A program made the translations under genes and the position numbers. DNA of 35,370 nt, from the IMG/VR virus record IMGVR_UViG_2778261227_000014. One strand, written 5' to 3'. A model generated the notes under the pieces. That model searched no databases. It worked only from the letters and a program-made list of their open reading frames with translations, and had not been told where the DNA came from. Below are positions 1 through 35,370 of this stretch, one piece after another. This DNA comes from a virus. Lineage: Duplodnaviria > Heunggongvirae > Uroviricota > Caudoviricetes. Positions within the stretch are counted from its first letter, which is position 1. Every line of letters begins with the position of its first letter.

Positions 1-62
1 GGTATCCGTTCTGCTGAAGTGTCATGGCGTTGATTTTACGGTGACTCTTCGACAGTGAAAAG

Positions 63-83
63 AAAAAAGGCCGCAGAGCGGCC
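63..83 (-). terminator. Candidate rho-independent terminator for the leftward int-side operon
   Basis: Hairpin ggccgc-aga-gcggcc at 69-83 preceded on the + strand by A6 (63-68), i.e. followed by a T-run on the - strand, about 110 bp downstream of the 193 stop. Confidence 0.4.
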
Positions 84-192
84 ATAAACACAAACAAAAA
101 TCAATAAGTTAGATAATTATCAAAAACTTACAGACACACAAAAACACAGCCAACCACAACAAATAACATAGATGTGGTCACTTTGTGGATCA

Positions 193-741
193 TCATCCAA
201 CAAATTTAGCAACAAATACAGCAACCGCCGCCGTGAAAATGGTTGTGCATACTGGCACAATAATGCCACTCCAACGCCACTTCGTATTATCATCAACCTT
301 GTCAAACCGCCGATTCATCTCATCCATAATCTTGTCAAAGCGTTTATCCATCGCTTCGGTAATCTCACCCTTCAGGCTGTTAATGTCTGATTTGATCTGA
401 TCTTTCAGGTGAGCTGTATCAGATTTAAGCTCCCCTTTCAGATTCGCAATATCGCATTTAAGATCACCTTTCAGATGTGCTGTGTCTGCTTTGAGCTCAC
501 CTTTCACCTCACCAACATCGGCTTTGGTTGAAAGGTTTGTAGTGCGTTCAGCAAGCGTCGCAAGGTCGTTTCTTGTTAGCGATAAATCACCTTCGAGTCG
601 CTCAATTCGCCTTTCAAGTTTATCTGACATTCCACCTCCACTATTACCGCCTCCTCCACTGAAAGATGGGTCATCATCAAAAGAGTTGCTAATGCCATCA
701 CGAATGGGGGTTACGCCATGCCCGCTTTTAGCACACGCCAC
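193..741 (-). CDS. Coiled-coil protein with about 11-residue repeats (LKGELKxDxAH) and a C-terminal hydrophobic anchor; function unknown
   Basis: Six-frame ORF; GTG at 741 immediately follows the upstream stop; alternative ATG at 630 preceded by a GGAGG-like stretch (which also encodes a Gly-rich linker). Repeats LKGELKADTAH/LKGDLKCDIAN/LKGELKSDTAH/LKDQIKSDINS, C-terminal IIVPVCTTIFTAAVAVFVAKFVG. Confidence 0.5.
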   Translation of the reverse strand: MACAKSGHGVTPIRDGISNSFDDDPSFSGGGGNSGGGMSDKLERRIERLEGDLSLTRNDLATLAERTTNLSTKADVGEVKGELKADTAHLKGDLKCDIANLKGELKSDTAHLKDQIKSDINSLKGEITEAMDKRFDKIMDEMNRRFDKVDDNTKWRWSGIIVPVCTTIFTAAVAVFVAKFVG

Positions 742-1140
742 TCAGATTCCCTCCCAAACTATATATCCTTTATCTCTTGCCCAACGAACAACTGTGTGAG
801 CTGTATATGTGGATGTGAAGCCGCAATAAGAACATGACACTTCATACCGGAAATTGTAGATGCTAATGGGGCCGTTATCCTTACGTATGGGAGTGACATA
901 TTCCCAATCTTTTGAACCATCATAATCATCAAGTTCATGATCAGTGCCGTGAACAACCGTATGTGGAACAAATAGATCTGGGCGTCCACACGAGAGACAA
1001 GAGGTTTTAGCACCTCTATCTGTGAGAAATTGAATAAATAATTTGGGCGTAATTTTCTGCAAGGCCTGCACATGCTCACGTTCCTTATCATTAAGAGGCC
1101 TGCCAAGATATAGAAAATCATCAAATTTAAGAGGCTTCAT
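742..1140 (-). CDS. Cys-rich (CxxC...CxxC) hypothetical protein, possible zinc-ribbon
   Basis: ORF with ATG at 1140 preceded by GGAG 9-12 nt upstream; the track start at 1155 is TTG. Overlaps the integrase 3' end by 14 nt. Contains CLSCG and CSYCG motifs. Confidence 0.5.
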   Translation of the reverse strand: MKPLKFDDFLYLGRPLNDKEREHVQALQKITPKLFIQFLTDRGAKTSCLSCGRPDLFVPHTVVHGTDHELDDYDGSKDWEYVTPIRKDNGPISIYNFRYEVSCSYCGFTSTYTAHTVVRWARDKGYIVWEGI

Positions 1141-2119
1141 ATACGGCTTCTCCAAGAGGATTAAATTTCACCGCATCCTGCAAGTAATCCGGCGCAAGAT
1201 GGGCATAAATCATCGTTGTCTGAATCTTTGCGTGCCCCAGAATTTTCTGGAGCGTCAGAATATTGCCGCCGTTCATCATGAAATGACTGGCGAAGGTGTG
1301 GCGCAGCGCATGAACAGCCTGGCCGTCAGGAACATCAGGTGCGACCGTTTTGATGACATCGCGAACCAATGAATAATCCAGCGTCGGAAACACCAGTTTC
1401 CCGCCCCGTTTTTTGATCTTTTCAAACAGGCTTTCAGAAATAGGAACGGTACGGTTTTTGCTGTTCTTCGTTTTTGAAAAAGTGATTCGACAATGAAGAA
1501 CGCGGCGCTGCTCCAGTGCCGCTACCTCGCCCCATCGCGCCCCGGTCGATAAAAGGATTTCGACAGCCAGCCGCTCATCGGGATTTTCAGCCAGTGCATC
1601 CAGCAACTGAACACATTCAGACTTACTCAGATATCCCATTTCGCGTTCGTTAACCTTCATTCCTTTCAGGCCTTGAATGGGGTTATCGTTAAGAAAATGG
1701 CCGGATGAGATGAGTGCGGTAAACATCGCGCTTAACGCCCCAATCTCTCGATTTATGGTGCTGGGCTGTATCCCCTGCTCTATCCTGGACACACGTAGCT
1801 CGGTGAGCATCGTTGTATTAAGTTTATGCACGCACGGGTCATCCATTGCCTCACTCAAGCGCAGCAATTTAAGGCGCGTGTTATGCCCTGACTTCATTAG
1901 CTGGCCGTGGTATTTCCACCACAAGTCAATAAGCACTGACAGCGGACGGCGATCAATGGAGTTTCCTTTCCACTCATTGTTATGCAGTTGTGCCAGCACC
2001 CACCGCTCATATAAAACTGCATCTGATTTCGTTTTAAATTTTTTTCGAATGCGTTTGCCTTTACGCCCCTCTGGGCGCATGTCAAGAAGATACCCTCCCG
2101 GAATTGATTTTATGCTCAT
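1127..2119 (-). CDS. int: Tyrosine recombinase, P2-type integrase
   Basis: 330 aa from ATG at 2119 (the track start at 2269 is an upstream in-frame extension). N-terminus MSIKSIPGGYLLDMRPEGRKGKRIRKKF resembles P2 Int; catalytic region contains ARWGE, HALRHTFASHF and LGHAKIQTTMIYAHL, the R...HxxR...Y signature of the family. Confidence 0.9.
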   Translation of the reverse strand: MSIKSIPGGYLLDMRPEGRKGKRIRKKFKTKSDAVLYERWVLAQLHNNEWKGNSIDRRPLSVLIDLWWKYHGQLMKSGHNTRLKLLRLSEAMDDPCVHKLNTTMLTELRVSRIEQGIQPSTINREIGALSAMFTALISSGHFLNDNPIQGLKGMKVNEREMGYLSKSECVQLLDALAENPDERLAVEILLSTGARWGEVAALEQRRVLHCRITFSKTKNSKNRTVPISESLFEKIKKRGGKLVFPTLDYSLVRDVIKTVAPDVPDGQAVHALRHTFASHFMMNGGNILTLQKILGHAKIQTTMIYAHLAPDYLQDAVKFNPLGEAVYEAS

Positions 2120-2168
2120 TCGTGAAACCCCAGCGTTACAAGACCACCATGCCCCCAGCGCTCCATGA

Positions 2169-2477
2169 TTAGCCGGGCTGTGTGCCAGTCTTGCGGGGTT
2201 TTTGAGAAGGCGATGTGCTTTTTGGCCCATCAGGGGAGAGAGACGGACTGATCTGCCCAGCAGCCTCATTTGTTTTTCCCGTCATAAGCCAATTCATGTA
2301 CTTAAAAAAGCGAGGGTGATTAACAATCTTGATAAGCACTTCGCCCCCTATGTTTTCAATCCGCCCCGTTTCATAACGACGCAAAGTGCCGATAGGCACA
2401 TCAATCAGGCCGCAAAATTCTTCGCGCGTTAAATCCTCTGATTCACGAATCACTCTAATTTTTTCACCGATAAGCAT
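2169..2477 (-). CDS. C: Immunity repressor, P2 C-like HTH protein
   Basis: About 102 aa from ATG at 2477. IRVIRESEDLTREEFCGLIDVPIGTLRRYETGR is a helix-turn-helix; overall pattern parallels P2 C. Divergent from the cox-like gene. Confidence 0.8.
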   Translation of the reverse strand: MLIGEKIRVIRESEDLTREEFCGLIDVPIGTLRRYETGRIENIGGEVLIKIVNHPRFFKYMNWLMTGKTNEAAGQISPSLSPDGPKSTSPSQKPRKTGTQPG

Positions 2478-2573
2478 TGACAGTGTTCCTATAAGTACAC
2501 TAAGCTTGCGCACAAGGTGTACTTATAAGTACACCAAGTCACAAACAACCACAGATAGCGCAGGTTATCACAC
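2478..2573. promoter_or_regulatory. Lysis/lysogeny switch region: divergent promoters and operator repeats
   Basis: Perfect 18-bp palindrome gtgtacttataagtacac at 2517-2534, and a direct copy of tataagtacac at 2490-2500 and 2524-2534, between the divergent C and cox-like genes. Confidence 0.6.
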
Positions 2574-2852
2574 ATGGCAAAAGTCCTGAACACACACGAA
2601 CAGGCAGACTTTGAGCGTTTAGCAGCGTTCTATCCCTACCGCGATGAGCATGGGTTACCAGTACTTGAAGAAAGCCTGAAAGATTACGCAAAGCGTACCA
2701 ACCAAGCTGTTAACACAGTGAAAAGACAGGCTGACAGAGGTTCAATTCCCATCAACCAAGATGAAAAGAACTCAAGACGCACAGTAAATCTCTTCGCTCT
2801 TTTCCTGAAAACAATCAGGAGCGCAGAAAAATACGTGCAGATGACAAAATAA
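2574..2852 (+). CDS. cox: Cox-like excisionase/early transcriptional regulator
   Basis: 92 aa; first gene transcribed away from the repressor. AKRTNQAVNTVKRQADRGSIPI parallels the HTH segment of P2 Cox (AKLIGKSTGAVRRMIDKGKLPVI, from memory). Confidence 0.6.
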   Translation: MAKVLNTHEQADFERLAAFYPYRDEHGLPVLEESLKDYAKRTNQAVNTVKRQADRGSIPINQDEKNSRRTVNLFALFLKTIRSAEKYVQMTK

Positions 2853-2866
2853 CGAGGTGTCATTTT

Positions 2867-3205
2867 ATGCTGAAGCAACGCCGTAATTTTCGTACCGGAA
2901 CAGAACGCCACGCTAACCGTTTCACTACCAGTGCATCACGCAGCAACATTCGCTACAGCCTGAGTGATACACACGCAACGCCGGATGGCTACCCAGTAAA
3001 ACAAATCGGCGAGCACGCCTGGCTGATTGAGAAAGCTGGAATCGTGATCCACAAATGCCCACGCAATCCGTTTACCGGAAACCGCATTTTTGCATTGAGC
3101 TGTGGCGACAATCAGTTCGGGCAGGATTTCACATTATACGAAGCACTTCGCACGGTTGATCGTCTGCTTCGCGGGCAAAGTTTTATTAAACAGGCTGATT
3201 TATAA
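2867..3205 (+). CDS. Hypothetical early protein
   Basis: 112-aa ORF with a GAGG upstream of the ATG, co-oriented in the early operon. Confidence 0.5.
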   Translation: MLKQRRNFRTGTERHANRFTTSASRSNIRYSLSDTHATPDGYPVKQIGEHAWLIEKAGIVIHKCPRNPFTGNRIFALSCGDNQFGQDFTLYEALRTVDRLLRGQSFIKQADL

Positions 3206-3215
3206 CAGGTGCTTT

Positions 3216-3530
3216 ATGACCAAAGACCATGCACAAGGTGTATTTATCCGTTTTATTGATTTTCGCGGTGAACTGTTATTACGTGCATCCGCTATTGACG
3301 GAGTGACTCCGGCGGGTAAAAACGGAGCCGACGAAGCCACTTACGTTTATCTGAACGGCACGCGCTGCTTGTGGAACTTCCGTACCAGACCGTACGAGAA
3401 ATCATTAGCGAAGCTGAAAAGGCACGCCATGTTAATGGCGATGAACCCTATATCGAAATTATTTGTATGGATTCAGAAGCTGAAATACAGAAAGCAGATT
3501 AAAGGGCGTTGTGATGGGCAAAGAATATAA
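3216..3530 (+). CDS. Hypothetical early protein
   Basis: ATG at 3216 with caggtg upstream; 104 aa; the track ORF 3102-3530 trimmed to the first ATG with an RBS. Confidence 0.45.
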   Translation: MTKDHAQGVFIRFIDFRGELLLRASAIDGVTPAGKNGADEATYVYLNGTRCLWNFRTRPYEKSLAKLKRHAMLMAMNPISKLFVWIQKLKYRKQIKGRCDGQRI

Positions 3531-3756
3531 AACTCTCATTAACAAAGCACTTGAGCGTTTTTATTTTCGCTTAAGTGCATCAGGCGCTCATGCTGAACGT
3601 GCGGCCCGTGACTCATTGACCAGAGCAATCCGAAGTCTGTATGACGTGGCTTTTTATGCTGATGATCTGGATGCACTTAACGAACTTTCCGAGCTGATCT
3701 GTGCCGCAGAATGCGGGGAACATATTGAACCGTATAAGCTGGGAAATATCGCATGA
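3514..3756 (+). CDS. Hypothetical early protein
   Basis: ORF in the early operon; GTG at 3511 and ATG at 3514 are both possible starts; overlaps the previous gene end. Confidence 0.45.
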   Translation: MGKEYKTLINKALERFYFRLSASGAHAERAARDSLTRAIRSLYDVAFYADDLDALNELSELICAAECGEHIEPYKLGNIA

Positions 3757-3890
3757 GTATATTTATCTCATGGCTTGTTCTGATTATTTCGGTGGTCTGC
3801 GCCATTGGGATTATGCGAATTATTAATTCAGTGAAAAAGATCGAGCGTTTTTCTCTGATGAATAACGATACAAATAAAGCATCAAATTAA
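3753..3890 (+). CDS. Small hydrophobic protein (45 aa), single predicted TM helix
   Basis: ATGA start/stop overlap with the upstream gene at 3753-3756; translation MSIFISWLVLIISVVCAIGIMRIINSVKK...; too short for the ORF track. Confidence 0.35.
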   Translation: MSIFISWLVLIISVVCAIGIMRIINSVKKIERFSLMNNDTNKASN

Positions 3891-3958
3891 ATAAGAAAAC
3901 GTGAAAACCATCCGTATTAACGGAGGTATTCGCACACGCAAATAACGGAGATACAAAA

Positions 3959-4369
3959 ATGCACGCAAAAGAAGAAGGTATCATCAGAGCACTGAAAGAA
4001 ATTTCAAAGACAGAAAACGAAGTAGCGAAAAAAGCCGTGGCAAATGCACATATGGACGTCGCAACCCACACACTGATAGTCGCAAGAGTCACGGCAGAAG
4101 CAGCCGAAATTATCGCAAAACAGGATGCTGAACTGGCGGTTCTCAGAACACAACCAGTCACCGGACTGGATTTGTCTAACACCGGACGCCTTATTTACAC
4201 AATTGGCTCGGAGCTACAGCGATACACCATTATCGCCGGATTACAGGATAAATACCTGATCACTCCTCACCCCATAAGGGAATCAGAAATTCTGACAAAT
4301 CTCCGCCTGATAGAACGCTCTCAAGCTGTATTCATTGATGACGCGCAACGTGCCGTATTTAACGCATAG
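3959..4369 (+). CDS. Hypothetical early protein
   Basis: 136-aa ORF, GGAG 8 nt upstream of the ATG. Confidence 0.55.
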   Translation: MHAKEEGIIRALKEISKTENEVAKKAVANAHMDVATHTLIVARVTAEAAEIIAKQDAELAVLRTQPVTGLDLSNTGRLIYTIGSELQRYTIIAGLQDKYLITPHPIRESEILTNLRLIERSQAVFIDDAQRAVFNA

Positions 4370-4392
4370 GGTTACTGGACAAAGGGGGCGCA

Positions 4393-4596
4393 ATGGCAAT
4401 TAAGCATTTTCCCGTCGTTCGCTTTACCTCCAGAGGGCGCGAATACGAGGTCGACGAACGCCTGATTACCACTATCGACAAACATCGTTCGGAAAAGGAT
4501 GCACACCACATCTACCTCACTGACGGCACTTACTTCTGCGCCACCAACGTGGCGCGAGTAAATCTTATCCGACAGGTACAGGAGCCACGCAGATGA
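4393..4596 (+). CDS. Hypothetical early protein
   Basis: 67-aa ORF, AAGGGGG upstream of the ATG, stop overlaps the next start (ATGA). Confidence 0.5.
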   Translation: MAIKHFPVVRFTSRGREYEVDERLITTIDKHRSEKDAHHIYLTDGTYFCATNVARVNLIRQVQEPRR

Positions 4597-4859
4597 CCAT
4601 TCTGGACTACATCGCTACTCATCCGGGGTGTAGCGGCGGAGAGATCGCCGCAGCACTGAATACCCCAACCACAGCCATTAATGCTGAGTTACGCCGACTT
4701 TGGCGCGGCGGCTTAGTCATCAGAACAAACCGCAGCACAGGTGGTCGCGCTCGCAAAACAGGAGGCCAGGCTTCTTACCACGTAAACCCGATGCCGTTCG
4801 GGTGTAGCAATCCACTTACTCACATGTTTAACCGGCTACTGAAGGAAGCCAGAGCATGA
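4593..4859 (+). CDS. Putative winged-helix DNA-binding protein
   Basis: 88 aa; LDYIATHPGCSGGEIAAALNTPTTAINAELRRLWRGGLV looks like a winged HTH; translationally coupled to the upstream gene. Confidence 0.5.
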   Translation: MTILDYIATHPGCSGGEIAAALNTPTTAINAELRRLWRGGLVIRTNRSTGGRARKTGGQASYHVNPMPFGCSNPLTHMFNRLLKEARA

Positions 4860-4924
4860 GCACCATCAACCACCAGGAATTACATCCATCATCATTTCCG
4901 AGATGCCAACAGGCTCTTCACAGT

Positions 4925-5392
4925 TCAGAAACTGCACAACCAGCAAATTAACCTTTCGGAGTAACGCAAATGTTCGCTGGCAGACAACCCAACAGATGCA
5001 CTCGCTTTGTTTTTTGCGGGCCTGACAAACGCTTTCATGTATGCGCTGTTCGTTTCTTCCAGATGCAGAATGCGCTCAATGAGGCGTTCAGTACTCATGA
5101 AATCCCTTTGCGTAATCAGACGAAGGTAGCTCTGTTTCTGCCAGCACGCCCATTCGGCAACGCACTCAAACTTACTGCAAAACCAGGAAAAAACAAAAAA
5201 CGCCAGCCCGCAAAGACTCATCAGGACGGGGAAACCTACGAGAAGAAAGGAGAATACCGCAGCAATCAGTGCCCCGGCGCGCAACACGGCAGCGGCTTTA
5301 TTGCTGAGTATGAAAACCATCTCTTCCAGCCAGTAGCTGTACCACAGATGGAAAAAAATCTTCTTGTCTGCTTGCTCCATAGCAACAGGCAT
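4925..5392 (-). CDS. Membrane protein (2 predicted TM helices plus C-terminal soluble domain), function unknown; antisense to the early operon
   Basis: ATG at 5392 with GGAGG 5-6 nt upstream on the - strand (the track start at 5398 is TTG). Hydrophobic stretches AAVLRAGALIAAVFSFLLVGFPVLM and LCGLAFFVFSWF. The overlapping + ORF 4970-6085 has non-protein-like composition. Confidence 0.55.
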   Translation of the reverse strand: MPVAMEQADKKIFFHLWYSYWLEEMVFILSNKAAAVLRAGALIAAVFSFLLVGFPVLMSLCGLAFFVFSWFCSKFECVAEWACWQKQSYLRLITQRDFMSTERLIERILHLEETNSAYMKAFVRPAKNKASASVGLSASEHLRYSERLICWLCSF

Positions 5393-5449
5393 AAACAACC
5401 TCCATTGTTAATAAACGCCGCTATCCTTCGGCGCATTCCATTTTTGCGC

Positions 5450-5485
5450 CGCGATTATACATACTTCAGCACGCAACACAAAAAC
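5450..5485 (-). promoter_or_regulatory. Candidate sigma70 promoter for the antisense membrane-protein gene
   Basis: On the - strand TTGCGT ... TGTATATAAT (perfect TATAAT, + coordinates 5454-5459, with upstream TG); spacing to the -35-like hexamer is short, so extended -10 usage is assumed. Confidence 0.35.
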
Positions 5486-5547
5486 CGCTTGCCAGCGCTC
5501 GTTGAGTCGGGTTACATTTCCGCTGCACCTCATAAAACGGGTGCCGG

Positions 5548-5733
5548 GATTCTCAACCCGCTGACTACACACGCGCACAACCGCGCCAGCGGTTTTTTTG
5601 TGCGTACTGTATTGCCACGTCTTATTCGCGTCAGAATTATGGCGGGGCGTACGGGGCCGACTTCGGTCGGGCCGGGATCGTGTGTAGCCGGTGTTGAGAA
5701 CCCCGTACGTCTCGCCACCCCGAGATTCTCAAC
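5548..5733. repeat. Three copies of the GATTCTCAAC motif (two direct, one inverted) around a GC-rich stem-loop region
   Basis: gattctcaac at 5548-5557 and 5724-5733; inverted copy gttgagaa at 5693-5700; cgtacgggg (5648-5656) complementary to ccccgtacg (5701-5709), enclosing the ccgac-ttcg-gtcgg hairpin at 5657-5670. Confidence 0.5.
5578..5599 (+). terminator. Candidate intrinsic terminator inside the early region
   Basis: aaccgc-gcca-gcggtt hairpin followed by T7 (ggtttttttg) on the + strand. Confidence 0.45.
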
Positions 5734-5778
5734 TCTGGATGGTGAGTTTTCAAAACTTACTATACACGAGGCCACGTC

Positions 5779-6009
5779 ATGGCAAACCGCAAGCAACAGC
5801 GCGCCCGCGCTGAGCGTATTCACATCCGCAGCGAAATCAACCGCAGACTTTTTCGCGCAACACGCGTCGCGCAAATCATGCACATCAATATGTTGCATGA
5901 GCGCAGCCACGCACTATCAAACATTTATTCCGCCTCTGTTTTCAGCTATCTGGCGGATGATCTGCACGAGCTTCAACAGCTCATCCAGCAGCAAAACAAA
6001 CTCCATTAA
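5779..6009 (+). CDS. Small basic protein, hypothetical
   Basis: 76-aa ORF, GAGG upstream of the ATG; N-terminus MANRKQQRARAERIHIRSEINRRLF is arginine-rich. Confidence 0.5.
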   Translation: MANRKQQRARAERIHIRSEINRRLFRATRVAQIMHINMLHERSHALSNIYSASVFSYLADDLHELQQLIQQQNKLH

Positions 6010-6081
6010 TTCCTGTTCCGGGCCTTTCCTGCACCTTGCGGCGGGAGGCCTTCGCACATCTGTAACAAGAGGATTGCCGCA

Positions 6082-6447
6082 ATGATTCTCGCCAACGACT
6101 TTCTTGAATACCTGCTCAACACAGAGCGTGATCTTGCCGCTCGCGTGCGTGATCGTTATGACATGTACCTGAAATCCCTGCCTGTACTGCAGCTCGCTGA
6201 CGGAAAGATTGTTATTGATGGTCGCTACATGATTGACAGCCACGAGGGAAATTACAGGCTTTACCGCATTGAAGGTGGCACCCCGTCCGTTATTGGCATT
6301 TACCAGCGCCCATCCTCTGCAATCGTCGATGTGATTGCCGACAGCATCCGCATCACACATCGCCATGCCGACACAGAAGACACCGTGCTGGAAATTCAGC
6401 GGCTGGCTACAGTCTGCCGCGACACCCTGAATGGCATGACGAAGTAA
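6082..6447 (+). CDS. Hypothetical protein immediately upstream of the replication gene
   Basis: 121-aa ORF, AAGAGGA 7 nt upstream of the ATG; stop 6 nt before the A start. Confidence 0.55.
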   Translation: MILANDFLEYLLNTERDLAARVRDRYDMYLKSLPVLQLADGKIVIDGRYMIDSHEGNYRLYRIEGGTPSVIGIYQRPSSAIVDVIADSIRITHRHADTEDTVLEIQRLATVCRDTLNGMTK

Positions 6448-6453
6448 ATCACT

Positions 6454-9276
6454 ATGACGGCAGAGTACATCAGGGACTGGCAACAACCGCGCCACGCAGT
6501 GGGGTGTGAAGGAACGGGGATCCCCGCTCCTGAATCCGCGCTTTCCTCCTGGCTGGATGCCTACCGGGCTGAGAACGAGCGCCGCCAGGAAATGGCTGAT
6601 GCGGCGTTCTCCGCCACACCGCTGGGCAACCTGATTAATAAAAGCCTGGACGCACAGGAAAAACAGGACAAAACCATCACACTGGCAGGAGACGCCAGAA
6701 AACAGGCACGCGGCGCGGTGGATGAAGCCATGGCCTCGCTGCGCCTGCTGCCGTCCTATCTGCGCGATCCGCTTATTCGCCACCTCTCCTTCCTGCGCAA
6801 AAAACAGGAAGCCGATCGCCGGAAAGGCAAAAAGAGCTGGCAGGCGGAACGCTATGCACGCGGACCCCTGCGCAAAATATTCGAACGTCTGGATAGCACT
6901 GACGGACGCTGGCTGACACCGGGTTATCGCTCCCTTGCCGGACGCGAACGCCTGGACGATTTGCTTTACCTGCCGCAGCTCAACAAACACCAGATACAGA
7001 CGCTGGCCACCATGACGGCGGCGATGTTCAGCAGCACCTTCGAAAAACTCTGCGATGGCTTTGGCGCGACCGATGGCGAGCTGACCATGGATGTAACCCT
7101 GAAGGCGTATCAGATGCTGGCCCGCATGGCGTTACACCTGCACGCCATGCCTCCACATTATGACGCACTGACGACAGACAAAGACCGGAGGAACGAACCG
7201 GACACGGAGCTGCTGCCGGGCGCAATCCTTCGCCTGACCTGTGCGGAATGGTGGAAACGCAAACTGTGGCTGTTACGTTGCGAGTGGAGAGAAGAACAAC
7301 TCCGCGCCGCCTGTCTGGTTTCCAGAAAAACATCACCCTATCTGAGCCAGGACGCGTTAAGCGAGTTTCGCGCACAGCGCGAGAAAACACGCGATTTCCT
7401 GAAAAGTTTCATGCTGGAAAATGAAGACGGGTTCACGATTGATCTCGAGACAGTGTATTACGCGGGAGTAAGTAACCCGGTTCACCGTAAGGCAGAAATG
7501 ATGGCCACCATGAAGGGGCTGGAACTTCTGGCCGAAGCCCGTGGCGACAAAGCGGTGTTTCTGACTGTCACCTGCCCGTCAAAATACCACGCCACAACAG
7601 AGAACGGTCATCCGAATCCCAAATGGAACGGGGCCACCATGCGCGACTCCAGCGATTACCTGGTTAACACGTTTTTTGCAGCGGTCCGCAAGAAACTGAA
7701 CCGCAACGGCCTGCGCTGGTATGGCATCCGCACGGTGGAGCCTCACCATGACGGCACCGTGCACTGGCATATGATGGTCTTTGCTCATCCGGAAGAAATC
7801 GACACCATTGTGTCCCACACCCGCGATATTGCCATTCAGGAAGATCGTCACGAGCTGGGTGATGATATTACCCCACGCTTTAAGGCAGAGTACGTCGACG
7901 GTTCGAAAGGTACGCCGACCAGCTACATCGCCACCTACATCGGAAAGAACCTGGACAGCCGCGCCGTGGGTGGCATTGACCCGAAAACAAGCAAGCCACG
8001 CGTTGATCACGAAACCGGAAAATCAATGGCCGAGAGCGTGGAACGCGCCATCGGCTGGGCGCGCCTTCACCGCGTCCGCCAGTTCCAGTTCTTTGGTATC
8101 CCCTCCCGTCAGGTATGGCGTGAACTCCGCCGCCTTGCCAGTCAGATGGCCCGCAACCCGGAAGGTCCACAACGTCTGGAAAATGACGCAATGGATGCGG
8201 TACTCGCTGCCGCTGATGCCGGGTGTTTTGCCACCTACATTGAGAAACAGGGTGGCGTACTTGTTCCACGCAAGGATTACCTGATTCGCACCGCCTACGA
8301 CCTCGCAGAAGAGCTGAACGATTACGGCGAGCAAAGCGTACAGATTTACGGGATCTGGTCGCCACAAATCGGGGAATCTTCCCGCGTGTGCACGCACCCG
8401 GATAACTGGAAGCTGGTAAGACGTAAACCGGAAGCGGAAGACAGCGCCCGCGAAAATGGTTTTGACCTTCAGGGCGGCCCTGCCGCCCCTTGGACTCGTG
8501 GCAATAACTGTCCCCGTGTACAGGAAACGGACAACAACGGGACAGAACAGCCGGAAGAACGGCCAGCACCGTGGCCGCAGCTCCCTGACGGCGTTGAAGT
8601 GAACGAATGGATGCGCTCACTGAAACGGCACGAACGCCGGGCGCTGATGCGTTCGCTTCGTGACAAACAGGCAAAAAACAGCAGTGATGAAATGCAGAGC
8701 TGGACACAGAGCCGCAAACAGCAGCGGCCTTTGCCTGATAACCACGAATTACTCGCTAAAGAATGGCGGGAGTCTGCTGAATCTCTCGGCCTGCATATCG
8801 GTGAACAGCAGATGCAGCACCTGTTACGGGGCGGCAGTCTGTACGTTGACGGCAGCATCATTGCACCGCAGGGATTTGAAATTGTACGCAAACCGGATAC
8901 CCGACCGGACAGCCGGATCACGCAGCTCTGGCAGCGCCTGAGCCGTAACCACGGCGTAAGCAGCACGGAGATCCGCCATAACCCGGTCGCCAGCTATCTG
9001 GAACAGCTGGGGGCATCAGACCCCGAAGCCGCCGCACGCCTGGCATCCACACTTCAGCAAGACCAGAACACCATGAAAACACCCGTTACCGTGCTTTCTG
9101 ACATGCTGCGCGCCATCCGCGACGCAGAGCACGCACAGAGAATCAGTGAAACCACTGAACGCGCCCGCCGCAAAGCAGACCTGCTGCGGGGTGGCCTGAC
9201 CATTGGAAACAAAAAACAGACAGAAACGGGATTCACAAATCCCGTAAATGAGCAAAAAACGCGCCGCGATATATGA
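6454..9276 (+). CDS. A: Rolling-circle replication initiator, P2 gpA-like endonuclease
   Basis: 940 aa. HUH-type metal motif GTVHWHMMVFAH and paired active-site tyrosines YIATYIGKN (Y-x3-Y), as in P2 A / phiX174 A-type initiators; position after the early genes. Overlapping - strand ORFs (7880-8707 and others) are treated as high-GC artefacts. Confidence 0.85.
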   Translation: MTAEYIRDWQQPRHAVGCEGTGIPAPESALSSWLDAYRAENERRQEMADAAFSATPLGNLINKSLDAQEKQDKTITLAGDARKQARGAVDEAMASLRLLPSYLRDPLIRHLSFLRKKQEADRRKGKKSWQAERYARGPLRKIFERLDSTDGRWLTPGYRSLAGRERLDDLLYLPQLNKHQIQTLATMTAAMFSSTFEKLCDGFGATDGELTMDVTLKAYQMLARMALHLHAMPPHYDALTTDKDRRNEPDTELLPGAILRLTCAEWWKRKLWLLRCEWREEQLRAACLVSRKTSPYLSQDALSEFRAQREKTRDFLKSFMLENEDGFTIDLETVYYAGVSNPVHRKAEMMATMKGLELLAEARGDKAVFLTVTCPSKYHATTENGHPNPKWNGATMRDSSDYLVNTFFAAVRKKLNRNGLRWYGIRTVEPHHDGTVHWHMMVFAHPEEIDTIVSHTRDIAIQEDRHELGDDITPRFKAEYVDGSKGTPTSYIATYIGKNLDSRAVGGIDPKTSKPRVDHETGKSMAESVERAIGWARLHRVRQFQFFGIPSRQVWRELRRLASQMARNPEGPQRLENDAMDAVLAAADAGCFATYIEKQGGVLVPRKDYLIRTAYDLAEELNDYGEQSVQIYGIWSPQIGESSRVCTHPDNWKLVRRKPEAEDSARENGFDLQGGPAAPWTRGNNCPRVQETDNNGTEQPEERPAPWPQLPDGVEVNEWMRSLKRHERRALMRSLRDKQAKNSSDEMQSWTQSRKQQRPLPDNHELLAKEWRESAESLGLHIGEQQMQHLLRGGSLYVDGSIIAPQGFEIVRKPDTRPDSRITQLWQRLSRNHGVSSTEIRHNPVASYLEQLGASDPEAAARLASTLQQDQNTMKTPVTVLSDMLRAIRDAEHAQRISETTERARRKADLLRGGLTIGNKKQTETGFTNPVNEQKTRRDI

Positions 9277-9322
9277 AGCGCGCATAAAACAGGCAAAAAC
9301 GGGATTTCAGAATCCCGTAAAC
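9224..9322. repeat. Two related 8-bp-arm palindromes flanking the A stop codon
   Basis: acgggatt-caca-aatcccgt within 9224-9248 and acgggatt-tcag-aatcccgt within 9297-9322; between them gcgccgcgatatatgaagcgcgc. Confidence 0.5.
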
Positions 9323-9352
9323 GATTAATTAATCAACATAAGGAAAAGCGAC

Positions 9353-10312
9353 ATGAAAATTTGTATCGATGACGGCTCCACCAACATCAAGCTGGCATGG
9401 ACTGAGAACGGCGAACGCCGCAACGCCATCAGCCCGAACAGCTTCAAGTCGGAATGGTCTGCGCCGTTCGGTGGCACGCAGCCCGCGAACTACATGCTTG
9501 ATGGCGTGCGCTATGGTTTTGATCCGGTCAGCGATCGCTTTGTCCAGACGACCGACACGCAATACCAGTACAGCGATGTGAATGTCATTGCCATTCATCA
9601 CGCGCTGGTCAAATCAGGCATCACACCACAGGAAGTGGATGTGGTTGTCACCCTGCCACTGAGCGAATATTTCGACACAAACGCACAGCCGGACATGGCC
9701 AACATCAACCGCAAAAAAGCAAACGTCATGCGTCCGGTGGCGTACCAGAACGGAAAAGCATTCACTATCCGTAACGTACGGGTTATGCCTGAATCCATTC
9801 CGGCTGGTTTTAAAGCACTGGCTGACATGAGTCCGTTTGAATCCCTGCTGATTGTGGATTTAGGCGGAACCACGCTGGATGTGGCAAAGGTTCAGGGACA
9901 ACTGGCGGGTATCAGCCAGGTGTTTTGCGATCCACACGTAGGCGTTTCCCTGATGGCCGATGCCGTACTGTCGGTGATGGCCACTAACGGTATGCGCACC
10001 AGTCACCACATCGCCAATACCATTATCGAACATCGCCATGATGAAGCCTGGCTGCGCCAGCACATCCACAATGACGCGCATTACGCCAGCCTGATGGCGG
10101 TTATTCGTGAAAAGGAAGAAACACTGAAACAACGCGTGATCCGCGCGCTGGCGGTTTTTTCGGGTTACGGGCGGGTGATGGTTGTCGGTGGCGGGGCGGA
10201 GATTGTGGCACCCGCTATCCGCGAAGCCTGCGGAGTTAATGCGACTTTCATCGCGGACGGGGTGCCACAATTTGCTCTGGTTAATGGGCTGTACGCAATG
10301 AACAAGGAGTAA
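9353..10312 (+). CDS. parM: ParM/StbA-like actin-type segregation ATPase
   Basis: 319 aa; N-terminal MKICIDDGSTNIKLAW closely matches plasmid R1 ParM (MLVFIDDGSTNIKLQW, from memory); further shared blocks YSDVNVIAIHHAL, VMPESIPAG, LLIVDLGGTTLD, GVSL, FSGY, VMVVGGGAEI, LVNGLY. AGGA RBS 8 nt upstream. Confidence 0.8.
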   Translation: MKICIDDGSTNIKLAWTENGERRNAISPNSFKSEWSAPFGGTQPANYMLDGVRYGFDPVSDRFVQTTDTQYQYSDVNVIAIHHALVKSGITPQEVDVVVTLPLSEYFDTNAQPDMANINRKKANVMRPVAYQNGKAFTIRNVRVMPESIPAGFKALADMSPFESLLIVDLGGTTLDVAKVQGQLAGISQVFCDPHVGVSLMADAVLSVMATNGMRTSHHIANTIIEHRHDEAWLRQHIHNDAHYASLMAVIREKEETLKQRVIRALAVFSGYGRVMVVGGGAEIVAPAIREACGVNATFIADGVPQFALVNGLYAMNKE

Positions 10313-10316
10313 ACCA

Positions 10317-10628
10317 ATGACGACACCAACCAGAAGAATAAGTTTCTATCTGAAGCCAGCTGCCGTCAAGAACGAAGGAGAAGCATGCGCCTGGCTGGAC
10401 AGCCTTACACCAGAAGCCCGCAAAAGCGGCCAACGCGTGGCTTTTCTGGCCGGGCTGGCACTTCTGAAGACGAATCCGGCAGAGGCTTACCGACTGGCCG
10501 CATGGGCTGATGATGAGATGTTACCTGTGACACAAATCAGCTCAAAAAAGTTTGAAGCACAGTCTGCACCAGTGGCTAAGATAACCAGCCAGATGGCTGG
10601 GAATATCCGGGCGTTATTTCCTGAGTAA
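10317..10628 (+). CDS. parR: ParR/StbB-like DNA-binding adaptor protein
   Basis: 103 aa directly downstream of the parM-like gene; ISFYLKP, AFLAGLALLKTNPAEAY and IRALFPE parallel R1 ParR (IAFKLNP, AALTAGLALYRQDP, LRSLFPKE, from memory); AGGAG RBS. Confidence 0.65.
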   Translation: MTTPTRRISFYLKPAAVKNEGEACAWLDSLTPEARKSGQRVAFLAGLALLKTNPAEAYRLAAWADDEMLPVTQISSKKFEAQSAPVAKITSQMAGNIRALFPE

Positions 10629-10642
10629 AAGCATCTGCGCGA

Positions 10643-10684
10643 AAAATGCTCACGTTTATAGAGAAAATGCTCACGTTTATAGAG
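10643..10684. repeat. Perfect tandem duplication of a 21-bp unit just downstream of the parR-like gene
   Basis: aaaatgctcacgtttatagag at 10643-10663 repeated at 10664-10684. Confidence 0.7.
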
Positions 10685-10777
10685 ACAGTATCATTCCATT
10701 TGGCACACTTACTTCAATAATCGATCTGTTAAACAAATAGATTGTCTATTATCTATCGATTAAAACGATCAATTATC

Positions 10778-10806
10778 TTGACAGTAATGTGCCTTTTTGT
10801 AAGATC
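10778..10806 (+). promoter_or_regulatory. Candidate sigma70 promoter
   Basis: Perfect TTGACA at 10778-10783, 16-17 bp spacer, TAAGAT at 10800-10805; points toward the 11014 gene. Confidence 0.4.
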
Positions 10807-10856
10807 GTTCGCATTGTGAGCGACAAGATAATTGCGCGGCATTGTCCATGCAAAAC

Positions 10857-10882
10857 GCCCCAATAGCAGCAACTATTGGGGC
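10857..10882 (+). other. 10-bp-stem hairpin (possible 5'UTR structure or binding site)
   Basis: gccccaatag-cagcaa-ctattggggc, perfect inverted repeat. Confidence 0.4.
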
Positions 10883-11013
10883 GTAAAACTCGGTCGGACT
10901 CACTTAACCTGATATGCGTGCCTTCCGAAGTAAATCAAAATGTGCGTCGTATATTTTATTGCTTACACGCACCTCTGTAAAGGCACGCATATTTTTCCTA
11001 TGAGGTAAATAAA

Positions 11014-11283
11014 GTGCGGGCTAAAACAGGTATTTGCAAGAACCCTCATCGTTATAATCCAACATTTCTGTCTCTCCCTGAATATCAAGGACAAGAAGGT
11101 CGGCACAAATGCGCTGCCTGTGCTTTTGAGCTAGGCATAAAAGATGCGCTTGAAGGACGCGCTATGGCTCAGAATGATTTAGTTTTAGCTAACATTCCGT
11201 TTAGCCAGGCTGGAACTGTAAGGCACAGAGATGCCTATGAAGCATATGTTCGTGGTTGGCGATTAATACACAGCAACAATTGA
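11014..11283 (+). CDS. Small hypothetical protein with Cys/His cluster
   Basis: 89 aa from GTG at 11014 with GAGG 8 nt upstream; CKNPHRYNP...HKCAACAF; flanked by its own promoter-like region and a downstream terminator. Confidence 0.45.
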   Translation: MRAKTGICKNPHRYNPTFLSLPEYQGQEGRHKCAACAFELGIKDALEGRAMAQNDLVLANIPFSQAGTVRHRDAYEAYVRGWRLIHSNN

Positions 11284-11291
11284 TACTTTTG

Positions 11292-11316
11292 AAGCGCCGA
11301 TAAGGCGCTTTTTTTG
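11292..11316 (+). terminator. Rho-independent terminator
   Basis: agcgcc-gataa-ggcgct hairpin followed by T7 directly after the 11283 stop. Confidence 0.7.
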
Positions 11317-11707
11317 TTTGCACGATAGTGCACAAGTTTGCACAATTTTTTTGAACGACTTTTTGTACTTCCGGCCCGCGTGGTGGCTGGATCCGTCAAG
11401 GATCCGTACGTGCACAAAAAAACGCGTTTTTTCTGCGCGCAGGTGACGGGGGAACAGCCCGCGTTTCAGGGGGTAAATAGCATTCCCTGAACGATGTCGC
11501 AGAGATACAACAGAATGGCTGTATTTCTCACGCTGAGCGTGAAAAAGACGTGAGGGCTTTTGATTTAGGTAAGGCCGTCAAAATCGCACTGAGACGGCGA
11601 GAACATGCAGTCAACGCGGTGGGATTGCGTAAGAGTCTGACTGTCGATGATGGCAATCAGCAGAAAAGCATCGTGAAATTATCTGACTGATACAGGAGCT
11701 GGAGAGT

Positions 11708-11732
11708 CGGGGCATAAATTTTTTATGCCCCG
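11708..11732. other. Hairpin adjacent to the portal gene stop
   Basis: cggggcata-aattttt-tatgccccg at 11708-11732, 27 bp beyond the Q stop; no clean T-run on either side. Confidence 0.35.
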
Positions 11733-11758
11733 GCGAAGCAGCAGACAAGCGAAGCGCG

Positions 11759-12805
11759 TCAGGATGTGGGCTGGGTGTCTAACAGTGCGTAAGGGTTAAA
11801 GCGGATCACCTCTTCGCCAAGCCAGTCATTGATGTGCTTCATGGCCTCCATGACAGGCATCAGCTCGTTAATTGCGTAAACCCGCGCGGCCTTCTCCACA
11901 TCGCCAAACGCACTTTTTTCGCCCGGCATCGCCCCCATCAGTTGCGGCGGAACGCGGTGCGCAGCCAGCACATCATCACGGGATGCCGCCTTAACATTCA
12001 TGAACTCATCCTTTGCGGTGATCTGCTGGAACGGCAAAATTTGCACCCCCTCTTTGCCCCCGTTGGGCGCATGAATGAGCACGTTTTTAAATGCACCACC
12101 ACCACGCGCACCCTGTAGCGTTTCCTTCAGGGAGTCCATGCTTTCGCGGTTTACCTGCGCTGCACCGATGTAGATGATGCACCCGGCGTGGGAGCCGTTG
12201 TCGTAATACAGTTTTCTGAACATGTCCGCCGAATGAGACAGGCTGGCCGAGAGTAATGCGCCGAGATATTCCGGCATGCCGTAGATTTCCTGGTTAATGT
12301 CAGGATTCATCAGGTGGCACACTTTGCCAGGGCGAAACTGAAACGCGTCCTTGCCATCCTGCACATACCACCATGATTCAAGATCGCTTCCGCGTCGCAT
12401 GTATTTCGCCAGGGCGTGCCGTAATTTAAGTGGTTCGCCGAGCATATTGCTTCGAAGCTCAAGGAATGCGTTACCGAACACAAACCAGTCCAGCGCCAGC
12501 GCCGAGAAATCCTGCCGGGAAAGCAGCGGATGCGGAATATAGCAGCCGAGCAATACATTACGCTTAAAGTAAAGCGCAGACTGATGCCAGGACGTTTGCC
12601 GGGCAGCTCTTGCCAGACCGTACCAGTCCACCGGGGTTTCATACCACCGACCGTTATCAGCACAGTACATATTGTCCAGCAGGTCATGCCCGGTCAGGCG
12701 GTAAGGACCATCAAATGTGAATGCACTGAGCGACGATTCTTTCCTGAGCGCATCAGCGAGATCAATGCGTGAACTCATGCGCACTTTTTTATTTTTTCTG
12801 CTCAT
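11759..12805 (-). CDS. Q: Portal protein, P2 gpQ-like
   Basis: 348 aa, ATG at 12805 overlapping the P stop (ATGA); size and position match P2 Q, leftward and adjacent to terminase. Confidence 0.85.
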   Translation of the reverse strand: MSRKNKKVRMSSRIDLADALRKESSLSAFTFDGPYRLTGHDLLDNMYCADNGRWYETPVDWYGLARAARQTSWHQSALYFKRNVLLGCYIPHPLLSRQDFSALALDWFVFGNAFLELRSNMLGEPLKLRHALAKYMRRGSDLESWWYVQDGKDAFQFRPGKVCHLMNPDINQEIYGMPEYLGALLSASLSHSADMFRKLYYDNGSHAGCIIYIGAAQVNRESMDSLKETLQGARGGGAFKNVLIHAPNGGKEGVQILPFQQITAKDEFMNVKAASRDDVLAAHRVPPQLMGAMPGEKSAFGDVEKAARVYAINELMPVMEAMKHINDWLGEEVIRFNPYALLDTQPTS

Positions 12806-14556
12806 CAGAACTCCATAACCGTGAAACGCTCGTTTTCTCCTTCGCCGCCAATTGGTTCGTTAATGACAGCAAGCATGGTTGCCCACGCAAGGTCGCCGTG
12901 GCTGATCCCCCTCGCGCGATCCGTTTCGTAAGTGATAAAGCCGCCCGGTGTTTTCACCTTACGCACGGCGTTAAAGGCCGCGACCAGCTCGCGTTCGGCG
13001 CGATCGTATTCCCACCGCCCGGCACGCATTATTTGCAGCATTTTCAGTACCAGCGACCGTTTTGATGACAGCGTGAAGGTGTACGGAATAGCGGCAGGGA
13101 AAAACCGTTTCACTATCTGATAAACAGCCTCCCCGTTCCCGCCCGTCACATCAATGCCGATGTGTTCCACGTTGTAGCGACACGTGAACTCTTCAATGAC
13201 TCTGGCCTGTTCTTCAAACTCCAGCCCCTGAACGCGTCGCGTCTCCACCGTTCGAAAACGGCCACCAGGAACAGACGGAGGAACCACCACGGACACAGCG
13301 CCGCTGTCGCCGTTGCCACTGCTGCCGTTTGCGTCATACCCAATCCATACCGGACGATTCCCCATCGGGCGGGGAGCAAAAGGTTTCCAGTCTTTCCAGT
13401 CGTCGTATCCGTCAACGCCGCAGCCAATCAGGATATTCAGGTTAAATGCCGATTCCCCTTCGCGGACAAACTCACACATATAGAGATTGAGGAACTCGTC
13501 TTCGGTGTTTTCATCACGAATTTCATCAATATCGGTGTGTTTCCAGCCGTGATTAACCACATCTTCCAGCGTGACAATTTGCCGCCACGTCCGGTCGGGG
13601 CAGATAAGCCCGTTATGCAGCGTTTTCCAGTCCACAGAAAAACGCTGGCGTTTATGCGCGGCCTTTTTCTCGTTCCAGCGGTCGCCGTTCCAGTAGACGT
13701 ATGCCTCGTGCGTTTCGGTTGATGGCGTGGAGAAGTAGGTGCGTCGCAGCCCGCTGAGGGTTGCCATAGCGCCAGCCACCTTGCGCAGTTCAGCAAAGCG
13801 ACTGACCCAGAAAAATTCATCAAAATAAAAATTGCCTGTGTAGGACTGTGCCGTCGCAGCAGAAGTACCGAGAAAATGCAGCTCTGCGCCGTTGGAGAGG
13901 ATGATTTTATCGCCCCCTTTCAGCTCCACATCAACTTCAGCCGCGGCCTTCTGAATAATGCTTTTAAACTGGAACGCCTGACGACGCGACGCAGACAAAA
14001 AAATCTGGTTACGCTGGTAAGGTTGCGCCACATCGTCACGCAGCGCCATCAGCAGAGCTTCCTGTGCAAAATACCAGGTCGCCCCAATCTGTCGGGATTT
14101 CAGGATCATCCTGTTACGTATCCCGGCTTCCCTGCAAAGGGTCAGGGAGTCAAACCAGCCCCGCTGATGCCACTCCAGCCTGCTGATGATTTTTTCCCGC
14201 AGTGCGGCAATCTGCTCCGGCGTGAAATGATTTTTGAGTTTTTTCGCCCGGCCTTTCTTTCCTGCGGCCGTCGCATCCGGCTGGCCATCATGCAGTTTTT
14301 TAAGCTGCCGGGTCAGCAGGTCTATTTCCTTAAAGTCACCGCCTGTTTTATTCTGTTTTTCAGTAAGCTGGATGAGGCGCGCATCGATGGACTGCGTGAC
14401 ACGCTGCACGGGTGGCGTTTCATCCCACTGGTCGCGTTTTTTCCACGCATAAATCGTGTTCGGGTTTATTCCCATCAGACGTGATATTTCTGCGGGCGGA
14501 TAACCCTGCCAGTAAAGTTGTCGCGCACGCTTGCGCACAAAAGCGTCCTGAATCAT
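12805..14556 (-). CDS. P: Terminase large (ATPase) subunit, P2 gpP-like
   Basis: 583 aa; GGGGGA RBS before ATG at 14556; N-terminal HTH-like region (YWQGYPPAEISRLMGINPNTIYAWKKR) and size match P2 P. Internal + ORFs 13162-13722 and 13876-14484 judged spurious. Confidence 0.9.
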   Translation of the reverse strand: MIQDAFVRKRARQLYWQGYPPAEISRLMGINPNTIYAWKKRDQWDETPPVQRVTQSIDARLIQLTEKQNKTGGDFKEIDLLTRQLKKLHDGQPDATAAGKKGRAKKLKNHFTPEQIAALREKIISRLEWHQRGWFDSLTLCREAGIRNRMILKSRQIGATWYFAQEALLMALRDDVAQPYQRNQIFLSASRRQAFQFKSIIQKAAAEVDVELKGGDKIILSNGAELHFLGTSAATAQSYTGNFYFDEFFWVSRFAELRKVAGAMATLSGLRRTYFSTPSTETHEAYVYWNGDRWNEKKAAHKRQRFSVDWKTLHNGLICPDRTWRQIVTLEDVVNHGWKHTDIDEIRDENTEDEFLNLYMCEFVREGESAFNLNILIGCGVDGYDDWKDWKPFAPRPMGNRPVWIGYDANGSSGNGDSGAVSVVVPPSVPGGRFRTVETRRVQGLEFEEQARVIEEFTCRYNVEHIGIDVTGGNGEAVYQIVKRFFPAAIPYTFTLSSKRSLVLKMLQIMRAGRWEYDRAERELVAAFNAVRKVKTPGGFITYETDRARGISHGDLAWATMLAVINEPIGGEGENERFTVMEF

Positions 14557-14710
14557 TGCTCCCCCTGAGTAATTACAGGAAGATTACCCGCGCGCGAAAC
14601 CGTTCTCCTTAACCCCCTGTTCTGACTGTTTTCTTACAACAAAAGCCCTTTGTATCAGCCTGTTACGCTTTGCCATCATGACTGAAGAACCAGTCAGAGG
14701 GGCAAAAACT
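14557..14710. promoter_or_regulatory. Divergent late promoter region (P operon leftward, O operon rightward)
   Basis: 154-bp intergenic region between divergent P and O starts; by analogy with Ogr-activated P2 late promoters. No motif confidently mapped. Confidence 0.4.
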
Positions 14711-15547
14711 ATGGCTAATGAAAAAAAGACATCCCGCAAAAAGTTTCGCGTGGCTGTCTCCGGATCAACTGTTGATGGCCGCGAAATCAGCCCGGTACAT
14801 CTGCGTGAAGCCGCCGAGAACTTCAACCCGGATGTTTACGCTGCCCGCGTGAACGTTGAGCACTATCTCTCGCCATGCCCGTCAAGCGAATTTTCCGCAA
14901 TGGGCGATGTCACCGCGCTGAGTACGGAAGATATTACGGAAGGCCCGCTGGCCGGACGTACTGCGCTGTATGCAGAAATCGAACCGACCGAGCGCATGAA
15001 GCAGCTTGTCGCTGACGGCAAGAAAATCTATTCCAGTATCGAACTGCACCCGCAGTTCTCCGTTAACGGACGCGCCTATCTGGTCGGGCTGGCGATGACC
15101 GACACCCCGGCAAGCCTGGGCACTGAGCGCCTGAAATTCACGGCACAGCAACGTCAGGCGGTGATGACGTTCAACAGTGTCCAGGGTGAAGCGCCGCTTA
15201 TCTCCGAAGCCATCGAGTCTGAAATCATCGAAATGGCAGAACAACGTCAGGAAGAAGGCACCCAGTGGTTTAACCGCGTAATGGGGATTATTGGCCGTGG
15301 CCGCAAAGCGGATGACGCCAGTTTTTCCCGCATCCAGGAAGCGGTGGAAGGCGTCGCAACGTCACAGGCCGACATTATCGACCGTTTTAATACACTGGAA
15401 ACCCGCCATCAGCAGGACAGCCAGAAAATCACGTCACTGACCACAGAGCTGACAGCACTGAAGGAGAAACTGCGCACGCAGGACGGCGATCCGCAGAACC
15501 GGTTCACCGCAACGGGCGCAGCCTCCGACCAGCTGGCTGACTTCTGA
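14711..15547 (+). CDS. O: Capsid scaffolding protein, P2 gpO-like
   Basis: ATG at 14711 (MANEKKTSRKKFRVAVSGSTVDGREISPVHLREAAENFNP) parallels the P2 O N-terminus; the track start at 14678 lacks an RBS. Confidence 0.85.
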   Translation: MANEKKTSRKKFRVAVSGSTVDGREISPVHLREAAENFNPDVYAARVNVEHYLSPCPSSEFSAMGDVTALSTEDITEGPLAGRTALYAEIEPTERMKQLVADGKKIYSSIELHPQFSVNGRAYLVGLAMTDTPASLGTERLKFTAQQRQAVMTFNSVQGEAPLISEAIESEIIEMAEQRQEEGTQWFNRVMGIIGRGRKADDASFSRIQEAVEGVATSQADIIDRFNTLETRHQQDSQKITSLTTELTALKEKLRTQDGDPQNRFTATGAASDQLADF

Positions 15548-15570
15548 TAAGACAAAGGAGCAAATTTTTT

Positions 15571-16623
15571 ATGAATCTGGTGATGTCAGATATTACCCGC
15601 AACAAGCTGGGTTGCTATATGGCGCAGCAGGCGTCGCTTAATAATATCCCGGTTTCCGCACTGGTATCGCGATTTACCGTAGAACCCTCGGTGCAGCAGC
15701 GTTTTGAAAACGCCTCAAAGGAAAGCACCGAATTTACGAAAAGAATTAACGTGATCGGCGTGACCGACCAGAAAGGCGAAAAAATCCTCCCGGACACCAC
15801 CGGGCCAATTGCACGCACGAATACCAGTTATGACGGCACAAAACGCCGTAACCCGAATAACGTGGTTGATCTGAAAAACCGCAAATACCAGTGCGAACAG
15901 GTGAACTACGACACGTTTATTTCATATCCGCAGCTTGATGCCTGGGCGGCACACCCTGATTTTCAGTCCCGCATCAGCGCACAGATTGCCCGGCAGGTGG
16001 CACTTGACCGCATCATGATCGGTTTCAACGGCACGTCTCACGCGGATGAGTCCAACTTCAGCACCAACAAGCTGCTTCAGGACGTTAACGTGGGGTGGCT
16101 GGAGCACATCAGAACCGACGCCAGCGAGCGCGTTATGAATGACGTGACGCTGACCTCCCGCAACATGGACAACACCGTGGCGCACGCGGGTAAGTATGCG
16201 AACGCTGATGCACTGGTACAGGACGCGCGCTCATCCCTGCTGGATGAATGGCACAAGGAAGCTGACGACCTCGTGGTGATTATGGGGCGCAACCTGTTTA
16301 ACTCGCTGCGTCTGCCCGTGCTGAACAGCATCAGCGGCCAGAATCCCAATGCGGAATTACTTGCCGGGCAGCTCATCCTGTCATCGCGCACCATTGGCGG
16401 GCTGGGCGTGTTCCTTGCGCCGTTCTTCCCGGATGCAACGATGCTGATCACCTCGTTCAACAACCTGTCGATTTACTGGCAGAAAGGTTCAATGCGTCGT
16501 CTGATGAAAGACGAACCGGAATACAACCGTATCGCCACCTACCAGTCCATCAATGACGCTTATGTCGTTGAAGACTATGGCAAGTGCGCGATGGTCACTG
16601 GCCTGAAGTTCGCCGACAGCTAA
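15571..16623 (+). CDS. N: Major capsid protein, P2 gpN-like
   Basis: 350 aa; AAGGAG RBS; blocks SRFTVEPSVQQ, GFNGTSHADES, GWLEHIR, DLVVIMGRNL, YVVEDY match P2 N (from memory). Confidence 0.9.
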   Translation: MNLVMSDITRNKLGCYMAQQASLNNIPVSALVSRFTVEPSVQQRFENASKESTEFTKRINVIGVTDQKGEKILPDTTGPIARTNTSYDGTKRRNPNNVVDLKNRKYQCEQVNYDTFISYPQLDAWAAHPDFQSRISAQIARQVALDRIMIGFNGTSHADESNFSTNKLLQDVNVGWLEHIRTDASERVMNDVTLTSRNMDNTVAHAGKYANADALVQDARSSLLDEWHKEADDLVVIMGRNLFNSLRLPVLNSISGQNPNAELLAGQLILSSRTIGGLGVFLAPFFPDATMLITSFNNLSIYWQKGSMRRLMKDEPEYNRIATYQSINDAYVVEDYGKCAMVTGLKFADS

Positions 16624-16668
16624 TCAACTCACGGCGGGCATCATGCCCGCCTGTAACGGAGAGAAAAA

Positions 16669-17469
16669 ATGATTACTCCTGCACAGCAACACTGGCAGAA
16701 CGTGATGGCACAGCGCGCAGGCCGGGCGAATGAAGGCGTGGACCACGCCGCGCGTACCGCGCATGAAGAGGTGCTGTATCGTCTGCGTCTGGCACAGGCC
16801 CGGCTTAAGGGCGTACAGGCCAGAAGCGCGAAAGCCGCCATCAAAAAAGAGTTGTTGCCGGACTTTTCCGGCTGGATTGAGGGAACGCTGGAGGCTGACG
16901 GCGGGCAGCAGGATGAAGTGATTGCCACGCTGATGGTGTGGGCGATTGACTGCGGCGATCTTCCGCTTGCGCTGCGTATTGGCGCGTATGTGGTCCGTCA
17001 CAACCTCATCATGCCGGATAACTTTGGCCGTACTGCTGCCACAGTGCTGACCGAAGAAATCTGCAACCCGGTACTGACGCAGGCCGGGACGGATGCCGAC
17101 GCGGATTTGTCCGCCTTTATCGAACCACTGGATACCCTCCGGGAGATTGTCACCGACCAGGACATGCCGGACGAAGTGCGCGCCAAATTATGCAAGGCGT
17201 GCGCCTTTGCCCGCCGTGGCCTGACCGATGCGGACAGCATGGCCCTGTCACTGAAGCTGCTGCGCGAAGCGATGCACCTGAACCCGAACGCAGGTGTGAA
17301 ACGCGAGATTGCAACCCTTTCCCGCGCCCTGAAAAAAGCCGATTCCGCAGCCGCACCAGAAGACGCCAGCGCACAGCAGGCGCAGGACGAAAGCAGCAAA
17401 AGTAAAAAGACAACGCGGAAGCCTGCAACACGAAAAACCACCGCGACGCAGAAGGCGAAGCGCGGTTAA
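16669..17469 (+). CDS. M: Terminase small (endonuclease) subunit, P2 gpM-like
   Basis: 266 aa; MPDEVRAKL and ELLPDF... blocks match P2 M; Lys/Arg/Thr-rich C-terminus; GGAGAG RBS. Confidence 0.85.
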   Translation: MITPAQQHWQNVMAQRAGRANEGVDHAARTAHEEVLYRLRLAQARLKGVQARSAKAAIKKELLPDFSGWIEGTLEADGGQQDEVIATLMVWAIDCGDLPLALRIGAYVVRHNLIMPDNFGRTAATVLTEEICNPVLTQAGTDADADLSAFIEPLDTLREIVTDQDMPDEVRAKLCKACAFARRGLTDADSMALSLKLLREAMHLNPNAGVKREIATLSRALKKADSAAAPEDASAQQAQDESSKSKKTTRKPATRKTTATQKAKRG

Positions 17470-17571
17470 CGACTGACCCCGTCAGCGGGCGGCGTGCGCG
17501 GTGTTCCGGTTTGACTCCGTGACCGTTTACACCGCGCACCCACCGCCCGATTTTTTTCAGGAGTGAACCCC

Positions 17572-18066
17572 ATGAGTATGGTTGCCAGAACTGAACCAAG
17601 ACCCGCAGAGGACGACATCACCGATACCGATGATGGCGACACTCGCATTTCAGCAGGTGCATTCTGGCCGGATATTGTGCTGCGCGAGCTGCGTCTGGCG
17701 GTACGACTGCCGGGCCGTGTGACCACCTCCCGCCTGCTGCATACCGCCACCGGGGCCGTGGCACACGTTACCCGCGAGCTGGAAGCATGGCAGCAGGAAC
17801 AGCAGGCGGCTGGCCATCAGACGCTGGCCGATGTTCCGGCACCCGTAATTAACGGAGAAAGCGTCAATCTCTGGCACTGGCGCAATGCGGTTTACACCGC
17901 CACACGCGCCCTGATTCTGGAGCGTTACCGCGATGCGGACACAACGGACAAGGGCGACCGCCGGGCGGACGCACTGGATATACAGACATCGGATTTGTGG
18001 CGCGATGTGAGCTGGGCCATCTCTGACATTCTGTGCCGCCCGCGAATCTTTGCGGAGTTGTGCTGA
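17572..18066 (+). CDS. L: Head completion/stabilization protein, P2 gpL-like
   Basis: ATG at 17572 with AGGAG 8 nt upstream (the track start at 17563 is GTG); LADVPAP..INGESV...ERYRDADTTDKGD...LWRDV parallels P2 L. Confidence 0.85.
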   Translation: MSMVARTEPRPAEDDITDTDDGDTRISAGAFWPDIVLRELRLAVRLPGRVTTSRLLHTATGAVAHVTRELEAWQQEQQAAGHQTLADVPAPVINGESVNLWHWRNAVYTATRALILERYRDADTTDKGDRRADALDIQTSDLWRDVSWAISDILCRPRIFAELC

Positions 18067-18266
18067 TGAAAGTGAAGGCACTGGAAGGCGACACCGTGGA
18101 TTCGCTCTGTTTCCGGTACTACGGCACGACGCAGGGCGTCACCGAAAAGGTGCTGGATGCCAACCCCGGACTCTGTCAGCAGGTATTTCTGGACGCCGGG
18201 CAGGAAGTGGAGATGCCGGAGCCGGAGAAGAAGAAACGAGAAATGATTCAGTTGTGGGGGGAGTAG
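18066..18266 (+). CDS. X: Tail protein X, P2 gpX-like
   Basis: 66 aa from ATG 18066 overlapping the L stop; MKVKALEGDTVDSLCFRYYGTTQGVTEKVLDANPGL parallels P2 X. Confidence 0.8.
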   Translation: MKVKALEGDTVDSLCFRYYGTTQGVTEKVLDANPGLCQQVFLDAGQEVEMPEPEKKKREMIQLWGE

Positions 18267-18268
18267 CA

Positions 18269-18592
18269 GTGAGCACCATTCAAACAGGGATCACAGAGCA
18301 GGTTATTGCGTGGCTCTTTGACCACCTGCCAACGGTGTATGCAGTAGGCGCGGCGGTCAGCATTTCCGCGCTGATGAGTCTTTATGACGGACGAACACTG
18401 GTTCAGACCGTAACGGGATCGCTGGCGTGCGGCGTTCTTGCCATGGCCGTGGCCGGGTCGTTGCGCTTCTTCGGTTTTCCTGAAGATGCCGTGACGTTTA
18501 TCGGCGCATCAATCGGTTTTATGGGGGCAGAGAAAGCACGCGACAAGGTTATTGCGGCCTTTAATCGCAGGGTGAAGGAGAAGGACGAATGA
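18269..18592 (+). CDS. Holin-like small membrane protein
   Basis: GTG at 18269 preceded by GGGGGGAG; about 107 aa with hydrophobic helices; directly upstream of the endolysin. Start uncertain. Confidence 0.55.
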   Translation: MSTIQTGITEQVIAWLFDHLPTVYAVGAAVSISALMSLYDGRTLVQTVTGSLACGVLAMAVAGSLRFFGFPEDAVTFIGASIGFMGAEKARDKVIAAFNRRVKEKDE

Positions 18593-18981
18593 GCAACACA
18601 TTTAAATTCAGCAGCCGGAGCGAAAAGAATTTGCAGGGCGTAAATCCTGATCTGGTGAAAGTGACCCGACGGGCACTGGAAATCTCGGAAGTGGATTTTG
18701 GTATCACCGAAGGGTTGCGCAGCCGTTACCGCCAGAAGCAACTGGTGGCCACGGGTAAGAGCCAGACCATGAACAGCCGCCACCTTACGGGGCATGCCGT
18801 GGATGTTGTGGCTTATATCGGCAGCCAGGTGTCATGGGAATGGTCGCTGTACGAAAAAATCGCAGCAGCATTCAGACAGGCCAGCCGGGAACTGAATATT
18901 CCGGTGGAATGGGGCGGCGACTGGAAGACCCTGAAAGACGGACCGCATTTTCAGTTACCACACGGAGCCTATCCGGCATGA
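18589..18981 (+). CDS. Endolysin, peptidase M15-type (not P2 K-type lysozyme)
   Basis: 130 aa; HLTGHAVDV and the downstream Asp/His arrangement resemble the zinc-binding site of M15 peptidoglycan peptidases; position in the lysis cassette. Confidence 0.65.
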   Translation: MSNTFKFSSRSEKNLQGVNPDLVKVTRRALEISEVDFGITEGLRSRYRQKQLVATGKSQTMNSRHLTGHAVDVVAYIGSQVSWEWSLYEKIAAAFRQASRELNIPVEWGGDWKTLKDGPHFQLPHGAYPA

Positions 18982-19385
18982 AGCTCTGGCCCACGCTGGG
19001 CGTCGCTTTCCTTCTGATTGCCGCATGGGGAACATCCATGCGTCTGTCGTGGTCGCTGGGCCGGGAGAACGCCAGAAACGAAGCGCAGGCCAGCGCCCTG
19101 AAAAGCACCGTCGACACCCTGAATATCATCAGCACCGGGGTACAGGATATGCAGCAGGTGCTGGCGCAACTCCGCGTGGAAAATCAACAGAGAAATCAGG
19201 ACGGAGAGGCCAGACGTGAACAGCTACGCAACGATATTGCAAAAGATGAATGCGCCCACGCTTTGCCTGACGCTCGTTTTACTGACAGGTTGCGCAGGCA
19301 CGCAGAACGCGCCACGGCCAGCGCCGTCAGTCCGGCTTATACCGCAGACGCTGACCATACCAGTAATGCCTCCCCCCTTCCCTGA
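18978..19385 (+). CDS. Inner-membrane spanin component (Rz/LysB-like)
   Basis: ATG 18978 overlapping the endolysin stop; N-terminal TM (MKLWPTLGVAFLLIAAWG) then charged coiled-coil region. Confidence 0.7.
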   Translation: MKLWPTLGVAFLLIAAWGTSMRLSWSLGRENARNEAQASALKSTVDTLNIISTGVQDMQQVLAQLRVENQQRNQDGEARREQLRNDIAKDECAHALPDARFTDRLRRHAERATASAVSPAYTADADHTSNASPLP

Positions 19386-19536
19386 TACTCCCACATGGGG
19401 AAATCTCGGTATATGGGGCGACCGCCTTCTGGATGCACTGGAAACCTGTAACGCGGATAAACGGGCCATTGAATTACTGGAACAGCGCAGGCTGCAACGA
19501 CTGAACAACGAGGACAACAACCATGCTGAAAACTGA
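19246..19536 (+). CDS. Outer-membrane lipoprotein spanin component (Rz1/LysC-like), overlapping the i-spanin in another frame
   Basis: Signal peptide with lipobox LLTGC (MNAPTLCLTLVLLTGCAG), proline-rich body; begins inside the i-spanin gene and extends past it. Confidence 0.7.
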   Translation: MNAPTLCLTLVLLTGCAGTQNAPRPAPSVRLIPQTLTIPVMPPPFPDTPTWGNLGIWGDRLLDALETCNADKRAIELLEQRRLQRLNNEDNNHAEN

Positions 19537-19990
19537 TTCCCTGCGTGAAGCCATGACCCGTTCATGCCGATGGTGTCAGGCCAACCCGGAAAAATTCACC
19601 ATTTTCGTGGAGAGCGGCAACATTGAAACGACCGGAGAAACGCCCTCGTTTGTTTACCGCTATCAGATGGTGATGTTTGTCATGGATTACGCCGGGGAGC
19701 TGGACGACCTCACGCTGCCGCTACTGGCGTGGTTATCAAAAAATCAGCCACAGTTGTTGCTCAATCCGGAGCGTAATCAGGACATCAAATTCTCCGCCGT
19801 TATCAATGACGATGACAGCGCCGATCTCCTGTTTACGCTCCCTCTGCGGGAACGCGTTCGCATCACGCGCAGCAGTCAGGGCACGCCGCAGGCAGAACAC
19901 CTGCCGGAGCCAAAACCCCGCCTGCCATCTTCCGAAGGCGACTGGTCGCATGTATTCCAGGATGTGACGTGGGGTGAAAGCGATGGATAA
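19523..19990 (+). CDS. R: Tail completion protein, P2 gpR-like
   Basis: 155 aa; MLKTDSLREAMTRS... and LPLLAWLSKNQPQ parallel P2 R. Confidence 0.85.
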   Translation: MLKTDSLREAMTRSCRWCQANPEKFTIFVESGNIETTGETPSFVYRYQMVMFVMDYAGELDDLTLPLLAWLSKNQPQLLLNPERNQDIKFSAVINDDDSADLLFTLPLRERVRITRSSQGTPQAEHLPEPKPRLPSSEGDWSHVFQDVTWGESDG

Positions 19991-20618
19991 GGCATTCACC
20001 CGCGTGGATGAAACCTTTGAGGCCATCCGCGACAGCCTGAATCAGCAGGCCATCAATAACATCACCAGAAAGCTGGCACAGGATTTACGCCGCGCCCAGC
20101 AGGCGCGTATCCGGTCACAGAAAGCGCCGGACGGGACCGCGTGGACACCACGCAGACGCCGCGTAACCCGGATACAGGAACGCATTCGCTTTATCTGGAA
20201 TAACGAAGCACGCACGCTGAAAAACTGGCATCACGACACGGGGAAATACGGGCGAACCATTACCGGGTGGGATGAGGATAAAAACAGCATCCGTACGTTT
20301 TACCGGGATGACATCGACCGTTTTCTGGAAATACGCACCCGGCGCATCAACCAGGACAGCACAAAGCGCGTCCCCATGTTCGTAAAACTGCGCACCGCCC
20401 GCTACCTGAAAGCCCGTGCAGATGCTTCCGGTGTGACGGTGGGTTACAGCGGCGTGGCCGCACGTATTGCCCGCGTTCATCAGTTCGGTGAGCGCGATCA
20501 GGTTGCGCCGGGCATTTTCACCGATTACCCGGTACGTGAGCTGTTGGGCATCAGTCAGGCAGATGAACGCCTGATTTATAACACGGTGCTGGGCCGGATT
20601 GCGGAGGCTGTACGGTGA
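19983..20618 (+). CDS. S: Tail completion protein, P2 gpS-like
   Basis: ATG at 19983 overlapping the R end; RIRSQKAPDGTAWTPRRRR resembles P2 S; longer than P2 S, so the start or a C-terminal extension is uncertain. Confidence 0.75.
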   Translation: MDKAFTRVDETFEAIRDSLNQQAINNITRKLAQDLRRAQQARIRSQKAPDGTAWTPRRRRVTRIQERIRFIWNNEARTLKNWHHDTGKYGRTITGWDEDKNSIRTFYRDDIDRFLEIRTRRINQDSTKRVPMFVKLRTARYLKARADASGVTVGYSGVAARIARVHQFGERDQVAPGIFTDYPVRELLGISQADERLIYNTVLGRIAEAVR

Positions 20619-21196
20619 GCGCAGAACTCATGCGACTGCTGAGCAATATCATCCGCACCGGGATCATCTCTGAAGTTGATGAGAAGTCCTGGCGCGTGCG
20701 CGTTCGCAGCGGCGAACTGGAAACAGGCTGGCTGCGCTGGAACACCACGCGCGCGGGAGCCTTCAATGTGTGGCTGCCGCCATCACCAGGCGAACAGGTG
20801 GTAATTGCCTGCATTGGCGGCAACCCGGAAACCGCCATGATAATTGGCAGCCTGTGGAGTGATGCCAGTCCGGCCCCCGGCAAAAGCCTGAAAGAAATCG
20901 TGATCAGCGCGCCGGACGGCGCGGTGTTCCGCTACGACGCGGACGCAGGCGCACTGAGCGCCAGCGGCATGAAAACGGCCACTTTACAGGCATCCGTCAG
21001 CGTGAAACTGGACACGCCCGTCGTGGAATGCACAAACCTTCTGAGAACGGCGACGCTTGACGTCACAAAAGGAGGAAAGATGAGCGGCAATATCACGCAC
21101 AGCGGCGGCAACTTCACCTCAAACGGCATTACCGTGCATACGCATAAACACGGTGGCGTGAAAGGTGGCAGCGATTCGACAGGAGGCCCGCAGTGA
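20615..21196 (+). CDS. V: Baseplate spike protein, P2 gpV-like
   Basis: GTG start; IRTGII...GW..W...RAG, CTNLL.TATLDV.KGG.M.GNI.H.GG...SNG...HTHKH blocks match P2 V. Confidence 0.85.
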   Translation: MSAELMRLLSNIIRTGIISEVDEKSWRVRVRSGELETGWLRWNTTRAGAFNVWLPPSPGEQVVIACIGGNPETAMIIGSLWSDASPAPGKSLKEIVISAPDGAVFRYDADAGALSASGMKTATLQASVSVKLDTPVVECTNLLRTATLDVTKGGKMSGNITHSGGNFTSNGITVHTHKHGGVKGGSDSTGGPQ

Positions 21197-21543
21197 CAAC
21201 CCGCTACACAGGAATGAATCCGGACGGGACGGGAAACCTGAACGATATGGAGCACCTGAAACAGTCAGTCAGGGACATCCTGATCACCCCGCTGGCAAGC
21301 CGGGTTATGCGACGGGAATATGGCAGCCTTGTGCCTGATTTGATTGACGAACCCATGAATAACACAACTCGTCTGCAATGCATGAGTGCTGCCGTGATTG
21401 CGCTGACACGATGGGAACCCCGCATTGCCCTGGACGCCATCGACGTTGTCTGGAAGGCAGGAGGCCGCGCCGGGGTGACGCTGTCGGGCACTGTCATGCA
21501 GACCATGCAGAATGTTGAATTAACCATCACGCTGAGAGAGTAA
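21193..21543 (+). CDS. W: Baseplate wedge protein, P2 gpW-like
   Basis: 116 aa; RVMRREYGSL and overall length match P2 W (GPW/gp25 family). Confidence 0.85.
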   Translation: MTTRYTGMNPDGTGNLNDMEHLKQSVRDILITPLASRVMRREYGSLVPDLIDEPMNNTTRLQCMSAAVIALTRWEPRIALDAIDVVWKAGGRAGVTLSGTVMQTMQNVELTITLRE

Positions 21544-21546
21544 ATC

Positions 21547-22443
21547 ATGCCTGCTGTTGACCTTTCCCAGTTACCGGAACCCGCCATCATCGCGGAGCCT
21601 GATTTTGAGGCAATTCTGGCTGACACAAAGGCCATGATGATTGCGTCCTATCCTGCCGAACAGCGTGAAGCCGTCTCCGCCGCGCTGGAGCTGGAATCAG
21701 AACCCCTGAACGTTATCGCTCAAACCATGTCTTTTCGTGAAATGCTGTTACGCCAGCGGGTTAACGAGGGCGCACGCGCCTGCATGTTAAGCCACGGTTC
21801 AGGGACAAACCTGGACAACCTCGCGGGCAATATGAACACAAAGCGCCTGGTTATCACTCCGGCAACGGATACCACCGACGCGGTGATGGAGAGCGACACC
21901 TCGCTGAGATTGCGGGCGCAACGGGCGTATGACGGCCTGAGTGTTGCTGGCCCGTCAGGTGCATACGAGTATTTTGCACGCAGCGCCAGCGGTCTGGTGC
22001 GTGATGCGCGGGCCATCAGCCCGTCTCCGGCCTGTGTGACGGTTTCCATCCTGTCCACTGAAGGCGACGGCACAGCAACGGAGGCGTTGCTTAATACCGT
22101 TCGCGCCGTTCTGAATGCAGAGGATACCCGCCCGGTGGCCGACCGCCTGACCGTACAGAGCGCCAGAATCGTGACATGGCGGCTGAATGCAAAACTGTAC
22201 TTTTACCCCGGCCCGGAATCCGAACCTATTCTGGCTGCGGCTGAATCGTCGTTCAGGAAGTGGCTGGCTGAACAGGGGCTTATCGGTCAGGACGTGGCGC
22301 TGTCCGCCATTGCTGCCGCACTTCATGTGCACGGCGTGCAACGCGTGGAGATAATCGAACCCACACAGAATATGGCCATCAGCGACATACAGGCGGCGCG
22401 CTGTGAGTCATTCACCATCAGCGAAGGTGGGCGTAATGAGTAA
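21547..22443 (+). CDS. J: Baseplate assembly protein, P2 gpJ-like
   Basis: 298 aa in the conserved V-W-J-I order. Confidence 0.85.
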   Translation: MPAVDLSQLPEPAIIAEPDFEAILADTKAMMIASYPAEQREAVSAALELESEPLNVIAQTMSFREMLLRQRVNEGARACMLSHGSGTNLDNLAGNMNTKRLVITPATDTTDAVMESDTSLRLRAQRAYDGLSVAGPSGAYEYFARSASGLVRDARAISPSPACVTVSILSTEGDGTATEALLNTVRAVLNAEDTRPVADRLTVQSARIVTWRLNAKLYFYPGPESEPILAAAESSFRKWLAEQGLIGQDVALSAIAAALHVHGVQRVEIIEPTQNMAISDIQAARCESFTISEGGRNE

Positions 22444-22966
22444 TTCACTGTTACCGCCATCAGCCAGCAGTTTCATGCGTTGCGCCGAAGCTGTCGGAGC
22501 GCGCATTACAGACATCCCGGTAGACCTCAACACGCTGTGGTCGCCGGACACCTGCCCGGTGCACCTGCTGCCTTATCTCGCCTGGGCATTTTCCGTTGAC
22601 CGCTGGGATCGCAACTGGCCGGAAGAGACAAAGCGACAGGTTATTCGTGATGCATGGCTGATACACCGACACAAAGGGACCATCAGCGCACTGCGCAGGG
22701 CCATTGAGCCGCTGGGATACCTCATTCGCGTGTCTGAGTGGTGGGAGTTCGGCGGAGAACCGGGAACATTTACCGTTGAAGTCGGCACGCTGGACAGTGG
22801 CGTGACGGAGGAAATGTATCTGGAAATGGAGCGGTTGATTGCTGATGCCCGCCCGGTCAGCCGCCACATGACAGGGCTGAATATCATTCAGGAGATCCCG
22901 GGGGATATTTTCGCGGCGGCAGCAACTTACGACGGTGAAGTCATTACCATTTATCCGGACTATTAA
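22436..22966 (+). CDS. I: Baseplate protein, P2 gpI-like
   Basis: ATG at 22436 overlapping the J stop; about 176 aa as in P2 I. Confidence 0.8.
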
Positions 22967-22968
22967 GC

Positions 22969-24948
22969 ATGAGTACCACAACACGAAAATTTAAAACCAT
23001 TATCACTGATACTGGTGCCAAAAAATTAGCTCAGGCTGCCGCGCCAGATGGTAATCCTGTCCGCCTGACTCATATGGCCGTGGGCGACGGTGGCGGCACG
23101 TTGCCCACACCAGACAGTAAGCAGACCCATCTGGTGCATGAGGTGTGGCGACATACTGTTAATCGCGTCATCCTGGACGCAACACATCAGAACCGCATTA
23201 TTGCAGAGCTGGTTATCCCTCCTGAAACGGGCGGGTTCTGGATCCGGGAAATTGGTGTATTTGATGAGCACGGCGATTTGATCGCGGTGGGCAATACTGC
23301 CGAAAGTTACAAGCCAACCGTTGCCGAAGGATCCGGACGTGCACAAACATTTCGCACCATTCTGACCGTATCCAGCACTGCCACCGTGGCGCTTACCGTG
23401 GATAACACCATGGTTATGGCCACAGTGGATTACGTGAATGACAAACTGAAAGAGCATGAACAGTCACGACGTCACCCGGACGCCTCGCTGACCGCAAAAG
23501 GCTTTGTTCAACTCAGTAGCGCCACCAACAGCACGTCTGAAGCACTGGCCGCAACGCCGAAAGCGGTCAAGGCAGCCTATGACCTTGCTAACGGGAAATA
23601 TACCGCTCAGGATGCCACGACGGCACGAAAAGGAATAGTCCAGCTCAGTAGCGCCACCAACAGCACGTCTGAAGCACTGGCCGCAACACCGAAAGCGGTA
23701 AAGACAGCATATGACCTTGCTAACGGGAAATATACCGCTCAAGACGCTACGACAGCACAAAAAGGGATTGTCCAGCTAAGCAGCGCGACTAACAGCACAT
23801 CTGAAACGCTTGCCGCGACACCGAAAGCAGTGAAAGCAGCTAATGACAATGCGAATGGTCGGGTACCTTCTGCCCGTAAGGTGAATGGTAAGGCGCTTTC
23901 AGCGGATATAACACTGACACCGAAAGATATTGGTACGCTTAACTCAACAACTATGTCATTCAGCGGTGGTGCTGGTTGGTTCAAATTAGCAACGGTAACC
24001 ATGCCGCAGGCGAGTTCTGTTGTTTCAATTACGTTGATTGGTGGGGCTGGATATAACGTCGGTTCACCTCAACAGGCAGGTATATCTGAACTTGTTTTGC
24101 GTGCAGGTGATGGTAATCCGAAGGGGATTACTGGTGCTTTATGGCAGCGCACATCGGCAGGGTTTACAAATTTTGCCTGGGTCAATACATCTGGTGATAC
24201 TTACGATATTTACGTTGCAATCGGAAATTATGCGACTGGTGTAAATATTCAATGGGATTATACCAGTAATGCCAGCGTAACGATTCATACATCACCAGCA
24301 TATTCTGCTAATAAGCCGGAAGGGTTAACGGACGGTACAGTTTATTCACTCTATACGCCATCAGAGCAGTTTTATCCGCCTGGCGCACCAATCCCGTGGC
24401 CATCGGATACCGTTCCGTCTGGTTATGCCCTGATGCAGGGGCAGACTTTTGACAAATCTGCCTACCCGAAACTTGCAGTCGCTTATCCGTCAGGCGTGAT
24501 CCCTGATATGCGTGGCTGGACGATTAAGGGCAAGCCCGCCAGTGGTCGTGCCGTATTGTCTCAGGAACAGGACGGCATTAAATCGCACACCCACAGCGCC
24601 AGCGCATCCAGTACGGATTTGGGGACGAAAACCACATCGTCGTTTGATTACGGAACTAAATCCACAAATAACACCGGAGCACATACACACAACTTTGCTT
24701 ACAACAATACTTCAGCATACGCAGAAACTCCCGGTACCGGTGGTGGAATGCATGCAACTAACACAAGCAAGACAGCAAGTAATCGCGTATTAAGCGCAGG
24801 AGCTCATACTCACACAGTAGCAATAGGTGCGCATACACATACGCTCGCTATTGGTTCGCACACACACACCATTACCATTGCCGCTTATGGCAACGCGGAA
24901 AACACCGTAAAAAACATCGCATTTAACTATATTGTGAGGCTTGCATAA
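22969..24948 (+). CDS. H: Tail fibre protein, P2 gpH-like, with internal tandem repeats and C-terminal His-Thr repeats
   Basis: 659 aa; conserved N-terminal anchor region; three tandem copies of about 40 aa; C-terminal [31 protein letters not shown]. Confidence 0.85.
23497..23856 (+). repeat. About 3 x 120-bp tandem repeat inside the tail fibre gene
   Basis: Near-identical units encoding (K/R)G(F/I)[12 protein letters not shown](A/T)LAATPKAVK(A/T)[17 protein letters not shown]. Confidence 0.8.
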
Positions 24949-25547
24949 TGGCATTCAGAATGAGTGAACAACCACGAACCATAAAAATTTATAATCTGCT
25001 GGTCGGAACCAATGAATTTATTGGTGAAGGTGATGCATACATTCCACCTCATACAGGTCTACCTGCAAATAGTACTGATATTGCTCCGCCAGATATTCCA
25101 GCTGGCTTCGTGGCTATTTTCAACAGTGATGAGGCATCGTGGCATCTTGTTGAAGACCATCGGGGTAAAACAGTTTATGACGTGGCATCAGGGGACGCGT
25201 TATTTATTTCTGAACTCGGCTCATTACCGGAAAATGTCACTTGGTTATCCCCGGAAGGGGAGTTTCAGAAGTGGAACGGCACAACGTGGGTGAAAGATGC
25301 AGAAGCAGAAAAAGTGTTCCGGATACGGGAGGCGGAAGAAACAAAAAACAGCCTCATGCAGGTAGCCAGTGAGCATATTTCGCCACTTCAAGATGCCGTA
25401 GATTTGAATATTGCAACAGAGGAAGAAACATCGTTACTGGTGGCATGGAAGAAGTATCGAGTGCTGCTGAACCGTGTTGATACATCAAGAGCACCGGATA
25501 TTGAGTGGCCAGCTTCCCCAGTGGAATCAAGGAGTAAACAAGCATAA
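24948..25547 (+). CDS. G: Tail fibre assembly chaperone, P2 gpG-like
   Basis: 199 aa immediately after H (TAATG overlap). Confidence 0.8.
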
Positions 25548-25641
25548 AGGCTTTCATTTCAAACCATTGTAGTACAGTTTTTTGTATAGTACCCTGCTCA
25601 TTTCGGATGACATGTGTGATTTGGAATTTCAGGGTACCATT

Positions 25642-26820
25642 ATGAATGTTATTTCATCATTAAAACAGCTTAACAGACAGCGAAATATTAAAACAAAAAA
25701 GATAAAGACGAAGGCCAGACTGGCATTTCTAAAAATGCGATACAGAAGGAAAACATCATTACAGCCGAATAGTTATAAAACAGTGTGCATTTTCATGCAC
25801 ATGCAAGCCATTGGTGACGGCATCGTTACCTCAGGGTTTATTAAACAACTTCAAAAATCCGGTATGGTGGTATATGTGATAGCACCTTCAAGAGTATCAT
25901 TCCTCTTTACTGATATTGTTGGCGTGGATGCCTTTATATCTTACGAGAAAAATAAATTTAACGAACTAAAAGCAAAGATAAAAAAACTGAATGTAGATCT
26001 TGTTGTTGACTTCTCAAATTTTGATAACACAGCGATAACCAGATTGCAAACACTACATTTACTTAGACCTAAACACTCTATCTGTTTTAATCATCCTGCC
26101 GTAACTATTTTTGATACAAATATAATCGATAATCGTTCCATTCACACATCTGAAAGAATGAAAAAAGTTTTATCTTTACTAAAGATAAAAAATAATAATT
26201 ATGCTGCAGCACTTAATTTTGACAACAAAACATATGAACCAGCAAATATTGTTGCAAATGAATTCAGGAAGAAAAACAAAAAATTAGTTATATTTAACCC
26301 TTATGGCTCTCAGAATAGCAGAACCTTATCTGATGAACAGATAAACAAAGTACTAGCTTACCTTAATAACCTTAAGGGATATCACACAATAGTTTTTAAT
26401 ATGGGAAAACAGATTAATCACAATGGATTGGATAATGTGTCTCTATCTCCATTTTCTGATGCCGGATGTTCATTTGCATTGGTTCGCCATGCTGATTTTG
26501 TTATAACTGTAGATACTGCCATTGTACATTTAGCCAGTGCATTAAACATTAGACAATACTGTATATATAATAACAGAATGCATGAAGGAAAATTCGAAAA
26601 TAATATTGTGTGGGGGCCAAACAGCAAATTAGCGACTCAACTCACCACATCCGAACATCTAAGGTCTGAAGGGGGCGACGATATGCATAAATTCGACATA
26701 ATGATCTTAATTAATGCTATCAAACAAGATTTGACAAACGATATACCGAATTACCACTCGGATTTAGGTTGTAAAAATAGATCCAGAAACCCAGAATTAG
26801 AAAGTAGCAATTCTTTATAA
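25642..26820 (+). CDS. Glycosyltransferase family 9-like (heptosyltransferase-like) moron; start uncertain (ATG 25612 or 25642; the track start 25582 is TTG)
   Basis: Strongly AT-rich versus flanking phage genes; N-terminal VCIFMHMQAIGDGIVTSGFIKQL resembles the GT9 ILVIRLxAIGDxxxTxP box, and C-terminal FVITVDTAIVHLASALNIRQY resembles the GT9 NDSGPMHLAAAL box. Sits at the P2 Z/fun position. Confidence 0.55.
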   Translation: MNVISSLKQLNRQRNIKTKKIKTKARLAFLKMRYRRKTSLQPNSYKTVCIFMHMQAIGDGIVTSGFIKQLQKSGMVVYVIAPSRVSFLFTDIVGVDAFISYEKNKFNELKAKIKKLNVDLVVDFSNFDNTAITRLQTLHLLRPKHSICFNHPAVTIFDTNIIDNRSIHTSERMKKVLSLLKIKNNNYAAALNFDNKTYEPANIVANEFRKKNKKLVIFNPYGSQNSRTLSDEQINKVLAYLNNLKGYHTIVFNMGKQINHNGLDNVSLSPFSDAGCSFALVRHADFVITVDTAIVHLASALNIRQYCIYNNRMHEGKFENNIVWGPNSKLATQLTTSEHLRSEGGDDMHKFDIMILINAIKQDLTNDIPNYHSDLGCKNRSRNPELESSNSL

Positions 26821-26916
26821 AGTAGAAACCTCAACAGTTTTATCAGGACCTACGATATATTATATAACAACAAGCCGCCCATTACCCAATATGAGGGTAT
26901 TAGCGGCAATGTAAAA

Positions 26917-27411
26917 TCAAAACAGTCCTTTAACTGAACTGGCCGCGCTGTTAAGGGATGATGTGACCTTATCTTTGAAGCCGGACAGCATATCACTGAA
27001 CGATGAGGATTGCAGACGCTCCCGCAAATCCTCATCACAGCGTTCAAGGGTCAGTGAAAATTCTATCTTTTTCGCCTTACCGTAGCGATCAAACTCGGAA
27101 CGGGTCGTATTCGTTTCAGTCAGTACATACATGCCGTAAATCTGCCCGACACCATCAATCAGAGGCCAGGGGCGTCCTGTATATGCCTGCGTGGTCAGCA
27201 ACGAAAGCGACACTTCGCCACCTGTAATTTCAGGATAAAGCACGCCGGAAAGCACGATGCGATCATCACCTGCGCCGATATACTGCCAGCTTGCTGAACG
27301 GTTAACGCGTTCATTTTTCACATGCCGCCAGCTTTTGTTTTGCTGTAACTGCTGATGCGGCAATGTGCGCAGCTCAAAAACAAACATGCCGTAGATCATC
27401 ATCATGGCCAT
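26917..27411 (-). CDS. U: Tail protein, P2 gpU-like
   Basis: 164 aa; WRH, LSGVLYPEITGG and RPWPLIDG.G.IYGM.V blocks match P2 U. Confidence 0.85.
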   Translation of the reverse strand: MAMMMIYGMFVFELRTLPHQQLQQNKSWRHVKNERVNRSASWQYIGAGDDRIVLSGVLYPEITGGEVSLSLLTTQAYTGRPWPLIDGVGQIYGMYVLTETNTTRSEFDRYGKAKKIEFSLTLERCDEDLRERLQSSSFSDMLSGFKDKVTSSLNSAASSVKGLF

Positions 27412-27417
27412 GACTCC

Positions 27418-30234
27418 TCAATCTTTATCGTAAAAACTGCCACGTCCGGCACGGTCGCGTCGTTCCAATTCTGCCCTGACCATTTCACCGACCAGTTTCG
27501 CCAGTTCGCGGGGATTCTGTGTAACAACGTTATGCAGATGAACATGAATTTCACCGCCAAATCCGGAGGCAACAGGCTCCCGGTTACGGGAAGTTGCAGG
27601 AGCTGATGCCACTGGCGATCGTATGGCCTCCGCCACCGGGCGGGAGCTGGCCGCAACAACAGGGACCAGCGCCGGAGGCAGCGGAGCCGGAACCACGGGT
27701 GTGATATTAATTGCGGGGGCAGGCTTACTGACCTGCGCAATCTTCCGCTCCTGCCACTCCCCACGAACAGCAAGTGCGCGGGGCAGGTTCTTAAAGACAA
27801 TATCGCCGGGGCCAATGCGTTTTTTCGTCTCATCAACCAGCTTACCTGTGTTATCAGCAATTTTGCTGAGTCTGCGTAGCGTACCGGTATTGCTGTCTGT
27901 GAGCGGTTTGTTGTCTTTGGGCTTATCACCTCCGGTACCATTGCCATTTTCCACAGGCTTCGGCGGATTGATTTTCGCCAGGTCCCCCTGAAGCAAGGCA
28001 ACCTTATCCTGAAGAATGGCCGCACGCTGTGCGTCTTCGATTTTCTTGCGCGCCCTTTCCGCTTCATCCGGAAGCACACCGAGCTTTTCAAGTATCCACG
28101 CCAGCGTATCCAGCAACATTTTTGCAGGTGTCAGAACAAGCTGTAACGCACCGCCAAGAACGTTACCGAATATCTCGCCAGCACTGGTACATTTATCCAG
28201 CGTTTCCTTGCTGGACTCCATCGGTGACAGCAGCGATTTAAACCAGTTAAACACCTGGCTGATCCCGCTTCCGATTGCGTCAAAAACAGGACCAAACCGT
28301 TCAAAGGTTTCGCGCAACGGGGTCAGCCTTTCCATAATCCCGCTGAACACCCCGGCAAAAAATGCCCTGATGGGATCCCAGTATTTCCAGATGAGAACGG
28401 CAGCTCCGGCGAGCGCAGCCACAATAAGACCAACCGGACTGAACAACGCCCCGATAGCGCCCCCCAGTAAAGAAACGGAACCCGTCACCATTCCCCACAG
28501 CGCAGGCAACACCCTGACGACATTCATTGACCGGGTAAGAATGTCAAAACCAAGACGCAGGGTGGCCAGCTTCCCGTAAAGCACCCCAATAACCAGCGAC
28601 AACGAGCCAATCGTTGCAGTCATTGCCAGCAACGCACCGCCTGCTATCAGTAGCTGGCGCGTCAGTACCGGATGGGCCTGCGCCAGCGAGGTGATTTTTT
28701 CAAGCACCCGCGTGAGCCACTGCGTGACAGAACGCAGCGGACCGTCAACCAGATCACTGATGCGAATACGAAGACCTTCCCATGCGCTGTCGAGATTTTT
28801 CAGGTCCCCATCAAGATTATCGGCCATTACTTTTGCAACGCGATCGGCCTCTCCCCTTGCCCCCTGCAATTCTCTGGTCAGTTTTTGCAGTTCTCCTGAA
28901 CCAGCCGCCGCAACAAGCGTCTGCAAACCAACGAACGCCTCTTCTCCGGCGATGTCCTTGAAGAAGGAGACCTGGTCCACCTGTCCGTATTTTTGTGTCG
29001 CCTTATAGAGATCAAGCAGCACATCCTCCATTGGGCGCATTTTGCCTCTGGCGTCAGCAACTGACACCCCCAGCTCTTTCAGTGCATCAGCCGCAGCTTT
29101 TGGCGGTGATGCAAGGCGGGACAGACTTGCGCGCATGGCCGTACCCGCATCGCTTCCGCGAAGACCATTATTGGCAAGCATCCCGGCCATGGCCGCCGCT
29201 TCTTCAAGACTGATACCAAGTTTTGCGGCAACCGGACCGGTATACTTCATGGTTTCGCCCAGCGCGCGTAAATCAGTATTGGTCCGGGTGAATGCTGCTG
29301 TCAGCGTATCGCCAACCCGGTCCATTTGATCGGCTGTCAGGTTGAACTGTGTGAGGATATTGGAGCCTATATCAGCCGTCTCGCCGAGTTCGACGCCACC
29401 TGCCAGCGCCATATTAAGAACACCGGGCAATGCGGCCTGAATGGCCTGCGGAGTAAAACCAGCCATTGCCAGAAAGCTCTGCCCACTGGCGGCATCACTC
29501 GCAGTAAACTGTGTTTCAGAGCCAAGTTTTAACGCCTGCTCACGCAGCGCCTTAAACTGCGGGCTGTTTTTGTCGATTCGCGTCAGTGCCTGAACGCGGG
29601 ACATCTCTTTGCCGAACCCGATCGCAGGCTGCAAAAAACGCCCGGCAGCATAGCCGCCCGCCGCTGCCGCACCAATTGCCAGCGCACCACCTGTTTTCAG
29701 TTTTCCCGCGGTTTCCTGCGCGCGCGAATACCGCTCACGCGCCTGCGTTACACGCGCAAGCGCCTGCCGTTCGCGTTCAAGCTGGTTGTTGTATTGTTCG
29801 GTGCGTCTGATGGCCTGCTGAATGGTGTTATCGCTGCCTGTCAGGGAAATGCCGTGGCGTTTCAGTTCTCCGCCAAGCTCCCGCATTTTTTGAATTTCCC
29901 GTGTGCGCGATTCATTCAGGCGTTCAAGCCGGGTGCTTAACTGCTGCATCAGCTTTTGTTGTTTTTCGCTGAGCACTGTACCCGTGCGTTGTAACTGATT
30001 AAGGGCGTTAAGCTGGCGTCGTGCTTTCACGATGCCCGCATCCGCTTTACTGACAGCGTCACGGGCGCGCTCAAATGAACGCGCCTGACGCTCGAGATTT
30101 TTGATCGCCCCCTGCGTTCGCTGGATGGAGTCACCAAACTGCCCCATCAGGCGGCGGGCGTTTTCGGCAGGCCGGGTCAGCCTGTCAACGGCGCTGAAAG
30201 CGACCCGGATATCAAGAGTCTTCATTATCTGCAT
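27418..30234 (-). CDS. T: Tail tape measure protein, P2 gpT-like
   Basis: 938 aa, coiled-coil-rich N-terminus, Gly/Ala-rich hydrophobic middle; between E/E' and U. Overlapping + ORFs 28016-28579 and others judged spurious. Confidence 0.9.
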   Translation of the reverse strand: MQIMKTLDIRVAFSAVDRLTRPAENARRLMGQFGDSIQRTQGAIKNLERQARSFERARDAVSKADAGIVKARRQLNALNQLQRTGTVLSEKQQKLMQQLSTRLERLNESRTREIQKMRELGGELKRHGISLTGSDNTIQQAIRRTEQYNNQLERERQALARVTQARERYSRAQETAGKLKTGGALAIGAAAAGGYAAGRFLQPAIGFGKEMSRVQALTRIDKNSPQFKALREQALKLGSETQFTASDAASGQSFLAMAGFTPQAIQAALPGVLNMALAGGVELGETADIGSNILTQFNLTADQMDRVGDTLTAAFTRTNTDLRALGETMKYTGPVAAKLGISLEEAAAMAGMLANNGLRGSDAGTAMRASLSRLASPPKAAADALKELGVSVADARGKMRPMEDVLLDLYKATQKYGQVDQVSFFKDIAGEEAFVGLQTLVAAAGSGELQKLTRELQGARGEADRVAKVMADNLDGDLKNLDSAWEGLRIRISDLVDGPLRSVTQWLTRVLEKITSLAQAHPVLTRQLLIAGGALLAMTATIGSLSLVIGVLYGKLATLRLGFDILTRSMNVVRVLPALWGMVTGSVSLLGGAIGALFSPVGLIVAALAGAAVLIWKYWDPIRAFFAGVFSGIMERLTPLRETFERFGPVFDAIGSGISQVFNWFKSLLSPMESSKETLDKCTSAGEIFGNVLGGALQLVLTPAKMLLDTLAWILEKLGVLPDEAERARKKIEDAQRAAILQDKVALLQGDLAKINPPKPVENGNGTGGDKPKDNKPLTDSNTGTLRRLSKIADNTGKLVDETKKRIGPGDIVFKNLPRALAVRGEWQERKIAQVSKPAPAINITPVVPAPLPPALVPVVAASSRPVAEAIRSPVASAPATSRNREPVASGFGGEIHVHLHNVVTQNPRELAKLVGEMVRAELERRDRAGRGSFYDKD

Positions 30235-30750
30235 TCCCGCTGCGAAGTGCCGCCCGCTCGCGCCAGCTAACCACTTCGCCGGGCGTCATCATGAAGATTT
30301 CGGCGGGCGACCAGTTAAAAATGGCGGCAATATCCGCCACCAGATCTTCGATGTGCTCAAAGCACACCAGGGTGATTACGCTGCCGTCTCCTGCACGCTC
30401 TTCGCGCCAGAGTCTGGCTCGCTCATAAAATTTACAGCCACAGCGCACAACTGAATAAAATCGCGTGACGACATTTTTTTAATCATCACTTCATCCAGTC
30501 GTGGCGAGGTCACGCGAGGCAACAGCGTGAACATGGTATCCGCTTTCAGATTCAGCACATCAGACAGCGACAGACCACGCAGGGATCCAGCCTGCTCAAT
30601 AGCCCCGGTGATCTCCACATACGTGATTTTTTCGCCACCACGCTCAATTGGTCGGGTCAGTTTTACGCCACGTTCGACAGCCATATCCTCACCAGCCGTC
30701 ACATCATCCGCCACGGTGTTATTCCGGGTTTCAGTATCGATGTCTTTCAT
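30212..30750 (-). CDS. Tail assembly chaperone frameshift product, P2 gpE+E'-like (programmed -1 frameshift)
   Basis: A7 run on the - strand (+ coordinates 30474-30480) within codons ATT AAA AAA ATG; the -1 frame continues open through ...VVRCGCKFYERARLW... to 30212, and the extension resembles the P2 E' segment. Confidence 0.65.
30376..30750 (-). CDS. E: Tail assembly chaperone, P2 gpE-like
   Basis: ATG at 30750 with AAGGAG 7 nt upstream; LRGLSLSDVLNLKADTMFTLLPRVT parallels P2 E. Confidence 0.8.
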   Translation of the reverse strand: MKDIDTETRNNTVADDVTAGEDMAVERGVKLTRPIERGGEKITYVEITGAIEQAGSLRGLSLSDVLNLKADTMFTLLPRVTSPRLDEVMIKKMSSRDFIQLCAVAVNFMSEPDSGAKSVQETAA

Positions 30751-30805
30751 TAGTTGTCTCCTTTTCAGTCAGAGGCGACGCACTGCGCCGCCTGCATATT
30801 ACTTA

Positions 30806-31318
30806 TCAGCCAAGCCCAAGCGCGGAACGGATACGGTCAGGCACAATGTCCTTGCCGTCCTTCCGGTAGATGTGGTTCAACAGGTCGATTTCCCACAGCG
30901 GGCGATCGTTAACGCTCAGCTTGTAGTAGGTGTTTTTGACAGCGTAAGTGTGTGATGTGGCTTCGCCCTGTTTGGCTTCCCCCATATCAATTTCCGTCAC
31001 ACGCCCGCGCATCTCGATTTCATACAGATCGCTTTCTGCATCGGTGTAGTATTCACCCGCAAAACGCAGCAACGTGCCGTCAATCGTGCCGCCATATTTA
31101 AGGAACAGCTCACGAACTGCGCCCCCCATGACAAAACTCGCATCAAGCGCAGAATCATCAAGACCGAGGTCGATACTTACTGCCCCCATCATGCCACCGC
31201 CACGATAGCTTTCAGTTTTGCGCGTCAGTTTAGGTGGAGTGACGGACGTCACCTTACCCACTTCGTTTTCACCATTCACAAACAGCGTAAAAAAGCGAAG
31301 ATGTTTTGGCACAGCCAT
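30806..31318 (-). CDS. FII: Tail tube protein, P2 gpFII-like
   Basis: 170 aa; KLTRK.E.YRGGGM.G...DLGLDD.AL and EID...N blocks match P2 FII. Confidence 0.9.
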   Translation of the reverse strand: MAVPKHLRFFTLFVNGENEVGKVTSVTPPKLTRKTESYRGGGMMGAVSIDLGLDDSALDASFVMGGAVRELFLKYGGTIDGTLLRFAGEYYTDAESDLYEIEMRGRVTEIDMGEAKQGEATSHTYAVKNTYYKLSVNDRPLWEIDLLNHIYRKDGKDIVPDRIRSALGLG

Positions 31319-32502
31319 CAGGCACCTCCCAGCACCGCAAATGCGGGATCAAAGTATTCATCAGTAAACGTCTGGTAAAGCTCCATATCTTCCAGCGGAG
31401 GAACGGGCGTATATTTGTAGCGAATACGCACACGCCCCTGACGTAAATCCGTGGTGCTGTTATCCACCACGTCATACCAGCACGACGCGCCAATCAGTTT
31501 CCCGGCAGTAACCAGTGAATCCAGTTTTGCCCTGATGGCACTGATAACATCCTTCACGTTCGCAGGCGTCAGTGGACTGTCGATGGTTTCAAACTGCGCT
31601 TCCGCAATTGAATCAGCCAGCACCTGTGCGGTTCGGGTATACACCTCAAAGATGTAGGCGTTCGTTTCCGGTGTGCGGTTGCCCCAGAAGCGGAACCCGT
31701 TGCGACGAATAATGGTCGTGATTTCTTTGTTGTTAAGGCTGTTGGCATCGCTGTCTTCGGCCTGCAACGACCAGAACACATGCCGGGACATCCCCAGCAC
31801 ATTTTTAACCGGAACGTTGGACAGTGATTTGTGCCAGCCCTGCTCATGGTCAATGTACGCACGAAGGCCGCACGCATAAGCAGGCGCGGGGAACGTTTCG
31901 TTTTTGCCACTTTTCGGGTTGTAGGCGATGAAGTCCGGCCATAAGAGCATCACCTCACGTTCGTTGAATTTCTGGCGGTAGGTAATTGCCTCTGCCATCG
32001 TGTTACAGCCGTGACATGAGGCATACACAAACGCGCGCAGTTTACCTGCAATCACGCACAGGGATTTTGTTACAGCCTCCGTGTCCAGCTCCGGCGCGGC
32101 CAGAATACGCGGACGGTATCCGATGCTTTCATCCTGCTCTGCAACAAGCAGCGCATACATCCCCGTATAGCTGCCGTCATCCTCAGAACCACCGATAACC
32201 AGTTGATCCTGCGTCTTTCCGTCTTCTTCTTTGTGTTCAGCCACGCGAACGACGATCACCTTTGTGCTCACCTGGTCTGCGATGGCCTTAAGCGCACGAT
32301 AAAGCGTCCCCGTTGTCCCGCATTTTCCCAGCACGTCATTGACGCGGGTCAGCAGTGTGGGCTTGTTCAGCGGGAACAGCTTCGCGTCCGCATCATCCGC
32401 CGTTGCCACGATACCGATAACGCTGGAATCAACATCGTTAATCGCTGTTACCAGGTCGGTATTTTCCGTAACACGGGCACCATGAAAACGAGTTTCACTC
32501 AT
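31318..32502 (-). CDS. FI: Contractile tail sheath protein, P2 gpFI-like
   Basis: 394 aa; ADDADA..FPLNKP, KLRAF.Y, WPDF.A, QGWHK.LSNV, LIRR.GFRFWGNRT, YTRTAQV.AD, YTPVPPLE blocks match P2 FI. Confidence 0.9.
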   Translation of the reverse strand: MSETRFHGARVTENTDLVTAINDVDSSVIGIVATADDADAKLFPLNKPTLLTRVNDVLGKCGTTGTLYRALKAIADQVSTKVIVVRVAEHKEEDGKTQDQLVIGGSEDDGSYTGMYALLVAEQDESIGYRPRILAAPELDTEAVTKSLCVIAGKLRAFVYASCHGCNTMAEAITYRQKFNEREVMLLWPDFIAYNPKSGKNETFPAPAYACGLRAYIDHEQGWHKSLSNVPVKNVLGMSRHVFWSLQAEDSDANSLNNKEITTIIRRNGFRFWGNRTPETNAYIFEVYTRTAQVLADSIAEAQFETIDSPLTPANVKDVISAIRAKLDSLVTAGKLIGASCWYDVVDNSTTDLRQGRVRIRYKYTPVPPLEDMELYQTFTDEYFDPAFAVLGGA

Positions 32503-32659
32503 AGCTTCAGCCCCTTGTATCCGTTAAATGATTCGGCAACAATCATCACCCACCGCGCGCGTAATCTCACCCCTGCGCCATTCTCCCGCCACGGCGACAA
32601 CAAAAAGCAGTAACCCCCTCCGCACGCACATGCGACCATGCCGCACAGGGAGGGAACAG
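32503..32659. promoter_or_regulatory. Divergent intergenic region expected to carry late promoters for FI (leftward) and D (rightward)
   Basis: 157 bp between divergent FI and D starts; GC-rich; no motif confidently mapped. Confidence 0.35.
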
Positions 32660-33769
32660 ATGACCGACACCACCATGCAATTGCTCAGTCAGGGCACAGA
32701 CCCCGTGAAAATGCCGGATTTTGATATTCTCGCGGAGGGTAAAACGCTGTCAGGAGTGGCAGAGCGCCTGATGAGCCTGTCACTGACCGACAACCGGGGA
32801 TTTGAGGCGGACCAGCTCACCATCACGCTGGATGATGCGGATGGTCAGTTGCAGCTACCGCCACGGGGCGCGCGCCTGACGGTTCTCATTGGCTGGAAAG
32901 GAGAACCGCTGACAGAAAAAGGCACTTACATTGTTGATGAAATCGCTCACGAAGGACCGCCGGACAGGCTGACTGTTTCAGCCAGAAGCGCAGATTTTCG
33001 GGATGAATTTAACGTTAAACGTGAGGTGTCCTGGCATGATGTGACCATTGAGCGTGTGGTATCCGCCATCGCTCATCGGTATGGTCTGAAACCGCAAATC
33101 AGCGAAATGCTGATGGATATCGAAATCGACCACGCCGACCAGACCGAAGAAAGCGACATGTCCTTCCTTACGCGCATGGCGGAAATGCTGGGCGCAATCA
33201 CCACGGTAAAAAGCGGTAATCTGTTATTCATCATGCCAGGCGGTGGCGTGAACGCACAGGGCCAGCCGTTGCCCTCGTTCGCCATCACGCGCAGCAGTGG
33301 CGATCGCCATCAGTTCCGCATTGCTGACCGCGAAGCGTATACGGGGGTACGCGCTTACTGGCTTGATCTTAATTACGGGAAAAAGAAAAAAGTCAGCGTG
33401 AAACGCCGCAAACCGCCAAAACCCAAAAAGGAGAAAAGCAGCAGCCGTGAAGGTGATTATATGGAAGGCGCAGAAGGCAATGTGTTTGTGTTACGCAAGA
33501 CTTATCAGAACGAGCAGGCAGCAAGACGCGCAGCGGCGGCAAAGTGGCAGCAGCTACAACGCGGAGCCGCAGCGTTCTCCATCACACTGGCACGTGGACG
33601 CGCAGAACTCTACCCCGAAATGCATGGCACGGTAACAGGATTTAAAAGCGAAATTGATAATCAGGACTGGATTATTGCAAAAGCCGAGCACACCATTGAT
33701 AACAGTGGCTTTACCACGCAGCTTGAGCTTGAAGCCAAAATCCCGGAATGGATAGCAGAAACAGAGTAA
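32660..33769 (+). CDS. D: Tail protein, P2 gpD-like
   Basis: ATG at 32660 with GGGAGGGA upstream; 369 aa; N-terminus MTDTTMQLLSQGTDP... and size match P2 D. Confidence 0.85.
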   Translation: MTDTTMQLLSQGTDPVKMPDFDILAEGKTLSGVAERLMSLSLTDNRGFEADQLTITLDDADGQLQLPPRGARLTVLIGWKGEPLTEKGTYIVDEIAHEGPPDRLTVSARSADFRDEFNVKREVSWHDVTIERVVSAIAHRYGLKPQISEMLMDIEIDHADQTEESDMSFLTRMAEMLGAITTVKSGNLLFIMPGGGVNAQGQPLPSFAITRSSGDRHQFRIADREAYTGVRAYWLDLNYGKKKKVSVKRRKPPKPKKEKSSSREGDYMEGAEGNVFVLRKTYQNEQAARRAAAAKWQQLQRGAAAFSITLARGRAELYPEMHGTVTGFKSEIDNQDWIIAKAEHTIDNSGFTTQLELEAKIPEWIAETE

Positions 33770-33963
33770 ACAACTTAGATGCATTAGCCCTGACATTTGC
33801 TAACGCGCTTACAGCAAGAATCATAACCAATCTGACAGCCTACCCGGTGTCAAAATCAGAAGAGCCTTACATTAGAATATGTTAATTTGTAGCAAACAAA
33901 TTTACACACAAATGATTACTGCTGAAATAGCCCCCATAAATACCATGTCAAAGGATCCATGTT

Positions 33964-34629
33964 ATGAATATGCAAATTTTTATCGCACCAGCAGCCACAG
34001 TTGCTGCAGTCTGCCTTGCTGCATATTTTGCTTTACGAAATGAACGTAAAAAGAAAGCACTTGAGATTAGAACAACTCAACTAGATCGAATATCAGAGCT
34101 AGTAAACCGAGCATCTACCAATTTGATGCAATATACAGGTACTCTTGCCTCTATACTGGAAGCGCACGCCAAAGATAATTATCTACCGAACAAAAAATTT
34201 GACATTAATGTAATTAGCAAATGGAAAGATTGCCTCGATGAGAGTGAGGTCTGGGCGATTGATAGACAGCAACTAAGAACATGTCAGCACAGTCTGGAGT
34301 TTCATCGTGAAAAAGAATGGGCTGAATGGAAAAAAATAATTCCACCATTACTTGATAAAATTGACCAATTTTTTCTCATATCTAAGCCAGGGCAACCTGT
34401 TACGTTTATAAATGGCCAAAACAAAACAGCTGATGAACTACTTGTTTTCTCAAGATATTTGAGAAAACAAACAGCAGAAATTGAATCAGTACGTCAGCTG
34501 TTACTTTCTCAAATGAGAGAGGAATTCATCGAGTTAACTAGCTTTGAACCTGTCACAATGTTTAGCTTATTTAAATCAATAAAGAAAAATGTCATGCAAT
34601 TTTTCTGTATCAGTGCTCTTAAAAATTGA
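33964..34629 (+). CDS. AT-rich moron: protein with N-terminal TM helix, function unknown
   Basis: 221 aa, AAGGA RBS 8 nt upstream; N-terminal MNMQIFIAPAATVAAVCLAAYFAL is hydrophobic; composition distinct from flanking phage genes; followed by a terminator. Confidence 0.6.
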   Translation: MNMQIFIAPAATVAAVCLAAYFALRNERKKKALEIRTTQLDRISELVNRASTNLMQYTGTLASILEAHAKDNYLPNKKFDINVISKWKDCLDESEVWAIDRQQLRTCQHSLEFHREKEWAEWKKIIPPLLDKIDQFFLISKPGQPVTFINGQNKTADELLVFSRYLRKQTAEIESVRQLLLSQMREEFIELTSFEPVTMFSLFKSIKKNVMQFFCISALKN

Positions 34630-34644
34630 CGCTCTGTTGCAAGC

Positions 34645-34674
34645 AACCCCAGTGTTAAACTGGGGTTATTCTTG
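34645..34674 (+). terminator. Rho-independent terminator after the moron
   Basis: aaccccag-tgttaaa-ctggggtt hairpin followed by the T-rich attcttg. Confidence 0.55.
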
Positions 34675-34778
34675 CTAAGAGACCTTTCTACGGCATCAGT
34701 AAACAAAACGAACTATCAGTTGGAGTCTGAGCAAGTTCAGCCTAAACTAGCGACAGCACTACGTTAAGGGAGGTCGCT

Positions 34779-35039
34779 ATGTTCCGTTGTCCGCTTTGTG
34801 GCGCATCTGCCCGTATCCGCACCAGTCGTCCGGAAAATGATTCAAACACCGTGCGGCAAAAGTATTACCAGTGTAACAACCTGGAATGCGGCGTATGCTT
34901 CTCAACACTGGAAGCTTTCCATAAATTCACATCGAAACACGCCTCCGGCATCCACTCTTCAGAAGATATCCCGTGGCATGAGCTGCCAGCTTCACACAGG
35001 GGAAACAATCAGATGAGCTTGCCTTTACCTCAGAATTAA
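34779..35039 (+). CDS. ogr: Late gene transcriptional activator, Ogr/Delta-type zinc-finger protein
   Basis: MFRCPLCGASARIRTSR...YYQCNNLECGVCF matches the Ogr C2C2 zinc-finger pattern (P2 Ogr MFHCPLC...RTSR...YHQC.N..C, from memory); GGGAGG RBS. Confidence 0.8.
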   Translation: MFRCPLCGASARIRTSRPENDSNTVRQKYYQCNNLECGVCFSTLEAFHKFTSKHASGIHSSEDIPWHELPASHRGNNQMSLPLPQN

Positions 35040-35099
35040 CAGGCAGAATTGCCGGAGTAACAAAAACGCGATAGATTACGCGCGGGTGCCTTTCGGCTG

Positions 35100-35312
35100 A
35101 TGGTCGGAGGGAATACCCGAAGGCCAGATGTGGAAAGGCCCCGGAAAACATCTCTGTTTAACCGAGGCCCTAACCGCATTACCTTGACAAGTGAAAGGTT
35201 AGCGCCTCTCCGGAAAAGGAGCAAGTGCTATGTCGCAAAAATCGCTTACGGCCATCACGTTCTGCGTGACGGCAATCCTCATCATCTGGATGTTGCACGG
35301 TTCGCTGTGTGA
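35100..35312 (+). CDS. Possible mok-like reading frame overlapping the hok-like gene
   Basis: 70-aa ORF overlapping the hok-like start in another frame, as in hok/mok loci; weak evidence. Confidence 0.3.
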   Translation: MVGGNTRRPDVERPRKTSLFNRGPNRITLTSERLAPLRKRSKCYVAKIAYGHHVLRDGNPHHLDVARFAV

Positions 35313-35370
35313 AATACGGATGAGCTTCTGGGGAGCGGAGTTTGCGGCGTTCTTACAGTGTAAGCAGTAA
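35230..35370 (+). CDS. hok: Hok/Gef-family type I toxin (small membrane peptide)
   Basis: 46 aa MSQKSLTAITFCVTAILIIWMLHGSLCEIRMSFWGAEFAAFLQCKQ: TM helix followed by the SLCEIR signature and AAF motif typical of Hok/Gef; GGAG RBS; the stop codon is the last 3 nt of the window. Confidence 0.7.
   Translation: MSQKSLTAITFCVTAILIIWMLHGSLCEIRMSFWGAEFAAFLQCKQ

Follow-up and report, generated by a model that had tools for sequence, protein, structure and literature searches.

Phages of the P2 type hold cargo genes in hotspots, among them old/tin, Z/fun and the interval between int and att. The int-att interval is a minor defence hotspot in P2-like phages, with 3% of the recognised P2 defence systems (PMC13586616), and a 'third hotspot' between a tail gene and CI has been reported (bioRxiv 10.1101/2024.10.15.618418). 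PBSX-dependent lysis and the release of vesicles rely on XhlA, a membrane protein encoded in the PBSX lysis cassette of B. subtilis, along with the holin XhlB and the endolysin XlyA (PMC5589764), and in lambda-like phages of Mannheimia an XhlA-domain gene with one transmembrane (TM) segment adjoins cI (PMC4553209). The DUF1640/CCDC90-like family (PF07798) includes MCUR1 and CCDC90B; its eukaryotic members are described as scaffolds (bioRxiv 10.1101/2025.10.14.682030), and the stalks of DUF1640 proteins contain a beta-layer motif, [aliphatic]-A-T-K-[polar]-[DE] (PMC4786415).

We analysed a stretch of 35,370 nt from a tailed phage (IMG/VR record IMGVR_UViG_2778261227_000014; hereafter, the window), in which two small genes lie beyond the integrase gene, one for a predicted zinc-ribbon protein and one for a tail-anchored coiled-coil protein (hereafter, the stalk protein). 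Like other P2-like hotspot cargo, the pair lies within the att-delimited element, between int and att, is swapped for unrelated or diverged genes in close prophages, and consists of small, uncharacterised genes. Unlike such cargo, it matches no PADLOC model, has no known anti-phage activity and occurs beyond P2-like phages. Cargo in the P2-like int-att hotspot is of a known kind; this specific zinc-ribbon/stalk module is uncharacterised, and its modular design is unusually clean. Literature searches on DUF1640, on XhlA in an anti-phage connection, and on tail-anchored or zinc-ribbon proteins and prophages gave no account of the pair.

The stalk protein shares with XhlA that it is encoded by phages and has a short coiled coil at the N-terminus and a single TM helix at the C-terminus, but its gene has no holin or endolysin neighbours (the pair is flanked by int and att, by repressor and int, or by antirepressor and lipoprotein genes), it is extended by a peptide at the N-terminus, a Gly linker and a long stalk of hendecads, and it always occurs with the zinc-ribbon gene. 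With DUF1640/CCDC90-like proteins it has in common the beta-layer motif at the stalk start and a single C-terminal TM helix; it differs in having a helix of ~32 residues instead of a globular head, hendecads that vary in copy number, and a prophage rather than an organelle-scaffold context. By analogy only, the pair also recalls lambda RexA/RexB, a soluble and a membrane protein in the repressor operon of a temperate phage with expression expected in the lysogen. There is, however, no similarity in sequence or fold, RexB is polytopic whereas the stalk protein is tail-anchored, and the function is putative here.

Gene layout at the left end of the window

Positions 1-2600 of the window contain four genes, all co-oriented on the minus strand:

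2169..2477, minus strand: helix-turn-helix immunity repressor of the P2 C type, at the head of the presumed C-int-cargo operon
1127..2119, minus strand: tyrosine integrase (Int_N and Phage_integrase domains), its stop codon overlapped by the start of the zinc-ribbon gene
742..1140, minus strand: zinc-ribbon protein gene, 132 aa (phrog_4293, no Pfam family), with CxxC knuckles and a variable insert
193..741, minus strand: gene of the tail-anchored coiled-coil membrane protein (stalk), 182 aa from GTG 741

The integrase scored 99.8 bits against Int_N and 72.1 bits against Phage_integrase. The zinc-ribbon gene starts at ATG 1140, nine bases downstream of a GGAG, and overlaps the int 3' end (stop codon 1127-1129) by 14 nt. 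RefSeq calls the same 132-aa ORF (MKPLKFDDF start) in a 99.1%-identical prophage of strain STEC388. The GTG of the stalk gene directly abuts the TGA of the zinc-ribbon gene, with GGGAGGG 7-8 nt upstream of GTG 741. Homologues of both genes occur in several genera with conserved synteny, and they are therefore not chance ORFs. At the opposite end of the same prophage, a Hok/Gef toxin is encoded.

A scan of the minus strand from int to the cargo for the sigma-70 consensus gave no match, although a weak promoter would escape such a scan. Because the reading frames overlap or abut, no minus-strand promoter was matched, and the hairpin of the attachment-site core is the first terminator, the pair looks like the distal end of a C-int lysogeny operon rather than classical morons with their own promoter. 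The original prediction, made from the letters of the window alone, had described two co-oriented genes beyond int and before a terminator, and this agrees with both ORFs on the minus strand and with a hairpin (83-69) and T-run behind them. Its term for them, int-proximal morons, holds for cargo inside the prophage and probably not for independent genes with their own promoter, given a coupled module in what looks like an operon-distal position.

The attachment site is the ihfA terminator

The attachment-site core, which the original prediction had proposed to seek by aligning the window ends with an empty site, was mapped by setting the left junction in the window beside the right junction (attR, L002) and a site without the prophage (L003). 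The features are:

62..83: attL core GAAAAAAGGCCGCAGAGCGGCC, common to attB and attR, which is the hairpin of the host ihfA terminator
59..83, minus strand: intrinsic terminator, stem 83-69 with six G-C pairs and a loop of 3, followed by a T-run (tail TTTTTTCTTT)
84..192: attachment-site arm on the phage side, kept whatever cargo comes next

Host DNA ends at position 83: positions 1-83 matched all 5426 of 5426 complete E. coli genomes, most of which match the window over those 83 bases only. In STEC388, btuC lies immediately left of the window and ihfA ~290 nt past its right end; the prophage sits between btuC and ihfA. The hairpin and T-run are complete at both junctions after integration. 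One of the two hairpins still terminates ihfA, and the phage int-cargo genes have the other as their first terminator. This prophage group thus uses the ihfA terminator as its attachment site, a correction that holds whatever the function of the pair.

Positions ~100-198 are conserved at 94-98% identity in ~281 E. coli genomes, most of them with other cargo, and we interpret this stretch as the phage-side att arm. Since the attL core maps to 62-83, both cargo genes (193-1140) belong to the prophage and lie between int and this arm; the reading that placed them outside the prophage is ruled out by this mapping.

Variation of the locus among E. coli prophages

We surveyed the locus in the ~281 complete E. 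coli genomes that share this attP arm (window ~100-193/198). Four states (14 + 23 + 86 + 158) cover these genomes:

State A (window allele), 14 genomes: 132-aa Cys-rich gene and stalk gene
State B (O157:H7/O145 allele), 23 genomes: 166-aa gene and near-identical stalk gene
State D (SCU-387 allele), 86 genomes: 110-aa gene and 145-aa gene
State C (O104:H4 type), 158 genomes: one unrelated 131-aa gene

Some allele of the two-gene module (A, or the strongly diverged B or D) is thus present in 123 of the ~281 prophages, and an unrelated gene in the other state (158 genomes, 56%). The two genes are variable cargo of a P88/P2-like prophage, with content that differs between the same flanks. The alternative that they are core genes of the lineage, which had been raised along with a position outside the prophage as a way in which the original prediction could fail, is rejected, because an unrelated gene takes their place in most sister prophages. 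The closest isolated phages, which are P88-like, have no match to the window left of ~position 2902.

At the DNA level, the 166-aa (B) and 110-aa (D) genes have no apparent relation to the zinc-ribbon gene of the window. Their translations nevertheless share its signature, F..FL, C..CG, a variable insert, and Y..C..CG...Y.A..V..W. The 145-aa protein of state D is a diverged stalk protein with the same head helix, FATKSD, 11-residue repeats and a C-terminal TM helix. The seemingly different genes of O157:H7 and SCU-387 are therefore diverged homologues of both partners, which argues for one conserved module.

The zinc-ribbon protein

The first product is predicted to be small, cytoplasmic and of the zinc-ribbon type, its knuckles separated by a variable insert. 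Two CxxC pairs, C48/C51 and C103/C106, are encoded at nt 988-999 and 823-834 on either side of the insert. In an alignment of 46 sequences, with members down to 17-30% identity, all four Cys are invariant, as is one Trp; a Cys-rich protein overlapping the int 3' end was thus correctly recognised at the outset. The family is small, with 69 clusters at 50% identity in an exhaustive profile search of 1.84 billion representatives, and all matches are 83-180 aa long, bar one weak, partial match.

No Pfam domain was found in members of the zinc-ribbon family, and searches of Pfam, NCBIfam and PADLOC with the window protein returned nothing significant; PADLOC-DB v2 likewise gave no match for the zinc-ribbon proteins. 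Comparison with solved folds in the PDB yielded no significant match for either the zinc-ribbon or the stalk protein, the best for the former in sequence and profile searches being a marginal generic zinc ribbon (6htj, E 0.039). A first AF2 model from eight sequences (pLDDT 61.9) was too weak for use; the zinc-ribbon protein model retained (pLDDT 72.5) is only moderately confident, and no informative structural neighbours were found for it.

Anatomy and start codon of the stalk protein

The stalk gene encodes the following parts, from the N-terminus:

658..741, minus strand: variable N-terminal peptide, aa 1-28, inherited along with the upstream zinc-ribbon gene
631..657, minus strand: Gly-rich linker GGGGNSGGG, the recombination joint, which also supplies a GGAGG Shine-Dalgarno sequence for ATG 630-628
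517..534, minus strand: LSTKAD, aa 70-75 of the 182-aa form, a beta-layer motif with Ser for Ala
286..516, minus strand: stalk of seven 11-residue hendecad (a-d-h) repeats, with a 33-bp DNA repeat at 402-506
208..264, minus strand: C-terminal transmembrane helix IIVPVCTTIFTAAVAVFVA (Kyte-Doolittle)

After a conserved Met, a heptad helix of ~32 residues leads into LSTKAD, the hendecad stalk and the TM helix. The 11-residue units, hydrophobic at positions 1, 4 and 8, comprise five of the LKGELKxD type and two of the MDKRFDK type, and TRF detected the 33-bp period at 402-506 (3.2 copies, 73% matches). The 19-residue Kyte-Doolittle maximum of 2.43 falls on residues 160-178 in the numbering of the 182-aa form (123-141 if counted from the start of the 145-aa form), and the TM segment ends four residues short of the C-terminus. 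The repeat period, the seven units and the hydropathy peak bear out the coiled-coil protein with 11-residue repeats and a C-terminal membrane anchor that had been proposed for 193-741. In homologues, the beta-layer position reads FATKSD, YATKED or YANKED. Counted from the Met, homologues are 112, 123, 134, 145 and 156 aa long; the lengths step by exactly 11 residues, and stalk length therefore varies by whole repeats.

RefSeq often starts the stalk gene at the internal ATG 630, giving a 145-aa product named DUF1640, and elsewhere annotates the long form under the name CCDC90 family. In each of the lineages examined, the N-terminal extension keeps an open frame over 28-37 codons, though its sequences differ. 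It shows in-frame indels and usually closes with a D/G-F/Y-P-x-H/Y motif ahead of a Gly-rich run, and in several lineages the long ORF starts at an ATG that overlaps the upstream stop. For these reasons (open frame, in-frame indels, pre-linker motif and stop-overlapping ATGs), comparison favours the long 182-aa frame of the original prediction over the RefSeq start. We accordingly reject the 111-nt 'intergenic gap' of the RefSeq annotation, which is probably coding. A Gly-rich run followed by Met is present in 66 of 79 IMG/VR partner ORFs. Because the Met after the linker is conserved and is preceded by a GGAGG formed by the Gly codons, both starts are plausible, and both codons may be used. 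The start of the 'DUF1640' gene is thus inconsistently annotated in RefSeq, and this correction stands even if the function differs from that proposed below.

Exchange of modules at the Gly linker

From the att arm to ~position 650, the window and the O157:H7 allele are 90-100% identical (mostly 93-100%), and upstream of ~650 identity falls to ~40%, the background level. The breakpoint between the A and B alleles lies within the 27-nt stretch that encodes the Gly linker.

We clustered the module combinations at 63 IMG/VR loci. The window-type coiled-coil/TM body was paired with zinc-ribbon proteins of three types, each of which came with an N-terminal peptide of its own, and one zinc-ribbon type, together with its NI(H/Y)xxDFPKH peptide, was paired with three unrelated bodies. 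No N-peptide type was common to more than one zinc-ribbon type, bar one spurious, mis-parsed cluster (Next14). These combinations indicate that the zinc-ribbon gene and the N-peptide of the stalk are co-inherited, and that the coiled-coil/TM bodies are swapped at the Gly-rich linker. The pattern fits the N-peptide being a docking site for the cognate zinc-ribbon protein; adjacency combined with a recombination-prone linker could yield the same co-inheritance.

The pair in other phages and genomes

In a Klebsiella P2-like element, the pair comes immediately after int. In a 186-like prophage of Citrobacter braakii, the pair lies between the repressor gene and int, with the zinc-ribbon gene ahead of the stalk gene; repressor, zinc-ribbon and stalk genes are joined by ATGA and TGATG overlaps, and int begins 13 nt past the stalk stop. 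This arrangement, too, speaks for placement of the pair in a lysogeny operon. The Salmonella phage SPN3UB (gp24/gp25) and the Klebsiella phage ST101-KPC2phi6.1 carry the pair between the antirepressor region and the tail genes, where these siphoviruses have antirepressor and lipoprotein genes as its neighbours, and in a Providencia stuartii prophage it adjoins an ogr-like gene. A Pantoea/Mixta chromosome has a stand-alone pair, flanked by cdaR on one side and DUF3461/dapD/glnD on the other, and phage genes are absent within 6 kb of it. A scan of genome contigs found two loci. The pair is almost entirely restricted to temperate phages.

Of 79 evaluable IMG/VR zinc-ribbon loci, 76 had a downstream ORF with a terminal TM helix (45 distinct partner sequences); one lineage (L081-L087) apparently has a small two-TM protein downstream instead, as judged from one ORF scan. 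Taken across these genomes, the two genes form one conserved, translationally coupled module and are not independent cargo, and the reading as two independent morons is rejected, as the pairing is conserved across contexts. The stand-alone pair in Pantoea/Mixta further suggests that the module is autonomous.

These contexts bear on a possible role of the two proteins as accessory factors that act with Int in integration or excision. In the window, the first gene shares 14 nt with int and adjoins the attachment site, as such a role might lead one to expect, but in the siphoviruses the pair is far from any integrase, the chromosomal copy has none, most prophages with the same int/att type lack the pair, and neither protein gave a match to a DNA-binding family. 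We consider this role extremely unlikely.

Similarity of the stalk protein to described families

Searches of Pfam and NCBIfam with the stalk protein gave mainly coiled-coil noise such as Apolipoprotein and Mer2, and PADLOC-DB v2 gave nothing significant, only coiled-coil-level matches to ZorA and LmuB (E >= 1.7e-4, <= 18.4 bits). Against PF07798 (DUF1640/CCDC90-like) it scored 25.8 bits, under the gathering cut-off of 33.5, and precomputed PF07798 matches are present on some of its close homologues. A profile comparison with trimeric beta-layer constructs gave a marginal match (7o92, E 0.001).

The beta-layer motif, the C-terminal TM helix and this DUF1640/CCDC90-like resemblance would suit a membrane scaffold in the manner of MCUR1 or CCDC90B that recruits the zinc-ribbon protein and alters a host process outside phage conflict, as in lysogenic conversion, and scaffolding is what the eukaryotic members are described as doing (bioRxiv 10.1101/2025.10.14.682030). 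We regard this as improbable: the Pfam score is sub-threshold, the pair is almost confined to temperate phages, and its extreme allelic diversity and module swapping suit conflict systems better than a housekeeping scaffold.

The membrane end of the stalk resembles holin-associated proteins at a sub-threshold level. XhlA (PF10779) scored 16.5-28.6 bits against stalk homologues, all below the cut-off of 34.7, with 26-29 bits over nearly the whole profile for the short homologues in SPN3UB and ST101-KPC2phi6.1; the profile did not match the stalk protein of the window. Weak PHROG matches to holin, spanin and hemolysin were also seen. These matches raise the question of an accessory role in lysis, like that of PBSX XhlA working with a holin. 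Yet none of the XhlA scores reaches the threshold, the pair is flanked by int and att, or by repressor and int, and by no holin or endolysin gene, one copy stands alone with no phage genes nearby, and an unrelated gene replaces the pair in 56% of sister prophages, all of which makes a lysis role highly unlikely.

The XhlA resemblance of the short homologues is also compatible with a toxin-antitoxin or addiction system, in which the membrane protein would be a membrane-damaging toxin, the zinc-ribbon protein its antitoxin, and the prophage would be stabilised. In keeping with this, a small soluble gene precedes the membrane gene with start/stop coupling, the Pantoea/Mixta cassette is autonomous and chromosomal, and the same prophage has the Hok/Gef toxin at its other end. 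Against it, neither protein is homologous to a known toxin-antitoxin family, and known membrane toxins are usually far shorter and lack a long, length-variable cytoplasmic stalk. Such a system, which overlaps with abortive infection, seems unlikely to us.

Putative function in phage-phage conflict

The pair probably acts in phage-versus-phage conflict, as suggested by comparison of its sequences and contexts. We read it as a conflict cassette because of its placement in the repressor/integrase operon, the variable locus, the autonomy of the two genes, the restriction to temperate phages, and the combination of allelic divergence and part-swapping. Guilt by location is a weak argument for a defence role, as this interval has just 3% of the recognised P2 defence systems and hotspots also contain non-defence cargo. 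The specific reading that we favour, tentatively, is that the pair may well be an exclusion or abortive-infection module expressed in the lysogen.

In such a module, by the logic of the P2 operon, both genes would be expressed in the lysogen. The stalk protein would trimerise into a rod reaching from the inner membrane into the cytoplasm, and its N-terminal peptide would dock the cognate zinc-ribbon protein, so that this cytoplasmic protein would be held on, and would control, the membrane-anchored stalk. The zinc-ribbon protein may be the specificity or sensor part, with the XhlA/holin-like membrane protein as effector or membrane tether, and the pair would act against superinfecting phages via exclusion or abortive infection. 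The two starts of the stalk gene could give a docking-competent long form and a short form.

It is conceivable, if somewhat doubtful, that the pair represents an unrecognised two-component, membrane-acting anti-phage or exclusion family in temperate phages of Enterobacterales, in which a sensor would be docked on a trimeric tail-anchored stalk, with linker shuffling, hendecad-tuned length and dual-start isoforms. Should the pair prove to serve defence or exclusion, it would be a compact new family missed by current defence-finding tools, and the split into 'sensor plus docking peptide' and 'stalk plus TM' would, if true, be a convenient model for part exchange between modular immune systems. 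At this locus alone, the module is present in ~2% of complete E. coli genomes (123 of 5426), and it is also found in phages of Salmonella, Klebsiella, Citrobacter and Providencia.

Relation to isolated phages and the attachment site

The nearest isolated phages, P88, 520873 and Shae_phiSM, share approximately 95-96% identity with the prophage across the replication and structural genes. No match was found in these three phages for the region encoding the integrase, the repressor and the cargo (window 1127-2902). Judged from sequence comparison, the integration/immunity module is swapped relative to all three.

The att core (window 62-83; 8466-8487 in the right-junction sequence L002) is the bidirectional terminator hairpin of ihfA. 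After integration a complete terminator for ihfA is kept at attR, and the attL hairpin, upstream of btuC, is a terminator that integration provides for the phage int-cargo genes.

Cargo loci elsewhere in the prophage

Two genes towards the right end of the window were inspected:

33964-34629, + strand, 221-aa ORF with a hydrophobic segment at its N-terminus, between gpD and ogr
35230-35370, + strand, toxin gene of the Hok/Gef family (PF01848, score 29.9 bits, cut-off 22)

The toxin gene is located downstream of ogr, within the prophage and close to attR, and thus cargo is found at both ends of the prophage. The usual hok regulatory RNA elements may be present in the 190 nt upstream of this gene. 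The 221-aa ORF had no match in Pfam or PADLOC. In the 99%-related prophage of E. coli STEC388 its place is taken by an oppositely oriented DUF2971 gene, and the gpD-ogr interval is therefore another variable cargo locus.

The commonest gene at the int-att locus of the cargo pair encodes an unrelated 131-aa protein (WP_000416308; 3091-3486 in the O104:H4-type locus L005). This gene, whose product had no match in Pfam or PADLOC, is present in 158 genomes, among them that of E. coli O104:H4.

Repeat number and start codon of the stalk protein

The 11-residue (33-bp) repeats (window 286-516, - strand) of the coiled-coil stalk protein vary in number among the E. coli, Salmonella and Citrobacter copies (homologues P0008-P0045). 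Counted from the internal Met, these proteins have lengths of 112, 123, 134, 145 and 156 aa. The start of the gene (window 631-741, - strand) is annotated inconsistently in RefSeq, at the internal Met in some entries (DUF1640, 134-156 aa) and as a long form in others (CCDC90 family, 170 aa). Comparison of the homologous sequences favours the long ORF as the likelier start, and possibly both starts are in use. Small Col(156) MOBQ plasmids of E. coli are likewise listed as carrying genes with a DUF1640 domain (PMC13516913, Table 2).

Follow-up and report, generated by a model that had tools for sequence, protein, structure and literature searches.

SLATT proteins (SMODS and SLOG-associating 2TM effectors) usually occur together with an enzyme that makes a nucleotide or cDNA, namely SMODS, SLOG, TIR, or a reverse transcriptase. 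RexB of phage lambda is a prophage inner-membrane protein encoded on the lysogenic strand that may depolarize the cell when another phage infects; it has four transmembrane helices, is cotranscribed with cI, and needs the sensor RexA. HK97 gp15, T4 Imm, and P22 SieA are small inner-membrane exclusion proteins that block genome injection and are encoded by accessory genes with their own transcription unit. SLATT proteins are predicted pore-forming effectors, and phage defense by DRT10 (UG17), a reverse transcriptase–ncRNA–SLATT system, needs one (PMC12632851; bioRxiv 10.64898/2026.04.29.721553).

Here, we consider a gene for a 155–amino acid (aa) protein that is a candidate partner-less SLATT-like prophage moron. 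The gene is part of the window, by which we mean the whole 35,370-nt stretch of viral DNA that was analyzed. The protein and its relatives resemble SLATT proteins (NF033632 SLATT_4, NF033634 SLATT_1, and Pfam PF18186) in size (~155 aa compared to a 154-position profile) and in layout, with an N-terminal helix, two predicted transmembrane helices, and a C-terminal helical region, and both reside on mobile elements that take part in conflict. The family differs from them in that its scores are far under the cut-offs, in that its genes are solo in Escherichia coli or paired with an acidic 27- to 64-aa open reading frame (ORF) elsewhere, and in being limited to Enterobacterales prophages. As in DRT10, a structured RNA lies upstream of a SLATT-type gene, here in relatives outside E. 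coli only; in contrast to DRT10, there is no reverse transcriptase, the RNA leader is distinct from the DRT10 ncRNA, and no leader accompanies the window copy.

The likeness to lambda RexB is one of concept, a membrane protein on the lysogenic transcription strand, and depolarization is in our case a proposal. No sequence or fold relationship to RexB was found, and unlike rexB, the 155-aa gene has a predicted promoter to itself and is not accompanied by a sensor gene. The 155-aa protein is also like HK97 gp15, T4 Imm, and P22 SieA in being a small predicted membrane moron among unrelated genes, but homology to them was not detectable with Pfam, PHROGs, or NCBIfam, and they are without the long helical tail and the SLATT-like features of the 155-aa protein.

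The window corresponds to a P2/186-like prophage (Peduoviridae), with the Xuanwuvirus P88 group as the nearest relatives, and a stretch identical to it is present in E. coli strain 100181. A preliminary description of this DNA had placed the 155-aa gene on the strand opposite to the rightward early genes, which we confirmed, and inside the early operon, which is imprecise. Although it lies among early genes, the gene is located where the left early genes meet a separate module composed of isrK, C4 RNA, a derepression gene, and gene A. The gene neighborhood is as follows:

1127-2269, minus strand: integrase gene
2169-2513, minus strand: helix-turn-helix (HTH) repressor gene
From 2574 on, plus strand: rightward early genes, including a DUF4761 gene, a DUF4754 gene, and a MarR-like gene
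4593-4859, plus strand: the MarR-like gene
4877-5475: swappable accessory segment of 599 bp that contains the 155-aa gene, its ribosome-binding site (RBS), and its −10 element, delimited by blastn breakpoints against vB_EcoM-569R5 and P88
4925-5392, minus strand: protein-coding gene for a 155-aa two-helix membrane hairpin, based on the ORF and its translation, a PGAP CDS, dN/dS, phrog_6315, the family alignment, and AlphaFold
5489-5518, plus strand: predicted isrK promoter, from a promoter scan
6454-9276, plus strand: replication endonuclease gene A
9353-10628: ParM/StbB partition pair, after which the structural genes follow

Since the window contains 97 ORFs of at least 90 aa, the length of an ORF is in itself no evidence for a gene. 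We therefore relied on comparison with homologous loci. In six pairwise comparisons among four intact E. coli alleles, dN/dS was 0.13 to 0.20 at dS of up to 0.41, the exception being one near-identical pair with 10 differences, for which the ratio was 0.40. The sense frame is open at all 14 homologous loci, while antisense frames are disrupted at many of these loci. Judged by these patterns, the 155-aa ORF is a genuine protein-coding gene under purifying selection. A competing 371-aa ORF on the plus strand (4970-6085) was rejected as a true gene: the RNA genes isrK and C4 lie within it, and its frame has six to nine stop codons at Mu-like loci. With its frame broken in homologous loci and two RNA genes inside it, it is a shadow ORF.

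The 155-aa ORF starts with an ATG at 5392-5390 (minus strand), and its stop codon is included in 4925-5392. In E. coli 100181, PGAP annotated this frame as hypothetical protein WP_074568453.1. An in-frame TTG at 5398 would make the protein 157 aa long. The window protein belongs to phrog_6315 of PHROGs (function unknown, 7e-29). An exhaustive HMMER search returned 11 representative clusters of the family, profile searches returned ~45 protein clusters, all of 150 to 160 aa and all from Enterobacterales, and a profile scan of genome contigs with a sub-alignment revealed six loci. Relatives in other genera were recovered at E values of 1e-35 to 1e-70. The family is present in Escherichia, Salmonella, Enterobacter, Klebsiella, Serratia, Yersinia, and Pectobacterium, as well as in Brenneria, Sodalis, Pantoea, Cedecea, Kosakonia, Edwardsiella, and Phytobacter, and its conserved motifs are YSYWLE, NRR, EEFDS, and NPARNRA. 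Members are annotated everywhere as hypothetical proteins, and in at least one phage genome a gene was called on the wrong strand. A literature search with the protein accessions returned nothing.

Signals and protein segments that could be assigned to the gene are the following:

5476-5481, minus strand: weak −35–like TTGTGT, three of six consensus matches and a 16-nt spacer, the best −35 available, from the sequence and the alignment
5454-5459, minus strand: predicted −10 element TATAAT, from the sequence, with an implied transcription start at ~5447 and a 5′ untranslated region (5′UTR) of ~55 nt
5399-5403, minus strand: Shine-Dalgarno GGAGG, 6 nt 5′ of the ATG, read from the sequence and kept in alleles L002, L005, and L006
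5234-5296, minus strand: codons of predicted transmembrane helix 1 (~residues 33-53), with Kyte-Doolittle 19-residue windows above 2.0, inside modeled helix H2-50
5168-5227, minus strand: codons of predicted transmembrane helix 2 (~residues 56-75), from hydropathy, in modeled helix H55-94 and connected to helix 1 through the G53-F-P55 turn

The GGAGG and TATAAT named in the preliminary description are thus present, and both are conserved. TATAAT occurs nine times in the window compared to 8.9 occurrences expected, and the hexamer alone is therefore no evidence for a promoter; its weight comes from its position and its conservation across alleles. In four alleles with 6 to 10% DNA difference, TATAAT, GGAGG, and the ATG are all retained, and TATAAT is located 62 to 67 nt 5′ of the ATG; a fifth, very diverged allele (L007) carries TAGAAT in place of TATAAT. 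The −35–like element falls in the flank common to prophages that do not carry the 155-aa gene. Since the best −35 matches the consensus at only three of six positions and the consensus promoter scan needs at least four of six in each hexamer, the scan did not call this promoter. Folding of the 5′UTR in the window compared to shuffled sequence revealed nothing remarkable (z = 0.02). On the minus strand, no intrinsic terminator was found between 4925 and the end of the convergent gene (4860/4859).

The predicted promoter of the 155-aa gene is back-to-back with the predicted isrK promoter, with 7 bp between the two −35 elements. IsrK is highly transcribed in Salmonella lysogens (PMC7067206). A general functional tie of the 155-aa gene to isrK and C4 was considered and rejected, as relatives of the gene in Serratia, Enterobacter, and Yersinia occur without isrK or C4; the tie is further weakened by the majority of isrK/C4 modules being without the 155-aa gene.

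Both hydropathy and structure prediction bear out the two transmembrane helices proposed in the preliminary description. Residues 33 to 75 form a single hydrophobic stretch of 43 residues that is interrupted at G53-F-P55. An AlphaFold model built with an alignment of 38 family sequences is all-helical (mean pLDDT of 88.2 and pTM of 0.78) and consists of a long hairpin (H2-50 and H55-94) followed by three short C-terminal helices. In outline, the predicted inner-membrane protein starts with a long helix, continues through a tight hairpin of two helices, and ends in a helical tail of 80 residues; its N and C termini are probably both cytoplasmic.

Comparison with related phages indicates that the gene is an accessory one, i.e., a moron, of this P88/186-like prophage. 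As determined by blastn, similarity to vB_EcoM-569R5 stops at 4876 (4883 in the case of P88) and restarts at 5476. In place of the segment, these phages contain 298 or 1378 bp of other DNA with plus-strand genes (ead/Ea22-like, membrane protein, and lipoprotein genes). The usual occupant of the site is a plus-strand 99-aa gene, which was present in all three E. coli prophages sampled down the ranking. While the isrK–C4–derepression module was found in 1181 of 5426 complete E. coli genomes, the 155-aa gene was found in ~37 of the 5426, counting both of its alleles together. The window-type allele is present in ~12 genomes; the second allele, present in 25 genomes, is located at the same site between the same conserved flanks, and its protein is only 38% identical. 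Several alleles are frameshifted or truncated (P0003, P0004, P0005, and P0007). At locus L006, the gene overlaps a convergent DUF4406 gene by 40 nt. The GC content of the ORF (48.7%) is not atypical when compared to that of the early genes at 2574-4859 (47.1%); the value for the whole window is 52.0%.

Elsewhere in the Enterobacterales, the family gene is found in several unrelated surroundings. In P2/186-like prophages of Serratia, Enterobacter, and Yersinia, it is surrounded by early genes, such as cII (CP76) on one side and fil on the other, antisense to them and on the same strand as the repressor and integrase genes. The Pectobacterium copy, which has its own terminator, is located between a strong early-promoter–like site that adjoins the repressor gene and cox, while in Klebsiella a copy is retained in a prophage remnant beside the repressor and integrase genes. 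Salmonella and Edwardsiella copies are found in Mu-like late regions, with the region of a DUF1804 gene on one side and, on the other, a gene of 520 to 550 aa, probably the large terminase gene, that lies upstream of the Mu portal gene. At these Mu-like loci, the copy is opposed to all its neighbors, and a separate holin and lysozyme are present. Overall, the family gene was antisense to its neighbors in every locus examined, and in P2-like prophages it was on the repressor/integrase strand in every case. The gene has thus been inserted independently in unrelated operons and points against them every time, as would be expected of a self-contained accessory transcription unit.

The resemblance to SLATT proteins became visible at the level of the family. 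For the window protein, there was no match in Pfam, no SLATT match and nothing else useful in NCBIfam, and no match to any family of PADLOC-DB v2 at E values of up to 0.1. An NCBIfam scan of 38 family members, which realizes the remote homology search proposed in the preliminary description, yielded sub-threshold matches to SLATT_4 in 22 of the 38 (best E value of 1.4e-5) and to SLATT_1 in 11 of the 38. At 12 to 25 bits, the scores fall well short of the curated cut-offs, which are 55 for SLATT_4 and 41 for SLATT_1, and Pfam SLATT_4 appeared once in the family scan (E = 0.11). The alignments are co-linear, with protein residues 26 to 100 corresponding to positions 27 to 106 of the 154 in the profile. 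Reversed sequences of ten proteins, used as a control for hydrophobic composition, gave no SLATT match (0/10) compared to nine of ten in the forward direction. The remote similarity therefore depends on residue order and recurs, which is true of the family and not of the window protein alone. The layout is also that of SLATT proteins, which have ~150 to 250 aa: two predicted transmembrane helices flanked by soluble α-helical regions.

A Foldseek comparison with the viral predicted structures of BFVD placed SLATT-labeled entries at ranks 2, 3, 4, 7, 13, 14, and 18 (7 of the top 18), with probabilities of up to 0.96 and E values of only 0.1 to 1. A search with the 38-sequence profile at E values of up to 10 returned family members only and no SLATT proteins, and a PDB sequence search with the family profile returned only noise (ribosomal protein L20 at E = 0.57). 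SMODS, SLOG, TIR, and reverse transcriptase partners were absent within 4 to 6 kb of the gene, in the window and in loci from seven genera. Taken together, the sequence comparisons suggest that the family is probably a distant relative of SLATT proteins and not a demonstrable member. A class II (two-transmembrane) holin was also considered; the only matches were lone and weak, in one member each (Phage_holin_2_4 at 0.041 and Phage_holin_2_3 at 0.1), and this assignment was rejected, the gene being opposed to its neighbors and far from lysis genes.

Outside the E. coli clade, the gene is part of a fuller cassette. In most lineages, an acidic ORF of 27 to 64 aa is located 6 to 15 nt upstream of the membrane-protein gene on the same strand, to which it is apparently translationally coupled. 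The small protein carries the motif FHV(L/P)(H/R)KP(A/E)P(P/S), e.g., FHVLHKPAPP. The small ORF is in turn preceded by a leader RNA of ~95 to 125 nt that contains three helices. Helix 1 (GCCGGG/CCCGGC) hardly varies. Helix 2, which overlaps helix 1 and is followed by a T-run, covaries (CCATG/CATGG, CCCTG/CAGGG, and CCACG/CGTGG), and helix 3 has double changes in six of its eight pairs. Pairing was observed in 93.5% of cells compared to 34 to 44% when the partners were slid, and 0 of 500 shuffles reached the observed value.

The leader has no family match in Rfam. A covariance model built from 13 loci also matched additional Edwardsiella, Pectobacterium, Enterobacter, Serratia, and Yersinia-phage loci; it had no match on either strand of the window or in any E. 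coli-clade locus. A relation of the leader to isrK was considered, as both contain GTGCCGGGATT, and rejected, since Rfam gave no sub-threshold isrK match on the leaders and the leader model found nothing in the window. With neither the small acidic ORF nor the leader present in the window or in the rest of the E. coli clade, the window copy is a stripped-down solo version of the cassette. The gene of the E. coli clade may work differently from, or less well than, the ancestral cassette.

On this basis, and with middling confidence, we propose that the 155-aa gene is an accessory, lysogeny-expressed gene for a SLATT-like membrane effector of abortive infection or exclusion. We infer that the promoter is active, that the gene is expressed specifically in lysogens, that the protein acts at the membrane, and that its role is directed against phages. 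In a lysogen, where the early promoter is repressed, the gene would be transcribed from its own σ70 promoter on the repressor/integrase strand. The protein would enter the inner membrane and act against incoming phages, either through a triggered opening or depolarization of the membrane, similarly to a SLATT-like abortive-infection effector, or through interference with DNA entry. Once the prophage is induced, strong early transcription from the opposite direction would run into the gene and shut it off, and the phage’s own lytic cycle would be spared. The preliminary description had proposed a moron that acts in superinfection exclusion, in abortive infection, or as a toxin. The swappable segment, the antisense insertions, the frameshifted alleles, and the SLATT likeness speak for this proposal, while the lack of a terminator and the ordinary base composition do not.

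As for the choice between the two modes of action, the SLATT-like architecture suggests membrane permeabilization, i.e., abortive infection. The main competing view is that the protein passively keeps DNA from entering; that the gene is solo and lacks a sensor tips somewhat toward this view. Such a protein would exclude superinfecting phages, related or unrelated, by blocking genome injection from the inner membrane, with no pore and no killing. We consider a purely passive protein of this kind unlikely. A small protein predicted to span the inner membrane with two helices, and encoded by prophages on their lysogenic strand, would suit such a role, as would the absence of a visible sensor or partner in the E. 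coli clade, and the two 38%-identical alleles at one site are expected if the gene and incoming phages are engaged in an arms race. However, similarity to the known exclusion proteins is lacking, as described above, the sole recurrent similarity of the family is to SLATT effectors, and the small ORF and structured leader found outside E. coli suggest regulated rather than constitutive action.

The same two-gene architecture with an apparently coupled small acidic ORF, seen in most lineages, could also be read as an addiction module, in which the membrane protein is a toxin that stabilizes the prophage or kills stressed cells and the small acidic protein is, in the ancestral cassette, its antidote. 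SLATT-type proteins are predicted to be toxic membrane effectors (PMC12632851), the gene was kept in the Klebsiella prophage remnant beside the repressor gene, and the frameshifted copies fit a costly gene. Nevertheless, we regard a toxin module as decidedly unlikely: in the E. coli clade, the supposed toxin persists under purifying selection although the supposed antidote is missing, and no similarity to known toxin-antitoxin families was found.

Very unlikely, in our estimate, is a regulator acting at the level of the transcript, in which an unterminated convergent transcript running into the MarR-like gene and the early operon would damp early expression by interference or as an antisense RNA and so stabilize lysogeny, the protein being secondary. 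The absence of an intrinsic terminator from the stretch that separates the stop codon (4925) from the end of the convergent gene (4859), the 40-nt overlap at locus L006, and the position of the Pectobacterium cassette, face to face with the early promoter and upstream of cox, are consistent with it. Yet the protein is under purifying selection and is conserved across genera where the DNA is not, the cassette also occurs in Mu-like late regions with no lysis-lysogeny switch nearby, the Pectobacterium copy has its own terminator, and most related prophages do without the gene. Finally, the rarity of the gene, its frameshifted alleles, the loss of the small ORF and leader in the E. coli clade, and the weak −35 would fit a silent or decaying passenger, intact but not expressed or functionless in this host, which is highly improbable given the low dN/dS between intact alleles at dS of up to 0.41, the conserved RBS and −10, and the two deeply diverged alleles kept at one site.

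Returning to the proposed SLATT-like membrane effector, the comparison across genera allows a wider reading, which we offer tentatively and with some doubt. The family may represent a previously undescribed, self-contained prophage defense cassette that was, in its ancestral form, composed of a leader RNA with mutually exclusive or pseudoknotted helices, an FHVLHKPAPP protein, and a partner-less SLATT-like pore former. The cassette would be inserted antisense in P2- and Mu-like operons, turned on in lysogeny, and silenced by lytic transcription, and the window copy would be a solo version re-wired beside the isrK promoter.

The 155-aa gene is not surprising in kind, small membrane morons being common on prophages, and prophage-encoded phage defense is a reasonable candidate role for it. 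A name and a function for the family would improve prophage annotation. If the protein is a working membrane effector, then pore formers of the SLATT-like two-helix type are able to work in the absence of the enzymes by which every characterized SLATT system is defined, and a compact one- or two-gene module is added to the prophage-borne anti-phage genes. The constant placement against lytic transcription would then be a simple and general way to confine a dangerous gene to lysogeny.

Directly to the right of the two-helix membrane protein (2TM) gene, the window contains two RNAs followed by three ORFs, in the order isrK, C4 RNA, derepression gene, 121-aa ORF, and gene A:

5525-5599, plus strand, isrK sRNA (61.8 bits)
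5635-5722, plus strand, C4/CI-type antisense RNA (76.8 bits)
5779-6009, plus strand, gene of a 76-aa "derepression protein" (PF25738)
6082-6447, plus strand, 121-aa ORF
6454-9276, plus strand, replication gene A

The isrK/C4/derepression module is present in 1181 of 5426 complete Escherichia coli genomes. The same region carries a 371-aa ORF:

4970-6085, plus strand, ORF covering the antisense of the 2TM gene plus isrK and C4

This is a shadow ORF. In relatives, coding sequences annotated as "ash family protein" also overlie isrK and C4 (2268-2885 in locus L003 and 2493-2756 in locus L058); such calls probably reflect the conservation of RNA rather than of a protein. In locus L055, from Yersinia phage vB_YenM_42.18 (NC_070913.1), the deposited annotation places a 221-aa hypothetical gene, gp08, at 2803-3468 of the locus, and tblastn locates a member of the 2TM family at 3001-3441 on the opposite strand. 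Here, the genuine gene was probably missed and its shadow ORF called instead.

A second allele of the family, 38% identical to the window type, is carried by 25 E. coli genomes at the identical site, adjoining isrK. In locus L007 it is annotated as follows:

1969-2616, minus strand, second 2TM-family allele

The PGAP model of this allele is 215 aa long and begins at an upstream GTG, in a frame that crosses the antisense of isrK. The true start is likely the ATG of MSDKLPSDYE, which yields a 154-aa product. The prophages with this allele have another early region, containing an exonuclease, a ParE-like gene, Dam, and DUF4406.

Outside the E. coli clade, the 2TM gene belongs to a same-strand, presumably ancestral cassette in which it is preceded by a small acidic ORF and a conserved leader. 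The leader was aligned (A4) and described by a covariance model (R1); among the compared loci, it lies 5′ of the small ORF at the following positions (own coordinates of each locus), and it is also found in further loci:

4760-4878 in L014
4704-4814 in L015
5797-5913 in L024
5793-5907 in L041

It forms three covarying helices, two of which are mutually exclusive or pseudoknotted, with helix 2 followed by a T-run, and it matches none of the Rfam families. The leader may act as an attenuator or represent an sRNA. The small acidic ORF lies directly 5′ of the 2TM gene:

4899-4994 in L008
about 5911-5994 in L024
4812-4988 in L015
4787-4981 in L018

Found in most genera, it encodes 27 to 64 aa, carries a conserved FHV(L/P)(H/R)KP(A/E)P(P/S) motif, and matches none of the Pfam families; APP or PPE motifs of the stalling type occur in several of its versions. 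Its product may serve as a partner protein or as an antidote, or may be a leader peptide with a regulatory role. In Pectobacterium versatile (L054, 3500-4800), the cassette ends 3′ in a terminator with a 14-bp stem and is located between cox and a predicted near-consensus early promoter (TTGACA-18-TAAATT) that adjoins the repressor gene. Therefore, the early transcript must traverse the entire cassette antisense before reaching the first gene.

Beyond gene A, the window contains the following features:

9353-10312, plus strand, ParM/StbA-like actin ATPase gene, after gene A
10317-10628, plus strand, StbB-like plasmid stability protein gene, after the former
11759-12805, minus strand, 348-aa ORF, probably the portal gene
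25291-25489, plus strand, IS009 RNA (strong Rfam match, 187.7 bits)
25582-26820, plus strand, 412-aa ORF that weakly matches glycosyltransferase family 9 (heptosyltransferase)

The ParM/StbA-like and StbB-like pair is the plasmid-partition cargo reported at the cos-proximal hotspot in about a quarter of P2-like phages (PMC9122126). The 1.1 kb that follow (10629-11758), bounded on the side opposite the partition genes by the candidate portal gene, contain no ORF of at least 90 aa (the longest, 11014-11283, is 89 aa) and presumably represent the cos region. The IS009 RNA match lies inside or adjoining ORF 24948-25547, probably a gene of the tail-fibre region; the 412-aa ORF comes after them and may be an LPS-modifying conversion gene.

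The window order of RNA, derepression gene, ORF, and replication gene is reminiscent of both the P4 immunity/left operon and P1 c4-icd-ant. It suggests that, in P88-like phages, an RNA-based immunity switch lies ahead of the replication genes.

Follow-up and report, generated by a model that had tools for sequence, protein, structure and literature searches.

The window analysed here, a 35,370-nt stretch of viral DNA (IMG/VR record IMGVR_UViG_2778261227_000014), is a P2-like prophage of the P88/Xuanwuvirus type, and the region upstream of its replication genes very probably represents an RNA-based immunity module of the P1 immI/P4 type, that is, the "IsrK-C4 system" (PMC3632133, PMC4825925, PMC2864571). 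Two RNAs belonging to curated families, IsrK and C4, are encoded in tandem behind a conserved promoter, the first of them ending in a conserved terminator. The C4-like RNA folds in such a way that two seeds, a' and b', are exposed, each being complementary to two target sites (a1 and a2, b1 and b2); this three-way complementarity covaries among homologues, and b2 lies over the ribosome site of the first downstream gene. Transcription, processing and repression would proceed by analogy with what has been reported for P1, P4 and Gifsy-1.

Organization of the locus and its RNA elements

In the window, genes for an integrase, a C-like repressor, a Cox-like protein and early functions, together with a cargo gene on the minus strand (nt 4925–5392), precede the RNA region, which is followed in order by a 76-aa ORF, a 121-aa ORF, a 940-aa gene A, ParM and a partition protein (Table 1). 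The first-pass annotation had taken nt 5393–5778 as one structured non-coding interval. Similarity to P88 and its relatives started at about nt 5468, approximately 20 bp before the promoter-like -35; the element was thus found to extend from nt 5468 onward, whereas the first 75 nt or so (nt 5393–5467), holding the 5′-end and the ribosome site of the minus-strand gene, fall outside it. Every feature listed in that annotation was present in the region, and chance falls far short of explaining them, given that both RNAs exceed the curated Rfam thresholds.

Table 1. Predicted features of the RNA region and the genes following it (coordinates of the window)
Feature	Position (nt)	Strand	Remarks
Sigma-70-like promoter	-35 TTGCCA 5489–5494, 18-bp spacer, -10 TACATT 5513–5518	+	9/12 consensus matches
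IsrK / P4-seqA / c4-a1b1-type leader RNA	5525–5599	+	Rfam RF01394
a1 target site TTCTCAAC	5550–5557	+	Loop of isrK hairpin 2; complementary to a'
b1 target site CTACACACG	5565–5573	+	isrK spacer; complementary to b'
Intrinsic terminator of short isrK transcript (putative)	5579–5600	+	6-bp stem, GCCA loop, T7 run
C4 / P4-CI-type antisense RNA	5635–5722	+	Rfam RF01695
b' seed CGUGUGUAG (CGTGTGTAG at 5679, complement of the b motif)	5679–5687	+	P3 loop of C4
a' seed GUUGAGAA	5693–5700	+	Single-stranded C4 junction
a2 target site TTCTCAAC	5726–5733	+	mRNA leader, 9 nt past C4 closing stem
b2 target site CTATACACG(A)	5760–5769	+	Overlaps Shine-Dalgarno GAGG 5768–5771
First gene of unit, 76-aa protein, P4 epsilon 'Derepression' family	5779–6009	+	PF25738, PHROG 3688
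orf121	6082–6447	+	PHROG 3237, function not assigned in PHROG
Gene A, replication endonuclease	6454–9276	+	PF05840, 438 bits

Both promoter hexamers were invariant across 38 distinct homologues (see below), the transcription start predicted at about nt 5525 coincided with the 5′-end of the isrK match, and the -10 aligned with that of the annotated P1 promoter P1c4/P51b and with the P4 PLE region. A second promoter-like site, TTGCCA at nt 5612–5617 with AATTAT at nt 5635–5640, was rejected: roughly a dozen of the 38 variants have TCGCCA as its -35, and transcripts begun at this site would lack part of the C4 stem. No operator of the C repressor was found at the isrK promoter, the candidate operator TATAAGTACAC occurring only at nt 2490–2534 and, with up to 2 mismatches allowed, nowhere near nt 5489–5518, although this test is weak because the C operator was itself inferred.

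The Rfam scan of the whole window returned a full-length isrK match (61.8 bits versus a gathering score of 50, positions 1–77 of 77), located between the promoter and C4 and ending 35 nt upstream of the C4 match. It comprises hairpin 1 (nt 5525–5544), hairpin 2 (nt 5545–5560), a single-stranded spacer and a terminator hairpin, and its stems were 99% to 100% paired in the 38 homologues. The intrinsic terminator recorded previously, AACCGC-GCCA-GCGGTT at nt 5579–5594 followed by seven T residues, is this third, 3′ hairpin of isrK; its sequence was invariant in the homologues, and its earlier assignment to a short transcript agrees with this position. For overlapping matches within one Rfam clan the best alone was retained, isrK being listed without a clan, and the c4-a1b1 family (RF03163) had no reported match in the window at E ≤ 1.

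The C4 match covered model positions 1–87 of 87 (76.8 bits versus a gathering score of 45, E 1.6e-13). It consists of the closing stem P1 with 17 bp (nt 5640–5656 with 5701–5717), hairpin P2 with a UUCG loop (nt 5657–5670), hairpin P3 with a 12-nt loop (nt 5671–5692), and an 8-nt single-stranded junction (nt 5693–5700); the long-range stem enclosing a CCGAC-UUCG-GUCGG hairpin, noticed in the first reading of the sequence, corresponds to P1 and P2. The minimum-free-energy fold was identical to the model structure, at -49 kcal/mol. All 27 stem pairs of C4 were 100% paired in the 38 homologues, 4 of them with compensatory change, and the internal stems overall were 99.9% paired with 4 compensatory pairs. 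If it corresponds to the C4 annotated in phage P1, the mature RNA would span approximately nt 5641–5719; its flanks, AUGG on the 5′ side and GCCACC on the 3′ side, are conserved. Thus, the Rfam/Infernal search that had been proposed as a check identified the element immediately, and the suggestion that a small RNA is encoded here was borne out by two matches above the gathering scores, isrK and the C4 antisense RNA.

Two short motifs link the two RNAs and the mRNA leader. The first, GATTCTCAAC, had been described as two direct copies and one inverted copy; the direct copies are at nt 5548–5557 and 5724–5733, but in inverse orientation just the 8-mer GTTGAGAA occurs, at nt 5693–5700, the full 10-mer reverse complement being absent. 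The core TTCTCAAC has 4 matches in the window versus 1.1 expected, 3 of them inside 184 bp. The second triplet, CTAYACACG, is rarer and had been overlooked; it lies at nt 5565 and 5760 and, inverted, at nt 5679 (3 matches versus 0.2 expected, a number reached by none of 100 shuffles). Both seeds occupy unpaired parts of the C4 fold, and ATG 5779 is situated 7 nt past the GAGG that b2 overlaps. Whole-sequence duplex folding of C4 with isrK or the leader was uninformative because it ignores intramolecular structure, and seed-only duplexes with random-window controls were used in its place: with the leader, b' gave -17.2 kcal/mol and a' gave -10.2 kcal/mol, values that 0.5% and 1.3% of random windows, respectively, attained. 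The a helix has only 7–8 bp, and its outermost pair was unpaired in 24 of the 38 sequences. A hairpin predicted by folding between a2 and b2 (nt 5740–5762) was 75.5% paired, with no compensatory change, and did no better than shuffles; it is therefore not claimed.

The 76-aa protein predicted from the first ORF matched PF25738 marginally (29.2 bits, cut-off 27), a family whose archetype is P4 epsilon (170 bits), and shared 30% identity over 50 aa with P4 epsilon itself (E 4e-7). P4 epsilon inactivates the repressor of its helper (PMC8628076), and for the 76-aa protein an anti-repressor role is putative, by analogy with that report. No terminator-like site was found among the intrinsic sites scanned between nt 5600 and 6500, and orf121 and gene A would be co-regulated within the transcription unit of the first gene. 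The origin of P2 lies within gene A, and the earlier statement that the RNA region is not the origin agrees with this. Neither the P1 c4/P4 CI immunity system nor the relation of the ORF at nt 5779 to the P4 epsilon family had been recognised in the first-pass annotation.

Comparison with related systems and proposed mode of action

The c4 and c4-a1b1 motifs were described by Weinberg et al. 2010 (PMC2864571). Alignment of the window with P4 and P1 revealed a common order of promoter, hairpin, a1 in a hairpin loop, b1, terminator-like hairpin, C4, a2, b2, GAGG and ATG; the spacing of these parts was also common to the three, with a2 a few nt past C4. A like comparison was made by Hershko-Shalev et al. 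for Gifsy-1 IsrK and the processed RNA STnc1160 (PMC4825925).

The P4 immunity region has the order PLE - seqA - CI RNA/seqB - seqC - ... - epsilon - orf151 - orf106 - alpha. Both Rfam models matched it (CI 74.9 bits, seqA 60.8 bits) and, as in the window, an epsilon-family gene and then a replication gene are located downstream. The two loci differ in that the host element here is a full P2-like phage whereas P4 is a satellite, the replication gene encodes gpA (a rolling-circle endonuclease) instead of the alpha primase-helicase, and b2 is followed directly by the epsilon-like gene, without an intervening kil/eta-type ORF. Their seeds also differ, P4 having UUCUCAC as a' and CCUGUGAAG as b' versus GUUGAGAA and CGUGUGUAG in the window, and the homology of the epsilon proteins is weak, confined to the 50 aa mentioned above.

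In P1 and P7, immI is arranged as P51a/b - a1 b1 - c4 - a2 b2 - icd - ant1/2, and a1, b1, C4, a2, b2 and icd are all annotated in the P1 record. P1 C4 is a member of the C4 family (68.8 bits), and the "a1, b1 targets of C4" of P1 scored 51 bits with RF03163. The window resembles P1 in having a2 just past C4 and b2 about 10 nt ahead of the start codon of the first ORF, and both P1 and P4 in that b2 runs into GAGG-ATG. The likeness would extend to the logic, an antisense RNA gating an anti-repressor, and to the role of the seeds in defining immunity specificity, as between P1 and P7. It does not extend to the genes controlled: icd and ant homologues are absent, the first ORFs encode epsilon-family and PHROG 3237 proteins, and no relation of these to icd or ant turned up. 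P1 furthermore has the C1 operator Op51 at its promoter, whereas no repressor operator was found here, and the element ahead of C4 in the window matches isrK over its full length and has a strong predicted terminator, versus an isrK score of only 35 bits for P1.

The isrK-orf45-anrP-isrJ locus of Gifsy-1 has an arrangement that the window would share: an isrK-family RNA that ends at a terminator or is read through, a complementary RNA processed from the sequence downstream and then an anti-repressor gene (PMC4825925). It differs in being described as an activator of AnrP translation and induction, in having a different anti-repressor as its downstream gene, and in its host phage, which is lambdoid and not P2-like. 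Prophages of other Enterobacterales, from 16 other genera, possess an identical C4 scaffold with matching a1/b1/a2/b2 geometry (a1 at about -112, b1 at about -97, a2 at about +7 with a range of +6 to +9, and b2 at about +37, followed by (G)AGG..ATG). In the loci sampled, the first gene behind this scaffold is usually of the Rha (PF09669) or BRO-N-like type; first/second ORFs were scanned from 5 of 23 loci, and 3 of these 5 had a Rha match in the first ORF. The gpA module follows the scaffold in only 3 of the 23 loci. P4 epsilon matched, by tblastn, only the Serratia and Salmonella loci, both of which also have gpA. An interpretation of the species-wide scaffold matches as P4-like satellites was rejected, P4 alpha not being found in them by tblastn.

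RNase P processes the C4/CI RNA in P1 and P4. By analogy with these systems and Gifsy-1, transcription from the predicted promoter would yield a leader, the first 75 nt of which carry a1 and b1 in the isrK/seqA-like RNA and end at the intrinsic terminator. Some transcripts would stop there, and from those that read through RNase P would release the C4-like RNA as a stable molecule about 78 nt long. This RNA would present b' in its 12-nt hairpin loop and a' in its 8-nt junction, for pairing in trans with a2 and b2 on the mRNA of its own operon. Because b2 overlaps the Shine-Dalgarno of the epsilon-like ORF, such pairing should block its translation, and expression of orf121 and gene A would be lowered via polarity or premature termination. 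The sites a1 and b1 would serve as a second partner of the seeds, either in cis within the precursor or as part of a short decoy or co-target RNA, and the seed sequences would set immunity specificity.

It is possible, though short of probable, that C4 acts chiefly as in P4, pairing with the nascent leader sites (a1/b1, a2/b2) and causing premature transcription termination, so that gene A is turned off transcriptionally and occlusion of the ribosome site is secondary. The C4 and isrK elements score as near to P4 CI and seqA as to anything else, the operon logic of epsilon-family gene, small ORF and replication gene parallels the P4 left operon, and the CI RNA of P4 is described as terminating via seqA and seqC (PMC4825925). 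However, b2 is placed over the Shine-Dalgarno exactly as in P1, where translation is blocked, and the intrinsic-site scan showed nothing terminator-like past a2/b2 up to nt 6500. The translational block and the termination mode are not exclusive. The earlier idea of an attenuation point ahead of gene A is plausible solely if understood as such a putative P4-type, antisense-dependent termination.

A positive control of the Gifsy-1 type appears rather doubtful. The short IsrK-like RNA would then act in trans on the read-through transcript or titrate C4 via a1/b1, the ribosome site would be opened and the anti-repressor switched on, and the locus would serve mainly as an induction trigger instead of determining immunity. 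In Salmonella Gifsy-1, IsrK activates orf45-anrP translation, is itself needed for prophage induction, and is complementary to the downstream processed RNA STnc1160 (PMC4825925). The isrK of the window has perfect a1/b1 decoys and a predicted terminator of its own, and in the minimum-free-energy fold predicted for the read-through RNA a1b1 and a'b' are paired in cis, although this is a single-sequence prediction. Against this reading, seqA of P4 is required to establish immunity, not to relieve it (PMC3632133).

Control of copy number or replication, with C4 as a dosage-dependent antisense inhibitor of gene A comparable to plasmid Rep antisense control, by which replication would be held off or restricted in a prophage or plasmid-like state, is unlikely. 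The module is directly upstream of the gpA replicase and the ParM/partition cassette, a C4 scaffold precedes a gpA homologue in three other genera, and a complete relative was deposited as a 34.5-kb circular 'plasmid', a record that may, however, represent an excised phage circle. On the other hand, the scaffold elsewhere usually precedes Rha-/BRO-type anti-repressor-like genes in the loci sampled, and the ribosome site open to occlusion is that of the epsilon-like ORF, which lies 675 nt ahead of gene A.

Covariation of seeds and targets

Homologues were sampled as 80 IMG/VR loci encoding the 76-aa protein at 87% to 100% identity, which reduced to 38 distinct versions of nt 5468–5790. Whereas the promoter, the isrK hairpins, the terminator and the C4 stems were almost invariant in these versions, variation was concentrated in the six blocks a1, b1, b', a', a2 and b2: the minor-allele fraction was 0.256 within the blocks versus 0.058 elsewhere, and 30 of 51 columns in the blocks, versus 10 of 239 elsewhere, had three or more bases. 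Despite this variation, a1b1 remained 96.1% paired with a'b', with compensatory changes in 11 of 17 pairs and a covariation of 0.646 versus 0.119 for shuffled alignments (reached in 0 of 500); registers slid along the sequence gave at most 0.19. The b1:b' helix was 100% paired, 7 of its 9 pairs showing compensatory change. For a2b2 with a'b', 93.8% were paired, 10 of 19 pairs were compensatory, and the covariation was 0.564 versus 0.122 (0 of 500). Judged by these patterns, the six blocks are RNA pairing sites.

The 38 versions contained 14 seed combinations, built from 6 types of a' and 12 types of b' that were combinatorially mixed; natural types include GTTGAGAA/CGTGTGTAG and ACTGCGAA/CTTGTGTAG. 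Seeds paired with targets of their own element at about 16 of 17 positions and with those of other types at about 11 of 17. In one variant the b' of another type is present as an insertion, a footprint of recombination.

The same variation bears on whether the region encodes a protein. The first-pass annotation had found no convincing ORF, and none that is credible was found here; a single frame stays open, which is accounted for otherwise. It is highly improbable that an 'Ash-family' ORF runs through isrK and C4, for example as the 148-codon frame from AUG 5639 to nt 6085. This frame matches Pfam PF10554 (Phage_ASH) over nt 5513–5788 with 21.8 bits (E 2.7e-4), 76 of 81 loci retain the 148-codon ORF uninterrupted, with a stop codon that overlaps the orf121 ATG (ATGA), and orf45 of Gifsy-1 is a precedent for translation across a C4-like region (PMC4825925). 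However, the Pfam score is under the cut-off, the variation pattern is that of RNA-pairing covariation, and the frame is broken by indel variants and is open by chance in 12% of synonymous recodings of the epsilon-like gene. The codon-position spectrum of changes, 14/15/26, shows only the third-position excess expected from the epsilon-like frame, a Shine-Dalgarno is absent before nt 5639, and AUG 5639 is itself at the RNase P cleavage site by analogy with P1. A coding potential of the open frame or of the 148-codon ORF is thus unsupported by score, indels, recodings and codon positions alike. Pfam PF10554 appears to model a translation of this RNA locus.

A reading of the repeats as DNA-level iterons or operators, bound by gpA or by the small basic protein encoded next to them, had been considered for GATTCTCAAC and is extremely improbable: direct and inverted 8–10-mer copies beside a replication gene are superficially iteron-like, but two unrelated and independent motifs are each present as the same kind of triplet, the copies occupy unpaired loop and junction positions in two curated RNA families, some targets deviate from the exact complement only by G-U-keeping changes (e.g., b2 CTATACACG), the P2 origin is elsewhere, and the blocks covary as base-pairing partners, their six a types and 12 b types being combinatorially mixed beside a near-constant neighbour protein, which argues against protein-binding sites.

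Distribution, seed types and significance

The 323-bp module was present in 1179 of 5426 complete E. coli genomes, in up to 4 copies. Elements with the exact seeds of the window were found only in P2-like contigs, 6 in total, 2 of which have a divergent gpA. In genomes with two copies the seeds differed in 5 of 5 cases, which is weak support for avoidance of a shared type by co-resident copies because chance predicts the same when many types exist. One pair of IMG/VR loci (L061/L064) has identical seeds, which probably reflects an assembly break.

The element can be annotated at once from Rfam and is therefore not new as a kind of system; it adds to the well-known C4/CI antisense immunity family a member that resides in a P2-like phage and has a seed specificity of its own, and the mechanism itself is textbook. 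Its interest lies in where it is found: P2-like phages, the immunity of which is normally described through the C repressor alone, here carry an RNA immunity module of the P1/P4 type together with an epsilon-family gene; no paper on this module in P88-like/Xuanwuvirus phages was found in the literature searched. As a tentative proposal, P88-like phages may have a bipartite, P1-like immunity in which C/Cox is complemented by IsrK-C4 gating an epsilon-like anti-repressor and gpA, and in which a seed 'barcode' decides co-residence or silencing among related prophages. If so, the barcode would have at least 14 types (6 a' by 12 b'), perhaps also covering satellites with the same type of module, and phage-phage exclusion would have a hidden layer, at the RNA level, in about a fifth of E. 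coli genomes. The 38 natural variants constitute a ready-made series of compensatory mutations that pin down the interacting nucleotides and, since they show at least 14 specificities, make predictions of cross-immunity directly testable.

The RefSeq record of the O103:H2 strain 12009 leaves the interval from the minus-strand gene to the 76-aa ORF without any annotated feature. The P88 record has a minus-strand CDS for a hypothetical protein across isrK and C4, which is probably spurious.

Movement of the RNA module and variation of its seeds

Over window positions 4916-6072, the membrane-protein gene, the RNA module and the epsilon-like gene were 93-96% identical to those of two related contigs (L086 and L088), whereas gpA of the same contigs shared just ~69-70% identity with that of the window, and homology with phage P88 began only at ~5468. 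These sequence comparisons indicate that the RNA module travels as a cassette among P2-like backbones. In the related locus L081, alignment columns 214-230 held a 17-nt insertion, ATTCTTTGCTCTCCGGT, at the equivalent of the P3 loop of the window C4 RNA (~5675); it reads as a b' seed belonging to a different specificity type, joined to a duplicate of the P3 3' strand. Judged from its sequence, this insertion appears to be a footprint of recombination or duplication between immunity types. Symbiopectobacterium purcellii carried two C4 modules on the same strand, 950 bp apart (6516-6564 and 7469-7517), with seeds unlike each other; seeds likewise differed between the copies in the other two-copy genomes (n = 4).

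A complete P88-like phage genome was deposited as a plasmid (NZ_CP148288.1, circular, 34,461 bp), possessing int, C, cox, the RNA module, gpA, ParM, partition and structural genes. This deposition, together with the ParM/partition genes of the window, prompts one to ask whether such phages can exist in a plasmid-like state.

Features of the prophage and of the corresponding P88 region (window coordinates unless stated)
Feature	Position	Strand	Remark
Membrane-protein gene	4925-5392	-	PHROG 6315
Terminator-like hairpin CGCCG-CTATCCTT-CGGCG	5416-5433	+	weak T-rich tail after stem
SF19_gp13, hypothetical CDS	P88 5033-5221 (= window ~5530-5718)	-	GenBank/RefSeq P88 annotation
148-codon ORF	5639-6085	+	starts at the conserved AUGG of the C4 5' flank
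ParM/partition genes	9353-10312 and following
IS009 (RF02111)	25291-25489	+	Rfam match, 187.7 bits (gathering score 117)

Reading frames and a protein family overlapping the RNA genes

The 148-codon ORF was out of frame with the epsilon-like gene that it overlaps, its stop overlapped the ATG of orf121 (ATGA, 6082-6085), and it was unbroken in 76 of the 81 loci. A coding function has a precedent in orf45 of Gifsy-1 (PMC4825925); the frame stayed open by chance in 12% of synonymous recodings, and the codon-position spectrum revealed no extra constraint on it. The ORF is probably non-coding. SF19_gp13 of the P88 record, antisense to both isrK and C4, is most likely a spurious call across RNA genes.

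The translated isrK-C4-target region (window 5513-5788, plus-strand frame of ORF 4970-6085) matched Pfam Phage_ASH (PF10554) at 21.8 bits, which is below the cut-off, and the old P4 "cI ORF" over the CI RNA/seqC part (P4 8168-8584, minus strand) matched the same family at 59.7 bits. Since both matches are to translations of such regions, PF10554 looks like the translation of an RNA locus. The family has served elsewhere as an epsilon marker (PMC8628076), whereas P4 epsilon itself is a member of PF25738.

Further sites in the prophage

Between the C-like and Cox-like genes, at 2490-2534, TATAAGTACAC occurred three times without mismatch, twice in direct and once in inverted orientation, and these copies are candidate C-repressor operators; near the isrK promoter, no copy of TATAAGTACAC was found. 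The terminator-like hairpin lay in the divergent intergenic stretch, directly upstream of the RNA module. The IS009 match was situated elsewhere in the prophage.

Follow-up and report, generated by a model that had tools for sequence, protein, structure and literature searches.

A putative dyad-type parC element of two paired palindromes upstream of parMR in P88-like P2-family prophages

In plasmid R1/NR1 (stbA-stbB), the centromere parC lies immediately 5' of parM and comprises ten 11-bp direct iterons, five and five around a recognisable promoter, which end in CCC (AAACAAAACCC). The centromere array of pSK41 is built from four 20-bp iterons, and in Arc and Mnt pairs of ribbon-helix-helix (RHH) dimers occupy adjacent helical turns of a dyad of ~20 bp. 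Unlike an adaptor of an actin-like motor, Arc, Mnt, and the omega protein of pSM19035, which acts on direct or inverted heptads, function in repression or as centromere-binding proteins of type Ib; their likeness to the locus described here is one of binding geometry alone, by analogy. According to a review (PMC5016525), R1 parC is split in two around its promoter, and RHH proteins recognise direct and inverted repeats equivalently. Actin-like partition modules also occur on normally chromosomal elements, as in srpMRC, the type II module of SXT/R391 ICEs, where DNA binding by SrpR was shown (PMC4489591). Prophage CGP3 of Corynebacterium glutamicum encodes a further actin-like filament protein with a DNA-binding adaptor, AlpAC; the adaptor binds repeats in its own promoter region (alpS), and the system, which is switched on early in induction, is required for the phage DNA to replicate efficiently (PMC4446434, PMC5539076). 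The P88 genome paper makes no mention of partition, and we found no literature on the centromere of a P88-like ParMR.

The window (the whole stretch of 35,370 nucleotides analysed here) is a P88-like phage (Xuanwuvirus, P2 family) with genes for replication and partition proteins side by side (Table 1). By profile and sequence matches, ParM and ParR are R1-type (type II, ParMRC) partition proteins. ParM matches the Pfam families StbA_N (E = 7e-82) and ParM C-terminal domain (E = 6e-69) as well as R1 ParM structures (1MWK and others, E = 1e-92), and it is 46-52% identical to plasmid ParMs. ParR, whose gene starts 5 nt past the parM stop, matches Plasmid_stab_B (E = 1e-23), the same family that R1 StbB matches, with 33% identity to R1 StbB residues 1-61 in the DNA-binding domain and a profile match to pB171 ParR (PDB 2JD3, E = 0.015 over residues 8-76). 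An AlphaFold2 model of the ParR monomer, made from a 19-sequence alignment, had a disordered N-terminus and a pLDDT of 57.7, too poor for confirmation of the fold; such a low value is expected, as the ribbon forms in the dimer only. ParR is conserved at both ends, in the N-terminal strand TRRISFYLKP and the C-terminal NIRALFPE. RRISFYLKP is invariant and the rest of ParR is 54-98% identical; at the other end, N-I-x-x-x-F-P is invariant in 19 ParR variants with widely different linkers. The conserved N-terminal strand is likely the DNA-reading element of the protein.

Table 1. Genes and sequence features at the paired palindromes, numbered by position in the window
Feature	Position	Strand	Remarks
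Gene A, P2-type replication endonuclease	6454..9276	+	Pfam Phage_GPA, E = 2e-131
Phased A-tracts, period 10.5 bp	9205..9330		Span both sites
Direct repeat unit 1	9210..9251	+	42 nt: A-rich leader, palindrome, AAA; reference copy
Site 1 (palindrome 1), ACGGGATT-CACA-AATCCCGT	9226..9245		Conserved core GGGATT-N4-AATCCC at 9228-9243
GC-rich inverted repeat CGCGC-N13-GCGCG	9260..9282		Between sites, across gene A stop codon; from sequence and folding
Direct repeat unit 2	9283..9324	+	42 nt; 73 bp 3' of unit 1, with 81% identity to it
Site 2 (palindrome 2), ACGGGATT-TCAG-AATCCCGT	9299..9318		Core at 9301-9316
Third, weak dyad GATTAATTAATC	9323..9334		Contains ATTAAT box at 9328-9333
parM ribosome-binding site AAGGAAA	9341..9347	+	Conserved in all lineages
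parM, actin-like segregation ATPase, 319 aa	9353..10312	+	Pfam and structure matches
parR, predicted centromere-binding adaptor, 103 aa	10317..10628	+	Pfam PF10784

An earlier note on this DNA had described two palindromes with 8-bp arms that lie 73 bp apart, one within the final codons of gene A and the other just 5' of parM, and the letters agree with it on each of these points. Both palindromes share the form ACGGGATT-N4-AATCCCGT, with perfect 8-bp arms, a 4-nt loop, and starts 73 bp from each other, and read ACGGGATTcacaAATCCCGT (site 1) and ACGGGATTtcagAATCCCGT (site 2). Site 1 starts 16 codons ahead of the gene A stop codon (TGA, 9274-9276), and 34 nt separate the end of site 2 from the parM start codon (ATG, 9353). 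When the 35,370 bp were searched for this pattern with up to two mismatches, exactly two matches were returned, namely the two palindromes (chance expectation 0.01), and none of 100 shuffled sequences contained two or more; the motif was found nowhere else in the 35-kb phage. No further GGGATT-like half-sites were detected between the palindromes, and the strong half-sites number four, in inverted pairs. The earlier note had also called these elements palindromes rather than iterons. They are indeed palindromes, but the contrast was overdrawn: each forms the core of a 42-nt direct repeat, and the element is therefore both palindromic and iterated.

The earlier note, which read the palindromes as possible ParR-type sites, took their absence from homologous loci as a finding that would speak against this. 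Both sites are present in 114 of 116 distinct P88-like loci, 111 of these 114 with the 73-bp spacing, and they lie at positions -125 and -52 relative to parM in 108 of the 116. The half-site cores are nearly invariant inside an otherwise variable stretch, where the local substitution density is highest; the central GG/CC pairs do not vary at all, and the loop and outer positions do. Counting against ParR-type sites, roughly one in two P88-like loci has a single change in a half-site that is not compensated (e.g., GGGACT or AATCCT), so the sites tolerate degeneracy. The site variants do not follow ParR type. No compensatory changes were found at the 16 stem pairs in 115 loci, and this lack of covariation at any pair means that the alignment gives no support to an RNA structure.

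The arrangement extends to more distant P2-like phages. Two Hafnia lineages (ParM identity of 94% and 62%, here Hafnia-94 and Hafnia-62) and a Plesiomonas lineage (62%) each have two GGG-N10-CCC sites, spaced 73, 73, and 72 bp apart and located at -124/-51, -128/-55, and -131/-59 relative to parM, respectively. In 5000 shuffles, no comparable pair arose for any lineage. Compared with the window and in the same order, the half-sites are 100%, 88%, and 71% identical, the DNA between the sites 65%, 47%, and 43%, and the left flank 60%, 33%, and 30%. The hairpins of Hafnia-62 and Plesiomonas have a predicted stability of only about -4 kcal/mol, compared with -10.7 kcal/mol in the window. Because the hairpins weaken while the sites persist, what is conserved is the sites and not a stem-loop. 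In a Serratia/Enterobacter clade, the N-terminus of ParR differs (NRKISFYLKP), and the dyad architecture differs too. Among the matches listed, a ParM search of genome contigs returned only relatives of at least 97% identity, and a search of viral contigs with the Hafnia-62 ParM gave no match.

Judged by where homology begins and ends, the palindromes belong to the parMR cassette and not to gene A. On the right, homology to P88 and others stops exactly at the parR stop (10628). On the left, homology to E. coli prophages with the same gene A (95-97% identical to the window in its 3' region) but a cargo of AAA-ATPase/S8-peptidase genes breaks off at ~9176, and the palindromes are absent from these prophages; in the window, the final ~17 codons of gene A run into cassette DNA. 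One locus (L069) has a different gene A 3' end, which joins at ~9205-9217, and has kept both palindromes. With these limits at both edges, the 148 bp upstream of parM are the sole non-coding DNA that always accompanies parMR. A single degenerate prophage remnant (L091) has kept parMR without the sites. The region at 10629-11013 was also considered as the centromere and rejected: it is variable cargo that is absent from most relatives and therefore cannot be a conserved centromere. The best explanation of these comparisons is a self-contained parC-parM-parR cassette of 1.4 kb (~9205-10628) that P88-like prophages of the P2 family carry in their cargo slot.

The idea that the palindromes are ParR-type sites forming a parC upstream of parM thus gains support from the computational tests run here, through the R1-family ParM and ParR, the linkage to the cassette, and the 72-73 bp frame retained in the 62% lineages. 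We consider it probable that ParR binds chiefly at the two palindromes, which would together make up a compact centromere/operator, a parC of the dyad type. From these comparisons, we infer ParR binding, stoichiometry, looping, autoregulation, and biological role along the following lines: (i) ParR, as a predicted RHH protein of the R1 StbB/ParR family, would read each GGGATT half-site through its invariant RRISFYL strand, inserted in the major groove, and since the half-sites of one palindrome are 10 bp apart centre to centre, each palindrome would take a pair of ParR dimers. (ii) A distance of 73 bp corresponds to ~7 helical turns and would place both palindromes on the same face of the DNA; a single partition complex may unite them while the DNA between, likely bent by A-tracts in the P88-like lineage, loops out as in the split parC of R1. 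(iii) The conserved C-terminal tail of ParR, NIRALFPE, would capture the ends of ParM filaments. (iv) With site 2 and the neighbouring ATTAAT box occupied, transcription of parM would probably be repressed as well.

Compared with R1 parC, the window element has the same position immediately 5' of parM next to homologous ParM and ParR, the same division into two separate clusters with other DNA in between, and the same 10.5-bp phasing of A-tracts, and its half-sites carry a GGG/CCC core where the R1 iterons end in CCC. It differs in having two 20-bp palindromes and one weak dyad instead of direct iterons, in that a scan found no consensus promoter, in a first site that lies within the last codons of the gene before it, and in being part of an integrating P2-like prophage rather than a plasmid. 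With four strong half-sites against the ten iterons of R1, a full ParR ring may not form. Like a parC, the locus has repeated sites in cis, two strong dyads and one weak one within 130 bp upstream of parM, that are co-inherited with parMR, but it has no array of many tandem 10-11 bp direct iterons; with four inverted half-sites and lineage-specific phasing, it would represent a parC variant and not a typical member.

Several other sequence features surround the sites. The A-tract phasing at 9205-9330 is the strongest in the window, matched by none of 1763 other stretches compared and by one of 2000 shuffles, and the DNA here is likely intrinsically bent. The same 10.5-bp phasing was found in the P88-like and Hafnia-94 lineages and in the parC regions of R1, IncL/M, and Pantoea; as a universal signature it was rejected, being absent in the Hafnia-62 and Plesiomonas lineages, D6, and IncK2/Z. 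The GC-rich inverted repeat between the sites is partly retained in a Hafnia locus (L095) and is missing from the 62% lineages. The looser pattern GATT-N4-AATC has four matches in the window, three of which are the two palindromes and the weak dyad region upstream of parM; the fourth, at 2440-2451 within coding sequence close to the repressor/integrase region, has no GG/CC flanks and fits chance. Four lineages carry the ATTAAT box unchanged, 7-14 bp 3' of site 2, and it or the weak dyad could be a candidate for a weak -10 element or a weak extra ParR site.

A promoter scan of 9200-9352 found no consensus sigma-70 promoter, and two candidates picked manually, TGAGCA-N15-TATATG and the ATTAAT at 9328-9333, were weak and set aside. 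Autoregulation of parMR is therefore conjecture, and read-through from gene A is equally possible. No plus-strand terminator was found by a scan between gene A and parM, which makes co-transcription of the two likely.

It may be that the sites are bound by another protein, such as a host factor or another phage regulator, which controls parMR and for which the sites are operators rather than a centromere. Dyad-symmetric sites of 16-20 bp are typical operators of many regulator families, no promoter could be assigned in the scan, and ParR is the predicted ligand. However, the motif is absent from the remainder of the 35-kb phage, the sites accompany parMR across differing gene A ends and cargo, and their architecture shifts with the ParR N-terminus in the Serratia/Enterobacter clade. 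In addition, ParMR needs a site in cis, and the palindrome region is the only conserved non-coding DNA of the cassette. We therefore regard binding by another protein as unlikely.

On the minus strand, the palindromes could be intrinsic terminators that halt leftward transcription antisense to gene A, originating from read-through of the late P-Q operon or from cargo promoters. Both were flagged as terminator-like on this strand, with an 8-bp stem and a 4-nt loop (-10.2 kcal/mol) followed by TTTTTGCC or TTCTGTCTG, and the scan flagged no canonical minus-strand terminator from the portal gene to parR. Such a role nevertheless appears rather improbable, because the 62% lineages keep the sites and their spacing with the weakened hairpins noted above and with the A/T tails gone, the G.T variants of site 2 (51/115 and 24/115 loci) become A.C mismatches on the minus strand, and compensatory changes are lacking. 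Relatives with the same gene A and other cargo have no such element, and the minus strand across parMR encodes no gene. A stable, GC-rich hairpin with a U-tract, conserved as a structure, was thus not what the comparison revealed.

On the plus strand, hairpins in an A-parM transcript might stabilise the mRNA or provide a processing site that uncouples A from parMR, a role that we consider quite improbable. It would suit the likely co-transcription of A and parM with no plus-strand terminator between them; the folding energy of a single palindrome is -10.7 to -11 kcal/mol, and both together can form a composite helix of ~20 bp (z = -5.8). The same alignment of 115 loci, with 0 compensated changes at 16 pairs, argues against this, as do the commonest variant of site 1 (36/115), which is a C.A mismatch on the plus strand, and the loss of hairpin potential in Hafnia-62 and Plesiomonas, where the sites are kept. 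An Rfam scan of 8900-11800 (E <= 1) gave no match at the palindromes.

It is highly improbable that the pair was merely left behind, under no selection, by tandem duplication of 73 bp, or that it marks a scar of recombination at the cassette edge. The palindromes do lie inside a 42-nt direct repeat in the stretch with the locally highest substitution density, and one locus (L028) shows recombination between the two repeat units, but half-site cores that hardly change in a variable stretch, a frame and spacing that outlast inter-site DNA down to 43-47% identity, and shuffles that never yield such a pair do not fit a relic. A part in the origin at which gpA starts replication, or in its nick site (inside gene A in P2), is scarcely credible and already contradicted by the comparative data: one palindrome sits in the gene A 3' end and HUH-type initiators often act at hairpins, but the E. 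coli prophages with a near-identical A 3' region and other cargo have neither palindromes nor anything in common after ~9176, and L069 keeps the palindromes despite its different A end.

With a ParR-bound centromere as the preferred reading, the question raised is why an integrating P2-like prophage would retain a plasmid segregation machine. Possible answers are that it segregates the genome while this replicates after excision, that a plasmid state sometimes occurs (one 34.5-kb circular plasmid record exists), or that replication is organised spatially as in CGP3. By analogy, AlpAC offers a plausible model for the role of ParMRC in an integrated prophage, although its adaptor gene comes first (the reverse order), alpS consists of 24 short TTAAnnG repeats, its proteins share no sequence relationship with R1 ParM/ParR, and its host is Gram-positive. 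The srpMRC module differs in its carrier (an ICE versus a phage) and in repeat sequence and spacing. SrpR has no recognisable ParR similarity, whereas the window ParR is a clear member of the R1 family; binding was shown for SrpR (PMC4489591) and is predicted for the window ParR.

More tentatively, P2-family prophages may carry a working minimal type II centromere through which ParM positions or segregates the circular phage genome after excision or infection, a proposal that we regard as possible but doubtful. If true, an integrating phage would pass for a time through an episomal, plasmid-like phase, or its replication site would be organised by a cytoskeleton, in line with proposals for SXT/R391 ICEs and the CGP3 prophage, and only four half-sites would be enough to build a ParR partition complex. 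If ParR binds the dyads, the locus would be a type II centromere unlike the textbook iteron arrays of R1 and pSK41, and it would offer a small, defined substrate for the minimum number of ParR dimers that capture a ParM filament. Many prophage records leave the stretch at 9205-9335 unmarked, and a putative parC could be annotated there. Of 5426 complete E. coli genomes, 1372 (about a quarter) contain this P2-like prophage, nearly always in the chromosome. A plasmid search with ParR returned seven records, all apparently P88-like elements.

The two palindromes upstream of parM, which the earlier note proposed as ParR-type binding sites, are non-random features with the positions, arms and 73-bp distance that it reported; allowing up to two mismatches, the palindrome pattern has no further match in the window, where chance predicts 0.01. 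One lies in the last codons of gene A and the other just 5' of parM, as the note had placed them. Its contrast between palindromes and iterons is overdrawn, since both palindromes are also the cores of a 42-nt direct repeat. A third, weaker dyad lies nearby, and three of the four matches to GATT-N4-AATC in the window cluster at the palindrome region. The 10.5-bp phasing of A-tracts is strongest in the window at 9205-9330, with a power reached by 0 of 1763 other windows and 1 of 2000 shuffles.

Features of the window between gene A and the portal gene
Feature	Position	Description
gene A	6454-9276	P2-type replication endonuclease (Pfam Phage_GPA, E = 2e-131); TGA stop at 9274-9276
42-nt direct repeat	9210-9251, 9283-9324	81% identical units
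Site 1	9226-9245	ACGGGATT-CACA-AATCCCGT; starts 16 codons 5' of gene A stop codon
GC-rich inverted repeat	9260-9282	CGCGC-N13-GCGCG; spans gene A stop, between the putative ParR sites
Site 2	9299-9318	ACGGGATT-TCAG-AATCCCGT; ends 34 nt 5' of parM start
Third dyad	9323-9334	GATTAATTAATC
parM	9353-10312	Pfam StbA_N and ParM C-terminal domain
parR	10317-10628	Pfam Plasmid_stab_B, E = 1e-23
Variable DNA	3' of parR	~1.1 kb; holds cos region
Tandem repeat	10643-10684	perfect, 21 nt, AAAATGCTCACGTTTATAGAG x2
Promoter-like sites	10778-10805 (plus), 10981-10953 (minus)	
Hairpin	10855-10884	12-bp arms; weak, sub-threshold Rfam matches to ctRNA/sar
Inverted repeat	10912-10924/10980-10992	perfect, 13 bp
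ORF	11014-11283	uncharacterised (phrog_3941)
Terminator-like hairpin	11291-11311 (plus)	strong; GAAGCGCC-GATAA-GGCGCTT, then T-run; close to cos region
GC-rich hairpin	11709-11731	GGGGCAT-AAATTTTTT-ATGCCCC; directly past portal gene stop
Portal and terminase genes	beyond variable DNA (minus)	

The window is a P88-like phage (genus Xuanwuvirus, Peduoviridae, P2 family), and its bases 8800-11400 are 95-97% identical to Escherichia phages 520873, 503458, P88 and others. Homology to P88 and most relatives stops precisely at the parR stop (10628); therefore, 10629-11013, the second candidate region of the earlier note, is variable cargo. Two E. coli prophages (L092 and L093) have the gene A 3' region in common with the window (95-97% identity), and beyond ~9176 an AAA ATPase and an S8 peptidase replace parMR and the palindromes are absent. 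In another relative (L069) the 3' end of gene A is a different one, the switch to window sequence is at ~9205-9217, and both palindromes and parMR are retained. These junctions, together with the end of homology at 10628, delimit a cassette of ~9205-10628, and the palindromes belong to parMR, not to gene A. The 148 bp 5' of parM are the only non-coding DNA that always accompanies the cassette.

The P88-like family is present in 1372 of 5426 complete E. coli genomes, and 1532 of its 1534 places there are chromosomal. A complete P88-like genome from an E. coli isolate (NZ_CP148288.1) was entered in the database as a circular, non-mobilizable plasmid of 34,461 bp, pZ1323PEC0009-2; this could mean that such a phage is now and then carried as an episome, or that induced phage DNA was assembled. 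As to the presence of the palindromes in homologous loci, on which the earlier note had made its reading depend, both sites were found in 114 of 116 distinct P88-like loci. Their distance is 73 bp in 111 of these, 74 bp in two and 72 bp in one, and in 108 their positions with respect to parM are -125/-52. In L028 (2430-2470), a recombinant between the two 42-nt units, one palindrome remains and the 73-bp interval is gone; its gene A stops at TAA inside GATTAA, with a different C-terminal tail. In L091 (930-4311), a degenerate prophage remnant in the E. coli EC7518 chromosome, everything upstream of a junction at window 9319 is deleted, including gene A and both palindromes, and the retained order is integrase, repressor, cox-like gene, DUF4761 gene and then directly parM-parR. 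Variability is locally highest at 9228-9327. It affects the 4-nt loops, the outermost positions of the arms and two inner ones; all 115 scored loci have unchanged central GG/CC pairs. At L069 alone (2370-2460), the same G-to-A change (AGGATT) occurs in both left half-sites, suggesting gene conversion between the 42-nt units or parallel change.

The location of parMR, with gene A on one side and the portal gene on the other, is shared by P2-like prophages from several genera. Two Hafnia lineages (Hafnia-94 and Hafnia-62, named by ParM identity) and Plesiomonas each have two GGG-N10-CCC sites; for each of the three upstream regions, such a pair was obtained in 0 of 5000 dinucleotide-preserving shuffles. 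Three blocks are conserved in the four-lineage alignment, namely the two sites and, immediately 5' of the ribosome-binding site, an ATTAAT box.

Sites upstream of parM in related lineages, with identities to the window
Lineage	ParM	Site 1	Site 2	Spacing	Positions vs parM	Half-sites (24 nt)	Inter-site DNA	30-nt left flank	4-nt central spacers
Hafnia-94 (L095)	94%	GGGATTCATGAATCCC	GGGATTTGAAAATCCC	73 bp	-124 / -51	100%	65%	60%	50%
Hafnia-62 (L106)	62%	GGGATTGAGGAAACCC	GGGTTCATTAAATCCC	73 bp	-128 / -55	88%	47%	33%	12%
Plesiomonas (L108)	62%	GGGACAACAAAAACCC	GGGACAACACTAACCC	72 bp	-131 / -59	71%	43%	30%	38%
Serratia (L109)	58%
Enterobacter (L110)	54%

Site 1 overlaps gene A both in the window and in Plesiomonas, but in Hafnia-62 it overlaps a 167-aa ORF, and the gene A stop position shifts between lineages; therefore, the protein tail encoded over site 1 is not what is conserved. 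The hairpins weaken from -10.7 kcal/mol in the window to about -7 for Hafnia-94 and to about -4 for the two lineages at 62%; conservation applies to two sequence-specific sites and their spacing, not to a stem-loop. The GC-rich repeat spanning the gene A stop is partly retained in Hafnia-94 and missing from the 62% lineages. In the Serratia/Enterobacter clade, where ParR starts NRKISFYLKP against TRRISFYLKP, there is a single long inverted repeat, GGGAAC..AGAAAAAT-N28-ATTTTTCT..GTTCCC, not two short dyads. Across L109, L110 and L113-L115 it reads GGGAACGAtATAGAAAAAT-N28-ATTTTTCTrTTTCgTTCCC, ~40-130 nt 5' of parM, and a second palindrome, GCCGTTTAAACGGC, follows it in the Serratia/Enterobacter phages.

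ParM matches solved R1 ParM structures (E = 1e-92) and is 46-52% identical to plasmid ParMs. ParR belongs to the Pfam family of R1 StbB, is 33% identical to R1 StbB/ParR over residues 1-61, and its profile finds the solved pB171 ParR (PDB 2JD3, E = 0.015) over the DNA-binding domain. Among phages with ParM at least 97% identical, ParR is 54-98% identical with invariant ends (N-terminal R-R-I-S-F-Y-L-K-P, C-terminal N-I-x-x-x-F-P). In ribbon-helix-helix proteins the N-terminal strand reads DNA, and the C-terminal tail of ParR binds ParM (PMC5016525). The site variants do not follow ParR type, which fits recognition through the invariant N-terminal strand. Between the window and the otherwise near-identical phages L098, L102 and L104, ParR changes are concentrated in the helices and linker, with fixed ends, suggesting that the adaptor diversifies rapidly or is exchanged in mosaic fashion, possibly to avoid incompatibility between co-resident prophages.

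ParR-type sites are the best-supported reading of these sequences, and we consider it likely that 9205-9335 is a compact parC-type centromere/operator. We infer that ParR dimers would occupy the four GGGATT half-sites, which lie 10 bp apart, centre to centre, within a palindrome. The palindromes are seven helical turns apart on the same DNA face, separated in this lineage by A-tract DNA that is probably bent, and would come together in a single complex by looping out the DNA between them, as described for the split parC of R1 (PMC5016525). Clustered ParR tails would catch ParM filament ends, and parM may be repressed when site 2 and the ATTAAT box are occupied. The closest known system, R1 parC, resembles this region in position, in the homology of the partner proteins, in being split and in A-tract phasing, which is of equal period and similar power; it differs in having ten direct iterons rather than two dyads, no overlap with the coding end of the upstream gene, and an assigned promoter. 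The main weaknesses of the centromere reading are that strong half-sites number only four against the ten R1 iterons, a promoter scan found no sigma-70-type consensus promoter near the sites, half-site changes are present in about half of the loci and hence tolerated, A-tract phasing is lineage-specific, and the predicted ParR structure model is of poor quality.

Occupation of the sites by another protein is unlikely, because the motif is unique within the phage and moves with parMR over different phage backgrounds. It is quite improbable that the palindromes are minus-strand terminators: a scan flagged both, and palindrome 2 followed by UUUUUG makes a fair terminator in the window, but hairpin and tail are gone in lineages that keep the sites, no such element exists in relatives that combine this gene A with other cargo, and the common one-sided G.T changes at site 2 (51 and 24 of 115 loci) would leave only the plus strand able to pair. 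Even less probable are plus-strand mRNA hairpins, since the commonest site 1 change (one-sided C.A, 36 of 115 loci) keeps pairing only on the minus strand, covariation is absent (compensated double changes at 0 of 16 stem pairs, 115 loci scored), and hairpin potential is not kept across lineages. The one-sided stem changes favour no single RNA strand. A neutral duplication scar is very hard to credit, being contradicted by the comparative data, as is, least credible of all, a part of the gpA origin, a role ruled out because the sites travel with the parMR cassette and not with gene A.

The par genes of P88-type phages are routinely annotated, the cis site is not, and a literature search found no publications on the centromere or function of this system. 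A functional precedent for the putative centromere is srpC of the SXT/R391 ICEs, elements that are normally integrated; this centromere consists of a small number of repeats, both direct and inverted, and binding to it was demonstrated by EMSA (PMC4489591). The actin-like AlpAC/alpS system of prophage CGP3 is used for replication or positioning of the excised genome (PMC4446434). Judged by sequence, the sites would be a dyad-type parC in a P2-like prophage, not a categorically new thing; a dyad architecture is unusual for parC, and it is biologically intriguing that so common an integrating prophage carries plasmid segregation machinery.

Cargo accumulates between gene A (or parR) and cos/portal, a hot spot seen in L092/L093 (3520-6477), L109, L110, L096 and L091. 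Its genes are mostly defence-like or toxin-antitoxin-like: the AAA ATPase and S8 peptidase, HicAB, a KAP NTPase, an Rrf2 regulator, and an HTH and PIN pair. The DNA at 10629-11013, found in only 4 of 16 matching phage records, carries promoter-like sites on each strand and probably serves as control region for the ORF that follows it.

Follow-up and report, generated by a model that had tools for sequence, protein, structure and literature searches.

The parMR genes of P88-like prophages: a conserved R1-type segregation module next to the phage replication gene

Background

SrpMRC is a strictly conserved actin-type partition locus of the chromosomally integrated SXT/R391 ICEs (Carraro et al. 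2015, PMC4489591). It is expressed only together with the excision and transfer functions, before excision. The system binds to repeats located 5' of srpM and stabilises the excised form, a low-copy circle whose replication depends on a rolling-circle relaxase (PMC4489591). The AlpAC/alpS system of the Corynebacterium glutamicum prophage CGP3 consists of an actin-like ATPase and a DNA-binding adaptor, with sites upstream of the operon; its genes are switched on early, the system links circular phage DNA to actin-like filaments, and excised phage DNA does not replicate efficiently without it (Donovan et al. 2015, PMC4446434).

For P2-like phages, an analysis of the gpA-gpQ locus across E. coli described this region as a defence/moron hotspot and reported that about a quarter of these phages carry a putative partition system, perhaps permitting plasmid maintenance (Rousset et al. 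2022). The partition remark was made in passing, without experiments. The module is listed as a putative fitness gene in the paper on phage phiSM, its genes are not mentioned in the P88 paper, and a literature search, with most subscription-journal papers outside its scope, found no functional study of it. In the RefSeq record of P88 and all other Xuanwuvirus records the genes are already annotated ('plasmid segregation protein ParM', 'partition protein'), PGAP labels in about 1,300 E. coli chromosomes read ParM and 'plasmid partitioning/stability family protein', and the GenBank record of phage D6 notes similarity to 'phage P88 StbA protein'. parMR is, thus, already known as a fixed feature of the P88-like branch of P2-like prophages, present in about a quarter of E. 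coli genomes. The first-pass annotation of the locus had assumed that ParMR was not reported in P2-like phages; this is contradicted by the public annotation and by Rousset et al. (2022), and novelty cannot be claimed for a module that is annotated in public records and in print with a plasmid-maintenance hypothesis. As a discovery it therefore carries limited weight, and the remaining interest is why common integrated prophages conserve it.

Here the locus is described from one such genome and its relatives. The reading favoured, to which about even confidence is given, is that parMR is a working type II (ParMRC-like) segregation module of the P88-like replication/early region and would act on the free phage circle.

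Genome context and gene order

The window, meaning the whole stretch of DNA analysed, is the 35,370-nucleotide IMG/VR virus record IMGVR_UViG_2778261227_000014. It represents a complete genome of the P2-like type and encodes a tyrosine integrase, an HTH repressor, gpA, gpD and ogr in addition to P2-type capsid, portal and terminase proteins. Its gene A is 96.6% and its parMR about 95% identical to those of phage P88, with equal gene order, and the ogr/hok end, 95% identical to P88, proved to be conserved backbone in a search of a phage collection. Nucleotide similarity and synteny with P88 assign the window to Xuanwuvirus (P88-like Peduoviridae).

Gene A, parM and parR are located on the same strand, with 77 bp between the gene A stop codon and parM and 4 bp between parM and parR (Table 1), and the P2-type portal and terminase genes are on the opposite strand. 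This order confirms the position given in the first-pass annotation, between gene A and the portal gene of an integrative P2-like genome, and its assignment of the two ORFs to ParM and ParR of the R1 type is borne out by the Pfam and structure matches given in the next section. The Shine-Dalgarno-like AAGGA before parM is kept in all aligned relatives, including the Hafnia type. Within gene A, a stretch of about 50 bp (approximately 8470-8519), situated about 0.8 kb upstream of the palindromes described below, is conserved across P2-like phages of Klebsiella, Salmonella and Yersinia, and some records annotate a nicking site here.

Table 1. Features of the parMR locus and its surroundings (positions in the window)
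Feature	Coordinates	Strand	Description	Remarks
gene A	6454..9276	+	940 aa, long P88-type replication endonuclease	Pfam Phage_GPA 2.2e-131
palindrome 1	9226..9245	.	ACGGGATT-CACA-AATCCCGT	overlaps the 3' end of the gene A reading frame; candidate ParR site, parM-distal half of a minimal parC
palindrome 2	9299..9318	.	ACGGGATT-TCAG-AATCCCGT	lies in the 77 bp between gene A and parM; candidate ParR site, parM-proximal half of a minimal parC
Shine-Dalgarno-like AAGGA	9340..9344	+	8 nt 5' of the parM ATG	read from the sequence
parM (ORF1)	9353..10312	+	319 aa	predicted actin-fold partition ATPase, R1/StbA family
parR (ORF2)	10317..10628	+	103 aa	predicted compact ribbon-helix-helix adaptor
portal gene	11759-12805	-		downstream of parMR

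Identity and constraint of ParM and ParR

The product of ORF1 matched over its full length the Pfam families StbA_N (6.9e-82) and ParM C-terminal domain (6.2e-69), and it aligned with the solved structure of R1 ParM (1mwk) over residues 2-316 (E=1.3e-92, 46.7% identity). The motifs DDGSTNIK, MPESIPAG, DLGGTTLD and GGGAE (phosphate-1, catalytic, phosphate-2 and adenosine, respectively) are the same in R1 ParM, and in PHROGs both ORF1 and ORF2 belong to 'partition protein' families. By its sequence, ORF1 encodes a full-length R1-family ParM, an actin-fold ATPase with intact nucleotide-binding motifs.

ORF2 matched the family Plasmid_stab_B (PF10784, 9.8e-24). As a single query it found no solved structure; a profile of phage and plasmid ParRs matched the solved ParR of pB171 (2jd3, 'StbB protein') with E=8.5e-11 over the ribbon-helix-helix domain. 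The AlphaFold2 model, computed for the monomer of an obligate dimer, was of low confidence (pLDDT 55). The phage protein has 103 residues, compared with 112-140 in plasmid and D6 homologues, and alignment with these ParRs indicates that about 30-40 central residues are missing, with the ribbon-helix-helix strand and the C-terminal tip kept. Divergence from the plasmid proteins is so large that tblastn with the phage ParR found no plasmid ParR. These features identify ORF2, directly downstream of parM, as a compact ParR.

Among 86 loci, 44 distinct ParR alleles were present, the allele of the window occurring in six. The N-terminal strand RRISFYLKP (MTTPTRRISFYLKP) is essentially invariant across alleles and common to plasmid ParRs. 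The C-terminal tip NIxxxFP is essentially invariant in the phage alleles as well, with the counterparts NIKNLFPDDE and NAENMFGDD in plasmid ParRs; in R1 ParR, the C-terminal tip is the ParM-binding peptide. Over residues 18-64, the alleles divide into two families that share about 55% identity, and the linker (residues 65-92) is hypervariable. The selection estimates follow the same pattern, with dN/dS of 0.03-0.08 at both ends of parR (0.03 in the C-terminal tip) and about 0.5 in the linker. ParM, with its 319 residues, is intact in all 86 loci examined, and the dN/dS of parM among chromosomal copies is 0.067. Taken together, these values indicate that the module is under strong purifying selection, which is reported as new here.

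Candidate centromere and transcription signals

The 20-bp palindrome ACGGGATT-N4-AATCCCGT is present upstream of parM at two sites 73 bp apart, inside a 42-nt direct repeat. Its core, GGGATT-N4-AATCCC, occurs twice in 35 kb (0.10 expected), at these two sites only. Their positions relative to the parM start codon, -127 and -54, are the same in 83 of 84 loci. In the Hafnia-type relative, the most diverged one recovered (ParM 94% identical), the flanks have drifted, whereas both cores and the 73-bp spacing are kept. In palindrome 2, the variability of the arms is about ten-fold lower than that of the 4-nt spacer (0.024 vs 0.23). In a column-by-column comparison of close relatives, conservation of the arms did not exceed that of the flanking DNA; information on palindrome conservation comes only from the Hafnia type and from the contrast between arms and spacer at site 2. 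The two ParR allele families did not co-vary with palindrome variants, both being found with the same variants; this comparison has no power because the DNA-reading strand of ParR is invariant.

A simple consensus scan, which would miss weak or activator-dependent promoters, predicted neither a sigma-70-like promoter nor a plus-strand terminator in the gene A-parM gap, and scored both hairpins as terminator-like on the minus strand. No iteron array was found upstream of parM, and no other repeat array upstream or downstream besides a local 21-bp duplication. This perfect tandem repeat (2x21 bp, 10643-10684), situated just after parR in the hypervariable cargo junction, was considered as a centromere and rejected because most relatives lack it and some have only a single copy of the unit.

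The palindrome pair occupies the place that parC has in characterised systems. The twin palindrome is the likely minimal centromere (parC), which is reported as new here; a centromere function is uncertain, since there are only two candidate ParR sites as opposed to the multi-iteron arrays elsewhere. The assignment is kept provisional because the pair is smaller than plasmid and D6 parC, has no predicted promoter and forms hairpins that are terminator-like on the minus strand.

Alternatively, ParMR might act as in the favoured reading, with ParR bound elsewhere and the palindromes serving as RNA or terminator elements. This explanation, which concerns the palindromes only, is possible but not probable. 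Its variants are an mRNA hairpin tuning the expression of parMR versus A, and a block to antisense transcription. The minus-strand terminator scores speak for it, together with the strong RNA folding of the region (z = -5.6), the arm variant AATCCTGT with GCGGGATT, which preserves G-U pairing on the plus strand, and the number of sites, two, unlike known parC arrays. Plus-strand U-tracts are, however, absent 3' of the hairpins, Rfam gave no match in the region, and the site-1 variant GGGACT has no compensating change. An alternative repeat array is also missing, the 21-bp repeat being a local duplication.

Integrated and extrachromosomal states

Complete E. coli genomes carry parMR in 1,303 of 5,426 cases and the long gene A in 1,320, and 1,449 of the 1,451 parMR copies are on chromosomes; IMG/VR contains 242 further copies. 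The closest chromosomal relative of the window (99.8% identical over parMR) is integrated beside pdxB. An attP junction query, built from the circular 34,461-bp P88-like 'plasmid' record NZ_CP148288.1, was searched in all complete E. coli genomes. The contiguous junction was found in none of the 442 genomes with the pdxB-type integrase/att, with the caveat that a circular record starting on the junction is reported as two places, which applies to NZ_CP148288.1 itself. Among the matches listed, the alignments end at one point of the query (about position 502), beside pdxB wherever the flank is annotated. Up to three parMR copies with the same ParR reading strand are present in one genome. Because nearly all copies are chromosomal, no contiguous attP was found and co-resident copies share the ParR strand, stable plasmid carriage of P88-like phages is at best rare. 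By these location data, the carrier of the module is also not a low-copy extrachromosomal replicon, whose inheritance a type II system would be expected to stabilise.

Two small records deposited as plasmids were considered as evidence of an episome and rejected. NZ_CP148288.1 is truly circular, but the record begins exactly at the att breakpoint, which would be expected if it had been assembled as a bubble from a subpopulation of excised copies; NZ_CP049283.1 is linear and represents a piece of a prophage riddled with IS1.

The suggestion already in print (Rousset et al. 2022), and raised also in the first-pass annotation, is that ParMRC allows the phage to persist as a low-copy episome for many generations, for example when attB is occupied or absent. 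Such a facultative plasmid prophage would be consistent with the deposition of one circular P88-like genome as a plasmid, with the Hok/Gef toxin gene of the phage, a typical plasmid function of post-segregational killing, and with the nearest phage ParM being that of a true phage-plasmid, D6. It is unlikely in view of the chromosomal location of nearly all copies, the failure to find the attP junction and the nature of the two small records. Moreover, no theta-type plasmid replicon was seen in the window, only the rolling-circle initiator A, and incompatibility would be expected between up to three co-resident plasmids with the same ParR strand and motif. Stable episomal maintenance, as proposed in the first-pass annotation, therefore finds no support in the location data.

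A further possibility, speculative and quite unlikely, is that a stripped-down ParMRC (a ParR of 103 aa and a palindromic centromere of two sites that extends into the end of the replication gene) is mechanistically coupled to rolling-circle replication starting at the ori close by, the very common P88-like prophages of E. coli being facultative phage-plasmids or carrier-state elements under conditions that finished assemblies miss. If true, the stripped-down ParMRC and the hok-like gene would recreate both stability loci of R1 on an integrative phage.

Distribution, linkage to gene A and age

Megablast against 50,697 phage records recovered the region at 92-97% identity in P88, 520873, 503458, P884B11, Citrobacter phiSM, PhiR44_2, Chuche, 569R5 and 705R2, which represent the genus Xuanwuvirus and its relatives. 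According to tblastn, this ParM is encoded in 14 phage records, and the long P88-type gene A (at least 80% of it) is present in precisely these 14; beyond them, an R1-family ParM was found only in the P1-like phage-plasmid D6 (48% identity). Phage 500465-2, taken up as a control with the same late genes and a different replication module, was uninformative, its record being mis-delimited (late genes and host flank). Apart from strays in Cronobacter and Hafnia, the ParR clade is nearly confined to Escherichia and Shigella.

None of the true plasmid ParMs in the plasmid collection (at least 5,000 records) reaches 60% identity to the phage ParM. Six records with at least 95% identity are prophages in mis-assigned or mega-records and one circular phage genome, and no ParM of intermediate identity was found in this collection. 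This identity gap between the phage clade and the plasmid ParMs indicates that the phage ParM forms a discrete, old clade. The GC contents of parM (0.545) and parR (0.526) are like that of the phage backbone, compared with 0.449 in the adjacent cargo and 0.44-0.49 in plasmid parM genes.

The variable region begins right after the parR stop codon, with 39 different downstream arrangements. Since parMR is invariant next to gene A and divergence is found only past the parR stop, the module is not hotspot cargo, and the hypervariable hotspot starts only after parR, which is reported as new here. Its description in the first-pass annotation as cargo of an accessory hotspot has to be revised accordingly, and the novelty proposed there is set aside by an observation that the annotation itself had named as decisive, namely that the module is a common core feature of the phage group, ParM and the long gene A being found in the same phage records. 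No PADLOC defence model matched parMR, and given also its invariance the module does not belong to the anti-phage defence systems of the P2 gpA-gpQ hotspot.

The same data bear on the idea that parMR is a moron expressed from the prophage and directed at other DNA or at the host, for example by destabilising incoming ParMRC plasmids and phage-plasmids or keeping them out, or by raising fitness in a general way. Location in the gpA-gpQ defence/moron hotspot and the listing as a putative fitness gene in the phiSM paper would fit, but such a role is very unlikely: parMR is fixed and backbone-like in GC, the hotspot starts past parR, PADLOC gave no match and no promoter of its own was predicted. 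Cross-reaction with plasmids is also unlikely because tblastn finds no plasmid ParR and the plasmid parC iterons examined are unlike the palindrome.

A decaying, now functionless relic of old plasmid-phage recombination, which the seemingly superfluous nature of partition in an integrated element might suggest, is effectively refuted by the selection data, since parM is intact in every locus examined and both parM and the ParR ends are constrained; composition is also fully ameliorated, and the capture is old, with no intermediates in the plasmid collection, yet the genes are preserved.

Proposed role

The replication of P2 proceeds by the rolling-circle mechanism from an ori within gene A, and its products are monomeric circles, the substrate of packaging. 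In the favoured reading of parMR as a segregation module of the free phage circle, its role must be transient because the copies are almost always integrated. It would act either after infection and before integration, or after excision during the rolling-circle production of monomeric circles. parM and parR, as distal genes of the early operon, are probably transcribed by read-through from gene A. ParR dimers may then bind the twin palindromes on either side of the gene A stop codon, at a distance of about 0.8 kb from the probable ori, and the conserved C-terminal tip of ParR might capture ParM filaments, following the R1 precedent. ATP-driven polymerisation of ParM would separate the phage circles, with the outcome that fewer elements are lost at division and/or genomes are positioned so that they replicate and are packaged efficiently. 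While the phage is integrated, the module is probably not expressed and is passed on passively.

The position of parMR fixed beside gene A, with the one-to-one co-occurrence with the long gene A and the backbone-like GC, is in favour of this model. The intact proteins with conserved catalytic motifs and ParR ends, the strong purifying selection, the gap between gene A and parM with neither a predicted promoter nor a plus-strand terminator, and the palindrome pair unique in the genome also speak for it. Against it, lytic replication yields many copies, and the need for active partition is not obvious. Among the options raised in the first-pass annotation, stabilisation of replicative or extrachromosomal intermediates is the best supported, although by analogy only.

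In about a quarter of E. coli strains, an integrated P2-like prophage retains an actin-based segregation machine of plasmid type, on which purifying selection is strong. P88-like phages can be induced and are amenable to genetics.

Comparison with known systems

The closest system, parMR (StbA/StbB) of P88 and other Xuanwuvirus (Peduoviridae) phages and prophages, is one and the same module, with 95-99% identity in ParM and with equal order, spacings and upstream palindromes. The window differs only in the parR allele (linker) and in the cargo after parR.

Like ParMRC (parA/stb) of R1 and related IncF/IncK plasmids, the locus has parM followed by parR, with repeats upstream of parM. The ParM proteins of R1 and the window share 47% identity and the same nucleotide-binding motifs, whereas the host is a low-copy plasmid in the one case and an integrative phage in the other, and the GC content of R1-type ParM genes is 0.44-0.47 versus 0.545 in the window. 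The main difference concerns the putative centromere. Plasmid parC is an iteron array of at least 150 bp enclosing the promoter, with roughly ten iterons in R1; the window has two candidate ParR sites, the 20-bp palindromes 73 bp apart, one of which lies in gene A, and a promoter is not predicted. Much larger regions, multi-iteron, AT-rich and 260-400 bp long, precede parM in those plasmid and D6 loci that were examined.

StbA/StbB of the P1-like D6 has a ParM 48% identical to that of the window and a likewise short ParR (112 aa). The prophage of D6 is a true plasmid, and the region preceding its parM is 266 bp long and contains iterons, whereas phages of the P88 type are integrative.

The SrpMRC and AlpAC systems differ more in their proteins. 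SrpM is distant from R1 ParM and SrpR has no recognisable ParR domain, whereas the window proteins are clear R1-family members; SrpMRC belongs to an ICE and is experimentally supported, whereas the module considered here belongs to a phage and is described from its sequence. AlpAC represents another actin-like family, has the adaptor gene first and is found in another host phylum. By analogy with these two systems, transient partition or positioning of the excised or infecting circle is the best reading of parMR in P88-like phages, and it would extend the precedent of SrpMRC and AlpAC, in which partition machinery serves a short extrachromosomal phase, to a major phage family.

The probable origin region and gene A

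Gene A, which encodes the replication endonuclease directly upstream of parM, contains a stretch of about 50 bp (~8470-8519) that is 85-91% identical to P2-like phages of Klebsiella, Salmonella and Yersinia and to Fels-2, and outside this stretch the gene A sequences of these phages could not be aligned with that of the window. This stretch is probably the nick site of the ori, since several records label it 'nicking at origin of replication'. The twin 20-bp palindromes proposed as ParR sites (9226-9245 and 9299-9318) are located ~0.8 kb downstream of it. Only residues 179-503 of the 940-aa gene A product (6454-9276) belong to the GPA domain, and the first palindrome falls within the final codons of the long C-terminal extension; the DNA at that place is thus constrained both as protein-coding sequence and as a putative cis-acting element.

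Two RNA matches (isrK and the C4 antisense RNA) were found just upstream of an ORF (6082-6447) that is followed by gene A. These matches, together with their position, suggest that this P2-like phage carries an antirepressor or derepression module under antisense control, similar to that of P1.

Variable segments

The stretch that separates parR from the portal gene is the true variable hotspot, occurring in 39 different arrangements among relatives. For its 89-aa ORF, no PADLOC match was obtained. The perfect tandem repeat directly 3' of parR is a recent local duplication within the cargo junction, because the 21-bp unit is present in one copy in some relatives and missing from most. The second P2 moron position is in the interval from the tail-fibre to the tail-sheath genes, where a very low-GC (0.34) insert (25500-27000) adjoins the IS009 RNA match.

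Features of the window outside parMR
Feature	Position	Strand	Remarks
isrK	5525-5599	+	Rfam, gathering-level, 61.8 bits
C4 antisense RNA, P1/P7 immI type	5635-5722	+	Rfam, gathering-level, 76.8 bits
Low-GC cargo segment, parR to portal gene	10629-11758		GC 0.449
Tandem duplication, 2x21 bp	10643-10684		AAAATGCTCACGTTTATAGAG
Promoter-like site, cargo segment	10778-10805
89-aa ORF, cargo segment	11014-11283		PHROG 3941, no function assigned there
Strong terminator, cargo segment	11291-11311
IS009 RNA	25291-25489		Rfam, 187.7 bits
GT9-like glycosyltransferase ORF	25582-26820		within the low-GC insert
Hok/Gef-family toxin ORF, 46 aa	35230-35370	+	Pfam PF01848, E=4e-7

Related records and plasmid stability loci

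NZ_CP148288.1, deposited as an E. coli plasmid, contains a complete circular P88-like phage genome of 34,461 bp (int, C, cox, A, parMR, late genes and hok), and the record starts at the att breakpoint. A contig of GCA_008711365.1 carries a degraded P88-like prophage (2697-6312) with gene A in fragments and an IS directly 3' of parR. Its parM is intact and 98.8% identical, and in its parR an internal segment is frameshifted, with the frame regained afterwards.

The Hok/Gef-family ORF, labelled 'MokW-like host killing' in the records of the relatives P88, 520873 and P884B11, has its stop codon at the exact end of the window. Homologues of both classical stability loci of plasmid R1, parMRC and hok/sok, are present in this phage, as parMR and the Hok/Gef-family ORF.

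Follow-up and report, generated by a model that had tools for sequence, protein, structure and literature searches.

The interval downstream of parMR in a P88-like prophage is likely a filler spacer and the antisense-controlled leader of a mobile cargo cassette, not a second centromere

Genomic setting

The DNA analysed here (the window, 35,370 nucleotides in full) is a Xuanwuvirus prophage (P88-like, Peduoviridae). The interval under study, 10629-11013, begins directly after a type II partition operon formed on the plus strand by parM (9353-10312; Pfam StbA_N, 6.9e-82, and ParM, 6.2e-69) and parR/stbB (10317-10628; Pfam Plasmid_stab_B, 9.8e-24), whose PHROG matches are likewise partition proteins. 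It ends at orf89, a plus-strand gene for a protein of 89 amino acids (PHROG 3941, function unknown) that runs from a GTG at 11014 to a stop at 11283, is preceded by the Shine-Dalgarno sequence GAGG (11002-11005) and is closed by a rho-independent terminator at 11291-11311, with an 8-bp stem containing five GC pairs and followed by a T-run. GC content drops from 0.5-0.6 in the flanking genes to 0.31 at 10650-10799.

The locus corresponds to the variable cargo hotspot of P2-like phages, which is bounded by replication/partition genes and the portal gene. The region is present in 166-173 of 5426 complete E. coli genomes and is chromosomal every time; a DNA search of 72,556 plasmid records returned no plasmid copy. 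Full-text literature searches found no account of the cassette described below, of its protein accessions or of PHROG 3941, and yielded only the general statement that in about one in four P2-like phages this hotspot houses a putative partition system (PMC9122126).

An earlier note on this interval had listed a perfect 21-bp tandem duplication (10643-10684), several ATCGAT palindromes, a perfect TTGACA -35 with a plausible -10, a 10-bp-stem hairpin (10857-10882) and nested inverted repeats (10914-10924 / 10980-10990), and had read them either as a parC-like site placed downstream of the par genes or as the regulatory leader of the next gene. The listed elements were all recovered where it had placed them, except that the ATCGAT sites number only two; the leader reading is supported, and the centromere reading is not.

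The junction spacer and the cassette boundary

The left part of the interval, 10629-10703, separates the parR stop codon from the cassette as a junction spacer. It is unrelated to the DNA found here in other parMR phages and is unstructured (10615-10715 folds with z = +1.5), and it is filler at the left edge of the variable hotspot, with no detectable role. Its one conspicuous feature is the duplication, in which the unit AAAATGCTCACGTTTATAGAG occupies 10643-10663 and again 10664-10684 (two matches against 0.00 expected). The duplication junction was found in a single IMG/VR contig and the single-copy junction in 23, so that 23 of 24 relatives have one copy; the E. coli genome matches listed are also all single-copy, with spans of 364, 730 or 60 nt rather than 385, 751 or 81. 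The repeat is a recent, strain-specific slippage event and a rare polymorphism.

Homology between the window and its divergent cassette relatives (L007 and L008) starts only at about 10704. Among orf89 loci from which 2.5 kb of flank were fetched, more than 40 non-redundant ones have no ParM or ParR in that flank; most of these parMR-free loci, all of enterobacterial type, share one layout, which consists of a sense promoter, an opposite-strand TTTACA promoter and a GC hairpin whose T-rich tail is confined to the minus strand, and this layout is kept across cassettes whose sequences have diverged too far for DNA alignment. Homologues also occupy the rexAB slot, directly after a cI-type repressor. 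No match to two lambdoid-type cassettes (L052 and L068) was found in the 5426 E. coli genomes, and an orf89 homologue is encoded in only 6 of 50,697 phage records, all annotated ones being labelled hypothetical. A self-contained, horizontally mobile cassette encodes the 89-amino-acid protein, and the segment 10704-11013 serves as the control region of that cassette.

The sense promoter and its GATC sites

The perfect -35 belongs to a predicted sense promoter, TTGACA-16-TAAGAT (10778-10805, plus strand), from which transcription would start at about 10812 and produce a leader of about 200 nt. Promoter-like sites in 9100-11900 do not exceed the shuffled expectation (2 against 2.8), so that the promoters of this region draw their support from comparison with other loci and not from the scan. 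In most homologous cassettes an equivalent -35 lies at -204 to -236 from the start codon; four divergent families have it farther upstream, to -269, and the standard scan picks up the sense promoter in L068 as well.

Upstream of this promoter lie nested palindromes of operator-like appearance (10718-10762). The two ATCGAT sites (10720-10725 and 10755-10760) form part of the outer inverted repeat, TAATCGAT (10718-10725) and ATCGATTA (10755-10762), which encloses the inner palindrome AATAGAttgTCTATT at 10736-10750. The block is about 75% conserved in divergent P2-type cassette relatives and missing from lambdoid-type cassettes, its conservation being confined to the parMR-linked P2-type clade; binding by ParR, or by another phage protein, is conceivable. 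A further inverted repeat, CAATTATCTTG/CAAGATAATTG, flanks the sense promoter; judged by eye, L043-type relatives do not conserve it, and it is unexplained or due to chance.

Three GATC (Dam) sites cluster here, at 10723-10726, 10767-10770 and 10803-10806, the second lying 7 nt before the -35 and the third overlapping the -10. Only two 90-nt spans in 35 kb contain at least three GATC, this one included (Poisson P about 0.002). Across the whole family, the 260 nt upstream hold 141 GATC sites against 38 expected, a 3.7-fold enrichment, and a GATC 7-8 nt before the sense -35 recurs in most families. Sites placed beside or within the promoter hexamers, and recurring in relatives, mark this as a candidate Dam-sensitive promoter. 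An IHF site at the conserved GATC-N7-TTGA was also considered and rejected, its consensus fitting, by eye, one family only.

The structured leader and the predicted antisense RNA

The right half of the interval folds far beyond chance (10810-11030 on the plus strand, z = -4.5; 10845-11000 on the minus strand, z = -6.7). The largest element is a long stem-loop at 10912-10992, whose perfect outer arms prove to be 13 nt long (10912-10924 / 10980-10992), two more than previously listed, with an inner GTGCGT/ACGCAC pairing; it ends 10 nt before the Shine-Dalgarno sequence and encloses a predicted minus-strand promoter that the first reading had overlooked. In L003 and L068, too, stem-loops can be seen by eye across the antisense promoter, with sequences that differ. 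In 20 of 26 other families a hairpin clearly sequesters the ribosome-binding site; the version in the window has none (z = 0.0), so that part of the mechanism differs between clades. The window also contains small leader open reading frames; as candidates for a mok-like leader peptide they were rejected, not being conserved across families.

The predicted antisense promoter, TTTACA-17-TAAAAT (-35 at 10981 to 10976, -10 at 10958 to 10953, minus strand), matches 10 of 12 consensus positions in the scan. Its -35 is invariant across enterobacterial cassettes while the spacer sequences diverge; seen from the plus strand, TGTAAA (usually TGTAAAG) precedes the start codon by 34-41 nt in almost all of these cassettes, with the exception of two loci whose start is mis-assigned. 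The spacer is 17 nt long in every family but one (18 nt in L088), and the -10 reads TAnnnT in all families but one (CACAAT in L081/L084). In the largest cassette clade the -10, TAATCT, matches at only three of six positions, and the terminator tail there is too weak for the standard scan. That scan returns both the minus-strand promoter and a canonical minus-strand terminator in L081, and both promoters in the window.

The 10-bp-stem hairpin is the core of a perfect 12-bp GC hairpin (10855-10866 / 10873-10884), which, followed by UUUU, constitutes the predicted antisense terminator. Its T-run lies on the minus strand only (GGGGCGTTTTGC), a strand bias that had also escaped the first reading, and the U-tail in the window is just four residues long. 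On the sense mRNA the same hairpin is a stable leader stem-loop. Equivalent hairpins elsewhere differ in sequence, with compensatory changes in 8 of 10 pairs; the minus-strand reading is the more stable one in 18 of 26 (Wilcoxon p = 0.02) and carries most of the G-U pairs. Across the parMR-free loci the GC hairpin lies about 70-140 nt past the antisense start; a T-rich tail follows it on the minus strand, and its flanks on the plus strand are A-rich.

Together, promoter and terminator predict a cis-antisense small RNA of about 100 nt (approximately 10947 to 10850, minus strand; fold z = -3.4). It would stop at the hairpin inside the leader, and its whole length is therefore complementary to the central part of the orf89 leader. 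A covariance model built from lambdoid-type cassettes only, with no P2-type sequence in it, placed its top window match at 10847-10981, on the minus strand and at full length, with an E-value of 0.086 that is marginal and roughly calibrated. An Rfam E-value search of 9000-12000 returned only sub-threshold hairpin matches (sar, ctRNA_pGA1 and Spot 42), the best scoring 22.1 bits against a threshold of 45 and covering the hairpin alone, and a gathering-level search of 12 related loci returned nothing. The predicted RNA has not been described before.

The predicted RNA covers neither the Shine-Dalgarno sequence at 11002-11005 nor the start codon at 11014. Pairing outside both elements counts against a repressive model, since it offers no evident route to blocking expression.

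The orf89 protein family

A single-sequence protein query retrieved only two homologues of the orf89 product, and a profile search was needed to reveal a family of 1354, none of which has a Pfam domain. Residues C8, H12, H31, C33 and C36 are invariant, and the AlphaFold2 model has a pLDDT of 86.5; Pfam, NCBIfam, PADLOC and fold searches gave no match for orf89. The product is a soluble helical protein with a Cys/His motif and probably binds zinc. Homologues in Bacteroidota lie within DpnII-type (GATC) restriction-modification operons, flanked by the endonuclease on one side and a second methyltransferase on the other, and are without the antisense leader.

Proposed regulation and alternative readings

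On the preferred reading, which we consider likely, the interval consists of a filler spacer followed by the antisense-controlled leader of a mobile cargo cassette, and is not a second centromere. An opposite-strand promoter inside the leader, together with a defined minus-strand terminator, is the arrangement that antisense control would be expected to leave in the DNA, and the RNA of about 100 nt probably restrains orf89. The sigma-70 promoter at 10778-10805, set among three GATC sites behind the nested palindromes, would yield an mRNA whose leader, about 200 nt long, is structured. The convergent promoter at 10981 to 10953, inside that leader, would start the opposite-strand RNA, which would end at the GC hairpin (10884 to 10855) and its UUUU. 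The most likely mechanism is that, in a lysogen, the antisense RNA and head-on transcription from the two promoters would hold orf89 expression low, the former through duplex formation, cleavage or leader refolding; whether the GATC sites at the promoter are methylated could plausibly act as a second signal.

What such control would serve can be suggested only tentatively. The region might be the switch that controls a widespread and so far undescribed cassette: a family of probably zinc-binding proteins of about 90 amino acids that is tied to GATC methylation and accompanied by a dedicated cis-antisense RNA might form a methylation-sensing exclusion, anti-restriction or addiction module, an idea that is possible and to which we give less than even weight. 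Prophages of Dam-positive Enterobacterales and Orbales would have placed the protein under a GATC-decorated promoter with an antisense RNA, and its expression would then track the state of the DNA with respect to methylation or replication, for instance when the prophage is induced, during superinfection or when a new host is entered.

The same layered control, with a convergent antisense promoter, a structured leader and, in most families, a sequestered ribosome-binding site, might instead be that of a type I toxin-antitoxin-like module, in which orf89 would be toxic and the antisense RNA would be the antitoxin preventing its synthesis. The cassette is indeed solitary, mobile and terminator-bounded, and it sits at positions typical of exclusion and defence genes (the P2 hotspot, after a cI-type repressor, beside lysis genes). 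However, the orf89 product is soluble, probably zinc-binding and 89 amino acids long rather than a short hydrophobic peptide, the antisense RNA leaves the ribosome-binding site uncovered, no mok-type leader frame is conserved, and PADLOC gave no match; moreover, intrinsic toxicity is disfavoured because the Bacteroidota homologue stands unregulated inside restriction-modification operons. We regard this explanation as unlikely.

The minus-strand RNA could also act mainly in trans, as a small RNA for host or phage genes whose overlap with the orf89 leader is incidental, and a size of about 70-100 nt with a U-rich stretch on either side of a strong terminator hairpin would suit a free-standing small RNA. 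Against this, the RNA always accompanies orf89 at a fixed distance, and its body is not conserved between clades beyond the promoter and the hairpin geometry, so that cis-complementarity fits better than a conserved seed for trans targets; a principal role in trans is accordingly judged quite improbable.

There is little room for the view that the region has no dedicated function, the hairpin ending neighbouring transcription and the other repeats being chance in AT-rich acquired DNA. The number of promoter hits is at chance level, as noted, and the left 75 nt are neither structured nor conserved, but the hairpin cannot terminate parMR transcription because the plus strand has no T-run, and the architecture survives divergence beyond DNA alignment, with folding z-scores down to -6.7. 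This reading is very unlikely.

The centromere of the parMR operon

Directly upstream of parM lies a pair of 20-bp palindromes, ACGGGATT-N4-AATCCCGT, at 9226-9245 and 9299-9318, spaced 73 bp apart. Both matches to the motif in the window (0.16 expected) fall at 9226-9318, and 10629-11013 contains no copy even when three mismatches are allowed. All parMR phages examined, even those whose downstream cargo differs, retain the parM-upstream region at 97-98% conservation. In P88, Shae_phiSM and Chuche, ParR is 83-85% identical and the parM-upstream region 98% identical, while the DNA from the parR stop codon onward is unrelated to that of the window. The palindrome pair is most likely the centromere of parMR, to which ParR would bind.

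The interval downstream of parR behaves otherwise. It is not co-inherited with parM and parR, being absent from these sister parMR phages, and its structured half is found without parMR, having moved with orf89 into phages whose fetched flanks lack the operon. Its position is also not that of a parC, since it lies downstream of parR and not upstream of parM over the par promoter; no phased iteron array is present, the only direct-repeat element being the 2 x 21 bp, which relatives almost always have as a single copy. Thus, even though the region directly follows parR, is AT-rich and has a perfect direct repeat and several palindromes, and even though the palindromic block 10718-10762 is kept in relatives that also carry parMR and in which the presumed DNA-binding N-terminal domain of ParR is conserved too, a second, downstream parC-like centromere bound by the ParR-like protein is hardly credible.

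Significance

These observations remove a false centromere candidate and indicate the likely real one, upstream of parM, which bears on whether P2-like prophages with parMR can persist as plasmids. They also expose a conserved sense/antisense control element, missing from Rfam and unannotated in RefSeq, in front of a family of more than 1300 proteins that have no assigned domain or fold. The recurrent placement of the family inside GATC-specific restriction-modification operons, taken with the GATC-enriched prophage promoters, provides a concrete lead to the function of a common cargo gene in temperate-phage defence hotspots.

Comparison with known systems

In known type II loci parC is placed upstream of parM, where it overlaps the par promoter and so allows autoregulation, and it takes the form of phased iteron arrays (10 x 11 bp in plasmid R1) that ParR binds cooperatively. 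Like parC of the type II ParMRC system of R1, where stbA/stbB correspond to parM/parR, the region adjoins a true parM and parR/StbB and is AT-rich with repeats. Unlike R1-type parC, it is located downstream, offers no more than a two-copy, strain-specific repeat and is missing from sister parMR phages; the palindromes at 9226-9318 suit the known position of parC better.

FinP is an antisense RNA that covers the ribosome-binding site of traJ and needs FinO, and its control is Dam-dependent in the Salmonella virulence plasmid. The cassette resembles FinP/traJ of F-like plasmids in having a predicted antisense RNA of less than about 100 nt, which starts from a promoter within a long, structured leader and ends at a hairpin terminator, and in having GATC at or near the sense promoter. 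It differs in that its predicted antisense promoter, about 35 nt upstream of the start codon, points away from that codon, which leaves the ribosome-binding site uncovered; moreover, there is no sequence or Rfam similarity, and the gene products are unrelated. With the IS10 RNA-IN/RNA-OUT pair, whose pIN is Dam-sensitive, it shares a combination of three layers: GATC within the sense -10 or next to it, an antisense promoter that converges on the sense one, and a leader that folds back on itself. In IS10, however, the overlap is 35 nt at the extreme 5' end and includes the start codon, whereas in the cassette, which is not a transposon, it would take up about 100 nt at the centre of a leader of 200 nt.

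Type I toxins are typically hydrophobic and shorter than 60 amino acids, often with a coupled leader reading frame. As in hok/sok, SymE/SymR and RalR/RalA, a predicted cis-antisense RNA lies opposite the leader of a small mobile gene, and the ribosome-binding site is sequestered in most members. Unlike in those systems, there is neither a conserved leader frame nor a hydrophobic toxin, and homologues occur in restriction-modification operons.

Finally, although no known defence family matches the orf89 cassette, it resembles prophage moron or hotspot cargo such as P2 old/tin, lambda rexAB, retrons and other P2-hotspot systems (Rousset et al. 2022, PMC9122126) in its genomic slot, which lies between the replication and portal genes, in its own predicted promoter and terminator, and in a GC content below that of its neighbours.

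Genomic setting and sequence features

The window, a P2-like prophage, belongs to the genus Xuanwuvirus (P88-like, Peduoviridae), and the repeat-dense region 10629-11013 is located in the cargo hotspot of P2-like phages, about a quarter of which carry a putative partition system there (Rousset et al., PMC9122126). The replication endonuclease gene (6454-9276), parM (9353-10312; Pfam StbA_N, 7e-82) and parR/stbB (10317-10628; Plasmid_stab_B, 1e-23) precede the region. It is followed by orf89, encoding an 89-aa protein (11014-11283; PHROG 3941, annotated function unknown), and by a terminator at 11291-11311. A non-coding spacer of about 450 nt then leads to the portal and terminase genes, which are encoded on the minus strand. 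This spacer, the expected place of a P2-type cos site, contains at 11387-11408 two copies of GGATCCGT 11 nt apart. Escherichia phage 520873 matches the interval 10600-11350 at 96% identity. Of 5426 complete E. coli genomes, 166-173 contain the interval, chromosomal in every case; a DNA search of 72,556 plasmid records gave no match. In NZ_CM166350.1 (strain CH4793) its counterpart carries an IS1-family insertion and aligns in three pieces over 1507 bp.

The features that the earlier note had listed are confirmed: AT-richness (GC down to 0.31), a perfect 21-bp tandem duplication of AAAATGCTCACGTTTATAGAG (10643-10684), a promoter-like site TTGACA-16-TAAGAT (10778-10805), a GC hairpin, now measured at 12 bp (10855-10866/10873-10884), and a nested inverted repeat whose perfect outer arms now measure 13 bp (10912-10924/10980-10992). 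Two elements had been missed, namely a minus-strand promoter-like site, TTTACA-17-TAAAAT (10981 to 10953), and a T-run following the GC hairpin on the minus strand only (GGGGCGTTTTGC), the plus strand continuing with GTAAAAC. Compared with shuffled controls, the right half folds far better on both strands (plus, z = -4.5; minus, z = -6.7) and the left part (10615-10715) no better (z = +1.5). A perfect 11-nt inverted repeat, CAATTATCTTG/CAAGATAATTG (10770-10780 and 10824-10834), brackets the sense promoter and is not kept in relatives of the L043 type.

Probable location of the partition centromere

The suggestion that the region is a parC-like site downstream of the par genes fails on four counts, and we reject it as highly improbable. 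First, as a polymorphism the tandem duplication is rare: among 2.9 million IMG/VR contigs, one has its junction and 23 have the single-copy junction, and all the E. coli genome matches listed align over 364, 730 or 60 nt, not 385, 751 or 81. Second, the sister phages P88, Shae_phiSM and Chuche share parM and parR with the window (ParR 83-85% identical) as well as 98% identity upstream of parM, and are unrelated in sequence from the parR stop codon on, where other genes come next; since they diverge exactly there, the par locus ends at that codon. Third, a 20-bp palindrome, ACGGGATT-N4-AATCCCGT, has two copies 73 bp apart immediately upstream of parM (9226-9245 and 9299-9318; 0.16 expected). 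The pair covers the replication gene's end together with the parM promoter region, and every parMR phage examined keeps it strictly; within 10629-11013 the palindrome is absent even with up to three mismatches allowed. Fourth, in relatives whose ParR is about 52% identical overall, the N-terminal part of ParR and the upstream palindromes (97%) are conserved, while the first 75-170 nt 3' of parR are wholly different.

In characterised type II systems parC is located upstream of parM, the position that the palindromes at 9226-9318 occupy; they are the better centromere candidate, likely parC and operator, to which we infer that ParR binds. In the parMR-linked loci L007 (3556-3870), L008 (3644-3958) and L042-L046, compared with 10317-10628, ParM is 97-99% identical and ParR merely 48-56%, the divergence being confined to the C-terminal half, the last residues (NI..FPE) excepted. 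These alignments seem to place the hotspot's recombination boundary within parR. NZ_CP148288.1, a phage-sized (34,461-bp), non-mobilizable "plasmid" record, carries the window's ParR type, and phages 520873 and 503458 (CP025923.1 and CP025874.1) were deposited as separate replicons of sequenced strains, which would fit some parMR-carrying P2-like phages being maintained as episomes.

A mobile cassette encoding the 89-aa protein

The other proposal, that the region is the leader of the next gene, is supported, and can be refined to a leader under the putative control of a predicted antisense RNA. Homology to the distant P2-type relatives (L007, L008, L042-L046) begins at about 10704, the shared segment comprising palindromes, promoter and hairpin at about 75% identity, and in the same relatives a homologue of the 89-aa protein is encoded but unannotated. 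In L007 (4281-4559) and L008 (4269-4547) it has 92 aa and is missing from the RefSeq annotation of these chromosomes; the copy in phage 503458 seems to be truncated, residues 15-63 alone aligning. A viral-contig scan gave 80 loci with a homologue, and more than 40 non-redundant loci lack ParM and ParR within the 2.5 kb of flank fetched. The homologue lies beside lysis genes in a Providencia prophage (L003, 2989-3267) and directly 3' of a cI-type repressor in Salmonella and Frischella prophages. In the lambdoid prophages L126/L127 (4001-4276) and L128-L130 (4001-4246) this repressor is of the Peptidase_S24 type. The slot after the repressor is that of rexAB in lambda; it and the lysis-gene slot are typical positions of lysogen-expressed exclusion or defence genes. 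Upstream terminators delimit the cassette in several families. The parMR-free loci, varied neighbours and bounding terminators together mark the unit as a mobile cassette that brings its own promoter and its own terminator.

A profile search retrieved 1354 homologues, all of them without a Pfam domain. The residues C8, H12, Q25, R30, H31, C33, C36, A37, S64, Q65, A66, R70 and H71 are invariant. AlphaFold2 models the protein confidently (pLDDT 86.5), as mostly helical; neither a structural neighbour of the model nor a family assignment was found. In Bacteroidota, five independent loci have the homologue flanked by a DpnII-family endonuclease and an N6_N4 methyltransferase, in the order Dam-like methyltransferase, DpnII endonuclease, homologue, N6_N4 methyltransferase, an operon for GATC-specific restriction-modification. 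Homologues inside such DpnII-type operons were noted in L113-L118 (gene at 4001-4264 in L113), L119 (4001-4267) and L004-L006. A Dam-like methyltransferase also adjoins the homologue in viral contigs L085 and L087.

Across the family, the 260 nt upstream contain GATC more often than any other 4-bp palindrome, at 3.7-fold enrichment (141 observed, 38 expected). In the window three GATC sites fall within 84 nt around the sense promoter, one overlapping the -10. The 35 kb contain just one other cluster of at least three GATC in 90 nt, at 376-480, in repeat-rich coding sequence (minus-strand ORF 193-741). This enrichment and the cluster at the promoter make Dam-dependent control of the sense promoter plausible. 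Taken together, the restriction-modification operons and the GATC-rich prophage promoters suggest, as a lead and not a result, that the function of the protein may be tied to GATC methylation.

Leader layout and predicted antisense control

Between clades, the similarity of the leader DNA is lost and the layout is kept. In most families the sense -35 (TTGACA, TTGATC, TTGAAG or TTGAGG, paired with a -10 TAAGAT, TAGGAT, TATAAT or TATTAT) occupies positions -204 to -236 relative to the start codon, usually with a GATC 7-8 nt 5' of it. An invariant TGTAAA, usually TGTAAAG, stands 34-41 nt 5' of the start codon; on the minus strand it reads TTTACA, followed after 17 nt (18 in L088) by a -10-like hexamer (TAAAAT, TACGAT, TAGACT, TAATCT, TAGTCT, TAGTAT or TACAAT; CACAAT in L081/L084). 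About 70-140 nt downstream of this antisense promoter lies a GC hairpin of 11-14 bp, T-rich in its flanks on the minus strand and A-rich on the plus strand, whose stems vary with pairing kept (for example CAATAG/CTATTG, CAGAAGG/CCTTCTG, CTGATAG/CTATCAG, CGTGAAA/TTTCACG, CGAGTTG/CAACTCG). It was recovered by RNAalifold with both-sided changes in 8 of 10 pairs, and the minus-strand reading, where most G-U pairs fall, has the higher stability for 18 of the 26 distinct hairpins (p = 0.02). In the cassettes L081, L084 and L088 the hairpin tail is a canonical T6-7 run, and in L081 a standard scan calls both antisense promoter and terminator; in the largest clade the antisense -10 is weak (3 of 6) and the terminator fails a strict scan. 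A covariance model trained solely on lambdoid-type cassettes gave as its best match in the whole window, either strand, 10847-10981 on the minus strand, at full length (E = 0.086, rough calibration). The palindromes at 10718-10762 are a feature of the P2-type clade alone.

In 20 of 26 families a further hairpin, with arm sequences differing between families, lies just 5' of the start codon with the Shine-Dalgarno in its 3' arm (z below -1.5). It is absent from the window's own leader (z = 0.0), where the 13-bp long stem stops 10 nt before the Shine-Dalgarno; the minimum-free-energy fold has an AGGU-ACCU pairing at the base of this stem.

The most economical reading of the leader is a convergent promoter pair. 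The sense transcript would start near 10812, giving a leader of about 200 nt, and the antisense transcript, running from near 10947 to near 10850, would be fully complementary to the middle of it. Pairing of the two RNAs, possibly with head-on transcription, would lower orf89 expression. FinP/traJ, IS10 RNA-OUT/RNA-IN and Sok/hok are controlled by antisense RNA in a like mode; unlike in these systems, the predicted antisense RNA leaves the ribosome-binding site uncovered. The predicted control is of a known type, here fronting an uncharacterised, widespread cargo protein.

Follow-up and report, generated by a model that had tools for sequence, protein, structure and literature searches.

The window analysed here is the whole 35,370-nt virus record IMGVR_UViG_2778261227_000014, with positions counted from its first letter, and it represents a P88-like Escherichia coli prophage (Xuanwuvirus, Peduoviridae). 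The landmark genes of the prophage are as follows:

1127-2269, minus strand: integrase
2169-2513, minus strand: repressor
6454-9276: replication endonuclease gpA
9353-10312: ParM
10317-10628: StbB-like protein
11759-12805, minus strand: portal protein gpQ
12805-14556, minus strand: terminase

A small cassette is flanked by gpA/ParM/StbB on one side and by the portal gene gpQ on the other. The gpA-gpQ interval is the cos-proximal variable hotspot of P2-like phages (PMC9122126), and the cargo of the StbB-portal interval differs among P88, PhiR44_2, Chuche, Shae_phiSM and strain ECL27977, so the assignment of this gene to a hotspot by the initial annotation is borne out both by its site and by the turnover of cargo in related phages. 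Homology to P88-like phages with different cargo restarts 3' of the cassette terminator (at ~11292-11368, depending on the phage), and the block held in common with a second, diverged allele begins at ~10707; these two boundaries therefore delimit a mobile unit of ~10707-11316. The features of this unit are:

10707-10810, plus strand: promoter/operator block with GATC at 10723-10726, 10767-10770 and 10803-10806, conserved in the diverged allele
10778-10805, plus strand: sense sigma-70-type promoter, TTGACA-16-TAAGAT (consensus scan, 10/12 matches)
10850-10946, minus strand: predicted cis-antisense RNA of ~95 nt, its ends placed from the conserved antisense promoter and from hairpin A with its U-run
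10855-10884: hairpin A, a 12-bp perfect G+C-rich stem (inverted repeat and folds)
10912-10997, plus strand: hairpin B, a 13-bp perfect inverted repeat (10912-10924 / 10980-10992) followed by TTTTT
10953-10981, minus strand: antisense sigma-70-type promoter, TTTACA-17-TAAAAT (consensus scan, 10/12 matches), reading leftward into the leader
10971-11006, plus strand: anti-Shine-Dalgarno ACCTC (10971-10975) pairing with the Shine-Dalgarno GAGGT (11002-11006) in the local fold
11014-11283, plus strand: coding sequence of an 89-aa CHCC zinc protein, GTG start, TGA stop at 11281-11283
11291-11316, plus strand: intrinsic terminator of the cassette, 8-bp stem with five G-C pairs and a T7 run

The open reading frame at 11014-11283 is a genuine, self-contained prophage cargo gene. 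Its GTG start is preceded by the Shine-Dalgarno GAGG (11002-11005) at a distance of 8 nt, and its product matches phrog_3941 (function unknown) over the full length of the profile (E = 6.3e-49, residues 4-89 against profile positions 1-86 of 86), which confirms the 89-aa frame first proposed. The terminator noted at the same time is equally real, with a stem at 11291-11311 that runs into Ts up to 11316, and 32 of the 34 diverged relatives compared have a counterpart 3' of their stop codons. The gene also has a promoter of its own, a conserved sigma-70 site, as the initial annotation had claimed, but this lies ~210 nt upstream of the frame rather than within 11014-11316. With promoter and terminator both in place, and with this architecture retained across diverged relatives, the description of the locus as a self-contained monocistronic cassette holds. 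At a sequence identity of at least 99%, the cassette is present in 166 of 5,426 complete E. coli genomes (~3%), chromosomal in every case; carriers include strain B7A (NZ_CP035812) and O111 strains. Where it is annotated at all, RefSeq names the product hypothetical protein WP_001594304.1, and the published catalogue of P2 hotspots lists the gene 23 times, as 'StbA + Plasmid_stab_B + hypothetical' (PMC9122126, PMC13586616).

The sense promoter is the sole sigma-70-like site found on the plus strand and predicts a transcription start at ~10812. By scan alone such a site would be expected by chance (2.3 sites, against 2 found); it is credible because it is conserved in the diverged allele, although the coding DNA of the two alleles is only ~58% identical. 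This allele (L093, from strain ECL27977) is unannotated in RefSeq, and its protein is 57% identical to that of the window. In comparison with it, 10707-10810 is the best-conserved non-coding block, with all three GATC sites and both hexamers invariant, and a hand-sliced global alignment gives ~71% identity for the promoter block against the ~58% of the coding sequence. The last GATC overlaps the -10 hexamer (TAAGATC) and another lies 8 nt 5' of the -35. An equivalent promoter occurs in every subtype examined, each with a GATC just 5' of the -35, and in the types displayed, from E. coli, Providencia, Enterobacter and Gilliamella, a second GATC coincides with or adjoins the -10 or the transcription start. 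Three GATC sites in 84 bp are unexceptional in the window, where other such clusters exist, and the signal is significant only across relatives: 37 distinct 330-nt upstream regions together hold 145 GATC sites where 30.9 are expected, a 4.7-fold enrichment that makes GATC the most enriched of the 16 palindromic tetramers, with three to five sites per region in all 37. The enrichment is absent in the Klebsiella/Citrobacter stand-alone subclade. Where the gene heads restriction-modification (R-M) operons in Flavobacteria and Bacteroidota, its upstream region lacks GATC, and autoregulation through GATC is therefore not general in the family. The promoter sites could reflect control by host Dam or SeqA, with no binding by the zinc protein.

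Between this promoter and the start codon lies a structured leader that carries a second, opposing promoter. Exactly one minus-strand TTTACN-N17-TAnnnT is found in each of the 37 diverged upstream regions, ~37-44 nt 5' of the start codon; the spacers differ, and the motif GTAAAG, as read on the plus strand, is invariant. In most of the non-E. coli subtypes, GATC sites are also present in the spacer of the antisense promoter and in the start region. Hairpin A can terminate the antisense RNA because it is followed by UUUUG on the minus strand. Each of 20 relatives has a hairpin at the corresponding place, and hairpin A shows covariation, with compensatory double changes at 8 of 11 pairs among 12 sequences. 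The predicted antisense RNA would base-pair with the central part of the sense 5' UTR, and its computed fold is stable (-35.8 kcal/mol, z = -3.8). Hairpin B, in a leader whose fold likewise reaches z = -3.8, sits directly 5' of the Shine-Dalgarno and looks like a terminator or attenuator; it is missing through a deletion from the ECL27977 allele and is thus allele-specific. The burial of the Shine-Dalgarno is more general: in all 20 relatives the purine run that resembles it pairs as the 3' side of a hairpin, and the arms vary in sequence from subtype to subtype. A consensus fold of the whole leader with RNAalifold, made on a gappy alignment, gave no global structure, and the local hairpins alone are supported. 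Rfam holds no family for the predicted antisense RNA in the window or in five relatives; for leader and antisense RNA, ctRNA_pGA1 and sar were the only matches, both sub-threshold and of terminator type (E = 0.3-0.5), and were rejected. A retron-like or type III toxin-antitoxin leader was likewise set aside, as neither tandem repeats, nor a reverse transcriptase, nor an Rfam match was present.

The regulatory architecture of promoter, leader, antisense promoter, buried Shine-Dalgarno and terminator is thus conserved. With an antisense promoter in all 37 regions, a buried Shine-Dalgarno in all 20 relatives and GATC sites in the promoter, expression of the cassette looks restrained and conditional rather than constitutive, which speaks against the initial expectation that the gene is likely expressed independently in the lysogen. 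The stacking of these controls also suggests that the zinc protein is perhaps harmful in excess. We accordingly regard it as very doubtful that the gene encodes a constitutive stand-alone factor of the lysogen, anti-phage or regulatory, that acts alone. The hotspot location and the self-contained cassette would suit such a factor, and in P4 hotspots six of eight randomly chosen loci with genes of unknown function proved protective (PMC13586616); however, the three conserved levels at which expression is restrained or made conditional, together with a protein that has no recognisable effector domain and no match in PADLOC, argue otherwise.

The protein itself belongs to a large family. Word-indexed searches returned near-identical copies only, an exhaustive HMMER search of 1.8 billion representatives recovered 172 relatives, and a profile search yielded 1,598 homologous clusters, all unnamed and without Pfam domains, from Proteobacteria, Bacteroidota, Firmicutes, Spirochaetes, Myxococcota, Actinobacteria and other phyla. 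The remote homology search that had been recommended for this gene was therefore productive as to relatives, including phrog_3941, and matched no described family. For the 89-aa protein, Pfam, NCBIfam and the PDB contain no relative, no helix-turn-helix (HTH) family of Pfam matches at E <= 1, none of the PADLOC-DB 2.0 defence models matches at E <= 1, and no effector domain was found; the PADLOC candidate model PDC-S36 is matched only by the nuclease half of fused relatives. A literature search found nothing on WP_001594304, on phrog_3941 or on a zinc accessory protein of DpnII systems, and no description of the family was found in Pfam, NCBIfam, PADLOC, Rfam, the PDB or the searchable literature. 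This family of ~85-residue zinc proteins is widespread and undescribed.

Residue conservation was read from alignments of 45 and 121 homologues, in both of which C8, H12, Q25, R30, H31, C33, C36, G41, S64, Q65, R70, H71 and G81 are invariant or nearly so. The Cys/His cluster seen at first inspection is thereby upheld: since C8, H12, H31, C33 and C36 are near-invariant, they mark a conserved metal site and not a chance arrangement, and C8, H12, C33 and C36 form a conserved four-ligand (CHCC) set. No sequence or fold match was found to zinc-finger families (Ogr/Delta, zinc ribbons, treble clefs in Pfam or the PDB), and known DNA-binding folds gave neither a structural nor a sequence match. When profiles of the N-terminal and C-terminal halves were compared with hhalign, residues 15-47 aligned with 55-87 (probability 96.7%, E = 3.7e-10), revealing a tandem duplication of a ~33-residue unit of which only the first copy keeps the CxxC. 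A single-sequence AlphaFold model was unusable (pLDDT 44), and we therefore used the AlphaFold2 model built with the alignment (pLDDT 85, pTM 0.80), in which each unit consists of a short helix, a beta-hairpin whose loop bears invariant (S)Q..G..RH residues, and a long helix. One helix / beta-hairpin / long helix unit thus occurs twice in tandem, and the first copy has the CHCC zinc-type site. The protein is hydrophilic and basic and has no hydrophobic segment. We do not claim homology to ribosome modulation factor (RMF, PF04957), for which the matches are weak and at the level of a motif. RMF and the zinc-protein family have the helix motif A..GY..G..G in common, and 10 of 45 family members match RMF below threshold (best E = 0.0016), but the window protein itself gives no match, hhalign against E. 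coli RMF reaches a probability of 2.9% over 15 columns, Foldseek returns a single non-significant match to a phage 'RMF', and RMF lacks both the zinc site and the Q..RH hairpin.

Gene neighbourhoods and domain fusions indicate what the module may do. A genome scan with an 8-sequence alignment gave 80 loci, in which open reading frames were called and neighbours clustered. A D12 Dam-class methyltransferase, whose Dam identity is clear (TIGR00571, E = 1e-96), is present in 40 of these, an N6_N4 DpnA-like methyltransferase in 34 and a DpnII endonuclease in 32; overall, 44 of the 80 loci have a D12, DpnII, N6_N4 or small PDDEXK_11 nuclease gene at most 3 kb away. The gene order varies with the lineage, being D12 - zinc protein - DpnII - N6_N4 in Clostridia, D12 - DpnII - x - N6_N4 - zinc protein in Bacteroidales, and zinc protein - D12 - PDDEXK_11 in Flavobacteria, with intergenic gaps of 2-34 nt in these operons. 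Independent metagenomic loci, including ones from Bacteroidota, repeat the association with a Dam methyltransferase, beside a DUF6996/6997/7226 protein. The partners found that carry sequence specificity all belong to GATC families (Dam, DpnII, MutH/Sau3AI), and in many phyla the module belongs to GATC-specific restriction-modification and defence loci. Given this company of R-M and defence genes, the defence-related or regulatory role suggested for the protein at the outset is a reasonable one.

The same module is found fused to nucleases. Family representatives with a length of 200 aa or more number 49; of these, 25 have a NOV_C nuclease domain, nine an HNH and five an HNH_2 domain, so that NOV_C or HNH-type nuclease fusions account for 39 of the 49; DGQHR/DndB (three), WYL (one) and HEPN (one) domains also occur. 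The N-terminus of the nuclease fusions consists of two zinc-bearing copies of the unit. Their genes are found adjacent to D12 methyltransferase, DpnII or MutH-family genes. Two fusions lie beside a D12 + N6_N4 pair with no DpnII called on the recovered contigs, and apparently occupy the endonuclease slot of a DpnII-like cassette; since these contigs span just 2.6-5.5 kb, a DpnII gene may lie farther along. In several operons a zinc-nuclease fusion coexists with DpnII, and the module could instead mediate protein-protein contact, as an adaptor, with the methyltransferase or the endonuclease. This leads to an alternative that we consider quite unlikely, namely a role in modulation or anti-restriction through protein binding: the module would dock on Dam-class methyltransferases or DpnII-type endonucleases, as an adaptor when fused and as a regulator when free, with the prophage copy tuning host Dam or shielding under-methylated phage DNA from GATC-specific nucleases. 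It would account for the D12 methyltransferase being the most constant neighbour and for nucleases that, sharing an operon with DpnII or PDDEXK_11, may need no recognition domain of their own; the hosts of the stand-alone clade, moreover, are taken to have Dam. On the other hand, Q, R, H and S residues that stay invariant from Proteobacteria to Firmicutes and Bacteroidota are more readily explained by an unchanging ligand such as DNA than by a protein partner that co-evolves, MutH-family, AIPR, DUF4062, WYL and HEPN proteins are further partners of the module, and a published survey found few anti-defence genes in P2-like hotspots.

The window copy stands apart from these operons. Its neighbours are StbB and the portal gene, with neither a methyltransferase nor a nuclease partner nearby; no adjoining Dam-class methyltransferase or DpnII gene of the kind seen across the family is present, and no Dam or D12 methyltransferase was detected among the 10 largest early-region ORFs scanned in the window. 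It belongs to a clade of stand-alone genes, its closest relatives (49-63% identity) coming from Providencia, Proteus, Enterobacter, Pantoea, Gilliamella and many viral contigs. The loci of this clade are devoid of R-M neighbours, and the genes lie where prophages typically carry morons, next to a cI-type repressor or downstream of the lysis genes. The hosts (Enterobacterales, Orbales, Pasteurellales) are ones that we take to have a resident Dam, and a partner methylase would therefore be supplied in trans.

The conjunction of a guarded leader with a free-standing gene also invites comparison with type I toxin-antitoxin or abortive-infection modules, in which a harmful zinc protein, acting for example by coating DNA, would be silenced by an unstable antisense RNA and the buried Shine-Dalgarno, and loss of the antisense RNA upon phage shut-off or loss of the element would free translation and arrest the cell. 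The layout is indeed that of tisB/istR and symE/symR: the gene is small and monocistronic, its long leader contains an antisense promoter, its Shine-Dalgarno is sequestered, and it has a terminator of its own. The moron and hotspot positions, as well as the association of the family with defence genes, would fit. Yet the protein is hydrophilic and no membrane peptide, the predicted antisense RNA spans neither the Shine-Dalgarno nor the start codon, and most family members are co-transcribed in R-M operons whose 2-34 nt gaps leave no space for such control, which fits an intrinsic toxin poorly. The near-identical copies in IMG/VR (n = 33) are all full-length matches, and a single IS1 insertion occurs among the 30 E. 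coli matches listed. We consider this reading unlikely.

From the GATC-specific R-M neighbours and the nuclease fusions we infer a DNA-reading module for GATC or its methylation state, and we propose, with a probability of about 0.5 for the proposal as a whole, that the cassette carries a GATC methylation-sensitive reader module captured by a prophage as a tightly gated autonomous unit. According to this proposal, the duplicated unit would be a DNA-recognition domain that reads GATC and respects Dam methylation; a palindrome would be a fitting target for two pseudo-symmetric units, and the Q, R, H and S side chains, which are invariant, would suit base contacts. In Dam-positive gammaproteobacteria, where the host would supply the methylase, a nuclease-less reader may have been captured as an autonomous prophage cassette. 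Its output would be gated by the GATC-bearing sigma-70 promoter, the structured leader of ~200 nt, the cis-antisense RNA and the sequestered Shine-Dalgarno, and the protein may bind its own GATC-bearing promoter. The protein would then be made only transiently or in a subpopulation, for instance while DNA that has just entered or been replicated is still un- or hemi-methylated, and candidate roles include occlusion of under-methylated GATC DNA, regulation, or exclusion. The alternatives weighed above overlap with this explanation.

A bolder version of the reader proposal, which is tentative and rather unlikely as a whole, sees in the family a new class of DNA reader that distinguishes unmethylated from Dam-methylated GATC, forms a module of unrecognised GATC endonucleases and serves prophages as an epigenetic switch. 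Two copies fused to NOV_C or HNH would constitute the recognition part of GATC endonucleases, and the free protein, in Dam-positive hosts, would occupy the GATC sites in both promoters of its cassette, sense and antisense, and keep Dam from methylating them, so that together with Dam it could form a self-contained bistable epigenetic switch carried by prophages.

Should the inference of a GATC reader hold, several consequences would follow: (i) a compact, methylation-sensitive module built from a ~35-residue unit would join the known bacterial readers of 6mA; (ii) an unannotated gene in the DpnII-type operons of many gut and environmental bacteria would be explained; (iii) a new family of GATC-specific nucleases would be predicted; and (iv) a recurrent 'hypothetical' cargo of P2-type hotspots, carried by ~3% of complete E. 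coli genomes, would be given a concrete function. The cassette is also an unusually complete control stack for an accessory prophage gene, combining Dam sites, a predicted cis-antisense RNA and a buried ribosome-binding site, whereas the usual assumption for such genes is constitutive expression in lysogens.

Zinc-dependent nucleic-acid-binding modules, R-M accessory genes, and genes controlled by Dam and by antisense RNA are all known in kind, and there is an appreciable chance that the family adds to them a new class of methylation-state reader. As cargo of a P2 hotspot, the cassette occupies the same cos-proximal variable locus as old, tin and other genes and is not among the named or tested systems (PMC9122126, PMC13586616). 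Among R-M accessory genes, a close parallel is with the controller (C) proteins of Type II systems (C.PvuII, C.AhdI, C.Esp1396I; PMC3488213), which are ~80 aa long and are encoded in R-M operons, often directly 5' of the endonuclease gene; the Clostridia order D12 - zinc protein - DpnII - N6_N4 resembles this arrangement, and a regulatory role would fit. C proteins are, however, dimers of the Xre-type helix-turn-helix that bind a C-box operator and control transcription of R and M, whereas the window protein combines a hairpin-helix duplication with a CHCC site and has no HTH, and the window copy is an orphan with no R-M genes nearby. Fusion to a nuclease, as seen in the zinc-protein family, is to our knowledge not an architecture of C proteins. 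With tisB/istR-1, symE/symR and hok/sok the cassette has in common a small monocistronic gene, a sequestered Shine-Dalgarno, an antisense RNA at the leader (predicted for the cassette) and its own terminator, but its product is not hydrophobic and has homologues that are ordinary members of R-M operons. Dam-sensitive transcription combined with antisense control is familiar from IS10, with its pIN promoter and RNA-OUT, and from traJ/finP of F-like plasmids. The likeness lies in promoter GATC sites and a cis-antisense RNA, here a predicted one, directed against the 5' leader; the products there are a transposase and an activator of transfer, here a zinc protein, Dam dependence is predicted only, and the antisense RNA would pair with the middle of a 200-nt leader rather than with the translation start. 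Finally, the methylation state of GATC is read by SeqA, MutH and the winged-helix domain of DpnI. The zinc protein resembles no solved structure in sequence or fold, and its binding to GATC is a prediction; it nevertheless has with these readers a predicted ligand in common, GATC and its N6-adenine methylation, and its family is encoded beside Dam, DpnII and MutH-family genes.

The zinc protein recurs beside genes of defence type. Some of its relatives, in the genome loci designated by L numbers, are direct neighbours of a DUF4062 protein gene on islands of Citrobacter, Klebsiella and Buttiauxella that carry a P4-type integrase:

L039, 8001-9303: stand-alone zinc protein, then DUF4062 protein
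L057, 8001-9313: same arrangement
L040: same arrangement

The pair may constitute a two-gene defence system, and this subclade of zinc protein-DUF4062 pairs is without the GATC-rich promoter found at stand-alone prophage copies. At another locus, L088, the gene order is D12, zinc protein, AIPR, so that the zinc protein is flanked by a Dam-class methyltransferase on one side and an abortive-infection protein of the AIPR family on the other; further copies lie in islands holding AbiEii and TIR genes, such as L011, where AbiEii and TIR_2 are close by.

Two further proteins accompany the zinc protein in Bacteroidota, the second of them in the DpnII operons of Bacteroidales:

L004, 4704-5981; L008, 8814-10076; L011, 8880-10142: DUF6996/DUF6997/DUF7226 protein of about 420 aa, in zinc-protein loci of Bacteroidota
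L046, 6478-7011; L024, 6290-6829; L055, 6424-6957: recurrent protein of about 178 aa, in Bacteroidales DpnII operons

The larger protein, for which NCBIfam holds no named family, is always encoded 3' of the Dam-family methyltransferase in these Bacteroidota loci, and is a candidate GATC endonuclease. The smaller one, which has no Pfam family, is flanked by DpnII and an N6_N4 methyltransferase in operons that also carry the zinc protein.

The gene itself is often missing from annotation. In E. coli ECL27977, a diverged 92-aa allele (L093, 2781-3059) is without RefSeq annotation, and among the RefSeq matches listed, a cassette at least 99% identical bears no annotated feature in about half of the genomes; annotation-based catalogues therefore under-count the zinc protein gene. 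A disrupted copy was seen in one genome, E. coli CH4793 (NZ_CM166350.1 1996401-1997804), where an inserted IS1-family element splits the cassette into two matching pieces.

Around the cassette, the window contains the following features:

6454-9276: gpA gene, 940-aa product
9353-10628: ParM/StbA and StbB (Plasmid_stab_B) partition genes, within the hotspot
10643-10684: tandem pair of perfect 21-nt direct repeats (AAAATGCTCACGTTTATAGAG), a short way 3' of the StbB stop codon
11304-11758: block of about 450 bp, with the cassette on one side and the portal gene on the other
11388-11406: direct repeat GGATCCGT-CAA-GGATCCGT, inside this block

The block between cassette and portal gene contains only tiny ORFs and is kept across P88-like phages regardless of cargo; because the P2-type hotspot has been described as cos-proximal (PMC9122126), cos may lie inside it. 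The 21-nt repeats, neither of which occurs at the equivalent position of the ECL27977 prophage, may represent iterons of a partition site or else a scar left by recombination. Within gpA, the Phage_GPA domain covers residues 179-503 only, leaving a long C-terminal part without domain assignment. According to a published survey, about a quarter of P2-like phages carry a partition system of the ParM/StbB kind, and the same survey notes that such phages may be maintained as plasmids.
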